The notes under the pieces are model-generated. The model saw nothing but the letters and a program-made list of their open reading frames with translations. It was not told the DNA's origin and did not search any database. From contig BROI01000010.1 of the NCBI GenBank assembly GCA_027923505.1, forward strand, positions 1-64,000: a DNA stretch of 64,000 nt, in the 5' to 3' direction. A program made the translations under genes and the position numbers. This DNA comes from Mayamaea pseudoterrestris. Lineage: Eukaryota. Position 1 is the stretch's first letter; each line of letters starts with the position of its first letter. This document shows, one piece after another, positions 1 through 64,000 of the stretch.

Positions 1-2254
1 AACTCTCGTCCGTCGGCGGACGCATATCCATTCGAGGACAAACCGTCGCGGATCGCCAAGGGGATGGTCTTGCCACAACTGGAGCACAATGGCTTGTGTT
101 CCATTCTGGGAGCTAGCACGTCGTCGATCAGATGGCCGAACGAACGAGCTGCGATGGCATGAATGGATTCAGCACCGTTGTACAAAGCATACTGGTTGAA
201 CTGACCGATAATGGGTCCAGTCGAGTCTCCAATCAATGCGACGCCAGTTCCGATTGGAGGTCGCGACAGTGTGGTCGCTCAAACCTGTCACGTTAACGTG
301 TGGTTGGTAGTACTCAAGATTCTCATATCGCTTCCAGCGAGTCCACCGTTCGCCGCCCGTCAATCAGCGATCCTTGGCGGGTCTCGTTGCTGCGAAGCTT
401 CGATTCACAGTGTAGCGCACCGATACCATTGTGCGGTACCGACGCCCATCGCTTCCCATAAACTCTTGCTGGGTGTTATTCGCAGCTTGAGTGCGAGACG
501 ACGCAGCGTTCGAAGGAAAGATCTAATCATGTCATCCGGTGCACCTTGAGTGGCTGTCGTCGGGCGATCGAGACAGCGTCATTCTGATACAGGATTGTAC
601 CAGGCACCGAGGCAGCCGCTTGTGACTGCTGGTTATTTGCGCGTTGCCATTATTAGCGCGTCTTGTAGTGACTGGACTTGGGACGGCTTCGCGTCGAGCC
701 ATGAGCTGAGCGTATTCGTCCTCGTTAAGTCGGCCGAAGTCGTTCATCGACATGTACGACCAGGGTTCTGCAACAACTGTTCAAAGTTCAGATAATCACC
801 AGGGAATCGTTCCCGATGCGGGCGCATCCGGCTGCTGGTAGTGGCGCGGAAGAGCCTCGTCCTCCGGAACCACGGCTCACTTGGGAACCGCGTCCACCGT
901 CTCGTCCACCGCCGCGTCCGCCTTGGCGCCGCGTCCTCCGCCACGACCGGAACCGCGTCCATTACCACGTCCTTGACCGGAAGTGTTCGCGTTGTTCGCT
1001 TGGCGGTCGGCGTTCTTCTTGCCCTTATTCAACTTGGCGTTCTTGTTGTCGACGCGCAAAGCCTGCTGCGACAACATGTCGAAAAGACAGTCATAATCTT
1101 CCGTCACGACGGCGTCTGGGTCACCATTTGCACTGATGATGCGTCGTCGTTCAAATTGCAGGTGCTGGTCGAACGTCGTGCACGTGGGGCCGAATTCTTC
1201 GTCGCCCTCCACTGCAGCTCGGAGCCAGTAGTACTTTTTCTTGTCATCCGTCCTCCAGGACGGAACTCTTCGGAATTCTTCATGAGCTGTTCGATGTAGT
1301 TTAGGAACTTGTAGTGTCCTTTCGTCCAGGTCGAATCTAGGCGAATCGGTCGCAAGCTTGGCTTGCAGTTCGTTCGCTTGGATGGTAGCTAACCTCGCCG
1401 ACCAAACTTGGTCGCGGAGTTCGCGATAGACTGAGCGTCAGACTTGTCGCCGTACTTCATCAGGAGCGACTGGTGTCCAGGGACTTCGAGACAATTGCGA
1501 AACGCGGTGTACACGAAGACTTGCTGATTCTCGAATTCTAATTTCTCTTCTTCCGTGGCTGAGCTTTTGCTGTCGAGCACGTTAGAACAGCCATGGAGCT
1601 TGGCGATTGCCTTGGTAGACGCGCTCCAACTCAACCACGCGTGGGGATGTTGAAACGTTTTGTAGTCCTTATAGTCTCGTTTCGTCTTGAGGTTCGAGAA
1701 ACGACCCTTGGCATCTTCTTCCTTTTCGGCCTTCTCAGCCTTGATGGTCTCATTTTCGAGTTGCTTGGCAAGTAGCTCGGCTTGCTTCTTCTTGGACTCG
1801 AGTACGTAGTATCCTTCTTCACGCTTCCGCGCGATTTCTTGTTCCGCGAGAATCGCTTGGTATCGCTCGAGCTTGCCTAAATCAAGCAACGCCCATTTCT
1901 TGGTGTTCGGGGGTCCGTCGTGCATGGTAAACCATTCGCATGCATCGAGGACAAGGTTCCACTGGTGCTGGTCTTCGTTTCGTATCGTTCTGGGGCGGCG
2001 GCTGCTTGTTCCTCGGCCGGTTCCTCGGCCGGCTCGTCGCCGGGCGCATCGTCGGGTTGCGCGCCTTCAGGTTGTCCAACGCCAGCTTGGATGGCGGATC
2101 TGTCGACCCAGTAGGGGGCTTCAAGTTGCTCCTTGGTCAATCTCAACATCTGGGTAGTGGTGGTTACATTCCAAAACAAGAACGCTTCTTGGATGTCTCG
2201 TCCGAAAACGTTCGTGCAGAGAAGCTGCAAAGCTTCCGCAGTAATCGCAACCAT
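1..2254 (-). pseudogene. Frameshifted gag-pol polyprotein of the copia element (real decay or sequencing indels)
   Basis: Probable ATG at 2254 (MVAITAEALQ). The reading frame is broken into many fragments (1877-2299, 1389-1925, 1104-1355, 877-1212, 532-753, 169-363). Confidence 0.75.
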
Positions 2255-2458
2255 AATAGTGAATACCTCGCCTTCCGCAAGTCCTTTCTTACACAACAAC
2301 CGCTCTCAATGCAGTCGAGCCTTATACGATCCTGTTCTACGCGCTCGTGTCAAGTATTCGGATTGACGACGCCGCAAGGAATCTGCTCTTTCTCTCTCAA
2401 TTTCTCGATTCTTTCACTCTCTCTCTTTCGCACAGCTCTTTCAGGTCAAGACAAGCTA

Positions 2459-2473
2459 GCAAGACTGTTAATC
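2459..2473 (-). other. Putative primer-binding site complementary to a tRNA-Asn(GTT) anticodon arm
   Basis: The minus strand directly after the LTR reads GATTAACAGTCTTGC. Its complement, GCAAGA-CT-GTT-AA-TC, has tRNA anticodon-loop geometry. Confidence 0.65.
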
Positions 2474-2802
2474 TGACACGATAATATCAGACGAACCTTT
2501 ATTCCAGCGACTACAATGGACTCGGAGCGATCAACCTCTTCGTCCAGCGTAAAGCAAACAAACAAACTCAATTGCTAGAATAGTGCATGTTACTCGCTAC
2601 TCTACTCGTGCGCTTCTTTCTCGTTCTCACTGGGTTCACGGTCGAGGTTCACGCCTCGATCGTCAGCGATTTCACTCATGTATGTGAGGATTCGGCCACA
2701 AGTGTGACTCAACCCTGCACAGGATTAAATGCATACAAAACACAGGTAGCTAACCGTCTTGTCATGAGACGCAGGTCAACTCAACTCAATAATATTGTGT
2801 CA
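2474..2802 (-). repeat. 5' LTR (329 bp) of the copia element
   Basis: Begins TGACACGATAATAT and ends ATATTGTGTCA, giving TG...CA termini with an imperfect terminal inverted repeat. The PBS candidate lies on one side and a sharp junction to satellite on the other. Confidence 0.8.
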
Positions 2803-5145
2803 CTCAGGGAATGGCAATGTATTTGGTGACAACTTGTCACCAGTCTCAGCCTGCGGATGCCGTGACATTCAAACACTCCTACAGCAAGCCCTGTAGGTGC
2901 CCAAAATTAAACCAGAATGGTGCCAACATCATTATTCTGGCTGCGCTACAAGATGGTAGGCTTGGCTGGTGTCTCAGGGGATGGCAATCTATTTGGTGAC
3001 AACTTGTCACCAGTCTCAGCCCGCGGATGCCGTGACATTCAAACACCCCTACAGAAAGCCCTGTAGGTGCCCTAAATACACCAGAATGGTGCCAACATCA
3101 TTATTCAGGCTGCGCTACAAGTTGGTAGGCTTGGCTGGTGTCTCAGGGGATGGCAATGTATTTGGTGACAACTTGTCACAGTCTCAGCCCACGGATGCCG
3201 TGACATTCAAATGTCCCTACAGCAACCCCTGTAGGTGCCCAAAATACACCAGAATGGTGCCAACATCATTATTCAGGCATTGTTACAAGATGATAAACTT
3301 GGCTGGTGTCTCAGGGAATGGCAATGTATTTGGTGACAACTTGTCACCAGTCTCAGCCCGCGGATGCCGTGACATTCAAACACCCCTACAGAAAGCCCTG
3401 TAGGTGCCCAAAATACACCAGAATGGTGCCAACATCATAATTCAGGCTGCGCTACAAGATGGTAGGCTTGGCTGGTGTCTCAGGGGATGGCAATGTATTT
3501 GGTGACAACTTGTCACCAGTCTCAGCCCGCAGATGCCGTGACATTCAAACACTCCTACAGCAAGCCCTGTAGGTGCCCAAAATTAAACCAGAATGGTGCC
3601 AACATCATTATTCTGGCTGCGCTACAAGATGGTAGGCTTGGCTGGTGTCTCAGGGGATGGCAATCTATTTGGTGACAACTTGTCACCAGTCTCAGCCCGC
3701 GGATGCCGTGACATTCAAATGTCCCTACAGCAAGCCCTGTAGGTGCCCAAAATACACCAGAATGGTGCCAACATCATAATTCAGACTGCGCTACAAGACA
3801 GTATTCTTGGCTGGTTACTCAGGGGATGGCAATGTATTTGGTGACAACTTGTCACCAGTCTTAGCCCACGGATGCCATGACATTCAAATGTCCCTACAGC
3901 AAGCCCTGTAGGTGCCCAAAATACACCAGAATGGTGCCAACATCATTAATCAGGCTGCGCTACAAGATGGTATTCTTGGCTGGTGTCTCAGGGGATGGTA
4001 ATGTATTTGGTGACAACTTGTCACCAGTCTCAGCCCGCAGATGCCGTGACATTCAAACGCCCCTACAGCAAGCCCTGTAGGTGCCCAAAATACACCAGAA
4101 TGGTGCCAACATCATTAATCAGGCTGCGCTACAAGATGGTATTCTTGGCTGGTGTCTCAGGGGATGGCAATGTATTTGGTGACAACTTGTCACCAGTCTC
4201 AGCCCACAGATGCCGTGACATTCAAACGCCCCTACAGCAAGCCCTGTAGGTGCCCAAAATACACCAGAATGGTGCCAACATCATTATTCAGGCTGCGCTA
4301 CAAGATGGTAGGCTTGGCTGGTGTCTCAGGGGATGGCAATGTATTTGGTGACAACTTGTCACCAGTCTCAGCCCACAGATGCCGTGACATTCAAACGCCC
4401 CTACAGCAACCCCTGTAGGTGCCCAAAATACACCAGAATGGTGCCAACATCATTATTCAGGCTGCGCTACCCGTGACATTCAAACGCCCCTACAGCAACC
4501 CCTGTAGGTGCCCAAAATACACCAGAATGGTGCCAACATCATTATTCAGGCTGCGCTACAATATGGTAGGCTTGGCTGGTGTCTCAGGGGATGGCAATGT
4601 TTTGGTGACAACTTGTCACCAGTCTCAGCCTGCAGATGCCGTGACATTCAAACGCCCCTACAGCAAGCCCTGTAGGTGCCCAAAATACACCAGAATGGTG
4701 CCAACATCATTATTCAGGCTGCGCTACAATATGGTAGGCTTGGCTGGTGTCTCAGGGGATGGCAATGTATTTGGTGACAACTTGTCACCAGTCTCAGTTC
4801 TCGGATGCCGTGACATTCAAACACCCCTACAGAAAGCCCTGTAGGTGCCCAAAATACACCAGAATGGTGCCAACATCATTATTCAGGCTTCGCTACAAGA
4901 TGGTATTCTTGGCTGGTGTCTCAGGGGATGGCAATGTATTTGGTGACAAATTGTCACCAGTCTCAGCCCCCAGATGCCGGGACATTCAAACGCCCCTACA
5001 GCAAGCCCTGTAGGTGCCCAAAATACACCAGAATTGTTCCAACATCATTATTCAGGCTGCGCTACAAGATGGCAGTCTAGGCTGGTGTCTCAGGGGTTGG
5101 CAATGTATTTGGTGACAACTTGTCACCAGTCTCAGCCTGCGGATG
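2803..5145 (+). repeat. Satellite 1: ~14 tandem copies of a 169-170 bp unit
   Basis: TGGTGACAACTTGTCACCA recurs every ~169 bp (2824, 2994, ...). Copies are nearly identical, and one unit has an ~80-bp deletion at 4470/4471. Confidence 0.97.
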
Positions 5146-5336
5146 AGGGCTTGCTTGTATTATGTATCGTCATAAACAATTATTCTCATTATAAGTCTTT
5201 CAACAAGGTCAAACAAAATGAGATAGTTTTGTACCTTCAATCACACTCATTTCTGCATTGCAAATTAGATTAACACGCAATTATGTCACCTATCGCAAGA
5301 GTACTTAATAGCCTTCATAATTATCAAACTAGCAGT

Positions 5337-6338
5337 TTACTCGTAAAGGAATGGAAGTCCAGTGATAAGGTTGTCCATGCCATCGAATCCCGACTGAACA
5401 AAGTTCTGGCTGTCGTGACGGAGGAGCTCCAAGAAGGCAACCATGGCAAGGCGTCCATCTATAGATATACAATAAAGAAAGAAAGGGTGAGTCAATGTAA
5501 GGATGCGCAGGCGGCTGCAAACTGGCATGCTGTATTCGGTTCACTTACGCTGCAACTCCTGAAGCTTTCGGGTCTCGGCAACCTCGGGGCTGAGCTTGGG
5601 CTTTCCAAACTCAAAGTCTCCAAGGAAGCCATTGTAGTCGGTGGCACCGATCAAGAAGATGATCTGGGCCCATCCGAGCGCCGGGATGGCATCAATGGCG
5701 GCAACACCATTGGGGACATCGGCGCATGGAAGTCCTGGGGCAATGTCGAATGGGAAGCGGTAGAATTCCGGGACAATGTATCCGAGAACTCCCAACATGC
5801 CTGTGAAATAATAAGAAGGTGCTATAAGTGCGCGACTACGGCAACAGAATGCAATCAATAGCCTTGTCGTGTTGACCGGTCAATGCATCCAAACAGCTCG
5901 GACGCGATATCGCTGGTACTTACAAACACGTCCATGCTTGAGCTCGGCAGTGCGGTACTTGTCGAAGGTCTCCTCGTCAATGTTGGAGCTCAAGTTGAGC
6001 GGGTCAAAGAATCCAGTTGGGGCCTGTCGGTGTAAAGGATTCGGCGAATGGCGAATGGGTGAGATGCAGTTGTAGACGACACAGCTCTGTCCATGGCTCA
6101 TAATTACGTCTAGATCAGTTGAAATAGACAGCCACAATGCGAGATCGCACGTTTCATTGTCTTCACAAGAGCCATCCGATGGATTCGCAATCGTAGACTA
6201 TCTCGATGTTTGTCTACTTACAATGACACCAAGCTCGTTCTCGAAGGACGACTGAACGAGGGAGTTGGAGGCCTGCTTGGCGGAAGGGGCAAAGGCAGCA
6301 GCCGAGGCAATGAGGGAGGCGGCGATGGCAATCTTCAT
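5337..6338 (-). CDS. fcp: Fucoxanthin-chlorophyll a/c light-harvesting protein (FCP/LHC), 4 exons (6338-6222, 6023-5924, 5800-5549, 5458-5337)
   Basis: Presequence MKIAIAASLIASAAAFAP; LHC motifs GFFDPL, AELKHGRVCML and ELQHGRLAM; three GT-AG introns with consistent phase. Subfamily not assigned. Confidence 0.95.
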
Positions 6339-6740
6339 GGTGAACGTGTGTTGGTGGAGTGCTGGAAACTGAGGAGACAAGCTCGCAAGTCCCTGCAGTC
6401 CAAAAGGGCGACGTTGTCGTTGCGCGCGGTGGATTTGCTTCAACCAGGAGTCACTGCGAGATCCAGTCATGTGTGACGTAAATCTGCCCCCTTCTGTTCG
6501 GGTCTCACCCCCGAGAGCAACGAGTCTCAGAAATTCGGCATCTGGCGAGCACTCTAGAGCGCCCACAAAACAGCACAGAAATTGATGGCATCCATTGTTG
6601 CCGACCACTCGCGAGCAGCGCATCACGGAAGCCGAAATTCGAAAGTCCGAAGTTCCTTTCGACCATGACACGGCACAACGAAGAAGCATTGCTCCTTCGA
6701 AACGAGCAATTTGCACTCCTTGTCTATTAATAAAGAAAAA

Positions 6741-8225
6741 ATGAAGACTTCCACCATTCTCCTACTCTCCTTTCCGTCAGCAGAGGCCTTTTCGGCGCTT
6801 TCATCCTTTGCTCGACGCACCGAGTCACTTGCCAAGGTTTCCGTCGTGACTCGATCATCAGCCGCCGTCGGCATTACCATGTACGACTCCTCTCGCGACC
6901 CGCCATCCTCTCCGGAGCTCAACTCGTGGCACGTTTTGGCGACAACGGAACGATGGATCAGTGCGACATTGGCTGATCAGAATAGCAGTAGCAGCAGTCG
7001 ATCATCAAGTTCCCCGTCCATGCAGCAGCAGTCACCTTATTCCTCGAATCCATATTCACGCAAGGAAGTTGCCTACGCCTGCGAACCATTTTCGGATGCT
7101 GCCATGATTGTCGCAAGCATTTTTCGACGACTCAAAGAAGTCCGAGAGATTGGAGAAGGACATGCCAAGCAGCAGCGACTTTTGATGGATGAATGCAATG
7201 GTAAATGAATGTACTCGGATGACATTTATTTACACTTACTTCTACTTACACAATTGATCATTTTTGCTACAGACGACTCGTACGATCCAAAGACTCTGCG
7301 CCAGACGCAGGTGGTTGTCGTTCCTGGCAATTTGCAGTTTCGCAAAAGCTTTGCCACCTTTGACGACGTGGTCCGCACCATTAACGAGGCTCGTCGGCAG
7401 GCGCGCGACTTTGTTCTGACACGAAGCAATATTGACGACGACGACGACGACAGCAAACAATGGTCCGTTTCCATCAATTGCGCGCACATGCATCCAAATT
7501 TTGGCCAATTGACCAAGCAGCAGGAGCTGGAGCAGCTTCAAAATGAACCCGACGAAGTGGATTTGCACTACCAAGAGTATCAGGAAAAGAAGATGCTGGC
7601 TCGACGATCACCCTATCCCACCATTGTCTTGGAGGTACGAGCGATTCCGCCCATGAACTTGTCCGACGGCCGATCACCATATTCGCCGAAAGCGCTGCAG
7701 AGCCAACCAAGGTCTGGAAGCGTTTCCAGCAGCGACATTGCCGCACTCGAAGCACTCTTTGGTAAGTCGGCGCACTTGGGCGATTCAAACAACAGCAATC
7801 ATTATGAGGAGGATGCCTTTTACAATGCCATTGGACAAACCTTGGAGCAAGTAGATGCCAAGACGCCGCTTCGAATTGCACAGGAGTGGATGGTGCAGCA
7901 TGACGACGTTGCAATCAACAAGGCCAAGCAAGTTGCGTTTACGGAATCAGCCACGAACGAAATTGACGCAGCCTACGAATTCTTGTTTACAAATGTCGCC
8001 ATGATGCGCGACAATGGAACCAGTCGCCAATACTTGGTCTATCCGCAGTTGCTGGTGTCGAGCGCAACGTCGTTGGAAAAGTTTTGCCAGGCGGCGTTAA
8101 ACATTATGAAAGTATTGCCAGAACTCTCTGGCGGAAAGATGTTACTGGAAATATTTCATCCGGAGCATGTTGATGCAAGCAAGCGATCGCCCATGCCAAT
8201 TGTTGCATTGGAACTAACTGATTGA
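6741..8225 (+). CDS. Hypothetical protein, probably plastid-targeted, 2 exons (intron 7201-7272)
   Basis: MKTSTILLLSFPSAEAFSA resembles a signal peptide with an AF cleavage motif. A GT-AG intron joins the 165-aa and 338-aa ORFs in frame. No domain recognised. Confidence 0.75.
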
Positions 8226-8764
8226 TTCCTTACGCACTAGCATTGACTCCGAGCAATTCAGTTTGCTGAGCTTGCACACACATATTATAGACGAGCTTCC
8301 ATTTCAACATACACAGCTCAAGATTAGTGACATGGCCAACCTTAAAGTAGAAAGATTTACGTATGTCACTATCAGCCATTACAACATAGGCGTCGTAGCT
8401 TGAGCTTAAGCTTGGTTAGACTCGACATCGCCAAATAAATTTGATTGATGTCACATACGACGTAGTTTCCATTCCCGCTTTATTCACCATGGCACCGCGT
8501 CCATCGGTTTCTTGCGTCCACACGTTGCGCGCGGAAATGGAACGACTCGCTCCTTCCATCATCATTGATCAAACTGCAACACCCGCTCATCACCAAGGAG
8601 CCGTTCTGATCGATTATAATTTTTTTGCAAGAAGGAATTTCAGTTGCTAGCTAGGTCTGACATCTAGTGGAACTTTAGCTAGAGTTACTTGACAGATAGC
8701 TTGTTCATTCATTCGCTACGAGAAACGCCAGAGAATTTCAACGAACCGCACGAACAGTCCAATC

Positions 8765-11700
8765 ATGTCACAGCAACCAGCCTTTGCGGGCCGCGGAGGT
8801 CGAGGCGGCGGACGAGGACAGCAGCAGCCTCCGCAGCAGCAATTTCCAGCTCCTTATGCCACCGTCGCAGCTGGTGGCGGAAATAGCGCTCCTCGTCAGC
8901 AGAGCGCCTGGCAACCAACGTCAATGCCGCCGCAGAATCGACCCGTTCCGCAGCAGCCGCAAGCGTACCAGCCTCATCACCATGGACAAGCTGCCATTCC
9001 TGGAGTAGCGGGACAGCCGCCAATGGTTGTACCAGGAGTTGTTCCGGTTGCAGCTGGGGCAGGAGTTGCTGGAGGAGGAGCTCCGGTGCGCGCTGCTGCA
9101 GGAGGACATGCAGCTGCTCATCACATGCAGCAAATGCAGCATCAGCCGCAGCAGTTCGCTGCTTTCAATCCTGGCCATTATAATACATACGCGCAATACA
9201 ATCAGGCTGCCTACTATCAGCAGCCGGGAGTTCGCGGAATGGCGCCTCCGCAGCAGCCAGTCTATTATAATCCAAACATGCAGCAGCAGCAACCGCGCCA
9301 AGTTTACTATCCGTCACAGCAGACTGCGCCAATGCCTGTACCAGGATCAGCTGGCGCTTCAATTCCTTCTGCTACTAATACAGTTCCCGACTTTCAACCT
9401 TTGGCGCCAAGGCCAAAGAAGTTGCCTGTTATTACGGTATGTTTGTTGCCTGCTTGCTCTGATGCTTGCGTCTGGTTTCACTACACGTTTCATTTTCTAA
9501 TGCCACTTGCCCGCTCATTCGTTTTTAGGACAGGGACGGAAACGTCATTGACTTTTCCTCGATGAAGAAACCGACAAAGACTCTTGTTGCTCCAGTTACT
9601 GCTCCATCGTCGGCTGCAGCTTCGACATCAGCAGCGGCAGCAGCAGTTCCAGTAGTTGTTGCACCCGCTCCGGCGTCAGACTTTGGTGCCAAGATGCGAC
9701 AAGTCGCTCAGGAGCGGCTTGCCGCAAAGCCTACCGAACCAAAAGTGGAGGAAACCAAGGCTGCTGCACCAGTAGCCGAAAATGCAACGCCACTTGCAGT
9801 CAAGGCTGCTCCTGCATCCGCGCCACCGCCGGTGGCTACCTTGGCGGATCGCATGGCAAACATTAAGCTTGACGATGCCCCTGCAAAGACTACGATACCG
9901 ACAAGCAAGGGTCGTGTCATTTACACAAAGGATCAATTGCTAAGGTATGTATCGTACCTGTTCATTGATGGACTTTGTGCTTATCTCAGTTTACTCGTTG
10001 TGCTCATCCACTTTTTTCATCATGCAGCTTTAAATCTCAGTTCACGGCGCGACCAGAATCGCTTCCCGACCTTACCATTGTTAAAGTTCCAGTCACTGGA
10101 GGCCAACGCGGCGGAGGTGGCAGAGGAGGCGGCGGTGGTGGTAGCGGTGGAGGTGGCCGACATGACCGTGGCGGCGGCGATGCTGGTATTCAAAAAGGAG
10201 GCGGTGGCGGCGGTGACTGGTCCCGAGGGTCTGCTCCTCCGCGACGCGACAGTACTAATGCCGGTCAAAGCAACGGCAAGGAACCGAACCAATGGTCTCG
10301 TGGACATGCTCCTCCACCTCAACAACAGCAGCAACAGCAACAACAAAATAATCGGCAGAGCGGTAGAGGTGGCAAGCAATACGATAGTGGTCCATTCTTT
10401 GACGGCCCAGTCGCGCCACTCGTCAAGTCGGAGAATCACTGGCGCCCAAAGAAGAGTACATCCGCCTTGGATATTGCCGAAAAGCAAGTCATGTCGGTGC
10501 TGAACAAGATGACAAAGGAGAAGTTTGCAAAGCTTTCCGAAGTCATGGTGCAAATCCCAGTCACATCCAAGGAGATTTTGACCATGATGATCGATCGTGT
10601 CTACGACAAAGCAATTGACGAACCGGCTTTTGGTGACATGTACTCTGACTTGTGCTTTAAGCTTTCACACTCGGCCAAGGTTGACGATTTTGTTCACATT
10701 ATTGAGTCTGATGAGGAACCGCCGACGGAAGGCGACGCAACATGGGATCGTGGCGACTCAACGTCAAACACCGTCTATCGGTGGAGCAATGATGTTTCGA
10801 CGGGTGATAATGAAATTGTTGGGCCGTTTGATTCGATTGACGCATGTTGGGAGGTTGCACTTTCTGAAGTTGAAGCAACGCCGTCTCCCCGAGACGAGAA
10901 TATGGAGCTAGAGCTTGTCGAAGTTGCCATTCGACGTGGCATTTTCGTGAAAATAATGAAGAAAAAGGACTCTGACGACAGTGTTTTTTACACTGTTTAT
11001 TTTCCTGTAAACGAGGCAAACGAATGCGGGCAACAGTTATCGGAGATATTCCTCAGTCGAGTTGAGTGTGAAAGCGACGCAAACAAGAAAAATCATTTCA
11101 AGAACTCGCTACTCAACAAATGCGAAGAGGAATTCAGCAAAGAAGATATTTACGCCGATTGGAAGAAGGAAAAGGCTGCCTACGAAGAACATAAGGCGTC
11201 AATGACAGACGCTGAGCGGGCCGAGAAGGAGGAAGCGTTTAAATTCCGACGCATGCGAATCAAGAAACAGATGCTTGGAAACGTGAAGTTTATTGGCCAG
11301 TTGTACAAGAAGCGACTTCTTACCAAGAAGATTATGAGATTCTGCATAACTAAATTATTGAAAATTGACGAAACAAAAGACCCTACAACCAGCATTATCA
11401 CGTACACGGACAATGGCAGCGTGGATATGGACGAAGAGGACCATGAAGCTCTTTGCAACATCTTTACGACGATTGGATCCACGATCGACACACCAACGCA
11501 AGCTGATTTTGTCGACGTCTGTTTTGCTAAGATCAAGGCCCTCAGCGAGAGCAAGGATCTCTCGTCGCGGTCAAGGTTTATGTACAAGGATTTGTTAGAG
11601 CTCCGCAGCAACCGATGGGTTCCTCGACGAAAGGAAGAGAAGGCCAAGACACTTGAGGAGATTCGAAAGGATGTTGAGCGCGAAGAGCGAGCACAGGCTC

Positions 11701-12593
11701 AATTATCGGCGCAGGCTGGCGGACGAGGTAATTATGGCGGCGGTGGTCGAGGAAGTGGAGGGCGCGGTAGCAACGATCGTCGCGCCTCTTTGAACATTCG
11801 GCCAAGACCCAAGGCAGTACTTGAGACGGATGATGACGGTTTTACGAAGACGGTATCGAACAAGAGCACGGCTAAATTCCAACCCAAGTCGATTCAGTCG
11901 AGACCCAATGGCGCCGCTGCTGCTCTGCCAGTTCCGACGACGAAGCGATCAAGCTTTGCAGCCTTAGCATCCGCTGAAGAAAGCGGCCACGACAGTGGGG
12001 CGACCAAGTCTTCCCCTGGGCCACTGGACGACGACCAGCTTGCACGGCGCATCAAGAGCATGCCCATGGACTTTGTTAACGACAATGGAAATGTTGACGA
12101 ACTGCTTCTTTCTTTCGATGAAATTTCTGGCACACCAGACGCCGCGCGCACACTAGTATCCAAGAGCATGGATCGTTTGTTTGAGTGCAAGGACGACGAA
12201 CGCTCTGCAATTATCCAGATATTGGTGATACTTTACGAAAAGAAGAAGCTTTCAAAATCTGACGTGCAGGATGGATTGGCCGACTCAATTGAGTTTATAG
12301 ATAGCATCGTTGTCGACGCTCCCAAAGCCTTTACATATTTGGGCGATGTGCTCAGCGAAATGCTCAGGCTAAAAGCTGTCGATTTCGCATGGGTATGTCA
12401 ACAGCTAGAAAAGTGCAAGGATGCTGATGCGAATACCTTAGCTGCTGAACGAACAATAAAGGAAACGCTTTTGTCTTTCAAGATCAAGGGTGGATCGGAC
12501 GCTGCTAAAGCGCTTTCGAGGAGTTCCGAGTCAATACTTGCCGCGTGTTTAGGATCAGATGCGGCTTTGGAAGCTATTGTGCGAAGTCTGTAA
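8765..12593 (+). CDS. EIF4G: Eukaryotic translation initiation factor 4G, 3 exons (introns 9437-9528, 9945-10027)
   Basis: Q/P-rich N-terminus; eIF4E-binding YxxxxL(phi) motif YTKDQLL; RGG tracts; MIF4G motifs (VLNKMTKEKF, KAIDEPAFGDMYSDLC, GNVKFIGQLYK, SRSRFMYKDLLELRSNRW); C-terminal MA3-like region (VDAPKA). Confidence 0.93.
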
Positions 12594-12749
12594 ATTGGTC
12601 AGTTGTCCTAAATCGAAGACGATTAGATGCAGCTGTTAAATTGCATTTCTAATTCGTCAGATAGACTATTACATGTACTATAACCATTGGCGGCAGTACC
12701 GACCTGGCCAGATGCGATAAAGAAAAGGTTGACAAATGTACGTCTATTT

Positions 12750-14138
12750 TTAAGGAACGGATACAAGCGTTTTGGGCAAGGAGAATTGGTGAAAGCCTTC
12801 CTCGCCCGAGTGGTAATTCATTCCAGAGTGCTTGTAGCCAACCCAGGGGCACGCCACGTCCATATTCTCCAAGCTGTAGCAATTAATACCAACCTGTCCT
12901 GCGTGTATTTGTGAAGCCACTCGCTCTGCTTTGTCCAAATCAAGCGAATAGACGCTCGCCGCCAAGCCAAACTCGGTATCATTCGCCAATCGAATCGCTT
13001 CCGTTTCGCTTCCATCATACGGCGTCAAACACACGAGTGGACCAAAGGTTTCCTCGCGATACGTCTTCATGCCATCTTGAACATCCGCGAGAACCGTGAC
13101 GGGGTAAAATGATCCATTCAAGTCCGATGGAGTTTCACTCTGAAATAAAAGCTTGGCACCCTTGCTCACGGCATCGTCAACGTGCTCCTGCACCTTGTTG
13201 CGCTGCGTGTCCGACACGAGCGGACCAACCATGGTGCTCGGATCCTTGCCACTTCCAACCTTGTAGTCGGCTGCTAATGCGGCAACTTTTTCCTGCATTT
13301 CATTGTAAACTTTATCTGCAACAAAGATGCGCTCGACGGAGCAACAAACTTGACCCGCATTGCTCAAGGAATACTTGACAGCGTCATGCGCCGCCTTGTC
13401 TAAATCGGCATCCTCAAAGACAATCATTGGATCCTTGCCTCCAAGCTCCAATACGAATCGCTTCATGCTTGGAGCGGCTGTCTCCAAAATCTTTTTACCA
13501 GTTTCCGACGACCCCGTCATGGCAATCATGTCAACGCGCGGCGACGACACCAATCTCGCGCCAACGCTTCCATCACCTTGCGCCAGCTGTAAGACTCCTT
13601 CCGGTAGTACACTTGCCAGTGCTTGAACGACGAGCGCTCCCGTTTCCGGAGTCACCTCCGAAGGCTTGACCAAAACGCAGTTGCCCGATCCTAGGGCCGG
13701 CAAGACGAGCAAGAGAATTTCACCGACTGGATAGTTCCATGGACTCAATACAGCAACGATTCCCAATGGACTGCGAATAACCTTGCTGCTGTTATGTTGC
13801 TTTGGCTGGAGCGCTTGTAAGAGTATGTCTAAAAAGGCATTCTTGTGACAGGCATCGTCCATTTCCTCGACCGCTTCCTGCCAAGGCTTACCCATTTCCT
13901 CGACAATGAGTTTGGTCAGTCGGTCCGAAACTACTTCCAGTTGTTCAAGACCTTTTCTGAGTAAATTGATTCGTTCCTCGGCGGAAGTTTGCGCCCAAAA
14001 AGGTTGCTGTTGCGCTGCCAAGTCAATCATTTCGTCCAGTTCCGCCGGTGTCGTGCATGGAACCTTGCTGATGACTTCATTAGTTGCTGGGTTCTTGTTA
14101 ATGATACATCCATCGACAATGGAAATTCCCTGTACCAT
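12750..14138 (-). CDS. NAD(P)-dependent aldehyde dehydrogenase (SSADH-like), intronless
   Basis: ALDH motifs SPWNYP, KPSE, TGSSETG, LELGGKDP, catalytic NAGQVC, EETFGP and ANDTEFGL. Confidence 0.93.
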   Translation of the reverse strand: MVQGISIVDGCIINKNPATNEVISKVPCTTPAELDEMIDLAAQQQPFWAQTSAEERINLLRKGLEQLEVVSDRLTKLIVEEMGKPWQEAVEEMDDACHKNAFLDILLQALQPKQHNSSKVIRSPLGIVAVLSPWNYPVGEILLLVLPALGSGNCVLVKPSEVTPETGALVVQALASVLPEGVLQLAQGDGSVGARLVSSPRVDMIAMTGSSETGKKILETAAPSMKRFVLELGGKDPMIVFEDADLDKAAHDAVKYSLSNAGQVCCSVERIFVADKVYNEMQEKVAALAADYKVGSGKDPSTMVGPLVSDTQRNKVQEHVDDAVSKGAKLLFQSETPSDLNGSFYPVTVLADVQDGMKTYREETFGPLVCLTPYDGSETEAIRLANDTEFGLAASVYSLDLDKAERVASQIHAGQVGINCYSLENMDVACPWVGYKHSGMNYHSGEEGFHQFSLPKTLVSVP

Positions 14139-14643
14139 TCTGATCTATTTTGTAACGAAAGGAGACAAAGGCGGTTATATTGAAAATGCTTATGGCGCAA
14201 GCAGCAATCACGACGCGAACAGCGAATCTTGCAACATTGTAAAAGGCACCAGACGACTCTTTCCATGCGAGGCCTACCTGTTTTCTTTCGAGACGAGACA
14301 AATGAGAAGATATTGGGGCAAGCAACGAAAAGCGAAAGTGATTAACTCTCGGGAAAGCGCGGAGCGAGCGGCTCACAAAAGCCATGGTGGATTCGAGCGA
14401 GTGAAATCTTTCAAAACATTTCGAATATGACAATGAAAACTAGTCACTATTCATGAATATCTCGTCTCACCGAGACTAAAATTTCGCGCCATATTTAGGA
14501 AACGCGCGCAGCCACAAGTTCAACCGTGACCATGGACGCTGCTCATCAGTCCGAATGATCGTGCGTTTCCGTTCCATTTTTAAAGAAAAGTATTTTGCGA
14601 TCGCGCATTTCTGAAGCATTCTTTTTTAAACCCCAGTAGTATC

Positions 14644-17600
14644 ATGTCATCTCCATCTGCCAACGACGAATCAATGACGCAGCCATTGAAGTGGCCCATG
14701 AACAAGGCGCGACAAACGTTCATCGACTTTTTTGCCAAGCAACACAATCACACCTTTTGGGCTTCCAGTCCCTGCGTTCCGGTGGATGATCCGACACTGC
14801 TCTTTACGAATGCAGGAATGAATCAGTTTAAGCCACTGTTTCTTGGTATGTGTAAATGTAAAGGATAGAGTGACGAGTGAATGAGAGAAGCATGCTTATT
14901 GTGATGGTCCTCTTGAACGCCCTCGGTAGTCATTCACTTGTCTCATCCTCCCTTTCTTTCTGATCTTTTTATACTAGGAACTTGCGATCCGCATTTGGAA
15001 ATGTCCAAATTGAAGCGCGCCGTCAATTCCCAAAAGTGCATTCGCGCCGGCGGCAAGCACAATGACTTGGACGACGTTGGCAAGGATGTTTACCATCATA
15101 CCTTTTTTGAAATGCTTGGAAACTGGAGCTTTGGCGACTACTTTAAAGCGGAAGCGATTGAGATGGCTTGGAAATGCTTGACGGAGGAGTTTGGCTTGAA
15201 TCCGGAGCGCTTGTACGCCACGTACTTTGAAGGCAACGAGCAAACGCCATGCGACGATGAAGCGAGGGAGCTATGGCTCAAGTACTTGCCGGCGGAGCGA
15301 ATTTTGCCATTCTCGGCCAAGGACAATTTTTGGGAAATGGGAGCCACTGGTCCTTGTGGTCCGTGTACGGAGATTCACTACGATCGGATTGGTAATCGGG
15401 ATGCAAGCAAGTTGGTGAATGCCGACTTGCCGGATGTCATTGAAATTTGGGTGCGTAGCATACTGGAGATGACAGGAGAGCGTGGCTTTGATTTACATGC
15501 GATGCTCACATATGCACACTTATAATTCCTACATTGCGCAGAATAATGTCTTTATTCAGTACAATCGCGAAGCCGACGGCTCGCTACGTCCGTTGCCGGC
15601 GCAGCATGTGGACACTGGCATGGGCTTTGAGCGACTCACGTCCATTCTTCAGGGAGTCGATTCCAACTACGACACGGACATTTTTATTCCGCTCTTTGAG
15701 GCTATCCAAAAGGTGACTGGTGCGCGTCCATATGCCAAACAAGTTGGCGCGGACGATCCAGAGTTTATCGATATGGCCTATCGCGTTGTTGCCGATCATA
15801 TTCGAACGCTATGCTTTTCCATTGCCGATGGAGCCGTGCCAAGTAACGACGGGCGTGGTTATGTGCTTCGACGAGTATTGCGACGCGCAGTTCGGTATGG
15901 AAGACAGAACCTTGGTGCGGAGCTTGGATTTTTTGCGAAGCTTGTGCCAACGGTCGTTGAAGTCATGGGCGGCATGTATCCGGAACTAATTGAGCGTCAG
16001 GCGCATGTGACGGCCATTATTCAGGACGAGGAGGAGTCGTTTTCGCGTACGCTTGACAAGGGCATTCAGAAGTTTAAGGAAATGGCCGATGGCGGCGACG
16101 GCAAGACATTTTCTGGCGACGATGCGCACTTTTTGTACACGTCCATGGGCTTTCCGATTGATTTGACGGAGCTCATGTGCGAGGAACGTGGTCTTTTAGT
16201 CGACAAGGATGCTTTCGAGGAGAAGATGAAAGCGGAGCAAGAGCTGAGTGCGGCTGCTCACCTTGCAAAAATGGCGGGCGGTAGTGGCAAGGACATGCGA
16301 CTCGTGGCGGAGCAGACGGCATATCTTATAGGTAAAGAGATTGGTGCGACTGACGACAATGCCAAATATGTTTGGAATCAGCACTTGGAAGGATGCACAG
16401 TCAAGGCGCTGTTCATTGGTCGAAATGAAACGGAGGACAAACTTGGGTTTGTTGAAACGATATCAATTGAAAGCAGCGCCGTGGGTTTGATCCTTGATCA
16501 GTCAAGCTTCTACGCCGAAGCTGGCGGACAGGCGTACGACACTGGGATCATGAAGACGGTATCTGGTGCCGAGATCAAGATCAACAACGTCCAAAGCTAC
16601 GGACAGTACGTCTTGCATATCGGCGAAGTCGTCAGTGGCAGTATTACTGTTGGCGACGCCATAACCTGCAGCGTTGACTATGTGCGCCGTGGTCCTATTG
16701 CGTCGAACCACACCATGACTCATGTACTGAATCATGCTTTAAAGGAAGTGCTAGTCAATCGCACGGGGTCGTCAGCGCTAGTTGACCAAAAAGGGTCGCT
16801 GGTCGACGAGTTTAAGCTCCGATTCGACTTTTCCTGGAACAATCAGCTGACTCCAGAGCAATTAGCAGACGTTGAGAAACTTTGCGTACACCGCATCGAG
16901 AGTGCAGTGCCAGTTGAAGCCTACGTCGCTCCCCTTGCGGATGCTTCCAAAATTTCTGCGCTTCGTGCCGTTTTTGGCGAAAAGTACCCAGACCCTGTAC
17001 GCGTCGTCTCTGTGGCGAATGTCTCGGTACCGGAGATGCTTGCAAACCCACAAGATTCTACATGGAACGAATACAGTATCGAGTTTTGCGGTGGTACCCA
17101 TCTGACAAACACGAAGGAAGCGGAAGCATTCGTCCTGTTGTCGGAAGAGGGAATTGCTAAAGGCATTCGCCGTATTGTCGCCGTTACGCAAGATGATGCG
17201 AAGAAGGCAATGGCCGTGGCGGATGAATTTGAAGCCAAACTTGTTGCGGCCGAATCGATGGACATGGATCAGTTGGAGGAGCATGCGAAGGCATTGCAGG
17301 CTGAACTCGACGGTCTGAGCATTGCCGCAGTAAAGAAGGCCCAATTCCGAGAGGCGCTCGTCGGCTTGACGAAGAAGGCGATTGCCTACAAGAAGCACAA
17401 GGTTGCTGGCATGGCTGACGAAATTGCGGAGAAGGCTATTGCGGCTGCTGCAGGTGTAGATGGTAAGAAGGTGGTTGTTCGATTCGACTTTGGTATGGAT
17501 GGGAAGGTATCAAAGAGTATTCTCGCCGCCTTCGGAAAGAAGGTGAAGGACAAGGCGCTCATGCTTATCTCCGCCGACGAGGCCGCAGATCGCTATATGG

Positions 17601-17767
17601 TCGTCACATATGCACCAAAGGGCGTTGATGTCGACTGTAAGGCATGGGTGGTTGCGGCAACAGAGGGAACAGAAGCAAAGGGTGGCGGAAAGAAAGACAC
17701 TGCACAAATGACTGTCGTTGGCACCTCCAGCATCGCCTCTGTTATGGCGAAGGCGCAAACGTGCTAA
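14644..17767 (+). CDS. AARS: Alanine--tRNA ligase, 3 exons (introns 14846-14977, 15451-15541)
   Basis: [43 protein letters not shown], editing-site NHTMTH and EFCGGTH, and C-terminal KGGG. Confidence 0.97.
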
Positions 17768-18120
17768 TTGTATATGATGGTTGCTAAAATAATATTTACT
17801 ACTACCTATTATGGATTGTTTTTGCGTTGTCGACTAAAGTGAGGAAGTCGCTGCGGCTGAAACGGCAGGGAGCAGAGGGGCAATAGAATAAGTAACCGTC
17901 GGGTTTCCTTTTAACTAAGTAACCGACTTGAACGGCACTGAAAAGCACGCAAGCACGGCATACTGCGCTGGAATCGATGACGACCATGGCGTAAGCTGCG
18001 CAACAGTGCCTTTGCTTGCGAGTGGTTGTCGCCGATCGTAGTCGTATGCTGGTCGTCCGGAAGCCTCATACCAGATTAACTTGATAATAGTATTTAGCAT
18101 CATTTTTCCGGTGAAACATC

Positions 18121-19776
18121 ATGGCAACTACGTGGCCTCCCATCCCTCCAAACACCTTCTCTCCCAACATTTACTCGCTCGGCTTCAAAGCAGGCCAGAC
18201 ATTGCAGACTCTTTATACACTTGGGACCCAAATATCATGGAAGAAAGTGTACGATAATATCACTAGCTTTCCGGCGTTTTACAAGCACTGGTGGCTAGAC
18301 TTATTCGCCAATGATCCGATCCATGTTTTCGTTGAAACTACTCTTTTGATAAGCATCATTGTCATGCTCCTAGCCAATCGAATCAACAAGAAGAAGTACA
18401 ATAAACAAATTGCGAACAAGGGACAATTGACGAAACTTGAAGAGGAAGAATTGCTTTATGAATGGAAAATGCATACGAGGGCGCCCCTTGTTCCACTTCA
18501 GCTACATGAGGAGCAATATAATACTCCAAACGATATTATGATCGAAAAGGTACAAGGCAAGATGATGACGATTCAACTTGATGGCATTTCAGATAGCATT
18601 CAGGCTATCAACTTTTGCAACTTGGACTTTCTCGGCATGTCGAGTCATTCGGTAGTGCAAGCAGCAGCGAAGCAAGCGTTGGACAAGTACGGTTGTGGTT
18701 CCTGCGGCCCTCGAGGCTTTTACGGAACGATTGATGTACATTTGCAGCTTGAAGAATATTTCGCCAAAACAATCATGAAGACGGAGCAAGCCATTTTGTA
18801 TTCAGATGCAGCCAGCATGTGCACATCCACCGTTGCCGCGTTTGCCAAGCGAGGAGACTTGCTCGTGGTGGATGCCGCCGTGTATGAGCCACTGTTGACG
18901 GGTGTGACCCTGTCAAGAGCGCATGTGCGATACTTTGCACACAACGACATGCAAGACTTGCGGCGCATTTTGATGGAGGTGCAAGCTAACGACCGAAAGA
19001 TTGGTCGCAAGCCAAACGCGCAGCGACGATTCATTGTCGCGGAAGGTTTGTACAAGAACACGGGATCAATTTGCAAGCTGGACGAGCTCGTTGCCTTGAA
19101 GCATGAGTTTGCGTATCGTCTGATACTCGACGAATCGCATTCGTTCGGGTCACTGGGTCCGACTGGACGCGGAGCTTTGGAACTGCATGGCAAGCAAATC
19201 ATGAAAGACGCCGAGATTGTAACAGTTTCTTTAGAAAATGCGGTAGGAAGTATTGGGGGAATGACTGTTGGAAGTGACGAAGTCGTTGATCATCAGCGAT
19301 TGAGTGGTTCCGGCTACTGCTTTAGTGCTGCGGCGCCTCCGTTTACGGCTACCGCTGCATTGGCATCACTCCAATTCGTGCAGGAACATCCTGACGTGCA
19401 TCAAAGGCTGCAGGACAATTGCGCTTACATGTATGAAAAGTTAAAGACTTGGTGTAAGTTGGTGGACAATGTGGTAGTGGTGCACAGTGACGAACGATCC
19501 CATCTTGTCATGCTCCGAGTCGCTGACAGCGAAGAACTGGAGGATCTGGATAGTATCGTCTTTTGCGAGGAGGTTGTACGCGAATGTCTGCTCCACAAGG
19601 TTGCCTTTTGCGCGACAAACCGCGAAGCGATCGATGAAGCTTCGGCGCCGCCGCCAATCATTCGAATTACTCTATCAGCCGCTCATTCGCACGCTGATAT
19701 TGACAAGGCTTTGGTGGTCTTGGCGGAAGCTGTCCATACTGTGCTGGACAGGTTCTATGAAGAGGGAACAAACTAA
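18121..19776 (+). CDS. LCB1: Serine palmitoyltransferase subunit LCB1/SPTLC1
   Basis: N-terminal TM segment, YGCGSCGPRGFYGTIDVHL, LDESHSFG and HQRLSGSGYCFSA. It has SLENA where LCB2 carries the PLP lysine. Confidence 0.93.
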   Translation: MATTWPPIPPNTFSPNIYSLGFKAGQTLQTLYTLGTQISWKKVYDNITSFPAFYKHWWLDLFANDPIHVFVETTLLISIIVMLLANRINKKKYNKQIANKGQLTKLEEEELLYEWKMHTRAPLVPLQLHEEQYNTPNDIMIEKVQGKMMTIQLDGISDSIQAINFCNLDFLGMSSHSVVQAAAKQALDKYGCGSCGPRGFYGTIDVHLQLEEYFAKTIMKTEQAILYSDAASMCTSTVAAFAKRGDLLVVDAAVYEPLLTGVTLSRAHVRYFAHNDMQDLRRILMEVQANDRKIGRKPNAQRRFIVAEGLYKNTGSICKLDELVALKHEFAYRLILDESHSFGSLGPTGRGALELHGKQIMKDAEIVTVSLENAVGSIGGMTVGSDEVVDHQRLSGSGYCFSAAAPPFTATAALASLQFVQEHPDVHQRLQDNCAYMYEKLKTWCKLVDNVVVVHSDERSHLVMLRVADSEELEDLDSIVFCEEVVRECLLHKVAFCATNREAIDEASAPPPIIRITLSAAHSHADIDKALVVLAEAVHTVLDRFYEEGTN

Positions 19777-20079
19777 CTGTAAGCTTGTACGTAGAATGCA
19801 GTTCTTCATACACATATATTAGCTACCGCACGAGTACGCTGGAAGGCAAACTGCCAAGCGATGCCACCTGAACCACCAAGAGACGAATCCTTTTGCCGTT
19901 CGGCCTTCATTCAAGGCCAATCGAGGCGAGCGCCTTGTCGTCCTTCGCGTACCAATTAATTCACGTTTGTTGCAACATTGCAAACCCGTTCTTTGCTAAA
20001 CTACTCCTACATTGTTTTACGAAATCAGCAATCATTATAGACGCAAGGGGAACGTGACTCATGTTTAGTTGTTATAATT

Positions 20080-20637
20080 TTACGCCTTTCCAACCTTGAC
20101 GAATCGACCTCTCGCCGCTTGCTTCTTGGTAATCTTCTTTGGCTCCTCATCAGCCTTTTCAACTGGCGCTTCCTCCTGCTTTAAGATAATTTCAATGTGT
20201 GCCGGTTGACTGGCATACTTGCCGATGCGACCATGAGCGCGGTAGGTTCTTCGTCGTCCAGCAGGTGCCCGGTTCACTTGAGCATGATCAATGACAAGTT
20301 GCTCCGACTCTAGTCCCTTGGTCGTGGCATTGGCAACGGCATTTTTGAGCAGATCAATGTACACAGCCGTCGCCTTGACTGGCCAGCGACCCTTGCTACC
20401 CGGCGCCTTGACTTGCTTGGCCATGGCCTTGCGTCCGATACCTCCGGTAAACTTGACAAAGGGAATAATCGCCTTGAACTCCAAAACGTTTTCCAAATGC
20501 TTCAAGGCCTTGTCAACCTTCATGCCCTTGGTAAAGTGAGCAATCTCCCGACAGTGCTTGAAATGCACGCGAAGGCCGGCGCCGCGGGCTTTAGAGGTCT
20601 TTTCGGGGACCTCGGGTTCGACACTGTAGCGGACCAT
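20080..20637 (-). CDS. RPL17: 60S ribosomal protein L17 (uL22)
   Basis: MVRYS, LRVHFK, GRWPVK and RRRTYRAHGRI. A 5'-UTR intron at ~20644-20805 is possible. Confidence 0.97.
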   Translation of the reverse strand: MVRYSVEPEVPEKTSKARGAGLRVHFKHCREIAHFTKGMKVDKALKHLENVLEFKAIIPFVKFTGGIGRKAMAKQVKAPGSKGRWPVKATAVYIDLLKNAVANATTKGLESEQLVIDHAQVNRAPAGRRRTYRAHGRIGKYASQPAHIEIILKQEEAPVEKADEEPKKITKKQAARGRFVKVGKA

Positions 20638-21239
20638 TATTACTAGTTATATGTAGGATGTAAAAAGAAACGTGGCTGAAAATCCAGATGTAAAGAAGGA
20701 TGATGTGAGACAATAATTCAAATTGAAATGAAAGGGGTCATAGCATGCGACTCGACGAGAATTCAGTCTCCGGAGGTCTCTGCGCTTGTAGACCTTTTAA
20801 ATTACTCCTTGCTCTTAATAACTAACAGATTCACAACGAATTTCGTCACTGCAGCAGCAACACACCTTGCTCGTTTGCGTCGTCGATCATGGAAGCGCTC
20901 ATGCTGATCGGTCGGGCAGCGGTTAGTAAGGCGATACGCGGTAAAACGCATTAGGTCGGTGTGCTTCGTCCCCGATTGGCATATGTGTACCGCAGCGACT
21001 TCTGCATAACGATGCGACATTTGATTCAACCGCGTCGACGCGCCCAAGCGCGATCATTCTTCGAACCTCTCGCATGGCAGATCTTTGGCATTCCACATGC
21101 CGATTTCCATGTACAAGCTGTAGTCACAGCAATTAGACAGGAAGGAGCATTATCATTTCCGAATAATAAAGCTTGTTTAATGATTCGCTTACGATCAACT
21201 CATGAGAGACGATCAACGTCCCTATCAGGCGAGACTAGA

Positions 21240-24200
21240 ATGACGGAACGATCGACGAAAGTGCCGAAGGTTGCTCTCCTTTGGTTTCTCCTTGTGTCGC
21301 TCGTTCCAAACGTAACATCGTTTCAAACGATATTGCCACAATTGCGTCTACAGTCATCAAATAACAGATTAATGCCATTGCAATATAAGGATGATGATGA
21401 AGGATACTCATTGGGACTTCGACCATCAAGGCGACGATCGAAAACGATTTCCAAGCACCAACAAACCGCAAATACGTTGAATGGCTCTACTGCTGCAAAT
21501 ACAAGCCAAGTCGTCTCAATGGGAATTCCGGAAAATATGCCGCCTCAAGGCACGCAACTTGACGTACCAACCAACTCGTCAAGCAATTTGGAGTCACACT
21601 CTGTCATTGATCTTGCACTGCGCCAAGCGAGCGAAACGTCGAGTAGCACCACAAACATGTTTGGAATGCGCAGAGGAAACTCAAAGGCGACTCGCAAACC
21701 TTCACTTTATACGGGGAAGAAATGGAACGAAACCGTTTCGCATCGAAATCCAATCCTTGACGCCTTGTCAGACATGATGCGGGGCCACAAGGATGGAAAC
21801 AATACGACGAAACATGGAGCAGGTATGAAGAAACGACGAAATAAGCACTCTGGTATCGATGATCGTAAAAACGCATCATTATCAAGCAGCAGCAGCGCGA
21901 ATTCGACGGCGGCTCACGACGAAAACCCAATTCTGTCAGTGTTATCCGACCTGATGCCGGGCTACAAGGATGAAAACAAGACGATGGCTCAAAACACAAT
22001 TGTCAAGAAACACAACATCAAGGATATTACAGCTGAGAACCTTAATGCAACAATGTCAAGCAGCAAAACTAGCAGTAGCAGCAGGAAAACCAGCGGGAAC
22101 GTCACGGCGACCCATGACGAAAATCCGATTCGTTCAGTATTATCAGACGTGATGCCGGGCTACAAGGACGAAAACACGACGATGGATCAAACAAAGAAAC
22201 GACAGCATACGCATAACGGAGCTGACAACCGTGACGTATCACTGTCAAGCAGCAAGAGGGACAGTACTAGCGGCAGCACAAACAGCGCGAATGAAACGGC
22301 CAACGAAAAGAATCCAAAACTTTCAGTTATTTCCGACATGATGCCCAGCTACAAGGATGAAAACAAGACGAAGGATCAAACAGCCGAAAAACAAGATATT
22401 ACTGTTGGTCATGCTGCATCGTCATTGAGCAGCAGCAATGGTGCAAATGCGACGGCGTTCAGCAAGAAGAATCCAAGCCTTTCAGTGTTCTCGGGGTTAT
22501 TGCTCGGCACCGAAAACAGTACGAATGAATCTCAACAAGTAGCAGACAGCGAGAATGACCACGAAGTGGATCATGACGAATCGGCGACTAGCACCGGAAA
22601 CTCAACGGGCTCGTCCAAAAATCCAGTCCTTGCCGCCTTGTCGCGCTTGATGCCAACTACAAAAACGAAGGCAAGAGACGCTCATCAAGCACCTGTTAGC
22701 GAGAAGCTTGACGACGACAGGAGTCACAACGTATCATCGACTAGCAGCGCAAATGTCACCACAGCTCGGCGAAAAAGAAACCCAGTCTTGTCCGCATTCT
22801 CTCGTATTATGCCTGGTTACAGGGACAAAGATAAGTCGAAAGACTCTGATGGAAGCTTAAGTGACACATCGTACAAGAAGAGAAAAGGCTACAATGACAG
22901 GGGTGCAAGAGACAAGGGCGTTGCACTATGGTATAGAACCAACTCGACAACACTGGCGCTGCCCCCGGCTTCGGCCTCGGGATCAGGTGCCATGACGAGT
23001 ACTGCGCCATATAACAATGCGCTCGTCGACAAGAATCCATCTGAGGTAATCACACTAGGCGACTTGGAGTCCTTCTTGGTTGCAAATCGCTTTGTCCGTG
23101 AACGCGACTTGGAAGCATGGACCGCCAGTTTGGCACTGGACCAAAAATCAAAGGGCAAGAACCCTGACGAAATGTCAGCTCTTGACGCCGCCGGTGCACT
23201 CATTGCTGATGCCCATGACAAGACAGAAGAAACGTCATCGACATCATCAGGCGTGGCATTTCCGCAACCATCAATGCTTTGCGTGAAGGACTTGAAATAT
23301 GGTACTACTTTATCTTCTGGTCTGTTTGGTTTGTTACTCGCTGCGTCATTCTTGCCCAACATGTGGCTGGTCGGAAGTATTGTGGGCGGCTTGTATGGCT
23401 ATGACTTGGTCAGCAAAATTGGCGCAGTGGCGGCTGATGACGAGGAACCAACGTCAATTGTGCCTCGCCTACTGCTGCGGTCGGGTCGCTGGTTGGCCAA
23501 GACGTCGCTGAAGATTTACGATTCCATTGTAATCCTTTGGTTTTTATACAAGACGGGTCAATTGTCGTACGAGTACTTTAAGCGCTACGAAGCTTTGGAC
23601 CAAAGGTTTGCCATTCAAGACAAGATTGATAAGTGGAACTCCGTCTTTGTCAAGGGTAAGATTGCGTTTGACGAGTGGGAGCAAGAAAACGAAATCGGCC
23701 GCAAGGTGGTTGCATCCCTTCGTACTGCCTGGCTCGTGGAGGAGCAGAGTTTGAAAAAGGCCGAGCGGGAGCGCAGATCAAAGTATCGCGTTGTCCAAGT
23801 GCTTTATGATGGTTTGGATAATGTAAAGCGCACCTTGCGATCAATGTGGCTTACCGTCACTGGGCGAGGCGATTCTCAATTTTTCGAGTTTCTGGAAGGT
23901 TTGCGAGTGCGTGTGGCCGAGTCCTGTCGCTTGGATGAATTAGCACGTCGGTCGGGTCCCATTTTTGCCGCATTAATCATTCTGAATATGGCCGGAGCCT
24001 TGTTCAAGTTGTCTCCGATTGTTCTGTCAGTTTTTGCCGTTTTCGCTGGAATTACTTGGCCGAGCTGGTGGTCCGAGTTTGTCGATCGCCTATCAGAGTT
24101 TGCCGACGAAACTCGCGCACGCGGCCGACGTGAATTGGACGAAGAGCCCGATCGTGGCGTGTCGCAATCGTTGTCTTCATCTTCCGGATCCCTGCTTCCG

Positions 24201-24380
24201 CCGAAATTCGACAAGCGGGAGTATGCGTACTACATACGAGAGGATGGATCGCGGCGATACTATCTGAAGGGCAAGCCATGGTTCTTCGGGAAGCCGCGCG
24301 AGCCCGAGAAGAAAAGTATCTGGCCTTGGAAAAGTGGCAAGGATCAGGAAGGCTCCGTAGGATGGTCATGGCCATGGTGA
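21240..24380 (+). CDS. Hypothetical signal-peptide protein with 7 spaced NPxLxxLSxxMPGY repeats and C-terminal hydrophobic helices
   Basis: Long uninterrupted ORF (20961-24380). The likely start MTERSTKVPKVALLWFLLVSLVPNVTSF is followed by an S/T/N/K-rich repeat region and two hydrophobic clusters near the C-terminus. Confidence 0.8.
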   Translation: MTERSTKVPKVALLWFLLVSLVPNVTSFQTILPQLRLQSSNNRLMPLQYKDDDEGYSLGLRPSRRRSKTISKHQQTANTLNGSTAANTSQVVSMGIPENMPPQGTQLDVPTNSSSNLESHSVIDLALRQASETSSSTTNMFGMRRGNSKATRKPSLYTGKKWNETVSHRNPILDALSDMMRGHKDGNNTTKHGAGMKKRRNKHSGIDDRKNASLSSSSSANSTAAHDENPILSVLSDLMPGYKDENKTMAQNTIVKKHNIKDITAENLNATMSSSKTSSSSRKTSGNVTATHDENPIRSVLSDVMPGYKDENTTMDQTKKRQHTHNGADNRDVSLSSSKRDSTSGSTNSANETANEKNPKLSVISDMMPSYKDENKTKDQTAEKQDITVGHAASSLSSSNGANATAFSKKNPSLSVFSGLLLGTENSTNESQQVADSENDHEVDHDESATSTGNSTGSSKNPVLAALSRLMPTTKTKARDAHQAPVSEKLDDDRSHNVSSTSSANVTTARRKRNPVLSAFSRIMPGYRDKDKSKDSDGSLSDTSYKKRKGYNDRGARDKGVALWYRTNSTTLALPPASASGSGAMTSTAPYNNALVDKNPSEVITLGDLESFLVANRFVRERDLEAWTASLALDQKSKGKNPDEMSALDAAGALIADAHDKTEETSSTSSGVAFPQPSMLCVKDLKYGTTLSSGLFGLLLAASFLPNMWLVGSIVGGLYGYDLVSKIGAVAADDEEPTSIVPRLLLRSGRWLAKTSLKIYDSIVILWFLYKTGQLSYEYFKRYEALDQRFAIQDKIDKWNSVFVKGKIAFDEWEQENEIGRKVVASLRTAWLVEEQSLKKAERERRSKYRVVQVLYDGLDNVKRTLRSMWLTVTGRGDSQFFEFLEGLRVRVAESCRLDELARRSGPIFAALIILNMAGALFKLSPIVLSVFAVFAGITWPSWWSEFVDRLSEFADETRARGRRELDEEPDRGVSQSLSSSSGSLLPPKFDKREYAYYIREDGSRRYYLKGKPWFFGKPREPEKKSIWPWKSGKDQEGSVGWSWPW

Positions 24381-24710
24381 TTTGGAAACGCCAATTTGAA
24401 TCTGCCTACGCGTACCATTCGCCAGTTTGGTCGCAACTCTTTGACTGTATGGGATACACATACATTACACGCCCGCCTCTTGCATTAAGCTATTGCCTAC
24501 TTCACTGGTCCGAGTGGTTGAATGCGGTGCATACGACTACATACTGCAACATCCAACTCGGACGAAAACAGACAAAGGTGTCTCTTACGCGCTATTAAAG
24601 ATTGACAATTCACATGTTAATCATAAATGACACTCTTTATTACAAGCTAAGGCCCTAATGCATCAACTGTAGTGGGGCGTCAAACATGACTGTCTTTTTC
24701 CCACTAGCTC

Positions 24711-25604
24711 TCAGTCATCTTCATCCAACTCCTCCAAAGCTGCCGCAGCAGTCGATGAGGAAGAATCCAGCATGCCATCAAATATGTTACTCGGAGGCGG
24801 CGCTCCATTCAGGCCTCCCATTATTCCCTTTAGTAGTTCATCCTGGTCCATGTTTTGATACAAATTGGCAGCCGCCATCATGGCTTGCCTCCAGGCATCC
24901 TTGTCGTTCAACAAATCTTCCATGCCCGGCATGCCCGCCATCATATTTTTCAGCATTGGATTCGTCAGTATCATTTGTCTACTTTGTTCCAACTTTTCGG
25001 GATCCGACATGAACTCCTTGAATATCGGAGATTGCATCATGCTTGACATGGCCGACATGGCTTCCTGCATGGATGCTTCGCCGCCGGCGCCACCGCCCAT
25101 GCTTTTGAGCATTTCGTCAACCTGGGACGAGTCAATGCCAGACTTGGCCAAGTAGTCCTTCATCATGGCGTCCATATTGTTGCTTGCGCTTGCGCTTGCA
25201 TCGTTCGTGCTTGTTGAAGCAGCAGCTACAGTCGATGTTGTACTTGACGACGACGATTTCTTCTTCTTCTTTCCACTGCTACTACTGGTAGTCGCCGGAA
25301 TCATGCTTAACGACGCTCCATCAGTCACACCAGCATTCTTTAATATGCTGCTTGGTTCCAGTCGCTTGCCTTCAAACAAGACGGATTGTTGTTCAATGTC
25401 GGTCAAGCCCGTCGCAGCCGTCATGGCGGACTGCAAGTCGCGCACCGTTTGAACGTCCTGGGGTATTTCGTACTTTTTCCCACGCAGCGTCACCTGGAGA
25501 CCCGTGACTGCGGCATGTGAAATGGTAGCTAGTGATACAATGAGTAGGAGCTGTAGGAGTGTATGAGAGGAACAAGCGAGTTTGTGAGTCAAAAAAAGCA
25601 TCAT
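24711..25604 (-). CDS. Ubiquilin/Dsk2-like protein (UBL + STI1) with N-terminal signal peptide and no UBA domain
   Basis: LLQLLLIVSLATISHA signal; ubiquitin-like TVRDLQ...QQSVLFEGKRL...GVTDGA; Met-rich STI1-like MMQSP, MSDPEKL and ILTNPML. Confidence 0.8.
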   Translation of the reverse strand: MMLFLTHKLACSSHTLLQLLLIVSLATISHAAVTGLQVTLRGKKYEIPQDVQTVRDLQSAMTAATGLTDIEQQSVLFEGKRLEPSSILKNAGVTDGASLSMIPATTSSSSGKKKKKSSSSSTTSTVAAASTSTNDASASASNNMDAMMKDYLAKSGIDSSQVDEMLKSMGGGAGGEASMQEAMSAMSSMMQSPIFKEFMSDPEKLEQSRQMILTNPMLKNMMAGMPGMEDLLNDKDAWRQAMMAAANLYQNMDQDELLKGIMGGLNGAPPPSNIFDGMLDSSSSTAAAALEELDEDD

Positions 25605-26103
25605 GATGTCTCTCGTCGCTCGTTGTTGACACACTTGCGCGCCACCAAGTCTCTCGCACTACAAGCGTACCGTCACTATCACCCATCTGCTATTTCCTGT
25701 TATCCGCATGGTAATCAATTATTGCGGCTTGAACGTATTGACTTGACTGGAATGGAGCGCGAAGGGGGCGCGATTTTGTGAGCGCCATGGTGGAAGCGCG
25801 ACACGCGGCGGATCCTTTGTCGTGCGGAGGGACAGACGTTAACCGGTACGATTTTTTATGAACCGCTACGACAAGCAACACACGAAGATTCCCTCGTCGA
25901 GCGCGATGCACCATGAGATTTTCCTTCCACGCAATCTCTTGTCATGCGAGTATGTGCAGTAGACAAGAGCCTATAATCAGCGAGATGCGGATGAAAAAAG
26001 AAACAGATTCATCTGACTGACACCGGTCCTGTTCGCTATCGATCGCCGTCTTTCAATCCAACCTATCGCACTCGCGACTTTCCTTTTCGCTTTCAGCTGC
26101 AGC

Positions 26104-27372
26104 ATGCCGATGACGGTTCAAAACGTTAAGGAACCTCCAATCACATTCACTGCATCTCCTGAAGCGTTACAAAGGTTACATGATAACGTTCAGTCGTTTT
26201 GGTGTGGTGATACCAGCACGATTCCTATTCTAGACGAGCCTCCGAGCAGCTTGCAGTTTCTGAGAGATTTTGTCGGTCCCAGTCGACCATGCGTTATACG
26301 CAATGCGATGCCAAATAAAGACGAGAACGGCGAACCTTTAATTAAAACTCTTGACGAATTGGTGGAAGCGCATCCGGACTTGATGCTACAAGTTGACGTG
26401 ACTCCCGATGGACATGGTGACTGTGTTCGGCGAGTGAGATTGGACAACCAAGAGGCGAAAACGGTGCAAGTCTTTGTTCAGCCGCAGCAGCGATACATGA
26501 CCTTGACCGAGTTTTTTAGCCAGTTGCGTCAGAATCACAAGTGTCTATTGGTCGCAGACTTAATGGCAGGAGCAGACGCAGGGACGGATGAAGAAACGGC
26601 CGTCATGGACAACGTCTTTGACACGCTGCCACTGGTAACGGAATTAGTAAACTTAACAATGCCAGCAGCGGCATCGCTGCAATCGCCAGGAGTTGTATAC
26701 TACTCGCGACAAAACGACTGTCTCCGCACGGAGCTTGGTCCGTTGATGAAATCGCTCGCCGTTCCCAAGTCCATTGACTTTTGCGAACATGCCTTTGGGA
26801 CTGGTCCACCCGATGCAGTCAACCTTTGGATCGGCAACGAATGTTCCGTATCAAGCTTTCACAAGGATCATTACGAGAATCTCATGGTAGTATTGAGTGG
26901 CACCAAGGTTTTTTACTTGTGCCCGCCAGCAAATGCGTTACTGTTGAAGCAGCAGGAATACCAAAGCGGATCGTTCGTCCATGACCAGGCAGACGGAACG
27001 TGGAAGGTGCGAATGGATTATGGCGCAAATGCTACAGCTGACAATTATGGAGATAAGAAAGTCTTTTCGTCACATCGAGTCCGCTGGATCGGAGCGGATC
27101 CGACCAGCCAAGTGCACTTGGATGCCGACCCGTTGCTTTCGCAATGTCACGTGATCAAGGTCGAGGTTCACGCCGGCGAAACGTTGTACATTCCTTCGCT
27201 GTGGTTTCACAAGGTCACGCAAACGTGTGAGACTGTCGCCGTAAACTACTGGTACGACATGAAGTTTGATGCCAAGTGGTGCTACTTTGACTTTGTCGAG
27301 TCGTTGGATACAGTTGGACCAAGAAATCCCGGCAGTAAGGTCATGGATGAACATGAGCAACGGCAAGAATGA
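26104..27372 (+). CDS. JMJD7: JmjC/cupin-8 2-oxoglutarate oxygenase, JMJD7-like
   Basis: VTPDGHGD, QNDCL, DAVNLWIG, the HxD in SSFHKDHYENL, GETLYIPSLWFHKV and AVNYWYDM. Confidence 0.88.
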   Translation: MPMTVQNVKEPPITFTASPEALQRLHDNVQSFWCGDTSTIPILDEPPSSLQFLRDFVGPSRPCVIRNAMPNKDENGEPLIKTLDELVEAHPDLMLQVDVTPDGHGDCVRRVRLDNQEAKTVQVFVQPQQRYMTLTEFFSQLRQNHKCLLVADLMAGADAGTDEETAVMDNVFDTLPLVTELVNLTMPAAASLQSPGVVYYSRQNDCLRTELGPLMKSLAVPKSIDFCEHAFGTGPPDAVNLWIGNECSVSSFHKDHYENLMVVLSGTKVFYLCPPANALLLKQQEYQSGSFVHDQADGTWKVRMDYGANATADNYGDKKVFSSHRVRWIGADPTSQVHLDADPLLSQCHVIKVEVHAGETLYIPSLWFHKVTQTCETVAVNYWYDMKFDAKWCYFDFVESLDTVGPRNPGSKVMDEHEQRQE

Positions 27373-27741
27373 TTAACTGCGGGAGGATGTAGCAAATACG
27401 AAAAAAACAGGTTTTCATTCGGATAATCTATGCGCGAAATTTTGGTCCAAGCAGCATGGACCTGCGAGTGCATCGGTCCCGCACGAACTCATTATGCTTT
27501 CAATTGACTATATTTTTGCGCCATAAACACTGGATAATTGTATTGTATAAGCCTGCATAGTTTATATTGCTGCTTCACCTAGTTTAAGCGTTTCCGGCGG
27601 GATCACGATCAGTTTGTCGTGGTGACAGGCGGTTGATGTGTCGCACAGGTTATGACTCGATCTTTCTTTCGCGTTTGTTGCACCACACACAGTTCTCCTC
27701 GCCATACCTCCGTTATACATACACACGATTTCTAAAAAACT

Positions 27742-28632
27742 ATGGCGGAACGAACGAATACACTGCTACTTATCGATTGCCAGAACGATTTCCACCCAGG
27801 CGGCAGTCTCGGCATTGCCAACGCACTCGACGACGCTGAACGAATCGCTCAACTCATACGCGACCATGCCAGAGACATTCACCGCGTAGTCGCCACGCTG
27901 GACTCGCATCAGAAACTGCACATTAGTCATCCGAGTTTCTGGTGGTCGGCCGATGGAAGCAAACATCCGGATCCCTTTACCATCATTTCAGCGAATGATA
28001 TCCGACGTGGCACTTGGATTCCAAGGAGCGACCTAACAGTAAGCGTGAGCAACAACATTGATTCCGACTACTTTACAAATATTGATGCAGTTTTAAATGA
28101 TGCGGGAAATATTGACATTGGCAAGTATGCGTTAGAGTACGCTTGCCGACTGGAGAAGAAAGGAAGGTTCCAGCTTTGCATTTGGCCCGAGCACTGCCTG
28201 ATTGGATCGCCTGGACATGCCATGGTTGACTGTATTCGAAGAGTTTTGGATGAGTGGAGTGAGCTGACGGGGCGCTCCGTCGAATGGGTTTCTAAAGGCG
28301 AGCATATCTTGACGGAAATGTACTCGGCACTGCAAGCCGACGTTCCAGTGACAAAGTCAACCGCCTTTAACGACGCGCTTCACATTTCCTTGGCGAAATC
28401 AAGTAAACTCTTAGTTTGTGGTCAAGCCATGAGTCACTGCGTCAACTATACGCTTCGCGACGTGGTGTCCAAGTGGGATCCGACCGAGACCAACCGCATC
28501 TGCCTCCTGATCGACTGCACCTCTCCCGTACCGGGATTTGAAGATGCTGCGAAGACGTTCGTGGATGATATGCGAGCCAAGGGCGTGCAACTCAAGGAGG
28601 CAGCCCAGATTCAGGAGTGGATGAGTGCATAG
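27742..28632 (+). CDS. PNC1: Nicotinamidase / isochorismatase-family cysteine hydrolase
   Basis: LLLIDCQNDF, LDSH, WPEHC, catalytic Lys (SKG) and GQAMSHCV. Confidence 0.85.
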   Translation: MAERTNTLLLIDCQNDFHPGGSLGIANALDDAERIAQLIRDHARDIHRVVATLDSHQKLHISHPSFWWSADGSKHPDPFTIISANDIRRGTWIPRSDLTVSVSNNIDSDYFTNIDAVLNDAGNIDIGKYALEYACRLEKKGRFQLCIWPEHCLIGSPGHAMVDCIRRVLDEWSELTGRSVEWVSKGEHILTEMYSALQADVPVTKSTAFNDALHISLAKSSKLLVCGQAMSHCVNYTLRDVVSKWDPTETNRICLLIDCTSPVPGFEDAAKTFVDDMRAKGVQLKEAAQIQEWMSA

Positions 28633-28994
28633 CAACAAGTGTTGTGCTCATTGTGGTTCGCTCGAACGATTGATCTACCACGCAATATGGAGAAGGAATT
28701 TACACGAACGACGAGCTGATGTAACGCAATTCACGCTTTGGCTCTGTTCGCATATTGCTTCTCGCTTGCTTCAAAGGTGTCACCTTTGATGCGGCGCCGG
28801 ATGCGACAATGGCAGTATTACAATCGTCGGCCCAATGCATGTCGCTAATTTAATGTGCGTCGGAGCCGGCAGATCTGAGTCTGTACGTCCTGTCTACTCA
28901 AAGCGTGTTTGCGGGCACTGATGATTACTGTAAGCATGATGAATGACAAAATACATAATTTACTAGCTCACTACCATATGGTCCACCTTTAATG

Positions 28995-31900
28995 CTAGTG
29001 TTCGTCGCAGAAATGTCGTGCATTCTGAAACATCGTTAACCATGGACTGGCCGGCAATTCCTTCCACTCGGCGGGCATCCAAGGCCACTGCCAAAGTGTG
29101 TGAACGCGCTCAGGATGGGGCATCATTGCCAAGTGTCTTCCATCGTCTGAACACAAAGCTGCAATACCTCCCGGACTTCCATTTGGGTTGAAGGGATAAG
29201 CTTCCGTCACTTCGTTTTCATCGTTGACATAACGGACCGGCGCAAGATTATTTTCGCTGACTGAATCAAAGACGTTTGGATCCGGGAAATGAAAGCGGCC
29301 TTCGCCATGAGCCACCCATACTCCCAGTGAAGAACCTTCCATGCCTTTCAACAATACTGCAGGACTCGCTTGAATTTGAACGCTGCTAAAACGGCTCTCA
29401 AATTTTGCGCTGTCGTTGTGAAGCAGACGAGGCTGGCGATCCTCTGAGAGACCTTCGGCAAAAGGTATCCAGCCAAGCAGAGACATCAACTGACAACCAT
29501 TGCAGATACCAAGACTGAAAGTGTCCGGTCGTCGACGAAACTTGTCAAATTGCTCGATTACACTTGGATTGAACTTGATAACCCCAGCCCATCCTTTACC
29601 ACTGTCAAGAACGTCGGCGAATGAAAACCCTCCAACAAAAACGATGCCGCGAAAATCGTCGAGTGTGACGTTTCCATTTAGGAAATCGCTTGAAGTGATA
29701 TCCCACGCTTCCAACCCCGCGGCCAAGAAAGCAGCAATCATCTCGCGGTCGCCATTGGATCCTTCCTGGCGTATAATCGCAACTTTGTGTTTCTTCTCCG
29801 CACTCATGAGTGACAGAGCTGTTGGTTCCGGCGAAAAAGAAAGCTGCCACTGTGGCGCTTGCCGAAACTTGAGCCCCTCCTCTTCCTGGGCGACACAGCG
29901 AGGATTGCGTTGGCGTCTCTCGAGTTGGAAACTTGTTGCCTCCCAAACGTCACGCAATCGTGTCATCTTGTCGTCCAGTACACAATTACTATCACCTAGC
30001 GAGACCTTGATTGAGTCGCCCGCGCATGCTGTACCGATGTTGTACACTGGAATTCCACCGTCAGCATACGCTTCCATGATCATGGACAGATCTGATGAAG
30101 CGACTTCCATAACAAAACCTGCTTCCTCACTAAACAGAACTTCAATAACGTTCGCTGCCGGCGGCAGAGTCACGTTGATTGAGCAGTTTCCACCAAAAGC
30201 CATTTCAAGCAGCGTTACAATTAGACCTCCGTCTGATCGATCATGACCAGCGAGGATGACCCCTTTGTCAATAAAATTCTGGGTGATAACAATAGCCGTC
30301 TTCAAAAGTGCGAAGTTCTCAACATCAGGAGATTTGTCTCCAATCTGGTTATACACTTGAGCAAGTGCCGAACCTCCAAGACGGGTATTTCCACCACCGA
30401 GGTCGACATACACCAAATGCGATCCATCAACAGGACATTTTAAATCCGGCGTGACAGTCTTTGTGATGTCAGGACACGTGACGTAGCAGGTAAGAGTCAA
30501 TTCTCCTGGCGCCATGACGACTTCCTCTCCGCAGTTGGCGGCCATCGATAGAGAGTCTTTTCCTCCGTCAATGCCGACACCGACATCCAGCAAGGCATCG
30601 CGAAGCGCAACGCATGCATCATACATCTTGGCACCCTCGCCTGGCAGTTTTGCTGCGTACATCCAGTTGCCACTCGCTTTAATGTCCTCGATTCTAGACA
30701 TTTTGGCCCACATGATGTTTGTCAGCGCCTCCGCCACAGTCATTCTAGCCATTGCCGCCGAATCCACAAGTCCTTTGATCGGCTGTTCACCGCATGCAAA
30801 TGCTGTTCCCGTGGTTCCGAAATGAGAGTGCGCTGCGACACCCACATCGGCCAATGGAAGCTGCAAAGGACCGACGCACTGCTGCTGCGCGCAAAGCCCA
30901 GTGACTGAGCGATCCACCTTGTGAACTAAAAAACGCTTCGATCCCACAGTCATGAGACGCAAAACACGTTCCAGTGCGCTCGTAACAGTTGTCTCCGCAG
31001 GAATGTCGAGCGGTTTGAGCTTTGCCTCCAGATGGTCGTCGGTGAATGTCTTTTGCGGCATTTTGCCAAGCACTAACTCCAAGGGCAAGTCCACTGGCGT
31101 CGTGTTGTCACTTGAGTCGTAAACTACGACTTTTCCATCTCCCGTCACTTCTCCGAGAATACGTAATGGACAATTTTCTCGGTCGGCAATAGCCTGAATG
31201 ACATCCCTATCCTTAGCTTCGACCAAAAATGCGTTGTTTTCCTGATACTCGGCGCCCCAAATTTCCAGTACCGACAGTGTCTCGTCGCCAAGGTAAACCT
31301 AATCATGTCGATACAGAAAATTGATTAGTGAAATAGGCCAGAGGCGCATACACCATTGGTGGGTACAATCATTTACCTTTCGAATGTCGTAAGAAGCTCC
31401 AGCAGGTTCTACAATTTCTTTAAGCACGTTACCATTTCCACCAGCTCCTTGATCGTGAATGGAAACGATTGGATTTTTATCGCCCAAGTCGCAGCATGCC
31501 CTGATCAAACGGTTTAGTCGATTTTCCATCTCAGCATCTCCTCGCTGGACGGCGTCAAAGTCCAAATCGGCATTTTCGGCACTCTGCACGCGAGACGACG
31601 CGGCACCGCCTCCAATACCGATCCTGTAGCACGGTCCGCCCACCTTAACAATAAGCATGCCCTTGGTCGGCTCGCCCTTCTTCGAGTGTCTGGCGTCCAT
31701 CTGCCCAATGCCTGCCGAGAACATGATTGGCTTGACCCATTCAAAACGTTTGCCGGAAGCAAGTCGCTGACCAAATGATCGCGTAAAGCCATGAATGACA
31801 GGTTCGCCGTACTTGTTGCCGTAATCAGAAGCTCCATTACTCGCTTCAATTTCAATGGCCAGTGGAGACGCCAAGTTGCTCGGATACACAAAAGACTTGT

Positions 31901-33095
31901 CCTCCCAAGGCAATTCATAGCCGGGAATATGCAAATTACCAACACAATACGCACTGATACCAACGACTGGATATGCTCCCCGCCCCGTCGCCATGACATC
32001 CCGCAACCGGCCACCCGTTCCTGTTTCAGCTCCGGCAAAGGGCGCCACGGCGGATGGAAAATTATGCGTTTCAGCCGTCAAAATGGGGTGAAGAAACTGC
32101 GTGCCAATTTCGACCGATCCCGCCTTGTCCACAGCATTGGGACGAAGCGTTTGGCACTCGTAGCCTTTAATGGCGGAAGAATTGTCGTGAAACGCAATGA
32201 TTGAGTTGTTTGGAACATCCTTGGGCAAGGTTGCCTTGACCATTTGGAAAAGTGTATCTGTTTTCTCCTCGCCGTCAATGACCATTTTGCCTCCAAAGAA
32301 CCAATGACGCGAATGCTCCGAGTTGGACTGTCCCATATCAAAGCACTCAACGTCAGTCGGGTTGCGTCCAAGCTTGTCCTATTATAAAAGTGGCAGAAAA
32401 GAGTTGTCAGACGCATTTCTCGCGACGACATGCACATATGAACATTGTAACCATTGACTTACTCGGAAAAGCTCAGTGTAGTAATCAAGATCATGGTCGT
32501 CAAAGCCCAGACCCATTTCGTTGTTAATGCGTTCCAAAGCTGCCCGTCCCTCCTCCATAATGGGTACTGTCCTGACAGGTTTGGCCGACATGCCGCTGTC
32601 AAAGGTTTGCAATGGAGCCGAGTACTCTTGCTCCGTCATGCGATCGTGCAGCATGGATCGAATCACCTTGACAGTTTCATCAGTCAATGGTTCTCTCGAT
32701 GTAAATAAATACCTCTTCGACAATTCCAAACGCTCGACTGGAACATGGCAAGCTTGTAGAATGCTCACGGCGTTGGACGAAAAGGCCGATGTGAACGTCA
32801 TGCGGGGACCAAACTCCACCAGCCATTGCGATAACTTGTCCCCATCAATAGCAGCAGACTCCAACCAGCTCTGCTCCTCTTGTAAACCTTGAGAGTCAAA
32901 GGTTTCCGCCAAGAGCCAAGTCAGTTTGGATGTTTCTTCCGCCGACAGTTCCTTGTCAATTTTGACATTGAAGCAGCTCTCCGTGGCAACACGAAGAATT
33001 GATTCCGCCAAGCCCAAATTCTTGAGCTCCTCTTGAATGGAAGGAAGCAATGAATGCGGCGGCTCCGTCTTGCGATAGTAGTGAACAATCTTCAT
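28995..33095 (-). CDS. PFAS: Phosphoribosylformylglycinamidine synthase (large PurL/PFAS), 3 exons (33095-32463, 32378-31377, 31298-28995)
   Basis: HDRMTE, QSNSEHSRHWFF, AETHNFP, HDQGAGG, DGGKDSLSM, and glutaminase GICNGCQ and MMPHPER. The GT-AG introns are in phase. Confidence 0.97.
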
Positions 33096-33450
33096 GGTGG
33101 GGTTGACTGTTGGAACAAAGAACCTGTGACGAAAATGCGCTTGGAATGAGGTTCATTTTGATGGTCACGCTGGAGTAACGATGCGATAAATACGACGCCC
33201 GACGCACGGACGACTCGTTATCCTATTCCTCGACTAACTACTGTATGGTAATGTCATCTGTACCTAGCATGTCGTGCCATATCTATAGCTCTACCCAATG
33301 GCAATGCCATTCATAAGTATACATCTTATAGTATAGAAATTAGTTAGTGCAAGCTGTGCTGCAATGTTGATATACCATTAGCAGCGACAAGGCGCTCTGC
33401 AGCGCGCGCATGATAATCAAATAGGCCTCAAGCCCAACCAATTCAAGTCC

Positions 33451-34128
33451 TTACTTCTTCGCGGTAACATACGGGCATGTATTATAGAGACTCGTGTCCT
33501 TCAGCGCTGTCACTGTAAACTCCGCAAGCGCCTTGAAGGTAATGGTTGACATGGGAAACTTGTCGTGTTCGGCCACTGCCACCACTTCCTTGTCCTTTTC
33601 CTCCAGCATGCCTGGCCGAGTCACAATAAAGTCAAAGTGTTTCTTGCTTTCCGCAATATAGAAGGTCACTTGCTCATTGTCGCGAATCATTGGACCCAGT
33701 CCCAGCATGGTGCCAATCGTTTTGCCCATGAGCTTGATCACGAATGAATTTGGCTTGCTTGGTGCTGCCGAAAATCCACCCGCTTGGTAGAGGAATAGTT
33801 TGATTGAAGCTTCAGCATCCATAATGGGAAGGAGCAACTTGATAAAGTTAATCATCATGTCTTTTGGGTATTTCGTGTTGCTGTGAGGTCCACTGACGCA
33901 ACAAATGACGTACGTCGCGCCCTTGACAACCTCTTTCAACGCTTCTGCATCGGTCAAATCACCCTTGATGACTGTCAAGTTGGCATGCGTCTTGGGAGCT
34001 ACCTTGTCGGGCGATCGCGCAAGCATTCGCACCTTGTAGCCCTTTTCCAGGGCGCACGTGAGAACGTGGCGGCCGGTGCGGCCGGTTCCTCCAAAGAGTG
34101 CAATCGTTTCAGTACTTGTTTCAGCCAT
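33451..34128 (-). CDS. NAD(P)H-binding flavin reductase / biliverdin reductase B-like protein
   Basis: Rossmann motif IALFGGTGRTG, plus ARSPDK, GDLTD and VTRPGML. Confidence 0.85.
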   Translation of the reverse strand: MAETSTETIALFGGTGRTGRHVLTCALEKGYKVRMLARSPDKVAPKTHANLTVIKGDLTDAEALKEVVKGATYVICCVSGPHSNTKYPKDMMINFIKLLLPIMDAEASIKLFLYQAGGFSAAPSKPNSFVIKLMGKTIGTMLGLGPMIRDNEQVTFYIAESKKHFDFIVTRPGMLEEKDKEVVAVAEHDKFPMSTITFKALAEFTVTALKDTSLYNTCPYVTAKK

Positions 34129-34442
34129 GGTTGCTATGGTTGTTAGACTTTCGGTTGCTGCAATAGAACAATTGTAATTTTTCTTTCAAGTTTTGTGAGC
34201 TTGACTTTGGAGCACCGTGAGAGTCGGCGTTGGTTGGACGTGTTTCGCATCCTCACACGCGAGTTTCGAAGAACATCCGAGGAACGGTTCACCTTTGTGA
34301 GTCACATTTGAGAGTATTCATGACGCAGGATACCGGTGATACGGAGTATTCATTTTCTGTATCATCATAACTTTGTTTGAGCAGCTCAAGTCAACATATA
34401 TCTTTGTGATGTACTCCTAGTGCTAAAGGTGTATCTGAGCTG

Positions 34443-36976
34443 TTAAAAGTCGTCCCAACCGTCATCAACATCATCCTCCACGGATAGCTTCGTGACGGCG
34501 AGTTTGGCAACGACTGGCTTTGTGGAGACAATCGATTTTGACGGAATGGCAAGCTTTCCTTTTGGCGCGGAGGATAATCTTGCAGCTGGTTTGGCAGGCT
34601 TCATGTCCAATGCGTTGAATATGTCGTCCTCGCTAATTTGCGTTTGAGCAGCGCCAAAAAGTTGACTAGTACCGCCACTCGCTGCTTGGACCGAGGCACC
34701 ATCATGATGATTAAAGCTGTCATTCATCATGCCGCTGTCGTTGCCCCAGCCGTCTCCATCTGAGCCCACATCGTCCTCTTCTTCCCATCCGACATCGACA
34801 ACAGCTGGTCGCGTTAGAGCAGGCCCAGTAGACGCAATCGGCGCAGATGAAGTTTGTACGATTGGCGCTCGTTGTGGAACGGTAGGTGCGGCAGCCGTAG
34901 CTGGATCTGTCGTCGGCTTGGCTGATGACGTCATCCAAGAGGAAAGTCCCGACAAGTAACCACCTGACGACGGGGCCTGCTGCTGTTGCTGCTGCGAAGC
35001 CATGGGCGCGGAACTAGGTGCCTGTGGAGGCGCCACAGCTGATCTCACCGGAGCCGCATTGTTGGGAACAAACCCAACGCTATATGTCGGCGCATTTATT
35101 GGCACTTCATCTGGTTGCGCAGGCATTTTCTCGCCCTCCTGACGAATTATGAATAATAAGTCATCCACCACCTGAAAGCACTCTCGTCGTACGTCAATGC
35201 TTGCATCCAGCAAATAAGGAGTCAACGCTGGAAGCACCTTGCCGGCAATTGAAGGCGGATCAAAGTATTGCTTAACCTTGTTGGCAAATCGAAGTGCCTC
35301 GAGTCGGCAAGGTGCAAATGGATCCTTCATGGAGCGCACAAATGCAGGCAGCAGCAGCTTGTTGCGACCAATGTCCGTCAAAAACGGCGCCAGCTTGCCA
35401 AAGTAAATAATGGTATTTGTTCGTATGGCAGCCTCATTGTCTGTCTGGAGTCGCACGAGATAGCGCGACAGCTTTTCGAGATTCGGGTGAGTCAGTTTGG
35501 GAAGCAAGACGAGCGTCGCCTTCAACGTCAACTCTCTTAACGCAGCACTGACGTCCGAGAATCCGCTGCACATTGGTTCAAATACAGCTTGGTTTAACGT
35601 GTTTGAATCCAGATTTTCAGCCAACAATTCTGCCTTCTGGAGCATATTGCCACGAATGCCGCGATCGTGGATCTGGAAAAGTAGCCCAGTAATTGCTCCG
35701 AGCTCGTTACTGAAAGAGTTACCAACCAGATATGTCTGCCCAACATAGTAAAGAGGCGACAAAATGACCAGGACTGGAATCGAGTAGAGTAAGTAGATAA
35801 TCAAGTGAGTTCATAAGATACAATATAGTCATCTGAACGTCAGGCAGGCACTTGCGAAACAGGCCAGTCATCTTTACAACACGTACCCTCCTTCCGATAT
35901 ACCTCCTGCTGCTTCAAAACGTCGCTCGTACAAACTGTCATTATACTCGCCTTCATCATGGGTAGTAGCTTATGCATGACGACTGGATCCGGAATGAGTT
36001 TGGCCTGCAGCTGCGGCAATAACGTTTGCCAGAACGCAATCTTTTCCTCCACCGGCTGCACTGCCAAAGTTTCCAACTGCAGCTGCAACTTTTGATAGGG
36101 TGTCTCAAAGATTGGGCAATTCAAAAGTGGTTGCAGCCGTGGTCGCATGCGAATATTTGGAGTCTGCATGCGCTGCACCGCCTTGACAAGTGGGGCTGGC
36201 AAATGATTGTTGAAAAAATGCTGCATCAACACACTCACGCCATACGAGTCCATGGCATGGACAGAGCTTGCAACTTCCGTGTAGCGCTTTTCGACGCGTT
36301 CTGGACTCCGATATGATTGTGGCGTCAGTAATGCTTCATAGTCGATGAAGTGCTGTGGCAACTGCTGCGGCTGCTGTCCATCCGCTCCAATGATGCACGC
36401 CAGTGAAAAGTTCCAAAGCTTGACATCACCAGCTGGAGTGACATAGAATGATTCCGGCGAAACATTACCATGCGACAAGTTGGCAGACGCATGCAAAAAG
36501 TGCAAGCTTCGAACCACGCACTCCAATCCCCACGCCACTTGCTCGAGCGGAGGCGAGGACGCTAGCCACGTTGCCAGTGTCACGCATGGTTCCGTGACAA
36601 TCAAGTATTCACCAGCTTCACTGTAGGCTGCTTGAATCTGCGATGCAATACTGGAAGTACTAGACACAGCAGTAGCAGGATTGTTGTTTGCATCGCTTGG
36701 ATGATCGGTATCAAGCGTCGCATAGACTGCCAAAATGTATGGATGACGCAGCTTTTTGCAATTCATAAAGTGATGCACTGCCGGCGTCAGTTCCATCAAG
36801 TTTGGATTCTTGCTGCGATCCACTGGAGTCTTGGCTAATACAGCTTTTTTAGCGGTAAAGACGGAAACGTTGGCGCCATCCGACTTGCGCGCTCCCTCGC
36901 TGAGCGCCCAGCCGTGGTTCACCGAAGAAACTTGTTTGCCAATCGTGTAGGGAAGGGACGACGCAGAGTTTCCCAT
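34443..36976 (-). CDS. SCYL1: SCY1-like pseudokinase with HEAT repeats, 2 exons (intron 35886-35774)
   Basis: MGN myristoylation-like start, KKLRHPYIL, HGNVSPES, GFSD...LRELTLK, D...AIRTNT, DPFAPCR and an acidic WDDF tail. Confidence 0.88.
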
Positions 36977-37398
36977 GATTTCTTTTCGATAACTTAATGC
37001 CTACAAGATGTATGAGTTAACTGAGAGTCGCAGGTATGTAAAGCAGGAGAGGGAATGGCAGCGCGTTAGCTGTCGCTAGCGACTCGTCCATGTGCTTTTG
37101 TCATGGTGGTTTCTGGTCGTGACGAATGACCCTCGGCGAGTGTCGTATCGGCAATAAAATTGTTCGTATTCATAATGAAAGTGATTTCGCAACGGGTATC
37201 TTTGCTTCAAAAATTTTCGACGCCAGCCGGCCGTCGTTGCTTCGACGTGACAGTTCTCGACCATGGCGAAGGATCCGAGCGTCGTCCAGATTGAGACTAT
37301 CGAGACGACTACGTAGTAACGGTAGCAGATTGCATATAGGAGAGAAATTTTGGTCACGTCAATCTTGCAATTAGCAAAATCCAATCAGCGTTTCAGTC

Positions 37399-39396
37399 AT
37401 GGTAAACCCAATGAACTGTGAAACAAATTCCATCGAAACGGCAGACGAAGCAAACAACGCCGTCGAACTTGAATTGGCATCTTCGCCTCCATCGGAGCAT
37501 CGTCAGAGAGGGAGTTATTTTCGTCATCAAACGGATCCAGTCATGCAGGATCCAGTCATTTACGTTCAAATTGATCGACCCAGTCACAAGAATGCAAGTG
37601 TCGACTACAAGTATACACAATGCAATGACAGCTGCTGCAGTGCGAAACAGCCGCAACAATATCATGCTACGTCGTTTAATGAAAGCGAAGTCTTTTTGCT
37701 AGAAGAAATGAAGGCATTGGATGAGCCGCATGAAACGGAAGTTGTCAAATCTTCGTCACTCTGCATCGCTACAAAGTCAGCAGTCGCAACGAGCGACCAC
37801 CGCAATCGGCAGTTTGCCTCGCGAAGCACTACAACCTGCGTCACGGAATGGCTCGGCCCGCAGGACGATGACGACGACGGGAATCACTACCGACTGGCTT
37901 CACTCAGCTCACTTTTGAATAACAATAGACTTAGAAGGCGTAACAATTCACGTGACGACGACTCTGACACGGATTCAGTCACACCCTACTTTTCACCGTC
38001 CGACTTTCAAAAGGTCCATTGGACGAGGACATTACAGTCGCATGTCACGGCGCCAAACGTTGGCGTTGCCATACTGGCAGTCATGACAGCCGTGACGCAT
38101 CCGTGGCTCTTTCTCGTCGGTGCGCTCACGGCGCAGGCGGCTGGAGCAGGCTACAAATACTACTATCCAAAGGATGATCACGATGACGCGACAGCTGCAC
38201 AAGGCAGTGGTGAGGTAAAGAAACCAAGGGCAATTCGGTGGTTATGCGGGCATGCTCATGATAGTGCGCTGGACATGAATGATGAAGGTTTGCCCTTGGA
38301 GGAGGAAGGTCGCGACGAGGCGGCATACAATGCTAGTGAAGCTGTCAAGAGAGATGACTTGGAAAGGATAGATGGTATCCTTGCGTCACCAGTCAATCAA
38401 ACACATCACCATGTCGTCCAGCAGGAAATATCAGACGAGGACTGGATCAACATGCATTATCCTCCGCTTAGTACCAACTTAATTTGCAACGAGGCGGGCG
38501 AACGCTTCGTTGGGCTCAACGTCATTGAGTTCTTCAGCGTCTTTTATGCGGATGATGCCCCATACAACTTTATCGACTGTCAACGGAAGCGAGGCGATGT
38601 GGACATTTGCTACGGACAATGGAAGGATGTTGCTTCGAATGATGTCGTGGCAGCTGCATGCACCTCGCTGCATCCTGCAAGTGCGACAGTTGATCGGCAG
38701 AGACTGGATTGCAACTACAGAATAGCCATTGAATCCATGCAGGAACGATCAATATCGTTCAAGGCCAAGACGCATTCGTTGCTAGGGCCTCCATTCGCGT
38801 CGACAACCAAAACGCAGCGGTATATCGTCCTCTCCAAGCGTTTAGCGATCCTTGAATCGAAAACCACTTTTGCGGATATTCCATTCAACGACCGATTCTG
38901 TGTCGTGGAGCGATGGCTTGTTCGAGCCGAAAAGGAAGAGTCTGAGCCTATCTGCATGCCGAGTGTTATACTTGTTGGCGAGAATCAACTACCTCAGCAG
39001 CGATACACTTGCGTCGTCAAGGCAAGCTGCGACGTTGTTTTTGTGCAATCTTGTCCGTTCGAATATCAAATTAAACGTCAAGCGTCTAGCACACTTGTGG
39101 AAGTTTCACAGGCATGGTGCGCCATGGCGCAGGAGGGACTGAAGCTGGCAGAGCAAGCCAAGAGCGATCGACTACTGCGCGCCGATGGACAAGGATCGAG
39201 CACCGACGAGAGCGAAGCAGCTGCTGAAGCATCAATTAGTAATGAAGGCGGTATTGAGGTTGATTATGTACCACATCATGCACCGAAATTGGACGCCGTC
39301 GCCATGACGCCATTGGCACGACTGTCTAATGCTCTGCGATGGCCACTCGGTTCAACGCAAGGCAGCAACTCATTACTAGCACCGGCTGCTTTGTGA
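37399..39396 (+). CDS. VASt (StARkin) lipid-transfer domain protein with a hydrophobic membrane segment
   Basis: FFSVFYADDA, RGDVDI..GQW, RSISF and DIPFNDRFCVVERW resemble the VASt domain. The hydrophobic stretch VGVAILAVMTAVTHPWLFLVGAL lies upstream of it. Confidence 0.75.
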   Translation: MVNPMNCETNSIETADEANNAVELELASSPPSEHRQRGSYFRHQTDPVMQDPVIYVQIDRPSHKNASVDYKYTQCNDSCCSAKQPQQYHATSFNESEVFLLEEMKALDEPHETEVVKSSSLCIATKSAVATSDHRNRQFASRSTTTCVTEWLGPQDDDDDGNHYRLASLSSLLNNNRLRRRNNSRDDDSDTDSVTPYFSPSDFQKVHWTRTLQSHVTAPNVGVAILAVMTAVTHPWLFLVGALTAQAAGAGYKYYYPKDDHDDATAAQGSGEVKKPRAIRWLCGHAHDSALDMNDEGLPLEEEGRDEAAYNASEAVKRDDLERIDGILASPVNQTHHHVVQQEISDEDWINMHYPPLSTNLICNEAGERFVGLNVIEFFSVFYADDAPYNFIDCQRKRGDVDICYGQWKDVASNDVVAAACTSLHPASATVDRQRLDCNYRIAIESMQERSISFKAKTHSLLGPPFASTTKTQRYIVLSKRLAILESKTTFADIPFNDRFCVVERWLVRAEKEESEPICMPSVILVGENQLPQQRYTCVVKASCDVVFVQSCPFEYQIKRQASSTLVEVSQAWCAMAQEGLKLAEQAKSDRLLRADGQGSSTDESEAAAEASISNEGGIEVDYVPHHAPKLDAVAMTPLARLSNALRWPLGSTQGSNSLLAPAAL

Positions 39397-39649
39397 GCTT
39401 CGCGAATTGAACTGTTTCCTGTTTGGGGCGCACACTTCTGTTTTAGATTACTGCCGAAAGAACCACTTTTTCGTCAGTTGCAATTTTGTTGTCGACGTGA
39501 CATGACGTGTTGTTAAGTATGCGAAAACACACTCGTCACATTTTACGAAACAGTAACTATAGTTTGAATCCAATAAGAATTTATTACAGCGTGTGGTTAA
39601 AGACTACAGTCTCGTGGAATCATGCAGGTAGGTAGGTCGTCCGCATAAT

Positions 39650-41179
39650 TTATTTGTCGTTGAGGGCGGCAACGCCTGGAAGGACCTTGCCCTCCAATAG
39701 TTCTAGGGAAGCACCTCCTCCCGTGGAAATGTGAGACATGTCTCCGGCACGTCCAGATTGCTCAGTGGCGGCAACAGAGTCACCTCCTCCGATGATGGTG
39801 ATGGCACCCTTTTCCTTGGTCAAGTCGGCGAGGATGTTGACAATTCCCAATGTTCCGGCTGCGAACTTTTCGAACTCGAACACTCCCATTGGTCCGTTCA
39901 TGCTGTGTAGTAGTAAAAAAGAAAGGTTTGTAAGATCAGCAAAACCTGCAACAACAATCAATTAGTTAGCCACACGCCGCTCAAGAACTTACATGACAGT
40001 CTTGCAGTCGCTGAGTGCCTCCTTTTGTTGGGCGGTCGTCTCCGGACCGTTGTCAAGTCCCATCCAGCCATCCGGAATGGCATCCACCGGGACAACCTTG
40101 GACTCCGCATCCGGGGCAAACTTGTCGGCAATGACAATGTCAATTGGCAACAGGATTTCCTTTCCAAGTTTTTCGGCCTTGGCCAAAACATCCTTGGCAG
40201 TCTGAACGTAGTCGTCCTCGACAAGGGACGAACCAACTCCAAGACCCTTGGCCTTCAAGAAGGTGAAGACCATGCCTCCTCCAATGATGATCTTGTCGCA
40301 CTTGTCAAGAAGGGCCTCAAGGACGGTAATTTTGGATGAAACCTTGGATCCACCAACAATGGCAGCCATGGGCTTCTTTCCGTTCTTGACGGCTCCATCA
40401 AGGTACTCGAGTTCCTTGGCAAGCAAGAAACCAGATACTGACGGTTGAAGGAACTTGGTGACACCTTCCGTGGAGGCATGGGCGCGGTGGGCAGTGCCGA
40501 AGGCGTCGTTGACGAACAGGTCAAACGGAGCGGCAAGCTTTTCAACGAATCCAGGCTCGTTCTTGGTCTCCTCCTTGTAGAAACGAGTGTTTTCAAGCAT
40601 AATGACATCACCCTCCTTGGCGGCATCAACAATCTTGGTGACCTCCTCACCAATGCAGTCTGGTGCGAGTGTGACAGTCTGTCCGAGAAGCTCGCCCATG
40701 CGGTCCGCGCAAGGAGCAAGGGAGAACTTGTCCTCTGGTCCGTCCTTGGGGCGTCCCAAGTGCGAGCAGACGGAAACGATCGCTCCCTTCTTTGTCAAGT
40801 ATTGAATGGTGGGAATGCAGGCGCGGATGCGCGTGTCGTCCGTGATGGTCTTGCCGTCGAGTGGAACGTTAACGTCACATCGGATAAGCACCTTCTTGCC
40901 CTTGAGTTCGGCGTCACTGAGGTCTTCAATGGATTTCTTGGCCTCGAGCTCGAACACAGAGTCAAAGGTTGGGACGCGGACACTCAATTGAGGGCCTGAC
41001 GACGAGAATGTGCGTTAGAATGGAATTGCAAGAAAGATTCACAAATCTTGACGACGCGCAGGTTGACGTGCGCGCAAAGGATTCACTCCTCCAATTCCAG
41101 ACTTACGGACAGGCGCAAAGGCGCTGACAGATGCACTGGATGCAGCAAGGGCGACGAGGAAGGCTTGGGAGAACTTCAT
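39650..41179 (-). CDS. PGK: Plastid phosphoglycerate kinase, 3 exons (41179-41107, 40995-39993, 39902-39650)
   Basis: Presequence [55 protein letters not shown] and [13 protein letters not shown]. Confidence 0.97.
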
Positions 41180-41302
41180 GATGGTCAATTGAATGGTTTA
41201 CAAGTGAGATGGAGACGAAAGATGTGAGGGGTTGCAGTCCGAAAGAAAAAATCGGCGTCGTGCGTACGCCTCCGCCGCGCCGCGCGCAGTCAGCTAGCCG
41301 CG

Positions 41303-41323
41303 ACGTCATCAGATCGATGACGT
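41303..41323. promoter_or_regulatory. Inverted pair of ATGACGT bZIP-type motifs in the PGK/GRWD1 divergent promoter
   Basis: ACGTCATC-AGATC-GATGACGT: 8-bp perfect arms with a 5-bp spacer, inside a 263-bp intergenic region. Confidence 0.4.
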
Positions 41324-41442
41324 ACCATATGTCGAGTCCGAACGGTAGTCACATTCTATCGAGCGCGTCTGACCATCGACCGCTTGGAGAGGATGAACGC
41401 CATTCAACGTTTTGTTCTTCCTTCCTTCATTGATCTGTCACC

Positions 41443-42960
41443 ATGGGAAAGAAAACCAAGCGAAATCGTCCCGCCAAGGCGGAGAATGGCGAATCAAAGT
41501 CCAAATCGTCTTTAGCTCCAGCTCTTCGAGAAGCAGAGGAAGAAACCAAGGACAATTTGCGTTTCGAAGATCCGTTTCCAGAAATTGTCGCCGAAGACGA
41601 TGATGACGAGCAATGGGAAGACGCCGACGATGGTGACGACGAGCAAGGCGATGTAGGCCATGATGGAGACGGCATGGAAGTGATCCAATCCTGGAATCCT
41701 CTCACTGGCGAGCACTTAGAACCTGGAAAGCTTGAAATGGATCCGTCCGCATATAAAATGGTTCACTTTTTAACGGGCGAATGGCCGTCACTTTCGTTTG
41801 ACTTTATACGAGACGATTTGGGCGACGCTCGCACCAAGTTTCCACATTCACTCATTGCCGCTATCGGAACGCAAGCAGAACGAGCTGGACAAAACAGTTT
41901 GACTGTTATGAAATTAGCCGACTTGAGCAAGGTGCAGCAGCAAACCGACGACGACATTTTGGGCGAGGAATATGACCCCGAAAAGGATGATGATTCTGAT
42001 GACGAAGAGTCTGACGACGAAGTCGACTTGGATCCAATCATGGAACACTACTCGATACCGCACTATGGAGGCGTCAATCGTGTTCGGTGCATGCCGCAGC
42101 GAACGGAAATTGTTGCAACTTGGAGTGACCAAGGGACGGTCAACCTGTTCAATGTTTCTTCCATATTGCAGCGATTTTCAACGTCAGAAGGCAAAACGAC
42201 TAAAATGAATGACATTCCAAAGAAACCCTTCTTCTCGTACAAGGGTCACTCCACGGAAGGTTATGCACTCGACTGGTCCCTTCAAAAGCAAGGCTTGCTT
42301 GCATCGGGCGACTGCTCCGGAAGCATCCACCTTTGGAACCCACGCGAGGAAGGCAGCTACGCCGTCTCTAGCTTTTACGAAAGCAGCGATACAACCGATC
42401 GATTTGTTGACGTGAGTCCATCTGTGGAAGATTTGCAGTGGAGTCCGACGGAAGCGACCGTCTTTGGCGCTGCCGAATGCGGCGGCTACATTCGCATCTT
42501 TGACACGCGAGCGCCCCACAAGGCCATGCTTGGTCACAAGATTCATGCGAATGGAGCCGATGTCAATGTCTTGTCGTGGAATCGACTCGTTTCCAATTTA
42601 CTGGCCACTGGTGGTGATGATGGAACTCTTTCCGTGTGGGACCTTCGTCACTTTAGCAAGGAGAGTCCCGATCCACTGGCGCGCTTCACCGTTCACAAGA
42701 CACCCATTACATCCGTGGAATGGCATCCAACGGATGAAAGCATGTTGGCTGCCAGTGACGATAGCGGCGCCTACGTTTACGACTTGTCGGTCGAGGAGGA
42801 TGCCACCACCACCAAGGATTTGGAGATTCCTCCGCAACTGTTATTCGTCCACTGCGGAAGCGAGCAGTTCAAGGAGGTGCACTGGCATCCGCAAATTTCA
42901 AGCTGCCTCATGGCGACGGCACTTTCGGGTTATTCAGTGTTTATACCGTCAAACTTGTAA
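41443..42960 (+). CDS. GRWD1: Glutamate-rich WD40 ribosome-assembly protein GRWD1/RRB1
   Basis: Acidic N-terminus, DPSAYKM..EWPSLSFD, GGVNRVR, EGYALDWS, SVEDLQWSPTE and IPPQLLFVH. Confidence 0.93.
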   Translation: MGKKTKRNRPAKAENGESKSKSSLAPALREAEEETKDNLRFEDPFPEIVAEDDDDEQWEDADDGDDEQGDVGHDGDGMEVIQSWNPLTGEHLEPGKLEMDPSAYKMVHFLTGEWPSLSFDFIRDDLGDARTKFPHSLIAAIGTQAERAGQNSLTVMKLADLSKVQQQTDDDILGEEYDPEKDDDSDDEESDDEVDLDPIMEHYSIPHYGGVNRVRCMPQRTEIVATWSDQGTVNLFNVSSILQRFSTSEGKTTKMNDIPKKPFFSYKGHSTEGYALDWSLQKQGLLASGDCSGSIHLWNPREEGSYAVSSFYESSDTTDRFVDVSPSVEDLQWSPTEATVFGAAECGGYIRIFDTRAPHKAMLGHKIHANGADVNVLSWNRLVSNLLATGGDDGTLSVWDLRHFSKESPDPLARFTVHKTPITSVEWHPTDESMLAASDDSGAYVYDLSVEEDATTTKDLEIPPQLLFVHCGSEQFKEVHWHPQISSCLMATALSGYSVFIPSNL

Positions 42961-43144
42961 TTGTCTAGCTACTATGATTTTGTTACTGTATGTGGAGTAT
43001 GTGTCAATGTAAAAACGTTTTCTCTCTAAGTTATTAAGATGATTCACTAGTCTGCAGTTGCTCGGAACGATTTCAAGCAACGCGAAAGCCTTTATCGGCT
43101 ACACTCACACATTCACATATAGTGGGCACTCCAAATTGCCTGCA

Positions 43145-44341
43145 TTAGAGGTTGTTGTCATTGTCCTTTTGTTTGCCTTGCTCGTAATGATGCTGCTTGT
43201 GAAACTGCTGTTGATGTTGCTGCTGATACTGCTGCTGTTGCTGCTGCTGGTACTTCAAAATGGCATCGTACGCCTTGCGGCGCGAGTCGTCAGCCACGTT
43301 GGGACTATCCAAAGCAATAGTTTCGGCGCCGCCAACGTGATCCAATCGCTGCCCAATGGCTCGCAGCCGTCCCATTTCCACCGCCGACGCCAAGGTATCA
43401 TTGGGAGGAAGGGACGAGTACTGATTCACTGATGCACGATCATGTCGCGGAGACGCTGCCAAGTGCTGCTGTTGCTGCTGCTGCTGCTGCAGCAAATTGG
43501 CAAGCACGCGATCAATGTTCACCTGCGAAAGCTGCGACTGTAAATCCCGCTGGCGGTGCTGCTGCATATTGTCCTGACTGCTGCTGCTAGTGCATCCATT
43601 CACATTGCTGCCACTCCTGTTGCTATTCCCAAAGAGTCCATAGTCCTGCGCCGAGAGTGCCGTGTTGTGAAACAAGTTTCCACTGGCCCGACGTGAATGC
43701 TGCGACGCCAAGAAGCGATGAATGGCCGAGTCGTTGCTGCTGCTGGCGCTGTGGGAGCTCATCATGTCTCCGGCGGCATTAGATACATTGGCGGCGTTTC
43801 CTCCACCAAACAAGTGTGATTGCTGCTGCTGCTGTGACGATGACAATGATCCGTTGTTGGAACCATTGGCAGCAGCAGCGTTACTATTGTTCGTCCGCAG
43901 CATGACAATGGTAGCATTGGCCACCGCCAAGTCCGACTCCAATTGCTGCACCTGCGTCGTCAGTGACTCGTTGACGAGGCGATAAACTTGGTTGCGCTTC
44001 ATCAAGTCGGACACTTGCTGCTCGAGCGACTCCATCAGCACCTTCTTGCGCTTGCGGCGAGCCCGCGCCGACTCGCGGTTCATGTGGAGGCGCTTGAGTT
44101 TGCGTGACTGGCCGTCGCCGTGTGTTTGATTGTGATGCTCCTGCTGCTGCTCGTCGCCAGTACTAACGACACCATGGTCGTCGTCGTCATGGTCGTCCAT
44201 GTCATTGTCGTCCGTGTCGTTGTTGTGTCTTTCACTGTCGTCCGACTCCTTGTCGTCAATCTCGGCTGGATGTTTGGAGTTGTTGTTCATGTTCATATTG
44301 TTATTATTATTGTCTGGGGCGCTGCCGTTGTCTCTGTTCAT
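43145..44341 (-). CDS. bZIP transcription factor with poly-Q/N tracts
   Basis: Basic region KRLHMNRESARARRKRKK followed by heptad leucines (LEQQVSDLMKRNQVYRLVNESLTTQVQQLESDL). The start is chosen at MNRDNG and is uncertain. Confidence 0.88.
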   Translation of the reverse strand: MNRDNGSAPDNNNNNMNMNNNSKHPAEIDDKESDDSERHNNDTDDNDMDDHDDDDHGVVSTGDEQQQEHHNQTHGDGQSRKLKRLHMNRESARARRKRKKVLMESLEQQVSDLMKRNQVYRLVNESLTTQVQQLESDLAVANATIVMLRTNNSNAAAANGSNNGSLSSSQQQQQSHLFGGGNAANVSNAAGDMMSSHSASSSNDSAIHRFLASQHSRRASGNLFHNTALSAQDYGLFGNSNRSGSNVNGCTSSSSQDNMQQHRQRDLQSQLSQVNIDRVLANLLQQQQQQQQHLAASPRHDRASVNQYSSLPPNDTLASAVEMGRLRAIGQRLDHVGGAETIALDSPNVADDSRRKAYDAILKYQQQQQQQYQQQHQQQFHKQHHYEQGKQKDNDNNL

Positions 44342-46276
44342 CTTATGTTGCTTGGTTTGCGTTGCGCTGAATTTGTGAAGTCGAAAGTGTGGTTTGCCAA
44401 TCTCTGGAGTCTGATGTTCGCCACGATTGCTGAGCAGATGCACACAAGCCGCCAAATATTTCTCGAGGATTCGATAGTCAAAATCAACCGTGATTCGTGA
44501 TCCTCTTGCTTGCATATAGACGTTGTTGTCGACAAGCCTTGACGAAGCGGAACGAAAACAAAAAGCACGATTATTTATCCGTCGCGGCGTCGACCTTCCA
44601 GCGTGACATACTCTGATGCGTTCGCTATTATTCGGTTTCGACGCACTCGCGGTTGATTCAGTCAATCACACATGAATGGGGAGTACTGGATCCTGATCTT
44701 TCTTTTCTGAGCCACGTGCGTCGGGGCTTTAGTAAGCGTGAGGTGATGACATGCTCTTCTCTGTCATTTCATTATTGCCTCATGGCGAGGAACAGAATGC
44801 GGCCATACCTCGACTTTCGAAGAAAACAGGGCAAAGCAAGTTGTTATGGTGCTCCGTTACGACTGCAGTTATCAAACGGCGCATCCCTTCTCCTGACTTA
44901 CGCCCATGTGACGCAACATGGAGGTTGAGGAAACGCTGTATGCAGGATTGTCAAGGACAAAGATTCAACCGATATGAGCCATGGGGATGCAACGCGCGTC
45001 GCCAGCGACGGAAGCGCGATAACAACTCGCGGCAAACACATGCGCGGACTTACTCACCTTGCTGCCGGAACTTTTTAATCGCTCAACGCTTCACATTGAC
45101 GACGACGAACACTTCGGAATAGGTGAATAAAGGAAACGACAGCTGCTGGTCAATATATACAATTGCAACCGCGAACCATGGCGACGAAGCGAAATTCCTT
45201 TACTTTCGATTTTGTTGCAAACGCTGCATGCAGAATCTGATGGATCCTTTGGCGACGCCAACGTTACTCCTGTAGGACTTGCATGCAACCTCCCATGAGC
45301 ACCCCATTGACGCTGCATTTCGTCAACTAGCCATCTGCTTGGAACCCGTGCTGCTGCGTTGGTTCCGTTACGCAAACGCTGCATGCAGAAATCAGAAACT
45401 GCGTGATCCTCGACGGCGACAACGATGCTGCCATATCATCAACCGCACGACTTGCAAGCAATCTACATACAAGCAAGCTATTAACCCGTCTCTTTTCGAT
45501 GTCGCTCCTAACGCACTGCCATCTGCATGGAATGTATGCAGCGTTGTGATTCCTATGCAACCATCTGCTTGGCGCTTCCGAGTAGGAACAAGGTTGTCAG
45601 CCATGGCGACGATTTGCGACGGACCTGCAGAGCATGCAATCGTGGCTAACGATTCCTGTTTAGCTACGTGTGGGGTGCCTTGGTCGCTCCGCCTAGTGAG
45701 GTGTAGTGTGAATGCGATCGAACCGCGTCTTTACGTGAGCAAGTTCGACGAGACCTTGCCCTGCGTTTGGCGGGAGAACGAGTTTACTGTCATTAGTAAT
45801 TCGACTCAAGTATAGCAAACACATCACAATGCATACTCGCTCAAAAGCTGGGGTTTTCGTTAAACTTTGAAACGCGCACCTCTTTTTTCCCACCGCCGCC
45901 AAGGATCCTTTCTCGTCTTTTAAAGCGTACACTTGGACTCTAGCATTGATTTAAAACACTATAGATCTACTAAGTAAATGAAGCGGCATCGAACGGTGTA
46001 ATTGTTATTGTCATCGGAGCTATATTGGTCCCGCCGCGGCACCATTTTGGTCGCTTTGCATCCGTTTCTTCAAGTGCTTGCTTCCACTCCGTTTTGAGGC
46101 AATAATAGGAACAGTGTATAGTATAATATTGTGCTAATGTATGTTAGTTACATGACAAGAATCAGCTTGTTTGCCGCTCTCCCTGATCCAATTCCAAGGT
46201 CAATAATTTAGCCAAGCTTCGTTCTCTAAACATTGCCACATCCTCAATCATCAAGCTCCACTTCCCTCTTGACTCC

Positions 46277-46700
46277 CTAAGGCGGCTTTGGGACATGCCC
46301 ATCCACATAAAAGTTTATCGCCGCCTTGGGCAACTCCGATACTGCATTCTCCATTTCCGGTGATGACAATGACCTGACACCCAAGTTGACTCGTTTCAGT
46401 TAATCCAAATGCCATGTCCAGCATATCTTCTTCATATTCCAATAGTTCCGGTAGCTGATTGTAAATGCTTGCCGGAAATATCAAGTGGCAGGTGCTGCAG
46501 GCACAAACACCTTCGCAGGCGCCTTCCAAGTCCACGTCGTGGCGGTGTGCCATTTGTAGTAGTAACTCGCCAATCCGAGCTTCGACTGTTTTAATCGAGT
46601 CATTGGCAAGGCGAAAGGAAACTGTAATGGTGGGAGCATCGGCTCCAGGCCCGCCTCCGTGCCATCGAATGAAATGAACTGATGGTGATGGTAGTCATGA
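46277..46700 (-). pseudogene. FDX2: Mitochondrial adrenodoxin-type [2Fe-2S] ferredoxin pseudogene
   Basis: LEGACEGVCACSTCH, EEDMLDMAFGL and SQLGCQ. The canonical tail PEMEN...LPK..INFYVDGHVPKP* is in another frame (shift near 46362), and there is an in-frame TGA at ~46696-46698 in the presequence. Confidence 0.8.
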
Positions 46701-46976
46701 TGTATTAGAGACAATGACTTTTGATTGTTGCATCAATTGTTGCAGACATCTGCTAGAAGTTATTCTGATTCTATGTATAGCTTGCATCGTGGCTGTATGT
46801 CACTGGTAATTATTGCTTGTAATCAGGGTGCGTAAGAACGGGCGGCTGATGAGCACTCATTTTTGCGTGGCCATGGTCAAGTTGTTGTCATTGTTCATGC
46901 GATTGAATACCGTTCCAACCATCAGCTATGTTATACAAATGCTAATACCTAGCGTTATGCGTTTGTCCAAAGCAAG

Positions 46977-47356
46977 CCAGAATGGTGTCAACATCCGTAT
47001 CTAAGGTGCGGTACAAGATGCAAATTGCCTGGCTGGTGTCTCAGTAGATTGCAATGTGACAGCTGAGAATTTGTCCTCAGTCCCAGCCCAGATATGCCTT
47101 GACATTCAAACGCCCATACATCAAGCCACATAGATGCCCAAATCACCCAAGGATGGTGCCAACAAGGTATTTCAGTAGACTGCATAGTGACGGTTGAGAA
47201 TTAACGCCAGTCTCAGTCTGCAGATGTCTTGACATTCAAGTGCCCCATCATCAAGCCATGTAGATGCCTGAATATACCAGGCCATTTCTACACCTGAATC
47301 ACCCAGCAATAGTGACAGCACCATTGTTCACTCTGCGCTACCAGATAGAATGCCTG
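46977..47356 (+). repeat. Two to three degenerate satellite-1 units in plus orientation
   Basis: CCAGAATGGTGTCAACATC, TACAAGATG, GGCTGGTGTCTCAG and GACATTCAAACGCCC are recognisable, but the central palindrome is destroyed. Confidence 0.75.
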
Positions 47357-48248
47357 GAGATTGGTGCAAAATTAAACTTCCTTAGCTGTTTCCTCGAAGC
47401 TACTCGTATGGTATGGGAGGGCAGTTCAGACATCCACACAGGAACCAGCTCCATGGTGCTACAGTGCATGGCCTTTCAAATCGAACCCCAATTGTGGTCT
47501 CGCTCCATCAATCCCATTTGGCTGTGCTTGGGGACATGCTTGCGGTGAGATTGGTGCAAAAAAATCATCCATAGCTGATTCAAAGCAGCTATGGTATTGG
47601 AGGGCAATCCAGCCATCCACACAGGTACCAGCTCCATGGTGCTACAGTGCATGGCCTTCCAGACCTCCCCCCCATTGTAGTCTCCCTCCATCAATACCAA
47701 TTGGCTATGCTTGGGGACATGCTTGCGGTGAGATTGGTGCATAAAAATTTTCCATAGCGGATTCCTAGCAACAATGGTTTGGGAGGGCAATCCAGCCATC
47801 CACACAGGTACCAGCTCCATGGTGCTACAATGCATGGCCTTCCAAATCTACCCCCAATTGCAGTCTTGCTCCATCAATCCTGTTTGGCTATGCTTGGGGA
47901 CATGCTTGCTGTGAGTTTGGTGCATAAAAATTCTTCCATAGCGGATTCCTAGCAGCAATGGTATGGGAGGGCAATCCAGATACCTACACAGGTACCAGCT
48001 CCATGGTGCTACAGTGCATGGGCTTTTTAAATCTACCCCCAATTGTAGTCTTGCTTCATCAATCCCGTATGACTATGCTTGGGGTCATGCTTGCGGTGAT
48101 ATTGGTGCAAAACAATTATCCATAGCTGATTCCTAGCAGCTATGGTATGGGAGGGCAATCCAGACATCCACACAGGAACGAGCTCCATGGTGCTACAAGG
48201 CATGGCCTTCCAAATCTACCCCCAATTGTAGTCTTGCTCCATCAATCC
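47357..48248. repeat. Satellite 2: ~5 tandem copies of a 183-184 bp unit
   Basis: GCTCCATGGTGCTAC recurs at 47448, 47631, 47814, 47998 and 48182. Confidence 0.95.
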
Positions 48249-51200
48249 TGAGACTGGTGACAAGTTGTCACCAAATACATTGCCATCCCCTGAGACACCA
48301 GCCAAGCCTACCATCTTGTAGCGCAGCCTGAATAATGATGTTGGCACCATTCTGGTGAATTTTGGGCACCTACAGGGCTTGCTGTAGTGGCGTTTGAATG
48401 TCCCAGCATCTGCGGGCTGAGACTGGTGACAAGTTGTCACCAAATACATTGCCATCCCCTGAGACACCATCCAAGCCTACCATCTTGTAGCGCAGCCTGT
48501 ATAATGATGTTGGCACCATTCTGGTGTATTTTGGGCACCTACAGGGCTTGCTGTAGGGGCGTTTGAATGTCCCGGCATCTGCGGGCTGAGACCGGTGACA
48601 AGTTGTCACCAAATACATGGCCATCCCCTCAGACACCAGCCAAGCCTACCATCTTGTAGCGCAGCTTGATAATGATTTGGGCACCATTCTGGTGTATTTT
48701 GGGCACCTACAGGGCTTGCTGTAGGGGCGTTTGAATGTCCCGGCATCTGCGGGCTGAGACTGGTGACAAGTTGTCACCAAATACATTGCCATCCCCTGAG
48801 ACACCAGCCAAGCCTACCATCTTGTAGCGCAGCCTGAATAATGATGTTGGCACCATTCTGGTGTGATTTGGGTGTACACATGGCTTGCTGTAGGGGCGTT
48901 TGAATGTCAAGGCATCTGCGGGCTGAGACTGGTGACAAGTTGTCACCAAAGCCAAGCCTACCATCTTGTAGCGCAGCCTGAATAATGATGTTGGCACCAT
49001 TCTGGTGTGATTTGGGTGTACACATGGCTTGCTGTAGGGGCGTTTGAATGTCAAGGCATCTGCGGGCTGAGACTGGTGACAAGTTGTCACCAATATCATT
49101 ACCGTCCCCTGAGACACTAGCCAGGTATACCATCTTGTAGCGCAGCCTGAATAATGATGTTGGCACCATTCTGGTGTATTTTGAGCACCTACAGGGCTTA
49201 CTGAAGGGGCGTTTGAATGTCACGGCATCTGCGGGCTGAGACTGGTGACAAGCTGTCACCAATATCATTGCTGTCCCCTGAGACACTAGCCAGGCATACC
49301 ATCTTGTAGCGCAGCTTGAATAATGATGTTGGCAATTTTCTGGTGACATTTGGGTATACACATGGCCTGCTGTAGGGGCGTTTGAATGCCACGGCATCTG
49401 CGGGCTGAGACTGGTGACAAGTTGTCACCAATATCATTGCCATCCCCTGAGACACTAGCCAGGTATACCATCTTGTTGCGCAGCCTGGATAATGATGTTG
49501 GCACAATTCTGGTGTCATTTGGGTGTATACATGGCCTGCTGTAGGGCGTTGAATCCGCATGCGGGCTGACACCACCCCGAAAATGTTGTGTTCTGTTGTT
49601 TTTTGCACACAGGCTGCAAGTGAGGCTGAGACTGGTGACAAGTTGTCACCAATATCATCCCCTGAGACACTAGCCAAGCATACCATCTTGTAGCGCAGCC
49701 TGAATAATGATGTTGGCACCATTCTGGTGTCATTTTGGGTACTATTCATGGCCTGCTGTGGGGCGTTTGAATGTCCCGGCATCCGCACTGAGACTGGTGA
49801 CAAGTTGTCACCAATGTCATTGCTATCCCCTGAGACACTAGCCAGGCCTACCATCTTGTGGCGCAGCCTGAATAATGATGTTGGCAATTCTGGTGTCATT
49901 TGGGTTTACCTACATGGCCTGCTGTAGGGGTGTTTGAACGTCCCGGCTCTGCGGGCTGAGACTGGTGACAAGTTGTCACCAATATCATTGCTGTCCCCTG
50001 AGACACCAGCCAAGCATACCATCTTGTTGCCCAGCCTGTAATGTTGGCACATTTCGGTGTGGTGTTCTGGCCCCTTGTAGGGCGTTTGAATTCACGGCAT
50101 CTGCAGGCTGAGACTGGTGACAAGTTGTCACCAATATCGTTACCGTCCCCTGAGCACTAGCCCAGGCATACCATCTTGTAGCGCAGCCTGAATAATGATG
50201 TTGGCAATATTCTTGTATTTTGGGCACCCCCAGGCCGCTGTATGGGCGGTTGAAGTAGCGCGGCATCGGCTGAGACGTGATAAGTTGTCACCAATATCAT
50301 TCCCGTCCCCTGAGACACCGCCAGGCAGGCATACCATCTTGTAGCCTGAATAATGATGTTGCACCATTCTGGTGTCATTTGGGTGTCATCTGCGGCCTGC
50401 TGTTAGGGCGTTTTGAATGTATCACGGCATCTGCAGGCTGGGAACCCCGGTGACAAGTTGTCACCAATATCTCGTTCCTGAGCACTAGTTTGGCATACCA
50501 TCTTGTTGCGCAGCCTGAATATGATGTTGGCACCATTCTGGTGTCATTTGGAGTGTATACATGGCCTGCTGTAGGGGCATTTGAATGTATCTGCAGACTG
50601 AGACTGGTGACAAGTTGTCACCAATATCATTGCAGTCCCCTGAGACACTAGCCAGGCATACCATCTTGTTGTGGCTAGCCAGAAGGTTTGTGTTCGACGG
50701 CATCTGAAGGCTGAGACTGAGTGACAAGTTGTCACCAATGTTTGCTGTCCCTGAGACACTAGCCAGGCATACCATCTTGTTGCGAGCCTGAATAATGGGC
50801 ACCAATCTGGTGTCATTTGTACGCCTGCTGTAGGGGCATTTGAATCGCGGCATCTGCAGGCTGAGACGACAAGTTGTCCAATATGTCCCTGGACACTAGC
50901 CAGGCATACCATCTTGTAGCGCAGCCTGGATAATGATGTTGGCCTGTTCTGGTGTCATTGGGTGTATAAATGTGTCACTGCTGTGGGGCGTTTTGAATGT
51001 CGGCATCTGCGGGCTGAGACTGGTGACAAGTTGTCACCAATATCATTGCTGTCCCCTGAGACACTAGCCAGGCACACCATCTTGGCGCAGCCTGGATAAT
51101 GATGTTGGCACAATTCTGGAAGTATCATTTGGTTGTATACACATGGCCTGCTGTAGGGGCATTTAGATATGTGACGCTGCAGGACTGGGGCTGGTGACAA

Positions 51201-51465
51201 GTTGTCCAATTGCTGCCTGAGACATAGCCAGGCATACCTCATCTTGTAGCGCAGCTGGATAATGATGTTGGCACAATTCTGGTATCATTTGGTTGTATGC
51301 GCAGCGCACTGCCTTGGAGGCGTTTGAATGTCACGGCATCTACGGGCTGAGACTGAGTGACAAGTTGTCACCAAAACCGTGCCATGCCCTCGAGACACCA
51401 GCCAAGCCTGCCATCTTGTGGCGCAGCCTAAAAAATGATGTTAGCACCATTCTGTCATTTGGGTG
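48248..51465 (-). repeat. Satellite 1 array in inverted orientation, roughly 19-20 units
   Basis: Reverse complement of the 2803-5145 unit (CTGAGACTGGTGACAAGTTGTCACCA...). Increasingly divergent and indel-rich to the right. Confidence 0.95.
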
Positions 51466-51589
51466 GGCCTGTTGAGAGTGTTAGGGTTAAGGTGGCGGTG
51501 GGCGGGTGTGTGGTTAGGGGTGTTGGGTGTCACACCGCTTTGGTGTCTCCAGGTGTTGCCCTGTCGGTGTTGCCTCGCCGTTTTGCCGT

Positions 51590-54500
51590 TTCCATTGTCA
51601 TGGCCACACCCTGGGCATGTTTTGCCCTGACTCATTGGGTGGTTGGGTGGCCAAAGCATGGGGGCATTGTAGTGGTATGATTCCATAATTTGGGGTGTTG
51701 CCCCACCCATCTTGTGGACCATTCCATGCTGTGGGCCTCCGCGGCTCAAGTGATCCGTTTTGTACCATTTCCAGCCATCCTCATGTCAATGGCACCCTGG
51801 ACATGTGTCGCATTACTAATTGGGTTGTTGGGTGATCAGGGGATGGGGGCATTGTCAGTCGGTATGATTCCATATGGTGTTCCACTCTCATTTTGCTTGG
51901 TGGTGTGGGCCTCCAGGCAGTCTTTTCCTTCAGCCCGTCCTCCACTGTATTGGCCCTTGGACATGTTTTGCCCTGGCCACTCATTGGGTTGTTGGGTGGC
52001 CAGGGCATGGGGCATTGCAGTGGTATGATTCCCTAATTTGGGGTGTTGGCCACACCCTCTTGTGCCATTCCACCTTGGCCTCAGGCAGTCCGTTTTGTAC
52101 CATGTCAGACCATCCTCATGTCAATGGCCCCTGGACATGTTTTGCATCGACTCATTGGGTTGTTGGTGATCGGCGAGACCGGGGCGGTGTAGTGGTATGA
52201 TTCCATAATTTGGGGTATTGGTGCTGCCTCCAGGCAGTCCGTTTTGCACCATTTCAGCCATCGTCTTGTCATGGCACACCCTGGACATGTTTTGCTTGTA
52301 ACCTCATTGGTTGTTGGGGCCAGGGCATGGGCTGTAGTGTATGATTCCGATCTGGGTGTTGGCCACACCCATCTTGTAGACCCCATGCTGTAGGCCTCCA
52401 GGCAGTCCGTTTTTGTACCTAGCCATCCTCATGTCAATGGCACACCCTGGACATGTTTTGCCTGACTCTTTGGGTTGTTGGGTGGGCCATGGCAAGGGGG
52501 CATTGTGGGTTTCTGGGGTCCCTCTTCTGGCCTCCAGCAGTCCGTTTTGTACATGTCCAGCCATCCTCATGTCAATGGCACCTTGGACATGTTTTGCATG
52601 ACTCATTGGGTTGTTGAATTGGTGTTGGGGCGAGGCATTGGCGTGTGGGTATGATTCCATAATTTGGGGTGTTGGGCCACACCCATTTTGCAGATGGTGT
52701 AGGCCTCCAATCAGTCCCGTTTTGCACCATTTCAGCCCATCCTCATGTCAATGGCACACCCTGGACATGTTTTGCCTGACTCATTGGGTGTTGGGTGGCC
52801 AGGGCATGCGTGGTTCTTTGGGGTGTTGGTGCCCATTTGTCGGCCCTTCCTAGGCCTCCAGGCAGTCCGTTTTGTACCATGTCAGCCATCCTCATGTCCA
52901 ATGGCACACCCTGGACATGTTTTGCCGGGCATTGAGGTATGATCCGCAATTGGGGTGTTGGCCACACCCATTTTGCAGATGTAGGCCTCCAGGCAGATCC
53001 GTTTTGCACCATTTCAGCCCATCACTCCTGTCCAATGGCACACCGTGAGACATGTTTTGCCCCTGCTCATTGGGTTGTTGGGTGTGGGCGGGGGCATCGT
53101 AGTGAGTATGATTCCATAATTTGGGGTGTTTGCCACACCCATTTTGCCAGATGGTGTGGGCCTCCAGGCAGTCACGTTTTGCACCATTTCAGCCCATCCT
53201 CATGTCAATGGCACACCCTGGACATGTTTTGCCCGACTCATTGGGTTGTTGGGTGGCTAGGGCATGTGGCATTGTAGTGGTATGATTCCAATTTGGGGGT
53301 GTTGGCCACACCCATCTTGTAGACCATTCCATGCTGTAGGCCTCCAGGCAGTCCGTTTTGTGCCATGTCAGTTCATCCTCCATGTCAATGGCACACCCTG
53401 GACATGTTTTGCATGACTCATTGGAGTTTGTTGGGTGATCAGGGGCAGGGGCATTGTGGTGGTATGATTCCATAATTTGGGGTGTTGGCCACCATTTTGC
53501 AGATGGTGTAGGCTCCAGGCAGTCCGTTTTGCCCATTTCCAGCCATCCTCATGTCATGGCACACCCTGGACATGTTTTGCCTGAAGCTCATTGGGTTTGT
53601 TGGGTGGCCAGGGCATGGGGCATTTGTGTGGTATGATTCCACAATTTTGGGGGTGTTGGCCCACACCCATCTTGTGGACCATTCCATGCTGTGAGGCGCA
53701 CTCCAGGCAGTCCGTTTTTGTACCATGTCCGCATCTGCTGGCACACCACCCCCTCCCCGTGTCTTCTGACTCATTGGGTTCGTTGGTGCCAGCCTGGCAT
53801 GGGGCATTGTCAGTGGTATGATTCCATAATTTGGGGTGTGGCCACACCCATCTTGTGGTTTCATTTCATGCTGTAGGGCTCTGGGGATCCGTTTGCTGCC
53901 ATCCTCATGTCAATGGCACACCTGAACATGTTTACTCATTGGGTTGTTGGGTGATCCTCGGGGACGGGGCATTGTGGTAGGTATGATTCCACATAATTTG
54001 GGGCGTTGGGTGGCCTCCAGGCAATCCGAGCATCCTCTGTCATGGACACCCTGGACATGTTTTGCCTGACTCAGTGGGTTGTTGGGTGGCCAGAACAGAA
54101 GACATTGTAGTGGTATGATTCCATAATTTGGGGTGTTGTCCACACCCATCTTATGTCTGCCACTTAGGCCTCCAGGCAGTCCGTTTGTACCATGTCAGCC
54201 ATCCCTCATGTCAATGGCACACCCCTGGACATATTTTATGACTCATTGGGTTGTTGGGTGATCAGGGACGGGGCATTGTGTGGTATGATTCAAAATTTGG
54301 GGTGTTGGCCACACCCATTTTGCAGATAATTGCCTCCCAGGCAGTCCGTTTGCACCATTTCAGACCATCCTCATGTCAATGGCGGCACACCCCCTGGACA
54401 TGCTTGTCTAACTCATTGGGTTGTTGTGGCCAGGGCATGGGCATTGCTCAGTGGTATGATTCCATAATTTGGGGTGTTGGCCACGCATGCTGTAGACCAT

Positions 54501-57500
54501 TCCATGCTGTGAGCCTCCAGAGCAGTCCAGTTTCATCCATGTCCAGACCATCCTCATGTCAATAGCACCTGGTTTATGTTTGGTTGGTTGGGTGATCAGA
54601 GACGAGGGCATTGTAGTGGTATGGTTCATAATTTGGGGTGTTGGCCACACCCATTTTACGAATGGTGTGAGCCTCCAGGCAGTCCATTTTGCACCATTTC
54701 AGCCCATCCTCATGTCAATGCTTCACCCTGGACATGTTTTGCCTGACTCATTGGGTTGTTGGGTGGCCCGGGGCATGGGGCATTGTAGTGAGTATTCCAT
54801 AATTTGGGGTGTTGGCCACACCCATCATGCCATTCCATGCTGTAGGCCTCCAGGCAGTCCGTTTTGTACCATGCCAGACCATCCCCTCATATCAATGCAC
54901 ACCCTGGACATGTTGCATGGCTCATTGGGTTGTTGGGTGATCAGAGGACGAGGGCATTGTGTGGTATGATTCCGCCAATTTTGGGGTGTTGGCCACACCC
55001 ATTTTGCAGATAGTTGCATAGGCAGTCCGTTTTTGCACCATTTTCCAGCCCATCCTCATGTCAATGGCACCCTGGACATGTTTTTGCTTGACTCATTGGG
55101 TTGTTGGGTGGCCAGGGCAGCAGGGCATTGTAGTGGTATGATTCCATAATTTTGGGGTGTTGGCCACACCCATCTTGTAGACCATTCCATGCTGTAGGCC
55201 TCCAGGCAGTCCGTTTTTTACCATAATGGGCCATTATGTCATGGCACACCCTGGACATGCATTGTTCATTGGGTTGTTGGGTGATCAGGGATGGGGCATT
55301 GTAGTGGTATGATTCCATAATTTGGTGTTGTACACCCATTTTTGCCAGATGGTGTAGTAGGCCTCCCAGGCAGTCCTTCTTGCACCATTTCAGACCATCC
55401 TCATGTCAATGGCATACCCTAAACATGTTTTGCCTGACTCATTGGTTGTTGTGGCCAGGGCATGGGGGCATTGTGGTGGTATGATTCCATAATTTGGGGT
55501 GTTAGCCACACCCATCTTGTAGACCATTCCATGCTGCGGCCTTAGGCAGTCCGTTTTGTACCATGTCAGATCATCCCCTCATGTCAATGGCACACCCTGG
55601 ACATGTTTTGCATGACTCATTGGGTTGTTGGGTGATCAGGGACGGAGCATGTGGTATGGTTATAATTTGGGAGTGTTGGCCACACCCATTTTGCAGATGA
55701 TTGTAGGCCTCCAGGCAGTCCGTTTGCACCATTCAGCCCCATCCTCATGTCATGGCACACCCTGGACATGTTTGCCTGACTCATTGGGTTGTTGGGTGGC
55801 CAATGGGGCATGGGGCATTGTAGTGGTATGATTCCATAATTTTGGGGTGTTGGCCACACCCATCTTGTAGACCATTCCATGCTGTAGGCCTCCAGGCAGT
55901 CCGTTTTTGTACCATGTTAGACCATCACTCATGTCAATGGCACACCCTGGACATGTTTGTGACTCATTGGGTTGTTGGTGATCAGGGGATGGGGCAGCTC
56001 AATAATTAGTATGGTTACATAATTTGGTGTTGGCCACAATTTGCAGATGAATTGTAGGCCTCCCAGGCAGTGTTTTGCACCATTTCAGCCCATCCTCATG
56101 TCAATGGCACACCCTGGACATGTTTTGCCTGACTCATTGGGTTGTTGGGTGGTCAGGGCATAGGGCATTGTAGTGGTATGATTCCATAATTTGGGGTGGT
56201 GGCCACACCCATCTTGTAGACCATTCCATGCTGTAGGCCTCCAGGCAGTCCGTTTTGTACCATGTCAGATGTCTCATGTCAATAGCCCCCTGGACATCTT
56301 GCATGACTCATTGGGTTGTTGGGTGATCAGGGACCAGGGGGCATTGTAGTGGTATGATTCCATAATTTGGGTGTTGGCCACACCCACATTTGTAGATGGT
56401 GTAGGCCTCCAGGCAGTCCGTTTTGTACCATTTAGCCCATCCTCATCAGTATGGCACACCCTGGACATGTTTGCCTGATAATTGGGTTGTTGGGTGGCCA
56501 GAGGCGTGGGGGCATTGTAGTGGTATGATTCCATAATTTGGGGTGTTGGCCACACCCATCTTGTAGACCATTCCATGCTGTAGGCCTAGGCAGTGTTATG
56601 TACCATGTCAGGCCATCTCTGCACAGTGGCACACTGTTTTCTGCATGACTCATTGGGCTGTTGGGTGATCAGGGACGGGGGCATTGTAGTGGTATGATTC
56701 CATAATTTGGGGCGTTGGCCTCATTTTGCAGATGGTGTGGCCTCCAGGCAGTCCTTTGCACCATTTCCTTGAGCCATCCTCATGTCATGGCACACCCTGG
56801 ACATGTTTTGCCTGACTCATTGGGTTGTTGGGTGGCCAGGGCATGGGGCATTGTAGTGGTATGATTCCATAATTTGGGGTGTTGGCCACACCCATCTTGT
56901 AGTTTCATTCCATGCTGTAGGCCTCCAGGCAGTGTTTTGTAATGCCAGACCATCCTCATGTCAATGGCACACCCTGGACATGTTGTGCATGACTCATTGG
57001 CTTGTTGGGTGATCAGAGTTAGGGCATTGTAGTGGTATGATTCCATAATTTGAGGTGTTGGCCACACCCAATTTTGCAGATAGTGTAGGCATCAGGCAGT
57101 CCGTTTTGCACCATTTCAGCCCATCCTCATGTCAATGGCACCTGGACATGTTTTGGACTCATTGGGTTGTTGAATTTGGCCAGGGCATGGGGCATTGTAG
57201 TGGTATGATTCCATAATTTGGGGTGTTGGCCACACCCATCTTGTAGACCATTCCATAGGCCTCCAGGCAGTGTTTTGTACCATGTCAGACTATCACTCAT
57301 GTCAATGGCACACCCCTGGACATGTTTGCATGACTCATTGGATTGTTGGGTGATCAGGGAGCGGGGCATTGTAGTTAATGATTCCATAATTTGGGGTGTT
57401 AGCCACCCATTTGCAGATGGTGTAGGCCTCCCAGGCGATCCGTTTTGCACCATTTCAGCCCATCCTCATGTCAATGGCACACCCTGGACATGTTTGCCTG

Positions 57501-60500
57501 AAACTCATTGGGTTGTTGGGTGTAGGGCATGGGGCATTGTAGTGGTATGATTCCATAATTTGAGATTGTTGGCCACACCCATCTTGTAGACCATTCCATG
57601 CTGTAGGCCTCCAGCTGAGTCAGTTTTAATACCATGTCAGACCATCCTCATGTCAATGGCACACCCTGGACATGTTTTGCATGACTCATTGGGTTGTTGG
57701 GTGATCAGGATGGGGCATTTAATAGTTATGATTCCGCCAATTTGGGGTGTTGGCCACACCCATTTGCAGATGGTGTAGGCCTCCAGGGCCAGTCCGTTTG
57801 CACCATTTCAGCCCATCCTCATGTCCAATGGCACACCTGGACATGTTTGCCTGACCTCATTGGGTTGTTGGGTGGCGGTGTGGGGCATTATGAGTGGTAT
57901 GATTCCATAATTTGCAGGTGTGGCCTTTATCTGCCAATTCCATGCTGTAGGCCTAGGCAGTCGTTTTGTACCATAATCAGCATCCTCATGTCAAGGCACA
58001 CCTGGACATGTTTGCATGACTCATTGGGTTGTTGGGTGATCAAGGGACGGAGACATTGTAATTAGGTATGATTCCATAATTTGGGGCGTTGGCCACACCC
58101 ATTTTGCAGATGGTGTGGGTTTGTTGGTGGCCAGGGCATGGGGCATAGTAGTATGATTCCCTAATTTGAGGTGTTGGCCACACCATCTTGTGAACCATTC
58201 TGGCCCCCAGGCAGTCGTGTTTGTACCGTGTCAGACCATCCTCTTGTCATTGGCACACCCTGGACATGTTTACTCATTGGGTTGTTGGGTGATCAAGGGG
58301 ACGGGGCATTGTAGTGGTATTCCATAATTTGCGGGTGTTGGCCACACCCATTTTTGCAGAATGGTGTAGGCCTTCCTGAGCAGTCCGTTTTGTACCATTT
58401 CAGCCCATCCTCATGTCAATGGCACACCTGGTCATGTTTTGCCTGACTCATTGGGTTGTTGGGTGGCCAGGGCATGGGCACTGTAGTGGTATGATTCCAT
58501 AATTTGGGGTGTTAGGCCACACCCATCTTGGGACCATTCCATGCTGTAGGCCTGTAGTCCGTTTTGCATGTCAGGCCATCCTCGCCATCAGTGGCACACC
58601 CTGGACATGTTTTTCATTGGGTTGTTGGGTGATCAGGGGGCGGGGCATTGTAGTTATGTTCCCATAATTTGGGGTGTTGGCCACACCCATTTTGTAGATG
58701 GTGTAGGCCTCTAGGCGGTCCGTTTTTTCTTCCAGCCCATCTCATGTCAACGGCACACCCTGGACATTTTGCCTGACTCATTGGGTTGTTGGGGGGCCAG
58801 GGCATGCGAGGCATTGTGTGGTATGATTCCACAATTTGGGGTGTTGGCCCACACCCATCTTGTGGACCATTCCTGTCTTCTGTGGCTCCAGAGCAGTCGT
58901 TTTGTCATGTCAGACCTCCCTCTAATGGCACACCCTGGACATGTTTTGCACTCATTGGGTTGTTGGGTGTGTCAGGGGGGGCGGGGCATTCGTAGTCAGG
59001 TATCGATTCCTTAGTTTGGGTGTTGGCCCACCCATTTTGCAGATGGTGTAGGCCTCCAGTCGGTCCGTTTTGCACTATTTCAGCCCATCCTCCTTGTCAA
59101 TGGCACACCCTGGACATGTTTTGCCATCATTGGTTTGTTGGGTGGCCCGGGGCGCAGGGGCATTGTGTGGTATGATTCACATAATTGGGGTGTTGGCCAC
59201 ACCCATCGCCTTGCCGTGTATTCCATGCTGTAGGCCTCTAGGCAGTCCGTTTTGTACCATGTGAGACCATCCTGTGTCATGGCACACCCTGGACATGTTT
59301 TGCACTGACTTGTGGTTGTTGGGTGATCAGGAGACGGGGCATTGTGTGGTATGGTTCCATATTGGGGTGTTGGCCGCCCCTTGCAGATGGTGTGGGCCCC
59401 TCCAGGCAGTCCGTTTTTACTGGCCTCTGGCCCATCCCTCTGTCAGCATGCACCCTGGACATGTTTTGCCTGACTCATTGGGTTGTTGGTGGCTTCAGGG
59501 GCATGAGGGCATTGTGTGGTATGATTCCATAATTTGGGGTGTTGGCCACACCCATGCTTGTGGACCATTCCCTCGCTGCTGTCGGCCTCCCGGGCAGTCC
59601 GTTTTTGTACACCATGTCAGATATCCTCATGTCAATGGCACACCCTGGACTGTTTTGCATGACTCATTGGGTTGTTGGGTGATCAGGGGCGGGGCATTGT
59701 GTGAGTCATGATTCCGCATTTGGGGTGTTGGCCACCCATTTTGCAGATGGTGTGGGCCTCCAGGCGGTCCGTTTTGCACCATTTCAGCCCATCACTCATG
59801 TCCATACGGCCCCTGGACATGTTTTGCCTGACTCATTGGGTTGTTGGTGGCCAGGGCATGGGGCATTTGTGTGGTCTGTTCCATAATTTGGGGTGTTGGC
59901 CGCCCCATCTTTGGACCTTCTGACTGTAGGCCTCCAGGCAGTCCGTTTTGTACCATGTCAGACCATCCTCACAATGGCTTTCACCCTGGACATGTTTGCA
60001 TGACTCATTGGGTTGTTGGTGATCAAAGGGGATGGGGCATTGTAGTGGTATGATTCATAATTTGGAGGTGTTGGCCACACCCATTTTGCAGATGGTGTGG
60101 GCCTCCGGGCGATCGTCTTTTGCACCATTTCCAGCCCATCCGTGCCCTCCCACTCATTGCGGGTTGTTGTTGGCCAGGGCATGGGGCATTCTGGTGGTAT
60201 GATTCCATAATTTGGGGTGTTGGCCACACCCATCTTGACCATTCCATGCTGTAGGCCTCCAGGCAGTTGTTCATGTCAGCCATCCTCATGTCAATGGCAC
60301 ACCCTGGACTGTGTTTGCATGACTCATTGGGTTGGGTGATCAGGGGAACGGGAGCATGTAATTAGGTATGATTCCATAATTTGGGGTGTTGGCCACCCAC
60401 TCCTTTTTGAAAGATGGTGTAGGCCTCGGGCAGTCCGTTTTGCCTGCCATTTCCAGCCCATCCTCTTGTCATCACACCCTGGACATGTTTTTGCCTGACT

Positions 60501-63500
60501 CATTGGGTTGTTGGGTGGCCCAGGGCATGGGGCATTGTTGGGTATGATTCCATAATTTGGGGTGTTGGCCACCCCTTCTTGTACTTTATTCCATGCTGTA
60601 GGCCTCCAGGCAGTCCGTTTTGTACCATGTCAGACCATCCTCATGTCAATGGCACACCCTGGACATGTTTGCATGACTCATTGGGTTGTTGGGTGATCAG
60701 GGGACGGGGCATTGTAGTGGTATGGTTTCTTAATTTGGGGTGTTGGCCACACCCATTTTGCAGATGGTGTAGGCTTCCAGGCAGTCCGTTTTGCACCATT
60801 TCAGCCTATCCTCATGTCAATGGCACACCCTCGACATGTTTTTGCCTGACTCATTGGGTTGTTGGATGTGGCCAGGGCATGGGGCATTGTAGTGGTATGA
60901 TTCCATAATTTGGGTTGTTGGCCACACCCATCTTGTAGACCATTCCATGCTGTAGGCCTAGGCAGTCCGTTTTGTACCATGTCAGACCATCCTCATGTCA
61001 GTGGCACACCCTGGACATGTTTTGCATGACTCATTGGGTTGTTGGGTGATCAGGGACGGGGCATTGTGGTGGTATGATTCTGTGGTTTTGGTGTTGGCCA
61101 CACCCATTTTGCAGATGGTGTAGGCCTCAGGCAGTCCGTTTGTTCAGCCCACATCCATGTCATGGCACACCCTGGACATGTATTGCCTGGCTCATTGGGT
61201 TGTTGGGTGGCCAGAGCATGTCGAGGCATTGTAGTAGGTATGATTCCATAATTTGGGGTGTTAGCCACACCCATCTTGTAGACCATTCCCATGGTGTAGG
61301 CCTCCAGGCAGTCCATTTTGTACCATGTCAGACCATCCTCATGTCAATGGCACACCCTGGACATATTTTGCATGACTCATTGAGTTGTTCGATATGATCA
61401 GGGGCGGGGCATTGTGTGGTATGATTCCGCCAATTTGTATGGGTTGGCCCCCCCCATTTGCAGATGGTGTGGCCTCCCAGGCAGTCAGTGTGCATTATTC
61501 AGCATCCTCATGTCAATGGCACACCCTAAACTTGTTTTGCCTGACTCATTGGGTTGTTGGGTGGCCAGGGCATGGGGCATTGTAGTGGTATGATTCCATA
61601 ATTTGGGGTGTTGGCCACACCCATCTTGTAGACCATTCCATACTGTAGATCTCCAGGCAGTCCATTTTGTGCCATGTCCAGACCATCCTCATGTCAATGG
61701 CACCCACTGGACATGTTTGCATGACTCATTGGGTTGTTGGGTGATCAAGGGACGGGGCATTATGGTAGTATGATTCCATAATTTGTATGGGTTGGCCACA
61801 CCCATTTTGCAGATGGTGTGAGCCTCCCAGGCGATCCGTTTCCATCATTTCAGCCCATCCTCATGTCAGCCGCACACCCTAAGCTTATGTTTTGCCCACG
61901 ACTCATTGGGTTGTTAATTTGGCCAGGGCATGGGGCATTGTAGGAGTATGATTCCATAATTTGGGGTGTTGGCCACACCCATCTTGTAGACCATTCCATG
62001 CTGTGAGCCTCCAGGCAGTCCGTTTTGTACCATGTCAGACCATCCACTCAAGTCAATGGCACACCCTGGACATGTTTGCATGACTCATTGGGTTGTTGGG
62101 TGATCAGGGGACGGGGCATTGTGGTGAATCAGTTCCATAGTTTGGGGTGTTGGCCCACCCATTTTGGATGGTGTGAGCCTCCAGGCAGTCCGTTTTGCAC
62201 CATTTCCGCCCCATCCCTCCAATGGCACACCCTGGACATGTTTTGCCTGGCTCATTGTGGTTTGTTGGTGAGCCGGGCATGAGAGCATTGTAGTGGTATG
62301 ATTTCCATAATTTGGGGTGTTGGCCACACCCATCTTGTAGACCATTCCATGCCTGTAGGCCTCCAGGCAGTCGTTTTGTACTGCATGTCAGCATCCCACC
62401 TCATGTCAATGGCACACCCTGGACATGTTTTGCCTGACTCATGTTGGGTGATCGGGGCGGGGCATTGGTGGCTTGTTGGGGGTTGGCCCCCCATTTGTTG
62501 CCAGATGGTGTAGGCCTCTCAGGCAGTCGTTTGCACCATTTCAGCCCATCACTCATGTCAATGGCACACCCTGGACATGTTTTGCCTGGCTCATTGGGGT
62601 TGGGTGGCCAGGGCATGGGAGCATTTTGGGGTTGATTCCATAATTTGGGGTGTTGGCCACACCCGTCTTGTAGACCATTCCATGCTGTAAGCCTCCAGGC
62701 AGTCGTTTTGTACATGTCAGACCATCCTCAAGTCAATGGCACCCTGGACATATTTTTGCCTGACTCATTGGGTTGTTGGGTGATCGGGGGGGCGATTGTG
62801 GTGGTATGATTCCATAATTTGGGGTGTTGGCCACACCCCATTTTGCAGATGGTCGTAGGCCTCGCAGGCGTCCGTTTTGCACCATTCCGGCCCATCCTCA
62901 TGTCAGCCAGCACACCCTGGACGTGTTTTGTCTGGCTCATTAGGGTTGTTGGGTGGCCGGGGCATGGGGCATTGTAGTGAGCCTTGATTCCATAATTTGG
63001 GGTGTTGGCCACACCCATCTTGTCATTATGCTCCAGCTGAGCCTCCAGGCAGTCCGTTTTGTACCATGTCAGACCATCCTCATGTCAATGGCACACCCTG
63101 GACATGTTTTGCCTGACTCATTGGGTTGTTGGGTGATCAGGGGATGGGGCATTGTGGTGGTATGGATCTCCATAATTTGGGGTGTCCACACCCATTTTGC
63201 AGATGTGCGGGCCTCCAGTCAATCCGTTGCATTTCAGCCCCATCCTCATGTCATGGCACACCCTGGACATGTTTTGCCTGGCTCATTGGGTTGTTGGGTG
63301 GCCCAGGCATGGGGGCATTGTAGTGGTATGATTCCACCAATTTGGGGTGTTGGCCACACCCATCTTGTTGAACCATTCCATGCTGTAGGCCTCCAGGCAG
63401 TCCGTTTTGTACCATGTCGGACCATCCTCATGTCAATATGGCACACCCTGGACATGTTTTGCCTGACTCATTGGGTTGTTGGGTGATCAGGGGAGGGGCA

Positions 63501-63630
63501 TTGTGGTGGTATGATTCCATAATTTTGGGGTGTTGGCCACACCCATTTTGCAGATGGTGTAGGCCTCCAGTCAGTCCGTTTTGCCCTTTTCGCCCATCCT
63601 CCAGCTCACCCTGGACATGTTTTCTGACAT
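51590..63630. repeat. Satellite 3: ~12-kb array of alternating ~180-bp (A) and ~171-bp (B) monomers (~350-bp dimer)
   Basis: Recurrent CCTGGACATG...TGACTCATTGGGTTGTTGGGTG. A carries TGGCCAGGGCATGGGG and CATCTTGTAGACCATTCCATGC; B carries TGATCAGGGACGGGG and CATTTTGCAGATGG. Example spacings: 60661 to 60832 to 61013. Confidence 0.95.
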
Positions 63631-63639
63631 CATTAGTTG

Positions 63640-64000
63640 TGGGCGTTGAATGTCACAGCATCTGCGGGCTGAGTGGTGACAAGTTGTCACCAATATCCGT
63701 ACTGTTAAGAGACACTTGCCAGGCGCACCATCTTGTGGCGCAGCCTGAATAATGATGTTGGCACCATTCTGGTGTCATTTGGAGTGTATACATGGCCTGC
63801 TGAAGATTATTTTTGAATGTTATAGCATCTGCAGGCTGAGACTGGTGACAAGTTGTCACCAATATCTGCCATCCCCTGAGACACTAGCCAGACGCCACCA
63901 TCTTGGCGCAGCTGAATAATGAAGTTGGCACAATTCTGGTGTCATTTGGGTGTGTACATGGCCTGCTGTAGGGTTGTTTGAATGTCCGCGGCATCTGCAG
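63640..64000 (-). repeat. Satellite 1 resumes (minus orientation) and runs off the window
   Basis: GGTGACAAGTTGTCACCAATAT at ~63675 and ~63844, and GCAGCCTGAATAATGATGTTGGCAC. Confidence 0.9.

Follow-up and report, generated by a model that had tools for sequence, protein, structure and literature searches.

We found that a Copia-type LTR retrotransposon in the diatom Mayamaea pseudoterrestris has, immediately after its 5′ LTR, a candidate primer-binding site (PBS) whose sequence complements that of the tRNA-Asn(GTT) anticodon arm. In our judgement it is highly probable that cytosolic tRNA-Asn(GUU) is the partner of the PBS in this diatom Copia lineage, pairing through its anticodon arm, and that, in active members, a 5′ fragment of this tRNA ending at C40 primes reverse transcription. 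What the sequences show directly is how the site is built, that it is an exact complement of a stretch of real tRNA-Asn genes, that the elements belong to Copia and that the site is retained next to the LTR across the lineage. The element is located at the start of the 64-kb stretch of DNA that we analysed, which we call the window (Table 1).

The candidate primer-binding site and its LTR

The PBS begins at the first base 3′ of the LTR, as read in the sense direction of the element. The plus strand at positions 2459–2473 is GCAAGACTGTTAATC, and the minus strand from 2473 to 2459 is GATTAACAGTCTTGC. An earlier note on this DNA had described a PBS lying directly internal to the LTR and lacking TGG, and this description holds: the LTR (2474–2802) is followed by GATTAACAGTCTTGC, and the 30 nt after the LTR contain no TGG for conventional pairing with a tRNA 3′-CCA. 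A conventional TGG-led PBS for a tRNA 3′ end was rejected for the window element on this ground, although two related elements, L099 and L142, do have a TTGG sequence, as detailed below. With up to two mismatches allowed, the 15-mer has one match in the 64 kb versus 0.12 expected, and 12 of 100 shuffled sequences had at least one match. The 15-mer by itself is unremarkable in 64 kb, so its place and its conservation carry the weight.

Table 1. Features of the element and of the adjoining DNA in the window
Feature	Positions	Strand	Remarks
Gag and start of protease, Copia-type polyprotein	1–2254	minus	cut by the window start; three-frame translation
Leader between PBS and gag start codon, ~200 nt	2255–2458	minus	untranslated; ATG at 2254–2252
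PBS, sense GATTAACAGTCTTGC	2459–2473	minus	complement of tRNA-Asn(GTT) positions 26–40
Invariant PBS core GATTAACAGTC	2463–2473	minus	conservation in related loci
5′ LTR, 329 bp	2474–2802	minus	TG...CA ends; imperfect terminal inverted repeat TGACAC(A/G)ATA(T/A)TAT
169-bp satellite array, context outside the element	2803–5140 (end approximate)	none	repeat families D1, D2, D5

The identity of the complementary tRNA was established with viral contigs, which we scanned for the 15-mer. ARAGORN recognized 32 of the resulting 98 stretches with the exact 15-mer as tRNA-Asn(GTT) genes; unrelated coding or repetitive DNA makes up the remaining 66. The 15-mer has the same layout in all 32 genes: G26, the stem strand CAAGA, the loop CTGTTAA and then TC. 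In each of the 32, the next bases are TTG, which close the stem CAAGA/TCTTG. The earlier reading of the 15-mer as the anticodon arm of tRNA-Asn(GTT) is thus confirmed on 32 ARAGORN-called genes, all of which come from viral contigs rather than from the host. The register proposed in the same note (the anticodon, AA and two further bases, then the LTR, as in copia and Ty5) was also found, given that the PBS starts at the LTR edge and complements positions 26–40.

As regards the host, we infer from the sequence of the PBS that its tRNA-Asn carries the CAAGACTGTTAATC arm. The tRNA-Asn reading calls for a nuclear host tRNA-Asn(GUU) with at least CAAGACUGUUAAUC. No tRNA gene was detected in the window by tRNA and Rfam scans. 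The sequencing runs X1, X2, X3 and X5 were compared at 80% likeness with L024:40-370, a stretch of a giant-virus MAG with a eukaryote-like tRNA-Asn gene and, as controls, genes for tRNA-Ser and tRNA-Thr; they gave no contigs on any of these genes, the Ser and Thr controls included.

On the sense (minus) strand of the window, the LTR reads 5′-TGACACAATATTAT...ATATTATCGTGTCA-3′, and its terminal inverted repeat matches at 12 of the first 14 end positions. The inner edge is at 2474, where the last LTR bases are ...GTGTCA. The outer edge (2802|2803) is the point where likeness to the neighbouring 169-bp satellite monomer resumes. Since the monomer sequence continues beyond 2802, the element was inserted within the satellite array. 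No second LTR or further copy of the element occurs within the 64-kb window; the 3′ LTR is missing because the element runs off base 1. Therefore, the LTR boundary is based on the TG...CA ends, the inverted ends, the break in the satellite and the related elements. Among 11 sequencing runs, eight contain a fraction of 0.31–0.51 of the element's words.

The same 169-bp repeat forms a second block at 47000–51100, in inverted orientation and ~42 kb from the first. The families represented in the 169-bp arrays are D1, D2, D5, D6, D12 and D14, with opposite-strand blastn matches at 48267–48800. A more diverged family of tandem or interspersed repeats, with a spacing of ~170–180 nt and multiples of this, occupies positions 51600–64000. 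These repeats (families D3, D4, D7–D11, D13, D15 and D16) have a common conserved start, CCTCATGTCAATGGCACACCCTGGACATGTTTTGC.

The element might instead prime itself in the manner of Tf1, with its PBS pairing to a stretch at the start of its own RNA. The LTR does hold a sequence, ACAAGACGGTTAGCT (LTR position ~41–55), that agrees with the full complement of the PBS at 10 of 15 positions. However, 491 of 2000 shuffles of the slice searched (the LTR and 9 flanking bases) match equally well or better, and U3 would be all but absent from an LTR whose transcript began at nt 41. The complement of the PBS core is present on the sense strand in only one of 78 related loci. Moreover, the predicted fold of the leader is not significant: its z-score is +1.62, with folds at least as good in 96 of 100 shuffled sequences. 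We rejected self-priming of the Tf1/Sushi or TAR type on the shuffle result for the 10/15 match and on the leader z-score, and regard it as extremely unlikely.

In the predicted leader fold, the end of the LTR (2474–2496) and the first PBS bases (2470–2473) can pair as a small hairpin, GUCUGAUAU...GUGUCAGAU, although the overall fold is no better than those of shuffled sequences.

Copia affiliation of the element

The part of the element inside the window consists of gag and the start of the protease only; integrase and reverse transcriptase (RT) are supplied by its relatives. The gag–protease frame is broken: tblastn of related proteins gives pieces in frames -1, -3, -2, -3 and -1, which corresponds to at least four frame changes. 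The window element is a decayed copy, or the sequence has errors. Pfam searches of the window's own ORFs yielded no family at E ≤ 0.001 and, at a cutoff of 0.1, chance-level matches only (E 0.05–0.08).

We assigned the element through a chain of related proteins. A full HMMER search with the gag ORF (1389–1925, 178 aa) gave 53 weak relatives, counted as representatives. Pfam assigned no family to the 13 gag relatives analysed, and a first search for longer proteins with gag as the query gave no match. One gag relative, P0003 (833 aa), has a gag–protease–integrase organization, in which the match to the integrase-like core rve is weak (E = 0.011). P0003 aligns to the protease piece of the window at 350–36 with 47% identity. 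Its region 480–833 in turn retrieved 186 longer proteins of ~1500–2250 aa (polyproteins of ~1800 aa). Among the matches listed, PF07727 (RVT_2, the Copia-type RT) is present in all 120 longer relatives, and one longer relative is named from the diatom Epithemia. Intact relatives have a single long gag-pol ORF.

From the gag relatives, P0003, the RVT_2-containing polyproteins and the names Epithemia and Mayamaea, it follows that the element is of the diatom Copia type (CoDi-like). To judge from these relatives, which provide the affiliation, the window contains the 5′ terminal part of a defunct LTR retrotransposon of this kind. Like CoDi elements (Copia from diatoms; Maumus et al. 2009), it has a diatom host, a Copia RT (PF07727, in the relatives) and a single long gag-pol ORF in intact relatives; we assign it to no particular CoDi group.

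Some further properties of the window and of the gag relatives were observed. The library protein P0001 (2576 aa) contains 12 separate matches to the gag domain of the window element and no Pfam family; it looks like a single gene call over gag-like domains that stand in a tandem array. Beyond the satellite, a putative light-harvesting protein gene was recognized by eye on the minus strand at 5350–6340. Positions 7209–44515 contain ordinary eukaryotic genes, including those for MIF4G/MA3, aldehyde dehydrogenase, alanyl-tRNA synthetase, aminotransferase, cupin, FGAM synthase, VASt, WD40 and bZIP proteins. The aldehyde dehydrogenase (12750–14138) is 100% identical to an NCBI protein named for Mayamaea pseudoterrestris.

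Conservation in related elements

The earlier note had suggested a check of PBS conservation across copies of the family. Using an alignment of 33 polyproteins (A2), we scanned metagenome contigs and obtained 78 related loci with a total of 454,541 nt. The PBS core, GATTAACAGTC, is found on the sense strand in 50 of these 78 loci (48 exact, two with one mismatch), and it occurs twice in two loci. On the antisense strand, it is found in one locus of the 78 at up to one mismatch; 0.11 exact matches are expected per strand. In all 50 loci, the core stands directly after an LTR end of the form ...CA/TA. Two of the loci, L111 and L148, each have two LTR copies, and the similarity between the two ends precisely at the base that precedes the core. 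The core lies 90–1433 nt (median 686) upstream of the first ATG of a long polyprotein ORF, as determined for 27 sites. A blastn comparison of the window element with the 78 loci revealed no relative at the nucleotide level, and ARAGORN detected no tRNA in these 78 metagenome loci. A scan of viral contigs for related loci produced 24 pattern matches, none of which was confirmed.

We counted bases by column in the window element and 49 of the loci, which together provide 50 distinct 55-mers; the remaining locus, L109, was left out because its contig ends too early. Core positions 0 to +8 are invariant, and positions +9 and +10 are conserved in 49 of the 50 sequences. In the LTR, position -1 is A in all 50, and position -2 is C in 42 and T in 8. 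The flanking columns mostly have an information content of ~0 bits, and values above 0.5 bits are confined to positions -7 to -1, which correspond to the LTR tip. Beyond the core, position +12 is restricted to C or T and position +13 to A or G; position +14 is free. The restriction at +12 and +13 is as expected if these bases face stem positions 28 and 27 of the tRNA.

The core is widespread within the lineage, as far as can be judged from an RT tree (quick search, midpoint rooting). The tree includes 60 of the 78 loci and leaves out the 18 whose RT piece is shorter than 400 aa or contains a stop. The midpoint root has elements with the core on either side, and almost all subclades include such elements. 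On this tree, the three stem bases after the core changed at least 27 times, as compared with a minimum of 10 and a mean of 36.7 for shuffled data. The core never changed.

The core is missing in 28 of the 78 loci, most of which are partial contigs, and several are near-identical to loci that have it. In at least L099, L103, L115, L162 and L163, and also in L142, the region upstream of gag is present and the core is absent. Two of these, L099 (3217–3240) and L142 (~871–900), have the sequence TTGG...GGTCGGGGA after LTRs ending in ...GACA and ...TTCCA, respectively. This sequence possibly represents a different primer site, maybe one of the tRNA 3′-end type. Given the sequence of L099 and L142, the lineage is not uniform, and switches of primer have probably occurred.

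Many of the related loci (L101, L103, L107, L114, L118, L119, L123, L124, L133, L138, L154 and others) are contigs of ~6.5–7.5 kb whose two ends are identical over exactly 91, 99, 111 or 127 nt. Such contigs look like circular assemblies, which may derive from LTR collapse or from one-LTR circles. With a circular assembly, the junction of LTR and PBS falls in the middle of the contig.

A conserved 11-nt sequence at the LTR edge could also be a cis element unrelated to any tRNA, such as an extension of the end bound by integrase or a signal for dimerization or packaging, in which case its likeness to tRNA-Asn would be coincidental. The LTR tip, too, is conserved (T at -5, C/T at -2 and A at -1), which does show some constraint on the terminal sequence. 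However, an 11-nt identity to one tRNA loop plus two closing pairs, in the half-tRNA register, amounts by simple arithmetic to a chance of ~1 in 4 million per tRNA arm. Also, variation past the core follows the Y/R pattern of an anticodon stem, and the four extra bases of the window's PBS complete a natural tRNA-Asn arm. We therefore consider a tRNA-independent cis element very improbable.

Another explanation is that the site binds tRNA-Asn or its fragment for a purpose other than priming (packaging, translational or small-RNA control, or heterochromatin targeting), and that reverse transcription starts from a different primer. Conservation and complementarity are evidence of the potential to bind, rather than of priming, and passages of one paper ascribe silencing roles to PBS–tRNA pairing in other systems (PMC13537249). 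On the other hand, the site is at the first base past the LTR in every case, a register that is needed only for extension of a 3′ end into U5. There is also no other PBS candidate, with TGG absent from the 30 nt. In addition, the register equals that of the proven copia and Ty5 primers. Binding without priming is thus quite unlikely. Neither this explanation nor a cis element accounts for both the fixed register at the LTR edge and the stem-like variation past the core, and our preferred reading remains that the site serves a tRNA-Asn primer.

Proposed priming by a tRNA-Asn fragment

In the mechanism that we propose, a cut in the anticodon stem of tRNA-Asn, on its 3′ strand between nucleotides 40 and 41, would give a ~40-nt 5′ fragment with its 3′ end at C40. 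By its nucleotides 27–40 (26–40 for the window copy), this fragment would anneal to the 14–15 nt right after the LTR. Its extension into U5-R by reverse transcriptase would yield minus-strand strong-stop DNA. We infer from the PBS that the host tRNA-Asn has the required arm, that it is cleaved at 40/41 and that the resulting fragment primes. The window copy itself, with its broken gag–protease frame and no visible 3′ LTR, may never have used the site.

The end of the conserved region at approximately position 27 would fit a stop of plus-strand copying at G26, to go by general knowledge of tRNAs. G26 of tRNA is usually modified. Modification also raises an objection to the mechanism: tRNA-Asn carries t6A37, which is expected to hinder both pairing and copying. 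This objection applies equally to the proven cases with initiator tRNA-Met (iMet).

The earlier note had further linked priming to stress-induced tRNA halves, and this link is unsupported. Stress-induced halves are cut within the anticodon loop. Given a cut in the loop, such halves lack the last nucleotides (37/38–40), which must pair beside the LTR.

Priming by a 3′-truncated initiator tRNA-Met, as a fragment of 39–40 nt, has been shown biochemically for Drosophila copia and yeast Ty5. The elements described here resemble these two in belonging to the Copia superfamily, in having no TGG after the LTR, and in having a PBS that starts from the first post-LTR base. The PBS likewise complements the anticodon stem-loop and stops after two bases of the 3′ stem strand (anticodon-AA-NN). 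They differ from copia and Ty5 in that the tRNA is Asn(GUU) rather than iMet, in that the host is a diatom, and in that the primer is deduced here from sequence.

Excerpts of Kojima 2024 (PMC10886601) cite copia and Ty5 for the half-tRNA mechanism, and report anticodon-loop PBSs in Copia/Helenus elements of rust fungi for the Tyr, Ile, Asp and iMet tRNAs and, once, for Asn-GTT. According to these excerpts, the fungal Asn case is a single non-autonomous Helenus lineage, whereas the diatom elements form an autonomous and widespread Copia lineage in which Asn is the main type. Other Copia groups with such sites are described in passages of further papers. An internal tRNA-Arg(UCU) PBS is described for Tca2-type families of Candida albicans, and among several families of Candida both tRNA-Arg(UCU) and iMet sites occur (PMC4139406). 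Plant elements have PBSs for half-molecules of tRNA-Ile (1/2tRNA-Ile; Bianca) or tRNA-Met (1/2tRNA-Met; Osser, Bryco and Gymco-II) (PMC6317226), and the fungal FunCo1 has an internal tRNA-Lys PBS (PMC5445492). As presented in these passages, all of them share with the diatom elements the Copia affiliation, a half-molecule or internal tRNA primer deduced from sequence, and a primer type typical of the lineage; they differ in the tRNA and in the host.

These reports bear on another proposal of the earlier note, that of half-tRNA priming with a non-Met tRNA. The anticodon-arm PBS for tRNA-Asn(GTT) stands and is found lineage-wide, but a non-Met half-tRNA primer is not new. Since internal priming with non-Met tRNAs (Arg, Ile, Lys, Tyr, Asp and, once, Asn) is already in print, the mechanism is not unprecedented. 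What our analysis would add is tRNA-Asn as a lineage-wide internal primer of a diatom Copia clade. We found no report of a PBS or tRNA primer of a diatom element in full-text searches of the literature. The main text of Maumus et al. 2009 does not mention tRNA and uses "PBS" only for the buffer, and Llorens 2009 mentions neither tRNA nor PBS. In a paper on small RNAs of P. tricornutum, "Asn" is absent from the text, and one of its supplements contains no match.

The sites have several uses. Among the transposons of diatom genomes, Copia-type elements predominate, and an LTR end of the form ...CA followed by GATTAACAGTC provides a simple sequence tag for 5′ LTR edges in the annotation of diatom Copia elements. 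From the PBS, the anticodon stem of tRNA-Asn can be predicted for each host, and small-RNA and VLP data can be searched for this particular tRNA. As a lineage-wide primer, tRNA-Asn would join the list of internally cleaved tRNA primers, which leaves the known mechanism unchanged, and these elements would offer many natural variants for the study of the cut at 40/41.

Diatom Copia elements are switched on by nitrate starvation, as stated in excerpts of one paper (PMC2806351). We give little credence to a broader scenario, in which this large and old diatom Copia lineage would depend on a tRNA-Asn 5′ fragment extending to C40 from a dedicated stem cut, whose rate would follow the state of the cell (for example, how much nitrogen is available, or how far tRNA-Asn is charged or modified). 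If it were true, the supply of primer would gate retrotransposition in diatoms.

Follow-up and report, generated by a model that had tools for sequence, protein, structure and literature searches.

The stretch of Mayamaea pseudoterrestris DNA analysed here (the window, 64,000 nucleotides of contig BROI01000010.1) contains a real, intron-free gene, the product of which is an uncharacterised membrane protein. The open reading frame lies on the forward strand (+), as do all features described below, and spans 21012..24380, with 1122 codons counted from the first ATG. The coding sequence is placed at 21240..24380 (1046 aa, with the stop codon included in the span), where the ATG directly precedes a signal peptide. 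The frame is open from 21012, and an alternative start at 21180 corresponds to the database gene model of 1066 aa.

The central part of the protein carries an array of seven repeat units. In 4 public runs, all belonging to a single study, independent contigs are collinear with this array, and a single 1991-base contig (21065-23059, with 69 other letters and 4 gaps) covers all seven motifs. The indels listed among the contigs for the coding part are of 9 or 3 nt, or belong to a group of single-base gains and losses at 22018-22025 whose net change is zero. One contig, from run X4, lacks 1 nt at 21156, ahead of the two candidate starts (21180 and 21240). With collinear contigs, one of them spanning the seven motifs, and coding indels that are in frame or net zero, the array cannot be put down to misassembly. 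Peptide strings taken from the protein gave no match in the full-text literature.

Presequence, membrane domain and family

The predicted signal peptide (residues 1-27, 21240..21320) was delineated around a hydrophobic segment at residues 7-29. From the ATG at 21240 it reads MTERSTKVPKVALLWFLLVSLVPNVTS, followed by FQ, with the Phe at position +1 encoded by 21321-21323. The ending VTS-F given in the initial annotation is correct, the frame reading VPNVTS and then FQ across the putative cleavage site. A transit-peptide-like stretch, FQTILPQLRLQSSNNRLMPLQ (21321..21383), follows, in which the 15 first residues contain no Asp or Glu and the three first are uncharged, and YSLGLRP (21405..21425), which corresponds to the family consensus YSLGLxP, probably marks where the mature protein begins. 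The plastid criteria of ASAFind 2.0, as set out in PMC12136025, are an aromatic residue or Leu at +1, acid-poor first 15 positions and no charge in the first three; the same paper describes Phe at +1 and the acid-poor stretch as distinguishing those signal-peptide proteins of diatoms that go to the plastid from those that do not. The segment FQTILPQLRLQSSNN, which is free of D/E and begins with the uncharged FQT, agrees with the acid-poor transit pattern described there, and F is, on a heuristic basis, among the residues (F, W, Y or L) expected at +1 of an ASAFAP-type presequence.

The same arrangement recurs in relatives of the protein. With signal peptides and cleavage sites called by regex heuristics rather than by SignalP or ASAFind, 45 of the 66 members that are complete at the N-terminus have [AGSC]-F behind the signal-peptide core, as compared with 26.4 +/- 3.5 in shuffled sequences (maximum 37 in 1000); the other 21 of the 66 have no [AGSC]-F in the scanned segment. 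When a -3/-1 rule sets the cleavage site, the residue after it is most often F (40/66, versus 24 for L). In the 45 members, the 15 residues past F contain on average 0.42 D/E (1.47 expected), with none in 28 of them and at most one in 43, and the first 3 transit positions are without charge in 36. As judged from its sequence, the presequence is of the diatom bipartite plastid-import type, and the significance that the initial annotation had attached to Phe at +1 as a hint of plastid import is borne out by its recurrence in 45/66 members and by an acid-poor stretch matching the criteria in PMC12136025.

The C-terminal part of the protein is its conserved membrane domain, and the hydrophobic helices that had been proposed there correspond to two hydrophobic segments, residues 693-718 and 904-945 in the numbering of the 1046-aa product. 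A predicted short helix, ITLGDLESFL (23049..23078; family consensus LTLxDLESIL, also seen in the AF2 model), lies ahead of the domain, which opens with AFPQP (23256..23270), an invariant or near-invariant element of the family alignment. Hydropathy and AF2 modelling place a first hydrophobic helical hairpin at 23283..23429, with its turn at a conserved P-N-[LM]-W-L (domain-model helices 85-107 and 109-133, in a block with pLDDT 95-98), and a second at 23931..24056, with its turn at S-P and a conserved WPxW after it. Between them is a soluble, conserved and helical region (23457..23924, including KTGQLSYEY and WEQENEIGRK), and a small conserved β-hairpin, YxFY..DGxxxYY, lies within the C-terminal tail at 24222..24266; both were assigned from the alignment and AF2. 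The model used for the domain (~420 aa), built from 85 sequences, has a mean pLDDT of 78, that from 16 sequences having been poor (pLDDT 54.9). It consists of helices throughout plus the one β-hairpin, with two helix-turn-helix hydrophobic hairpins, although a pTM of 0.41 leaves the helix packing uncertain.

Reticulons and REEPs are hairpin-anchored membrane proteins, and the modelled domain would resemble them in its two hydrophobic hairpins with very short turns and in having its soluble parts on one face. It differs in that no sequence or fold match to them was found, in the ~170 conserved helical residues separating its hairpins, and in its signal peptide, which would put the soluble parts in the lumen rather than the cytosol. 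Given two hairpin anchors, the N-terminal region, the central helices and the tail would all share one side of the membrane.

The protein belongs to an unnamed family with 252 representatives at E<=0.001, the named members of which come from diatoms (Fistulifera, Amphora, Cylindrotheca, Pseudo-nitzschia, Bacillariaceae and Chaetoceros) and from the bolidophyte Triparma. The cluster of one relative includes Chaetoceros neogracilis. The family plan comprises a signal peptide with Phe behind it and then a basic stretch poor in acidic residues, a disordered, rapidly changing and sequon-rich region, and a conserved, helical, two-hairpin C-terminal domain. Pfam searches returned 0 families for the protein and, for 16 family members, 4 chance-level families (E 0.026-0.067, each in <=2 members), and a sequence-profile search of the PDB gave two chance-level rows (E 0.21 and 0.30). 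The C-terminal domain gave no usable match in the ESM Atlas. Its model had 0 matches in the PDB at E<=0.001 with Foldseek; in a wide VIA-align comparison the best Z was 5.3, two chains scoring Z>=5 and 0 scoring Z>=8, all generic helices, from which novelty of the fold does not follow. DOAP1, an oleosome-associated protein of Fistulifera solaris, was considered as a family identity: it is likewise diatom-restricted and has an ER signal peptide, but at 562 aa it contains a quinoprotein alcohol-dehydrogenase-like domain (PMC4113804) that the present family does not have, and it was rejected.

The seven-unit repeat array

Searching the translated frame with the regex NP..[SDA][AV][LIF]S returned exactly 7 matches, identical in peptide and position to those of the initial annotation (21747, 21924, 22122, 22311, 22470, 22620 and 22779). 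The distances between them measure 59, 66, 63, 53, 50 and 53 aa, in agreement with the 50-66 aa reported. When residues 29-640 were shuffled 20000 times, matches to this regex averaged 0.001 and never exceeded 1. The motif consensus over the seven copies in this one frame is NPxL[S/D/A][A/V][L/I/F]S, and an HMM built from the copies scored each of them at i-E 8e-16 to 5e-11. The linkers are rich in S, T, N and K as described (93, 55, 50 and 48, respectively, among 612 residues). From the regex, the motif HMM, unit alignment and shuffles, the array extends over residues 148-553 (21681..22898); its pI is 9.4 and that of the disordered region 9.5.

Each unit runs in the order of an S-rich tract, an [A/G/W]-N-x-T sequon, 5-6 residues, the motif in its longer form NPxLSVLSDxMPGYKD and, often, a second sequon. 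The N-x-T sequon lies 8-9 residues upstream of the motif in all seven units, and the second directly behind it in five. The only invariant columns over the 7 units are the N and T of the upstream sequon, the N-P and one Ser, five in total. The motifs form hydrophobic islands within the region, with a hydrophobic moment of 0.48-0.67 in 5/7 copies as compared with a regional 0.22 +/- 0.14, and their polar face is mainly Ser/Asp, the opposite, hydrophobic one including L4, L7 and M11 of the motif.

Tandem Repeats Finder detected 0 DNA-level repeats in 21000-24500. Nucleotide identity between the motif cores of different copies is just 42-86%, and the copies are therefore old. Among the six pairs of units 1-4, pS is similar in the motif (0.46-0.63) and in the rest of the unit (0.50-0.75), whereas pN is 0.05-0.25 in the motif, at 16 codons per pair, versus 0.30-0.56 in the rest, giving pN/pS of 0.10-0.55 and 0.46-0.93, respectively. 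The motif is under stronger constraint than the linkers.

The motif HMM, applied to 156 other family proteins, found none with two or more copies. The only match below i-E 0.01 is a marginal single copy in P0003 (FSRFLPGYKDK, 0.0028), which aligns with unit 7. P0012 and P0018 each have two copies of a hydrophobic motif of their own, and related motifs in relatives number one or two at most. A 42-column profile of the unit, with 7999 candidates scored from a database of 5.8 billion clusters, found no other protein. The seven-copy array is unique to the Mayamaea protein among those searched. Alignment position suggests a kinship between its motif and ISxSxHFFED..LPKY of distant members, for which the HMM comparison was non-significant. 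The stretch ahead of AFPQP is 672 aa long in the Mayamaea protein and 215-505 aa in 15 relatives.

Sequons and cellular location

Residues 29-640 contain 21 N-x-S/T sequons, as compared with 11.5 +/- 2.8 in shuffled sequence, and the last 406 residues contain 0. An excess of sequons (z>=2.4, about twice the composition-based expectation) was seen in 11 of 16 family members, the remaining 5 showing none that is clear. The protein is probably N-glycosylated. The glycoprotein alternative offered in the initial annotation would thus be backed by the family excess and by the invariant sequon of the unit, and appears compatible with a plastid location. A selected sequon excess is commoner in ER-lumenal, secretory or surface proteins. 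The signals of location are in conflict, the Phe presequence pointing to the plastid interior and the sequon excess to the ER lumen, secretion or the surface. The two are nonetheless not exclusive, because import of N-glycosylated proteins into the Phaeodactylum plastid has been reported (Peschke et al. 2013, as cited in PMC8678454). Those proteins share with the Mayamaea protein a bipartite presequence and N-glycosylation sites (PMC8678454 and PMC12136025), but are there mostly enzymes or parts of the import machinery, whereas here a selected excess, family-wide, would decorate a disordered stalk. The Phaeodactylum N-glycoproteome supplement (PMC8678454) contains no peptide matching the protein; it concerns another species, and its table writes N(1) inside the peptides, which makes the absence uninformative.

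On balance, a location inside the plastid is slightly favoured from the presequence. The main competing explanation, a less likely one that nevertheless retains appreciable weight, is a secretory glycoprotein that never enters the plastid and resides in the lumen of the ER or chloroplast ER, in the vacuole or silica-deposition vesicle, or at the cell surface, as a mucin-like stalk with repeated binding helices in which import makes no use of the Phe at +1. The family-wide sequon excess with sequons inside the repeat unit, the Ser/Thr-rich linkers, a cleaved signal peptide with two hairpins that would place the soluble parts in the lumen or outside the cell, and the restriction of the family to diatoms and to Triparma, a silicified genus of the Parmales, all agree with such a protein. 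It leaves unaccounted for the excess of F at +1 across the family and the scarcity of acidic residues in the 15 positions that follow, features that discriminate plastid proteins according to PMC12136025.

Function of the array

The best reading, held with a little more confidence than doubt, is of a membrane-anchored, probably N-glycosylated and probably plastid-routed multivalent adaptor. In the proposed mechanism, the signal peptide, the Phe and the basic, acid-poor stretch behind it would direct the protein along the bipartite plastid route, and the two tight hydrophobic hairpins would anchor its helical domain in a membrane. One ancestral element of the disordered region would have multiplied to seven copies in the Mayamaea lineage, each a predicted short amphipathic helix with an N-P cap before it and, in 3/7 copies, a P-G cap behind. 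Purifying selection would have kept the motifs as the linkers drifted. The result may be a flexible and probably glycosylated stalk of ~400 residues that bears seven equivalent stickers, each a hydrophobic helix with a probable N-glycan next to it. These stickers could engage several copies of a single partner, whether a membrane face or the surface of a protein, on the same side as the soluble parts. Multivalent binding by the array is itself evenly poised between holding and failing. Of the multivalent membrane-tethered scaffold that had been proposed for this locus, the motifs in disordered linkers, the targeting signal and the membrane segments stand, whereas the link to a condensate is unsupported.

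A membrane could itself be the partner. Improbably, the Ser-faced amphipathic helices would adsorb weakly to a facing membrane, zipping or spacing envelope layers or thylakoids; an amphipathic moment well over the regional background, a polar face of mainly Ser and Asp, and hairpin anchors with a one-sided soluble mass, which recall membrane-shaping proteins, would all suit this role. Helices of merely ~9-11 residues do not suit it, nor do sequons close on both sides, the glycans of which would impede insertion into a membrane.

It is more doubtful still that the seven helices are Rubisco stickers on a thylakoid or envelope anchor, in the manner of EPYC1, PYCO1 and the Chlamydomonas Rubisco-motif membrane proteins. 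The plastid-type presequence, the basic disordered region and motifs that are constrained short helices would fit a pyrenoid protein. However, the Rubisco-binding motif of Chlamydomonas and EPYC1 is [DN]W[RK]xx[LIVA], for which the corresponding regex finds no match in the protein, and just three Trp occur in the mature N-terminal region. An N-x-T sequon stands beside every helix and would be needless for a stromal Rubisco sticker. The repeats, on whose presence in orthologues the initial annotation had made its reading depend, are essentially absent from them (0/156 with >=2 copies, one marginal single), though pyrenoids are general in diatoms.

Repeats evenly spaced at ~60 aa in a disordered basic protein, a trait of EPYC1, are present at 50-66 aa here, in keeping with the ~60-aa frequency that bioRxiv 10.1101/2023.10.26.564148 expects for linker repeats; that study, of the Thalassiosira pseudonana pyrenoid, reports no ~60-aa-repeat protein in this diatom. 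The likeness to the Chlamydomonas system, as described there, extends to helical stickers and the idea of a membrane tether, but lineage and Rubisco form differ, and the Mayamaea array is unconserved even in diatoms. PYCO1 (Phatr3_J49957), the Rubisco linker in the pyrenoid of Phaeodactylum tricornutum, is likewise a diatom protein with short conserved motifs in disordered basic sequence, shown there and proposed here to act as multivalent stickers. According to PMC10288592 its stickers, KWSP(RGGS) and GTGYNP, depend on Trp/Tyr, the former binding the small subunit and the latter being a tyrosine motif for homotypic condensation; both KWSP and GTGYNP are absent from the whole Mayamaea protein, which in turn has membrane hairpins and unit sequons (the two were compared by motifs). 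Because the stickers of PYCO1 and EPYC1 are lacking and the array is not conserved, the Rubisco-linker reading, and with it the pyrenoid and condensate link of the initial annotation, is unsupported.

A polypeptide precursor, from which cleavage at basic residues would free modules of 16-20 aa as seven similar peptides, is highly improbable: the conserved core amid variable spacers, a residue pair ahead of N-P that ends in Lys/Arg in 5/7 units (HR, EK, KK, SK and KR) and the RRKR ahead of unit 7 would fit it, but HDE precedes N-P in two units, no consistent dibasic site follows the motif among the seven, and conservation in the family lies in the membrane domain, with relatives having one copy or none. 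Neutral expansion of a low-complexity segment can be given equally little credence, since its lineage specificity and the freely varying length of the disordered region are offset by old copies (pS about 0.5-0.6) that retain the motif at the lower pN/pS, by the five invariant columns, and by a contig with 69/1991 base differences that retains all seven units with in-frame coding indels only.

A large part of marine carbon fixation is due to diatoms, yet many of the proteins that work in and around their four-membrane plastids are unnamed. The family described here is widespread among them and pairs a plastid-type presequence with a selected sequon excess, two features rarely discussed together; since both occur in one family, it offers a clean test case for glycoprotein import into complex plastids. 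Were it instead to be an ordinary secretory glycoprotein, it would serve as a warning that Phe at +1 with an acid-poor stretch can mislead plastid predictors. The copy numbers of 1, 2 and 7 across lineages provide a natural valency series for finding the partner of the motif. As a decidedly speculative extension, the family may represent a hitherto overlooked class of N-glycosylated scaffold, bound to membranes within the complex plastids of diatoms and bolidophytes, with the glycan-flanked helix as a new kind of sticker whose valency is tuned by lineage. If the scaffold reading is true, the protein would organise a plastid sub-compartment, for example as a tether for thylakoids, for layers of the envelope or for the pyrenoid periphery, or as a holder of lectin-type or quality-control factors, and glycans would become part of the internal architecture of the plastid.

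The array and its gene

The protein is encoded on the forward strand by an uninterrupted open reading frame at 21012–24380, with 1122 codons counted from its first ATG. Two starts are candidates, an ATG at 21240 directly before a signal peptide that reads MTERSTKVPKVALLWFLLVSLVPNVTS|FQ, and the database model's start at 21180, 20 codons upstream. A regular-expression search for the motif returned exactly seven matches, at 21747, 21924, 22122, 22311, 22470, 22620, and 22779 (distances of 59, 66, 63, 53, 50, and 53 residues), with the positions and peptides all as quoted in the initial annotation, whose every observed detail was confirmed. When residues 29–640 were shuffled (n = 20,000), the mean was 0.001 matches and the maximum 1, and an HMM built from the seven copies recovered each with an i-E of 8e-16 to 5e-11. 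Collinear contigs of the gene are present in four public runs, all from one study, and a single 1991-base contig covers all seven motifs with 69 differing positions. The coding-part indels listed in variant contigs are of 9 or 3 nt or form a zero-net cluster, and a 1-nt deletion at 21156 lies upstream of both plausible start codons. The seven-motif array is genuine coding sequence.

In the variant contigs, a 9-nt insertion lies at 21465 and a 3-nt deletion at 21867, and several single-base gains and losses cluster within 8 bases (22018–22025), with the frame kept in all; the 69 differences in the array-spanning contig suggest divergent haplotypes or strains. Just 3′ of the stop codon (24380), 65 bases at 24430–24496 are missing from contigs of three of the four runs. 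This piece has TC and TG at its two ends in place of GT and AG, and so has the look of a 3′-flank indel polymorphism and not of an intron.

The flanking genes are ordinary, with ribosomal protein uL22/L17e upstream (20080–20637, reverse strand, PF00237) and a ubiquilin-like protein with a hydrophobic N-terminus downstream (24711–25604, reverse strand, PF23195). Beyond them are other housekeeping genes (MIF4G/MA3, aldehyde dehydrogenase, alanyl-tRNA synthetase, and FGAR amidotransferase). Satellite DNA in tandem arrays fills about 16 kb (48248–64000), is without long open reading frames, and strongly favors T over A on the forward strand; its unit is 168–171 bases at 48248–51454 and again from 63646, and a different unit of 170–180 bases (also scored as a ∼350-base dimer, 71–83% matches) extends from 52226 to ∼63600.

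The repeat unit and its sequons

At the sequence level, alignment of the seven units reveals more than the initial annotation had seen. The only invariant columns are the Asn and Thr of a sequon, an N-P, and one motif Ser, and from these and the alignment the unit therefore runs from an S-rich tract through N-x-T, 5–6 residues, N-P, a hydrophobic helix of 9–10 residues (I/V-L-S-V-L-S-D-L-M), and P-G-Y-K-D, often to N-x-T again, with P-G itself in three of the seven. The invariant N-x-T sits 8–9 residues upstream of the motif in all units, and a second sequon (KDENxT) lies downstream in five. Asn-Pro commonly begins a helix, and Pro-Gly commonly ends one. The hydrophobic moment is 0.48–0.67 in five of the seven motif copies, compared with 0.22 ± 0.14 regionally.

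Nucleotide identity across the motif core is 74–86% among units 2–4 and 42–51% among units 5–7, and Tandem Repeats Finder detected no DNA-level repeat in the array, which we attribute to the age of the copies. In six pairs from units 1–4, a small sample in which the motif comprises 16 codons, pS was about equal in the motif (0.46–0.63) and the rest (0.50–0.75), whereas pN/pS was lower in the motif (0.10–0.55 versus 0.46–0.93), with nonsynonymous differences fewer in the motif in all six pairs. By these measures the motif has been preserved in copies that are old.

Residues 29–640 contain 21 N-x-S/T sequons, compared with 11.5 ± 2.8 in composition-preserving shuffles, and the last 406 residues contain none. 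Upstream of AFPQP, the motif opening the conserved C-terminal domain, sequons are in excess with z ≥ 2.4 in 11 of 16 family members (1.8, 1.7, 0.6, −0.4, and −0.9 in the remaining five), and the C-terminal parts of the 16 show no excess. Because the excess over composition persists while the sequence changes beyond recognition, it argues that this region has been selected for N-glycosylation. Together with the sequon in every unit, this strengthens the glycoprotein alternative raised in the initial annotation.

Family, membrane domain, and copy number

Pfam has no family for the protein and gave nothing across family members, and a full-text search with six of its peptide strings found no paper. 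A word-indexed search returned 15 relatives matching only the C-terminal 33–56% of the protein, and the family profile, run by HMMER in full against 1.84 billion representatives, yielded 252 proteins at E ≤ 0.001, 172 of them at E ≤ 1e-30. All species-named members belong to diatoms (Fistulifera solaris, Amphora coffeaeformis, Cylindrotheca fusiformis, Pseudo-nitzschia, Bacillariaceae sp., and Chaetoceros neogracilis) or to the bolidophyte Triparma retinervis, and all are annotated 'hypothetical'. The aligned members share a signal peptide and a short basic stretch, then YSLGLxPY, a variable region that differs greatly in length, an LTLxDLESIL helix, and a conserved domain of ∼420 residues opening with (G)VAFPQPS, which is preceded by 672 residues in the array protein versus 215–505 in the 15 relatives. 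YSLGLxPY (21405–21425) is conserved in most members of the family alignment, right after a transit-peptide-like stretch, and may mark where the mature protein begins or where processing occurs.

The AlphaFold2 model of the C-terminal domain (85 sequences; mean pLDDT 78, 177 residues at ≥90, pTM 0.41) comprises two hydrophobic helix-turn-helix hairpins, also seen in hydropathy, that turn at the conserved P-N-L-W-L and S-P and are separated by ∼155 residues of conserved helices; it also holds a basic DETRARGRGE segment and a small β-hairpin. Since each modeled hairpin returns to its entry side, the N-terminal region, central helices, and tail should all lie on the same side of the membrane. Comparison with solved structures gave only generic-helix resemblance, which is no proof of a new fold.

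Among 156 other family members the motif HMM found no second copy-bearing protein. The closest relative, P0003 (49% identical), has only a marginal single match (FSRFLPGYKDK, i-E 0.0028), aligned with unit 7, the unit closest to the membrane domain. At the same place, Fistulifera-like relatives have DALLSFLPP... and more distant ones ISQSxHFFEDKQNLPKY, and position alone makes homology of these to the motif plausible. In other diatom lineages, two relatives, P0012 (residues 117 and 158) and P0018 (125 and 169), carry at the array's position their own two-copy hydrophobic motif (ISxSFxFFED...), 41–44 residues apart. A 42-column unit profile searched against a 5.8-billion-cluster database retrieved only the window's own protein among 7999 scored candidates, which is weak evidence. 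The valency of the hydrophobic element seems to vary by lineage, and from these comparisons the seven-fold array would therefore be a lineage-specific expansion of an element present once or twice in other diatoms.

Location and function

Targeting was assessed in the 66 members that begin with Met, show a signal-peptide-like core within residues 1–45, and carry the conserved PQP motif at least 120 residues further on, with cleavage positions called heuristically, not by SignalP or ASAFind. The Phe at +1 noted initially proved family-wide: [AGSC]-F occurs within 26 residues after the core in 45 of 66, versus 26.4 ± 3.5 (maximum 37 in 1000) for shuffled segments. Under the −3/−1 rule Phe is the commonest next residue (40/66) and Leu second (24), in segments composed of 7.7% Phe and 13.3% Leu. 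The 15 residues from Phe average 0.42 acidic residues in the 45 members, whereas the remainder of the N-terminal region would predict 1.47 (none in 28, at most one in 43), and only nine members have a charge within the first three positions. ASAFind 2.0 (PMC12136025) lists these features as distinguishing plastid from periplastidal and other signal-peptide proteins. The presequence features make it most likely, on balance, that the protein resides within the plastid, past the periplastidal compartment.

The chief competing view, and a decidedly less probable one, places the protein in the ER lumen, in the secretory pathway, or at the surface. N-glycosylation requires passage through the ER lumen, and diatom plastid proteins also pass there. 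N-glycosylated proteins are reported to reach the Phaeodactylum plastid (Peschke et al. 2013, as cited in PMC8678454), and glycoprotein character is probably combined with plastid routing here. No peptide of the protein turned up in a Phaeodactylum glycoproteome, which carries no weight if the source is another diatom.

That the helices bind lipid is unlikely. The pyrenoid tether or Rubisco linker proposed in the initial annotation agrees only with the ∼60-residue distance between motifs, the protein's basic charge, and its plastid signal; it is unsupported and very unlikely. Each sticker is tied to a sequon, and the array is missing from every relative, an absence that, by the annotation's own terms, would refute its proposal. 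Unlike the Phaeodactylum Rubisco linker PYCO1, whose stickers are KWSP and GTGYNP (PMC10288592), the protein has neither, and the Chlamydomonas Rubisco-binding motif (pattern [DN]W[RK]xx[LIVA]) is also absent. No protein with ∼60-aa repeats emerged from a survey of the Thalassiosira pyrenoid (bioRxiv 10.1101/2023.10.26.564148). A polypeptide precursor and a neutral expansion of the array are both highly improbable.

The anatomy first described, of stickers and spacers with a targeting peptide and a membrane anchor, was right. The protein is of a known kind, a disordered region anchored to a membrane and bearing repeated short linear motifs, in a family without known relatives, and we consider it best read, with somewhat better than even confidence, as a membrane-anchored multivalent adaptor. 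The conserved two-hairpin helical domain would hold it in the membrane, and a long, flexible, probably glycosylated stalk would carry seven equivalent amphipathic helices, with a probable glycan next to each, and offer them to a partner on its own side of that membrane.
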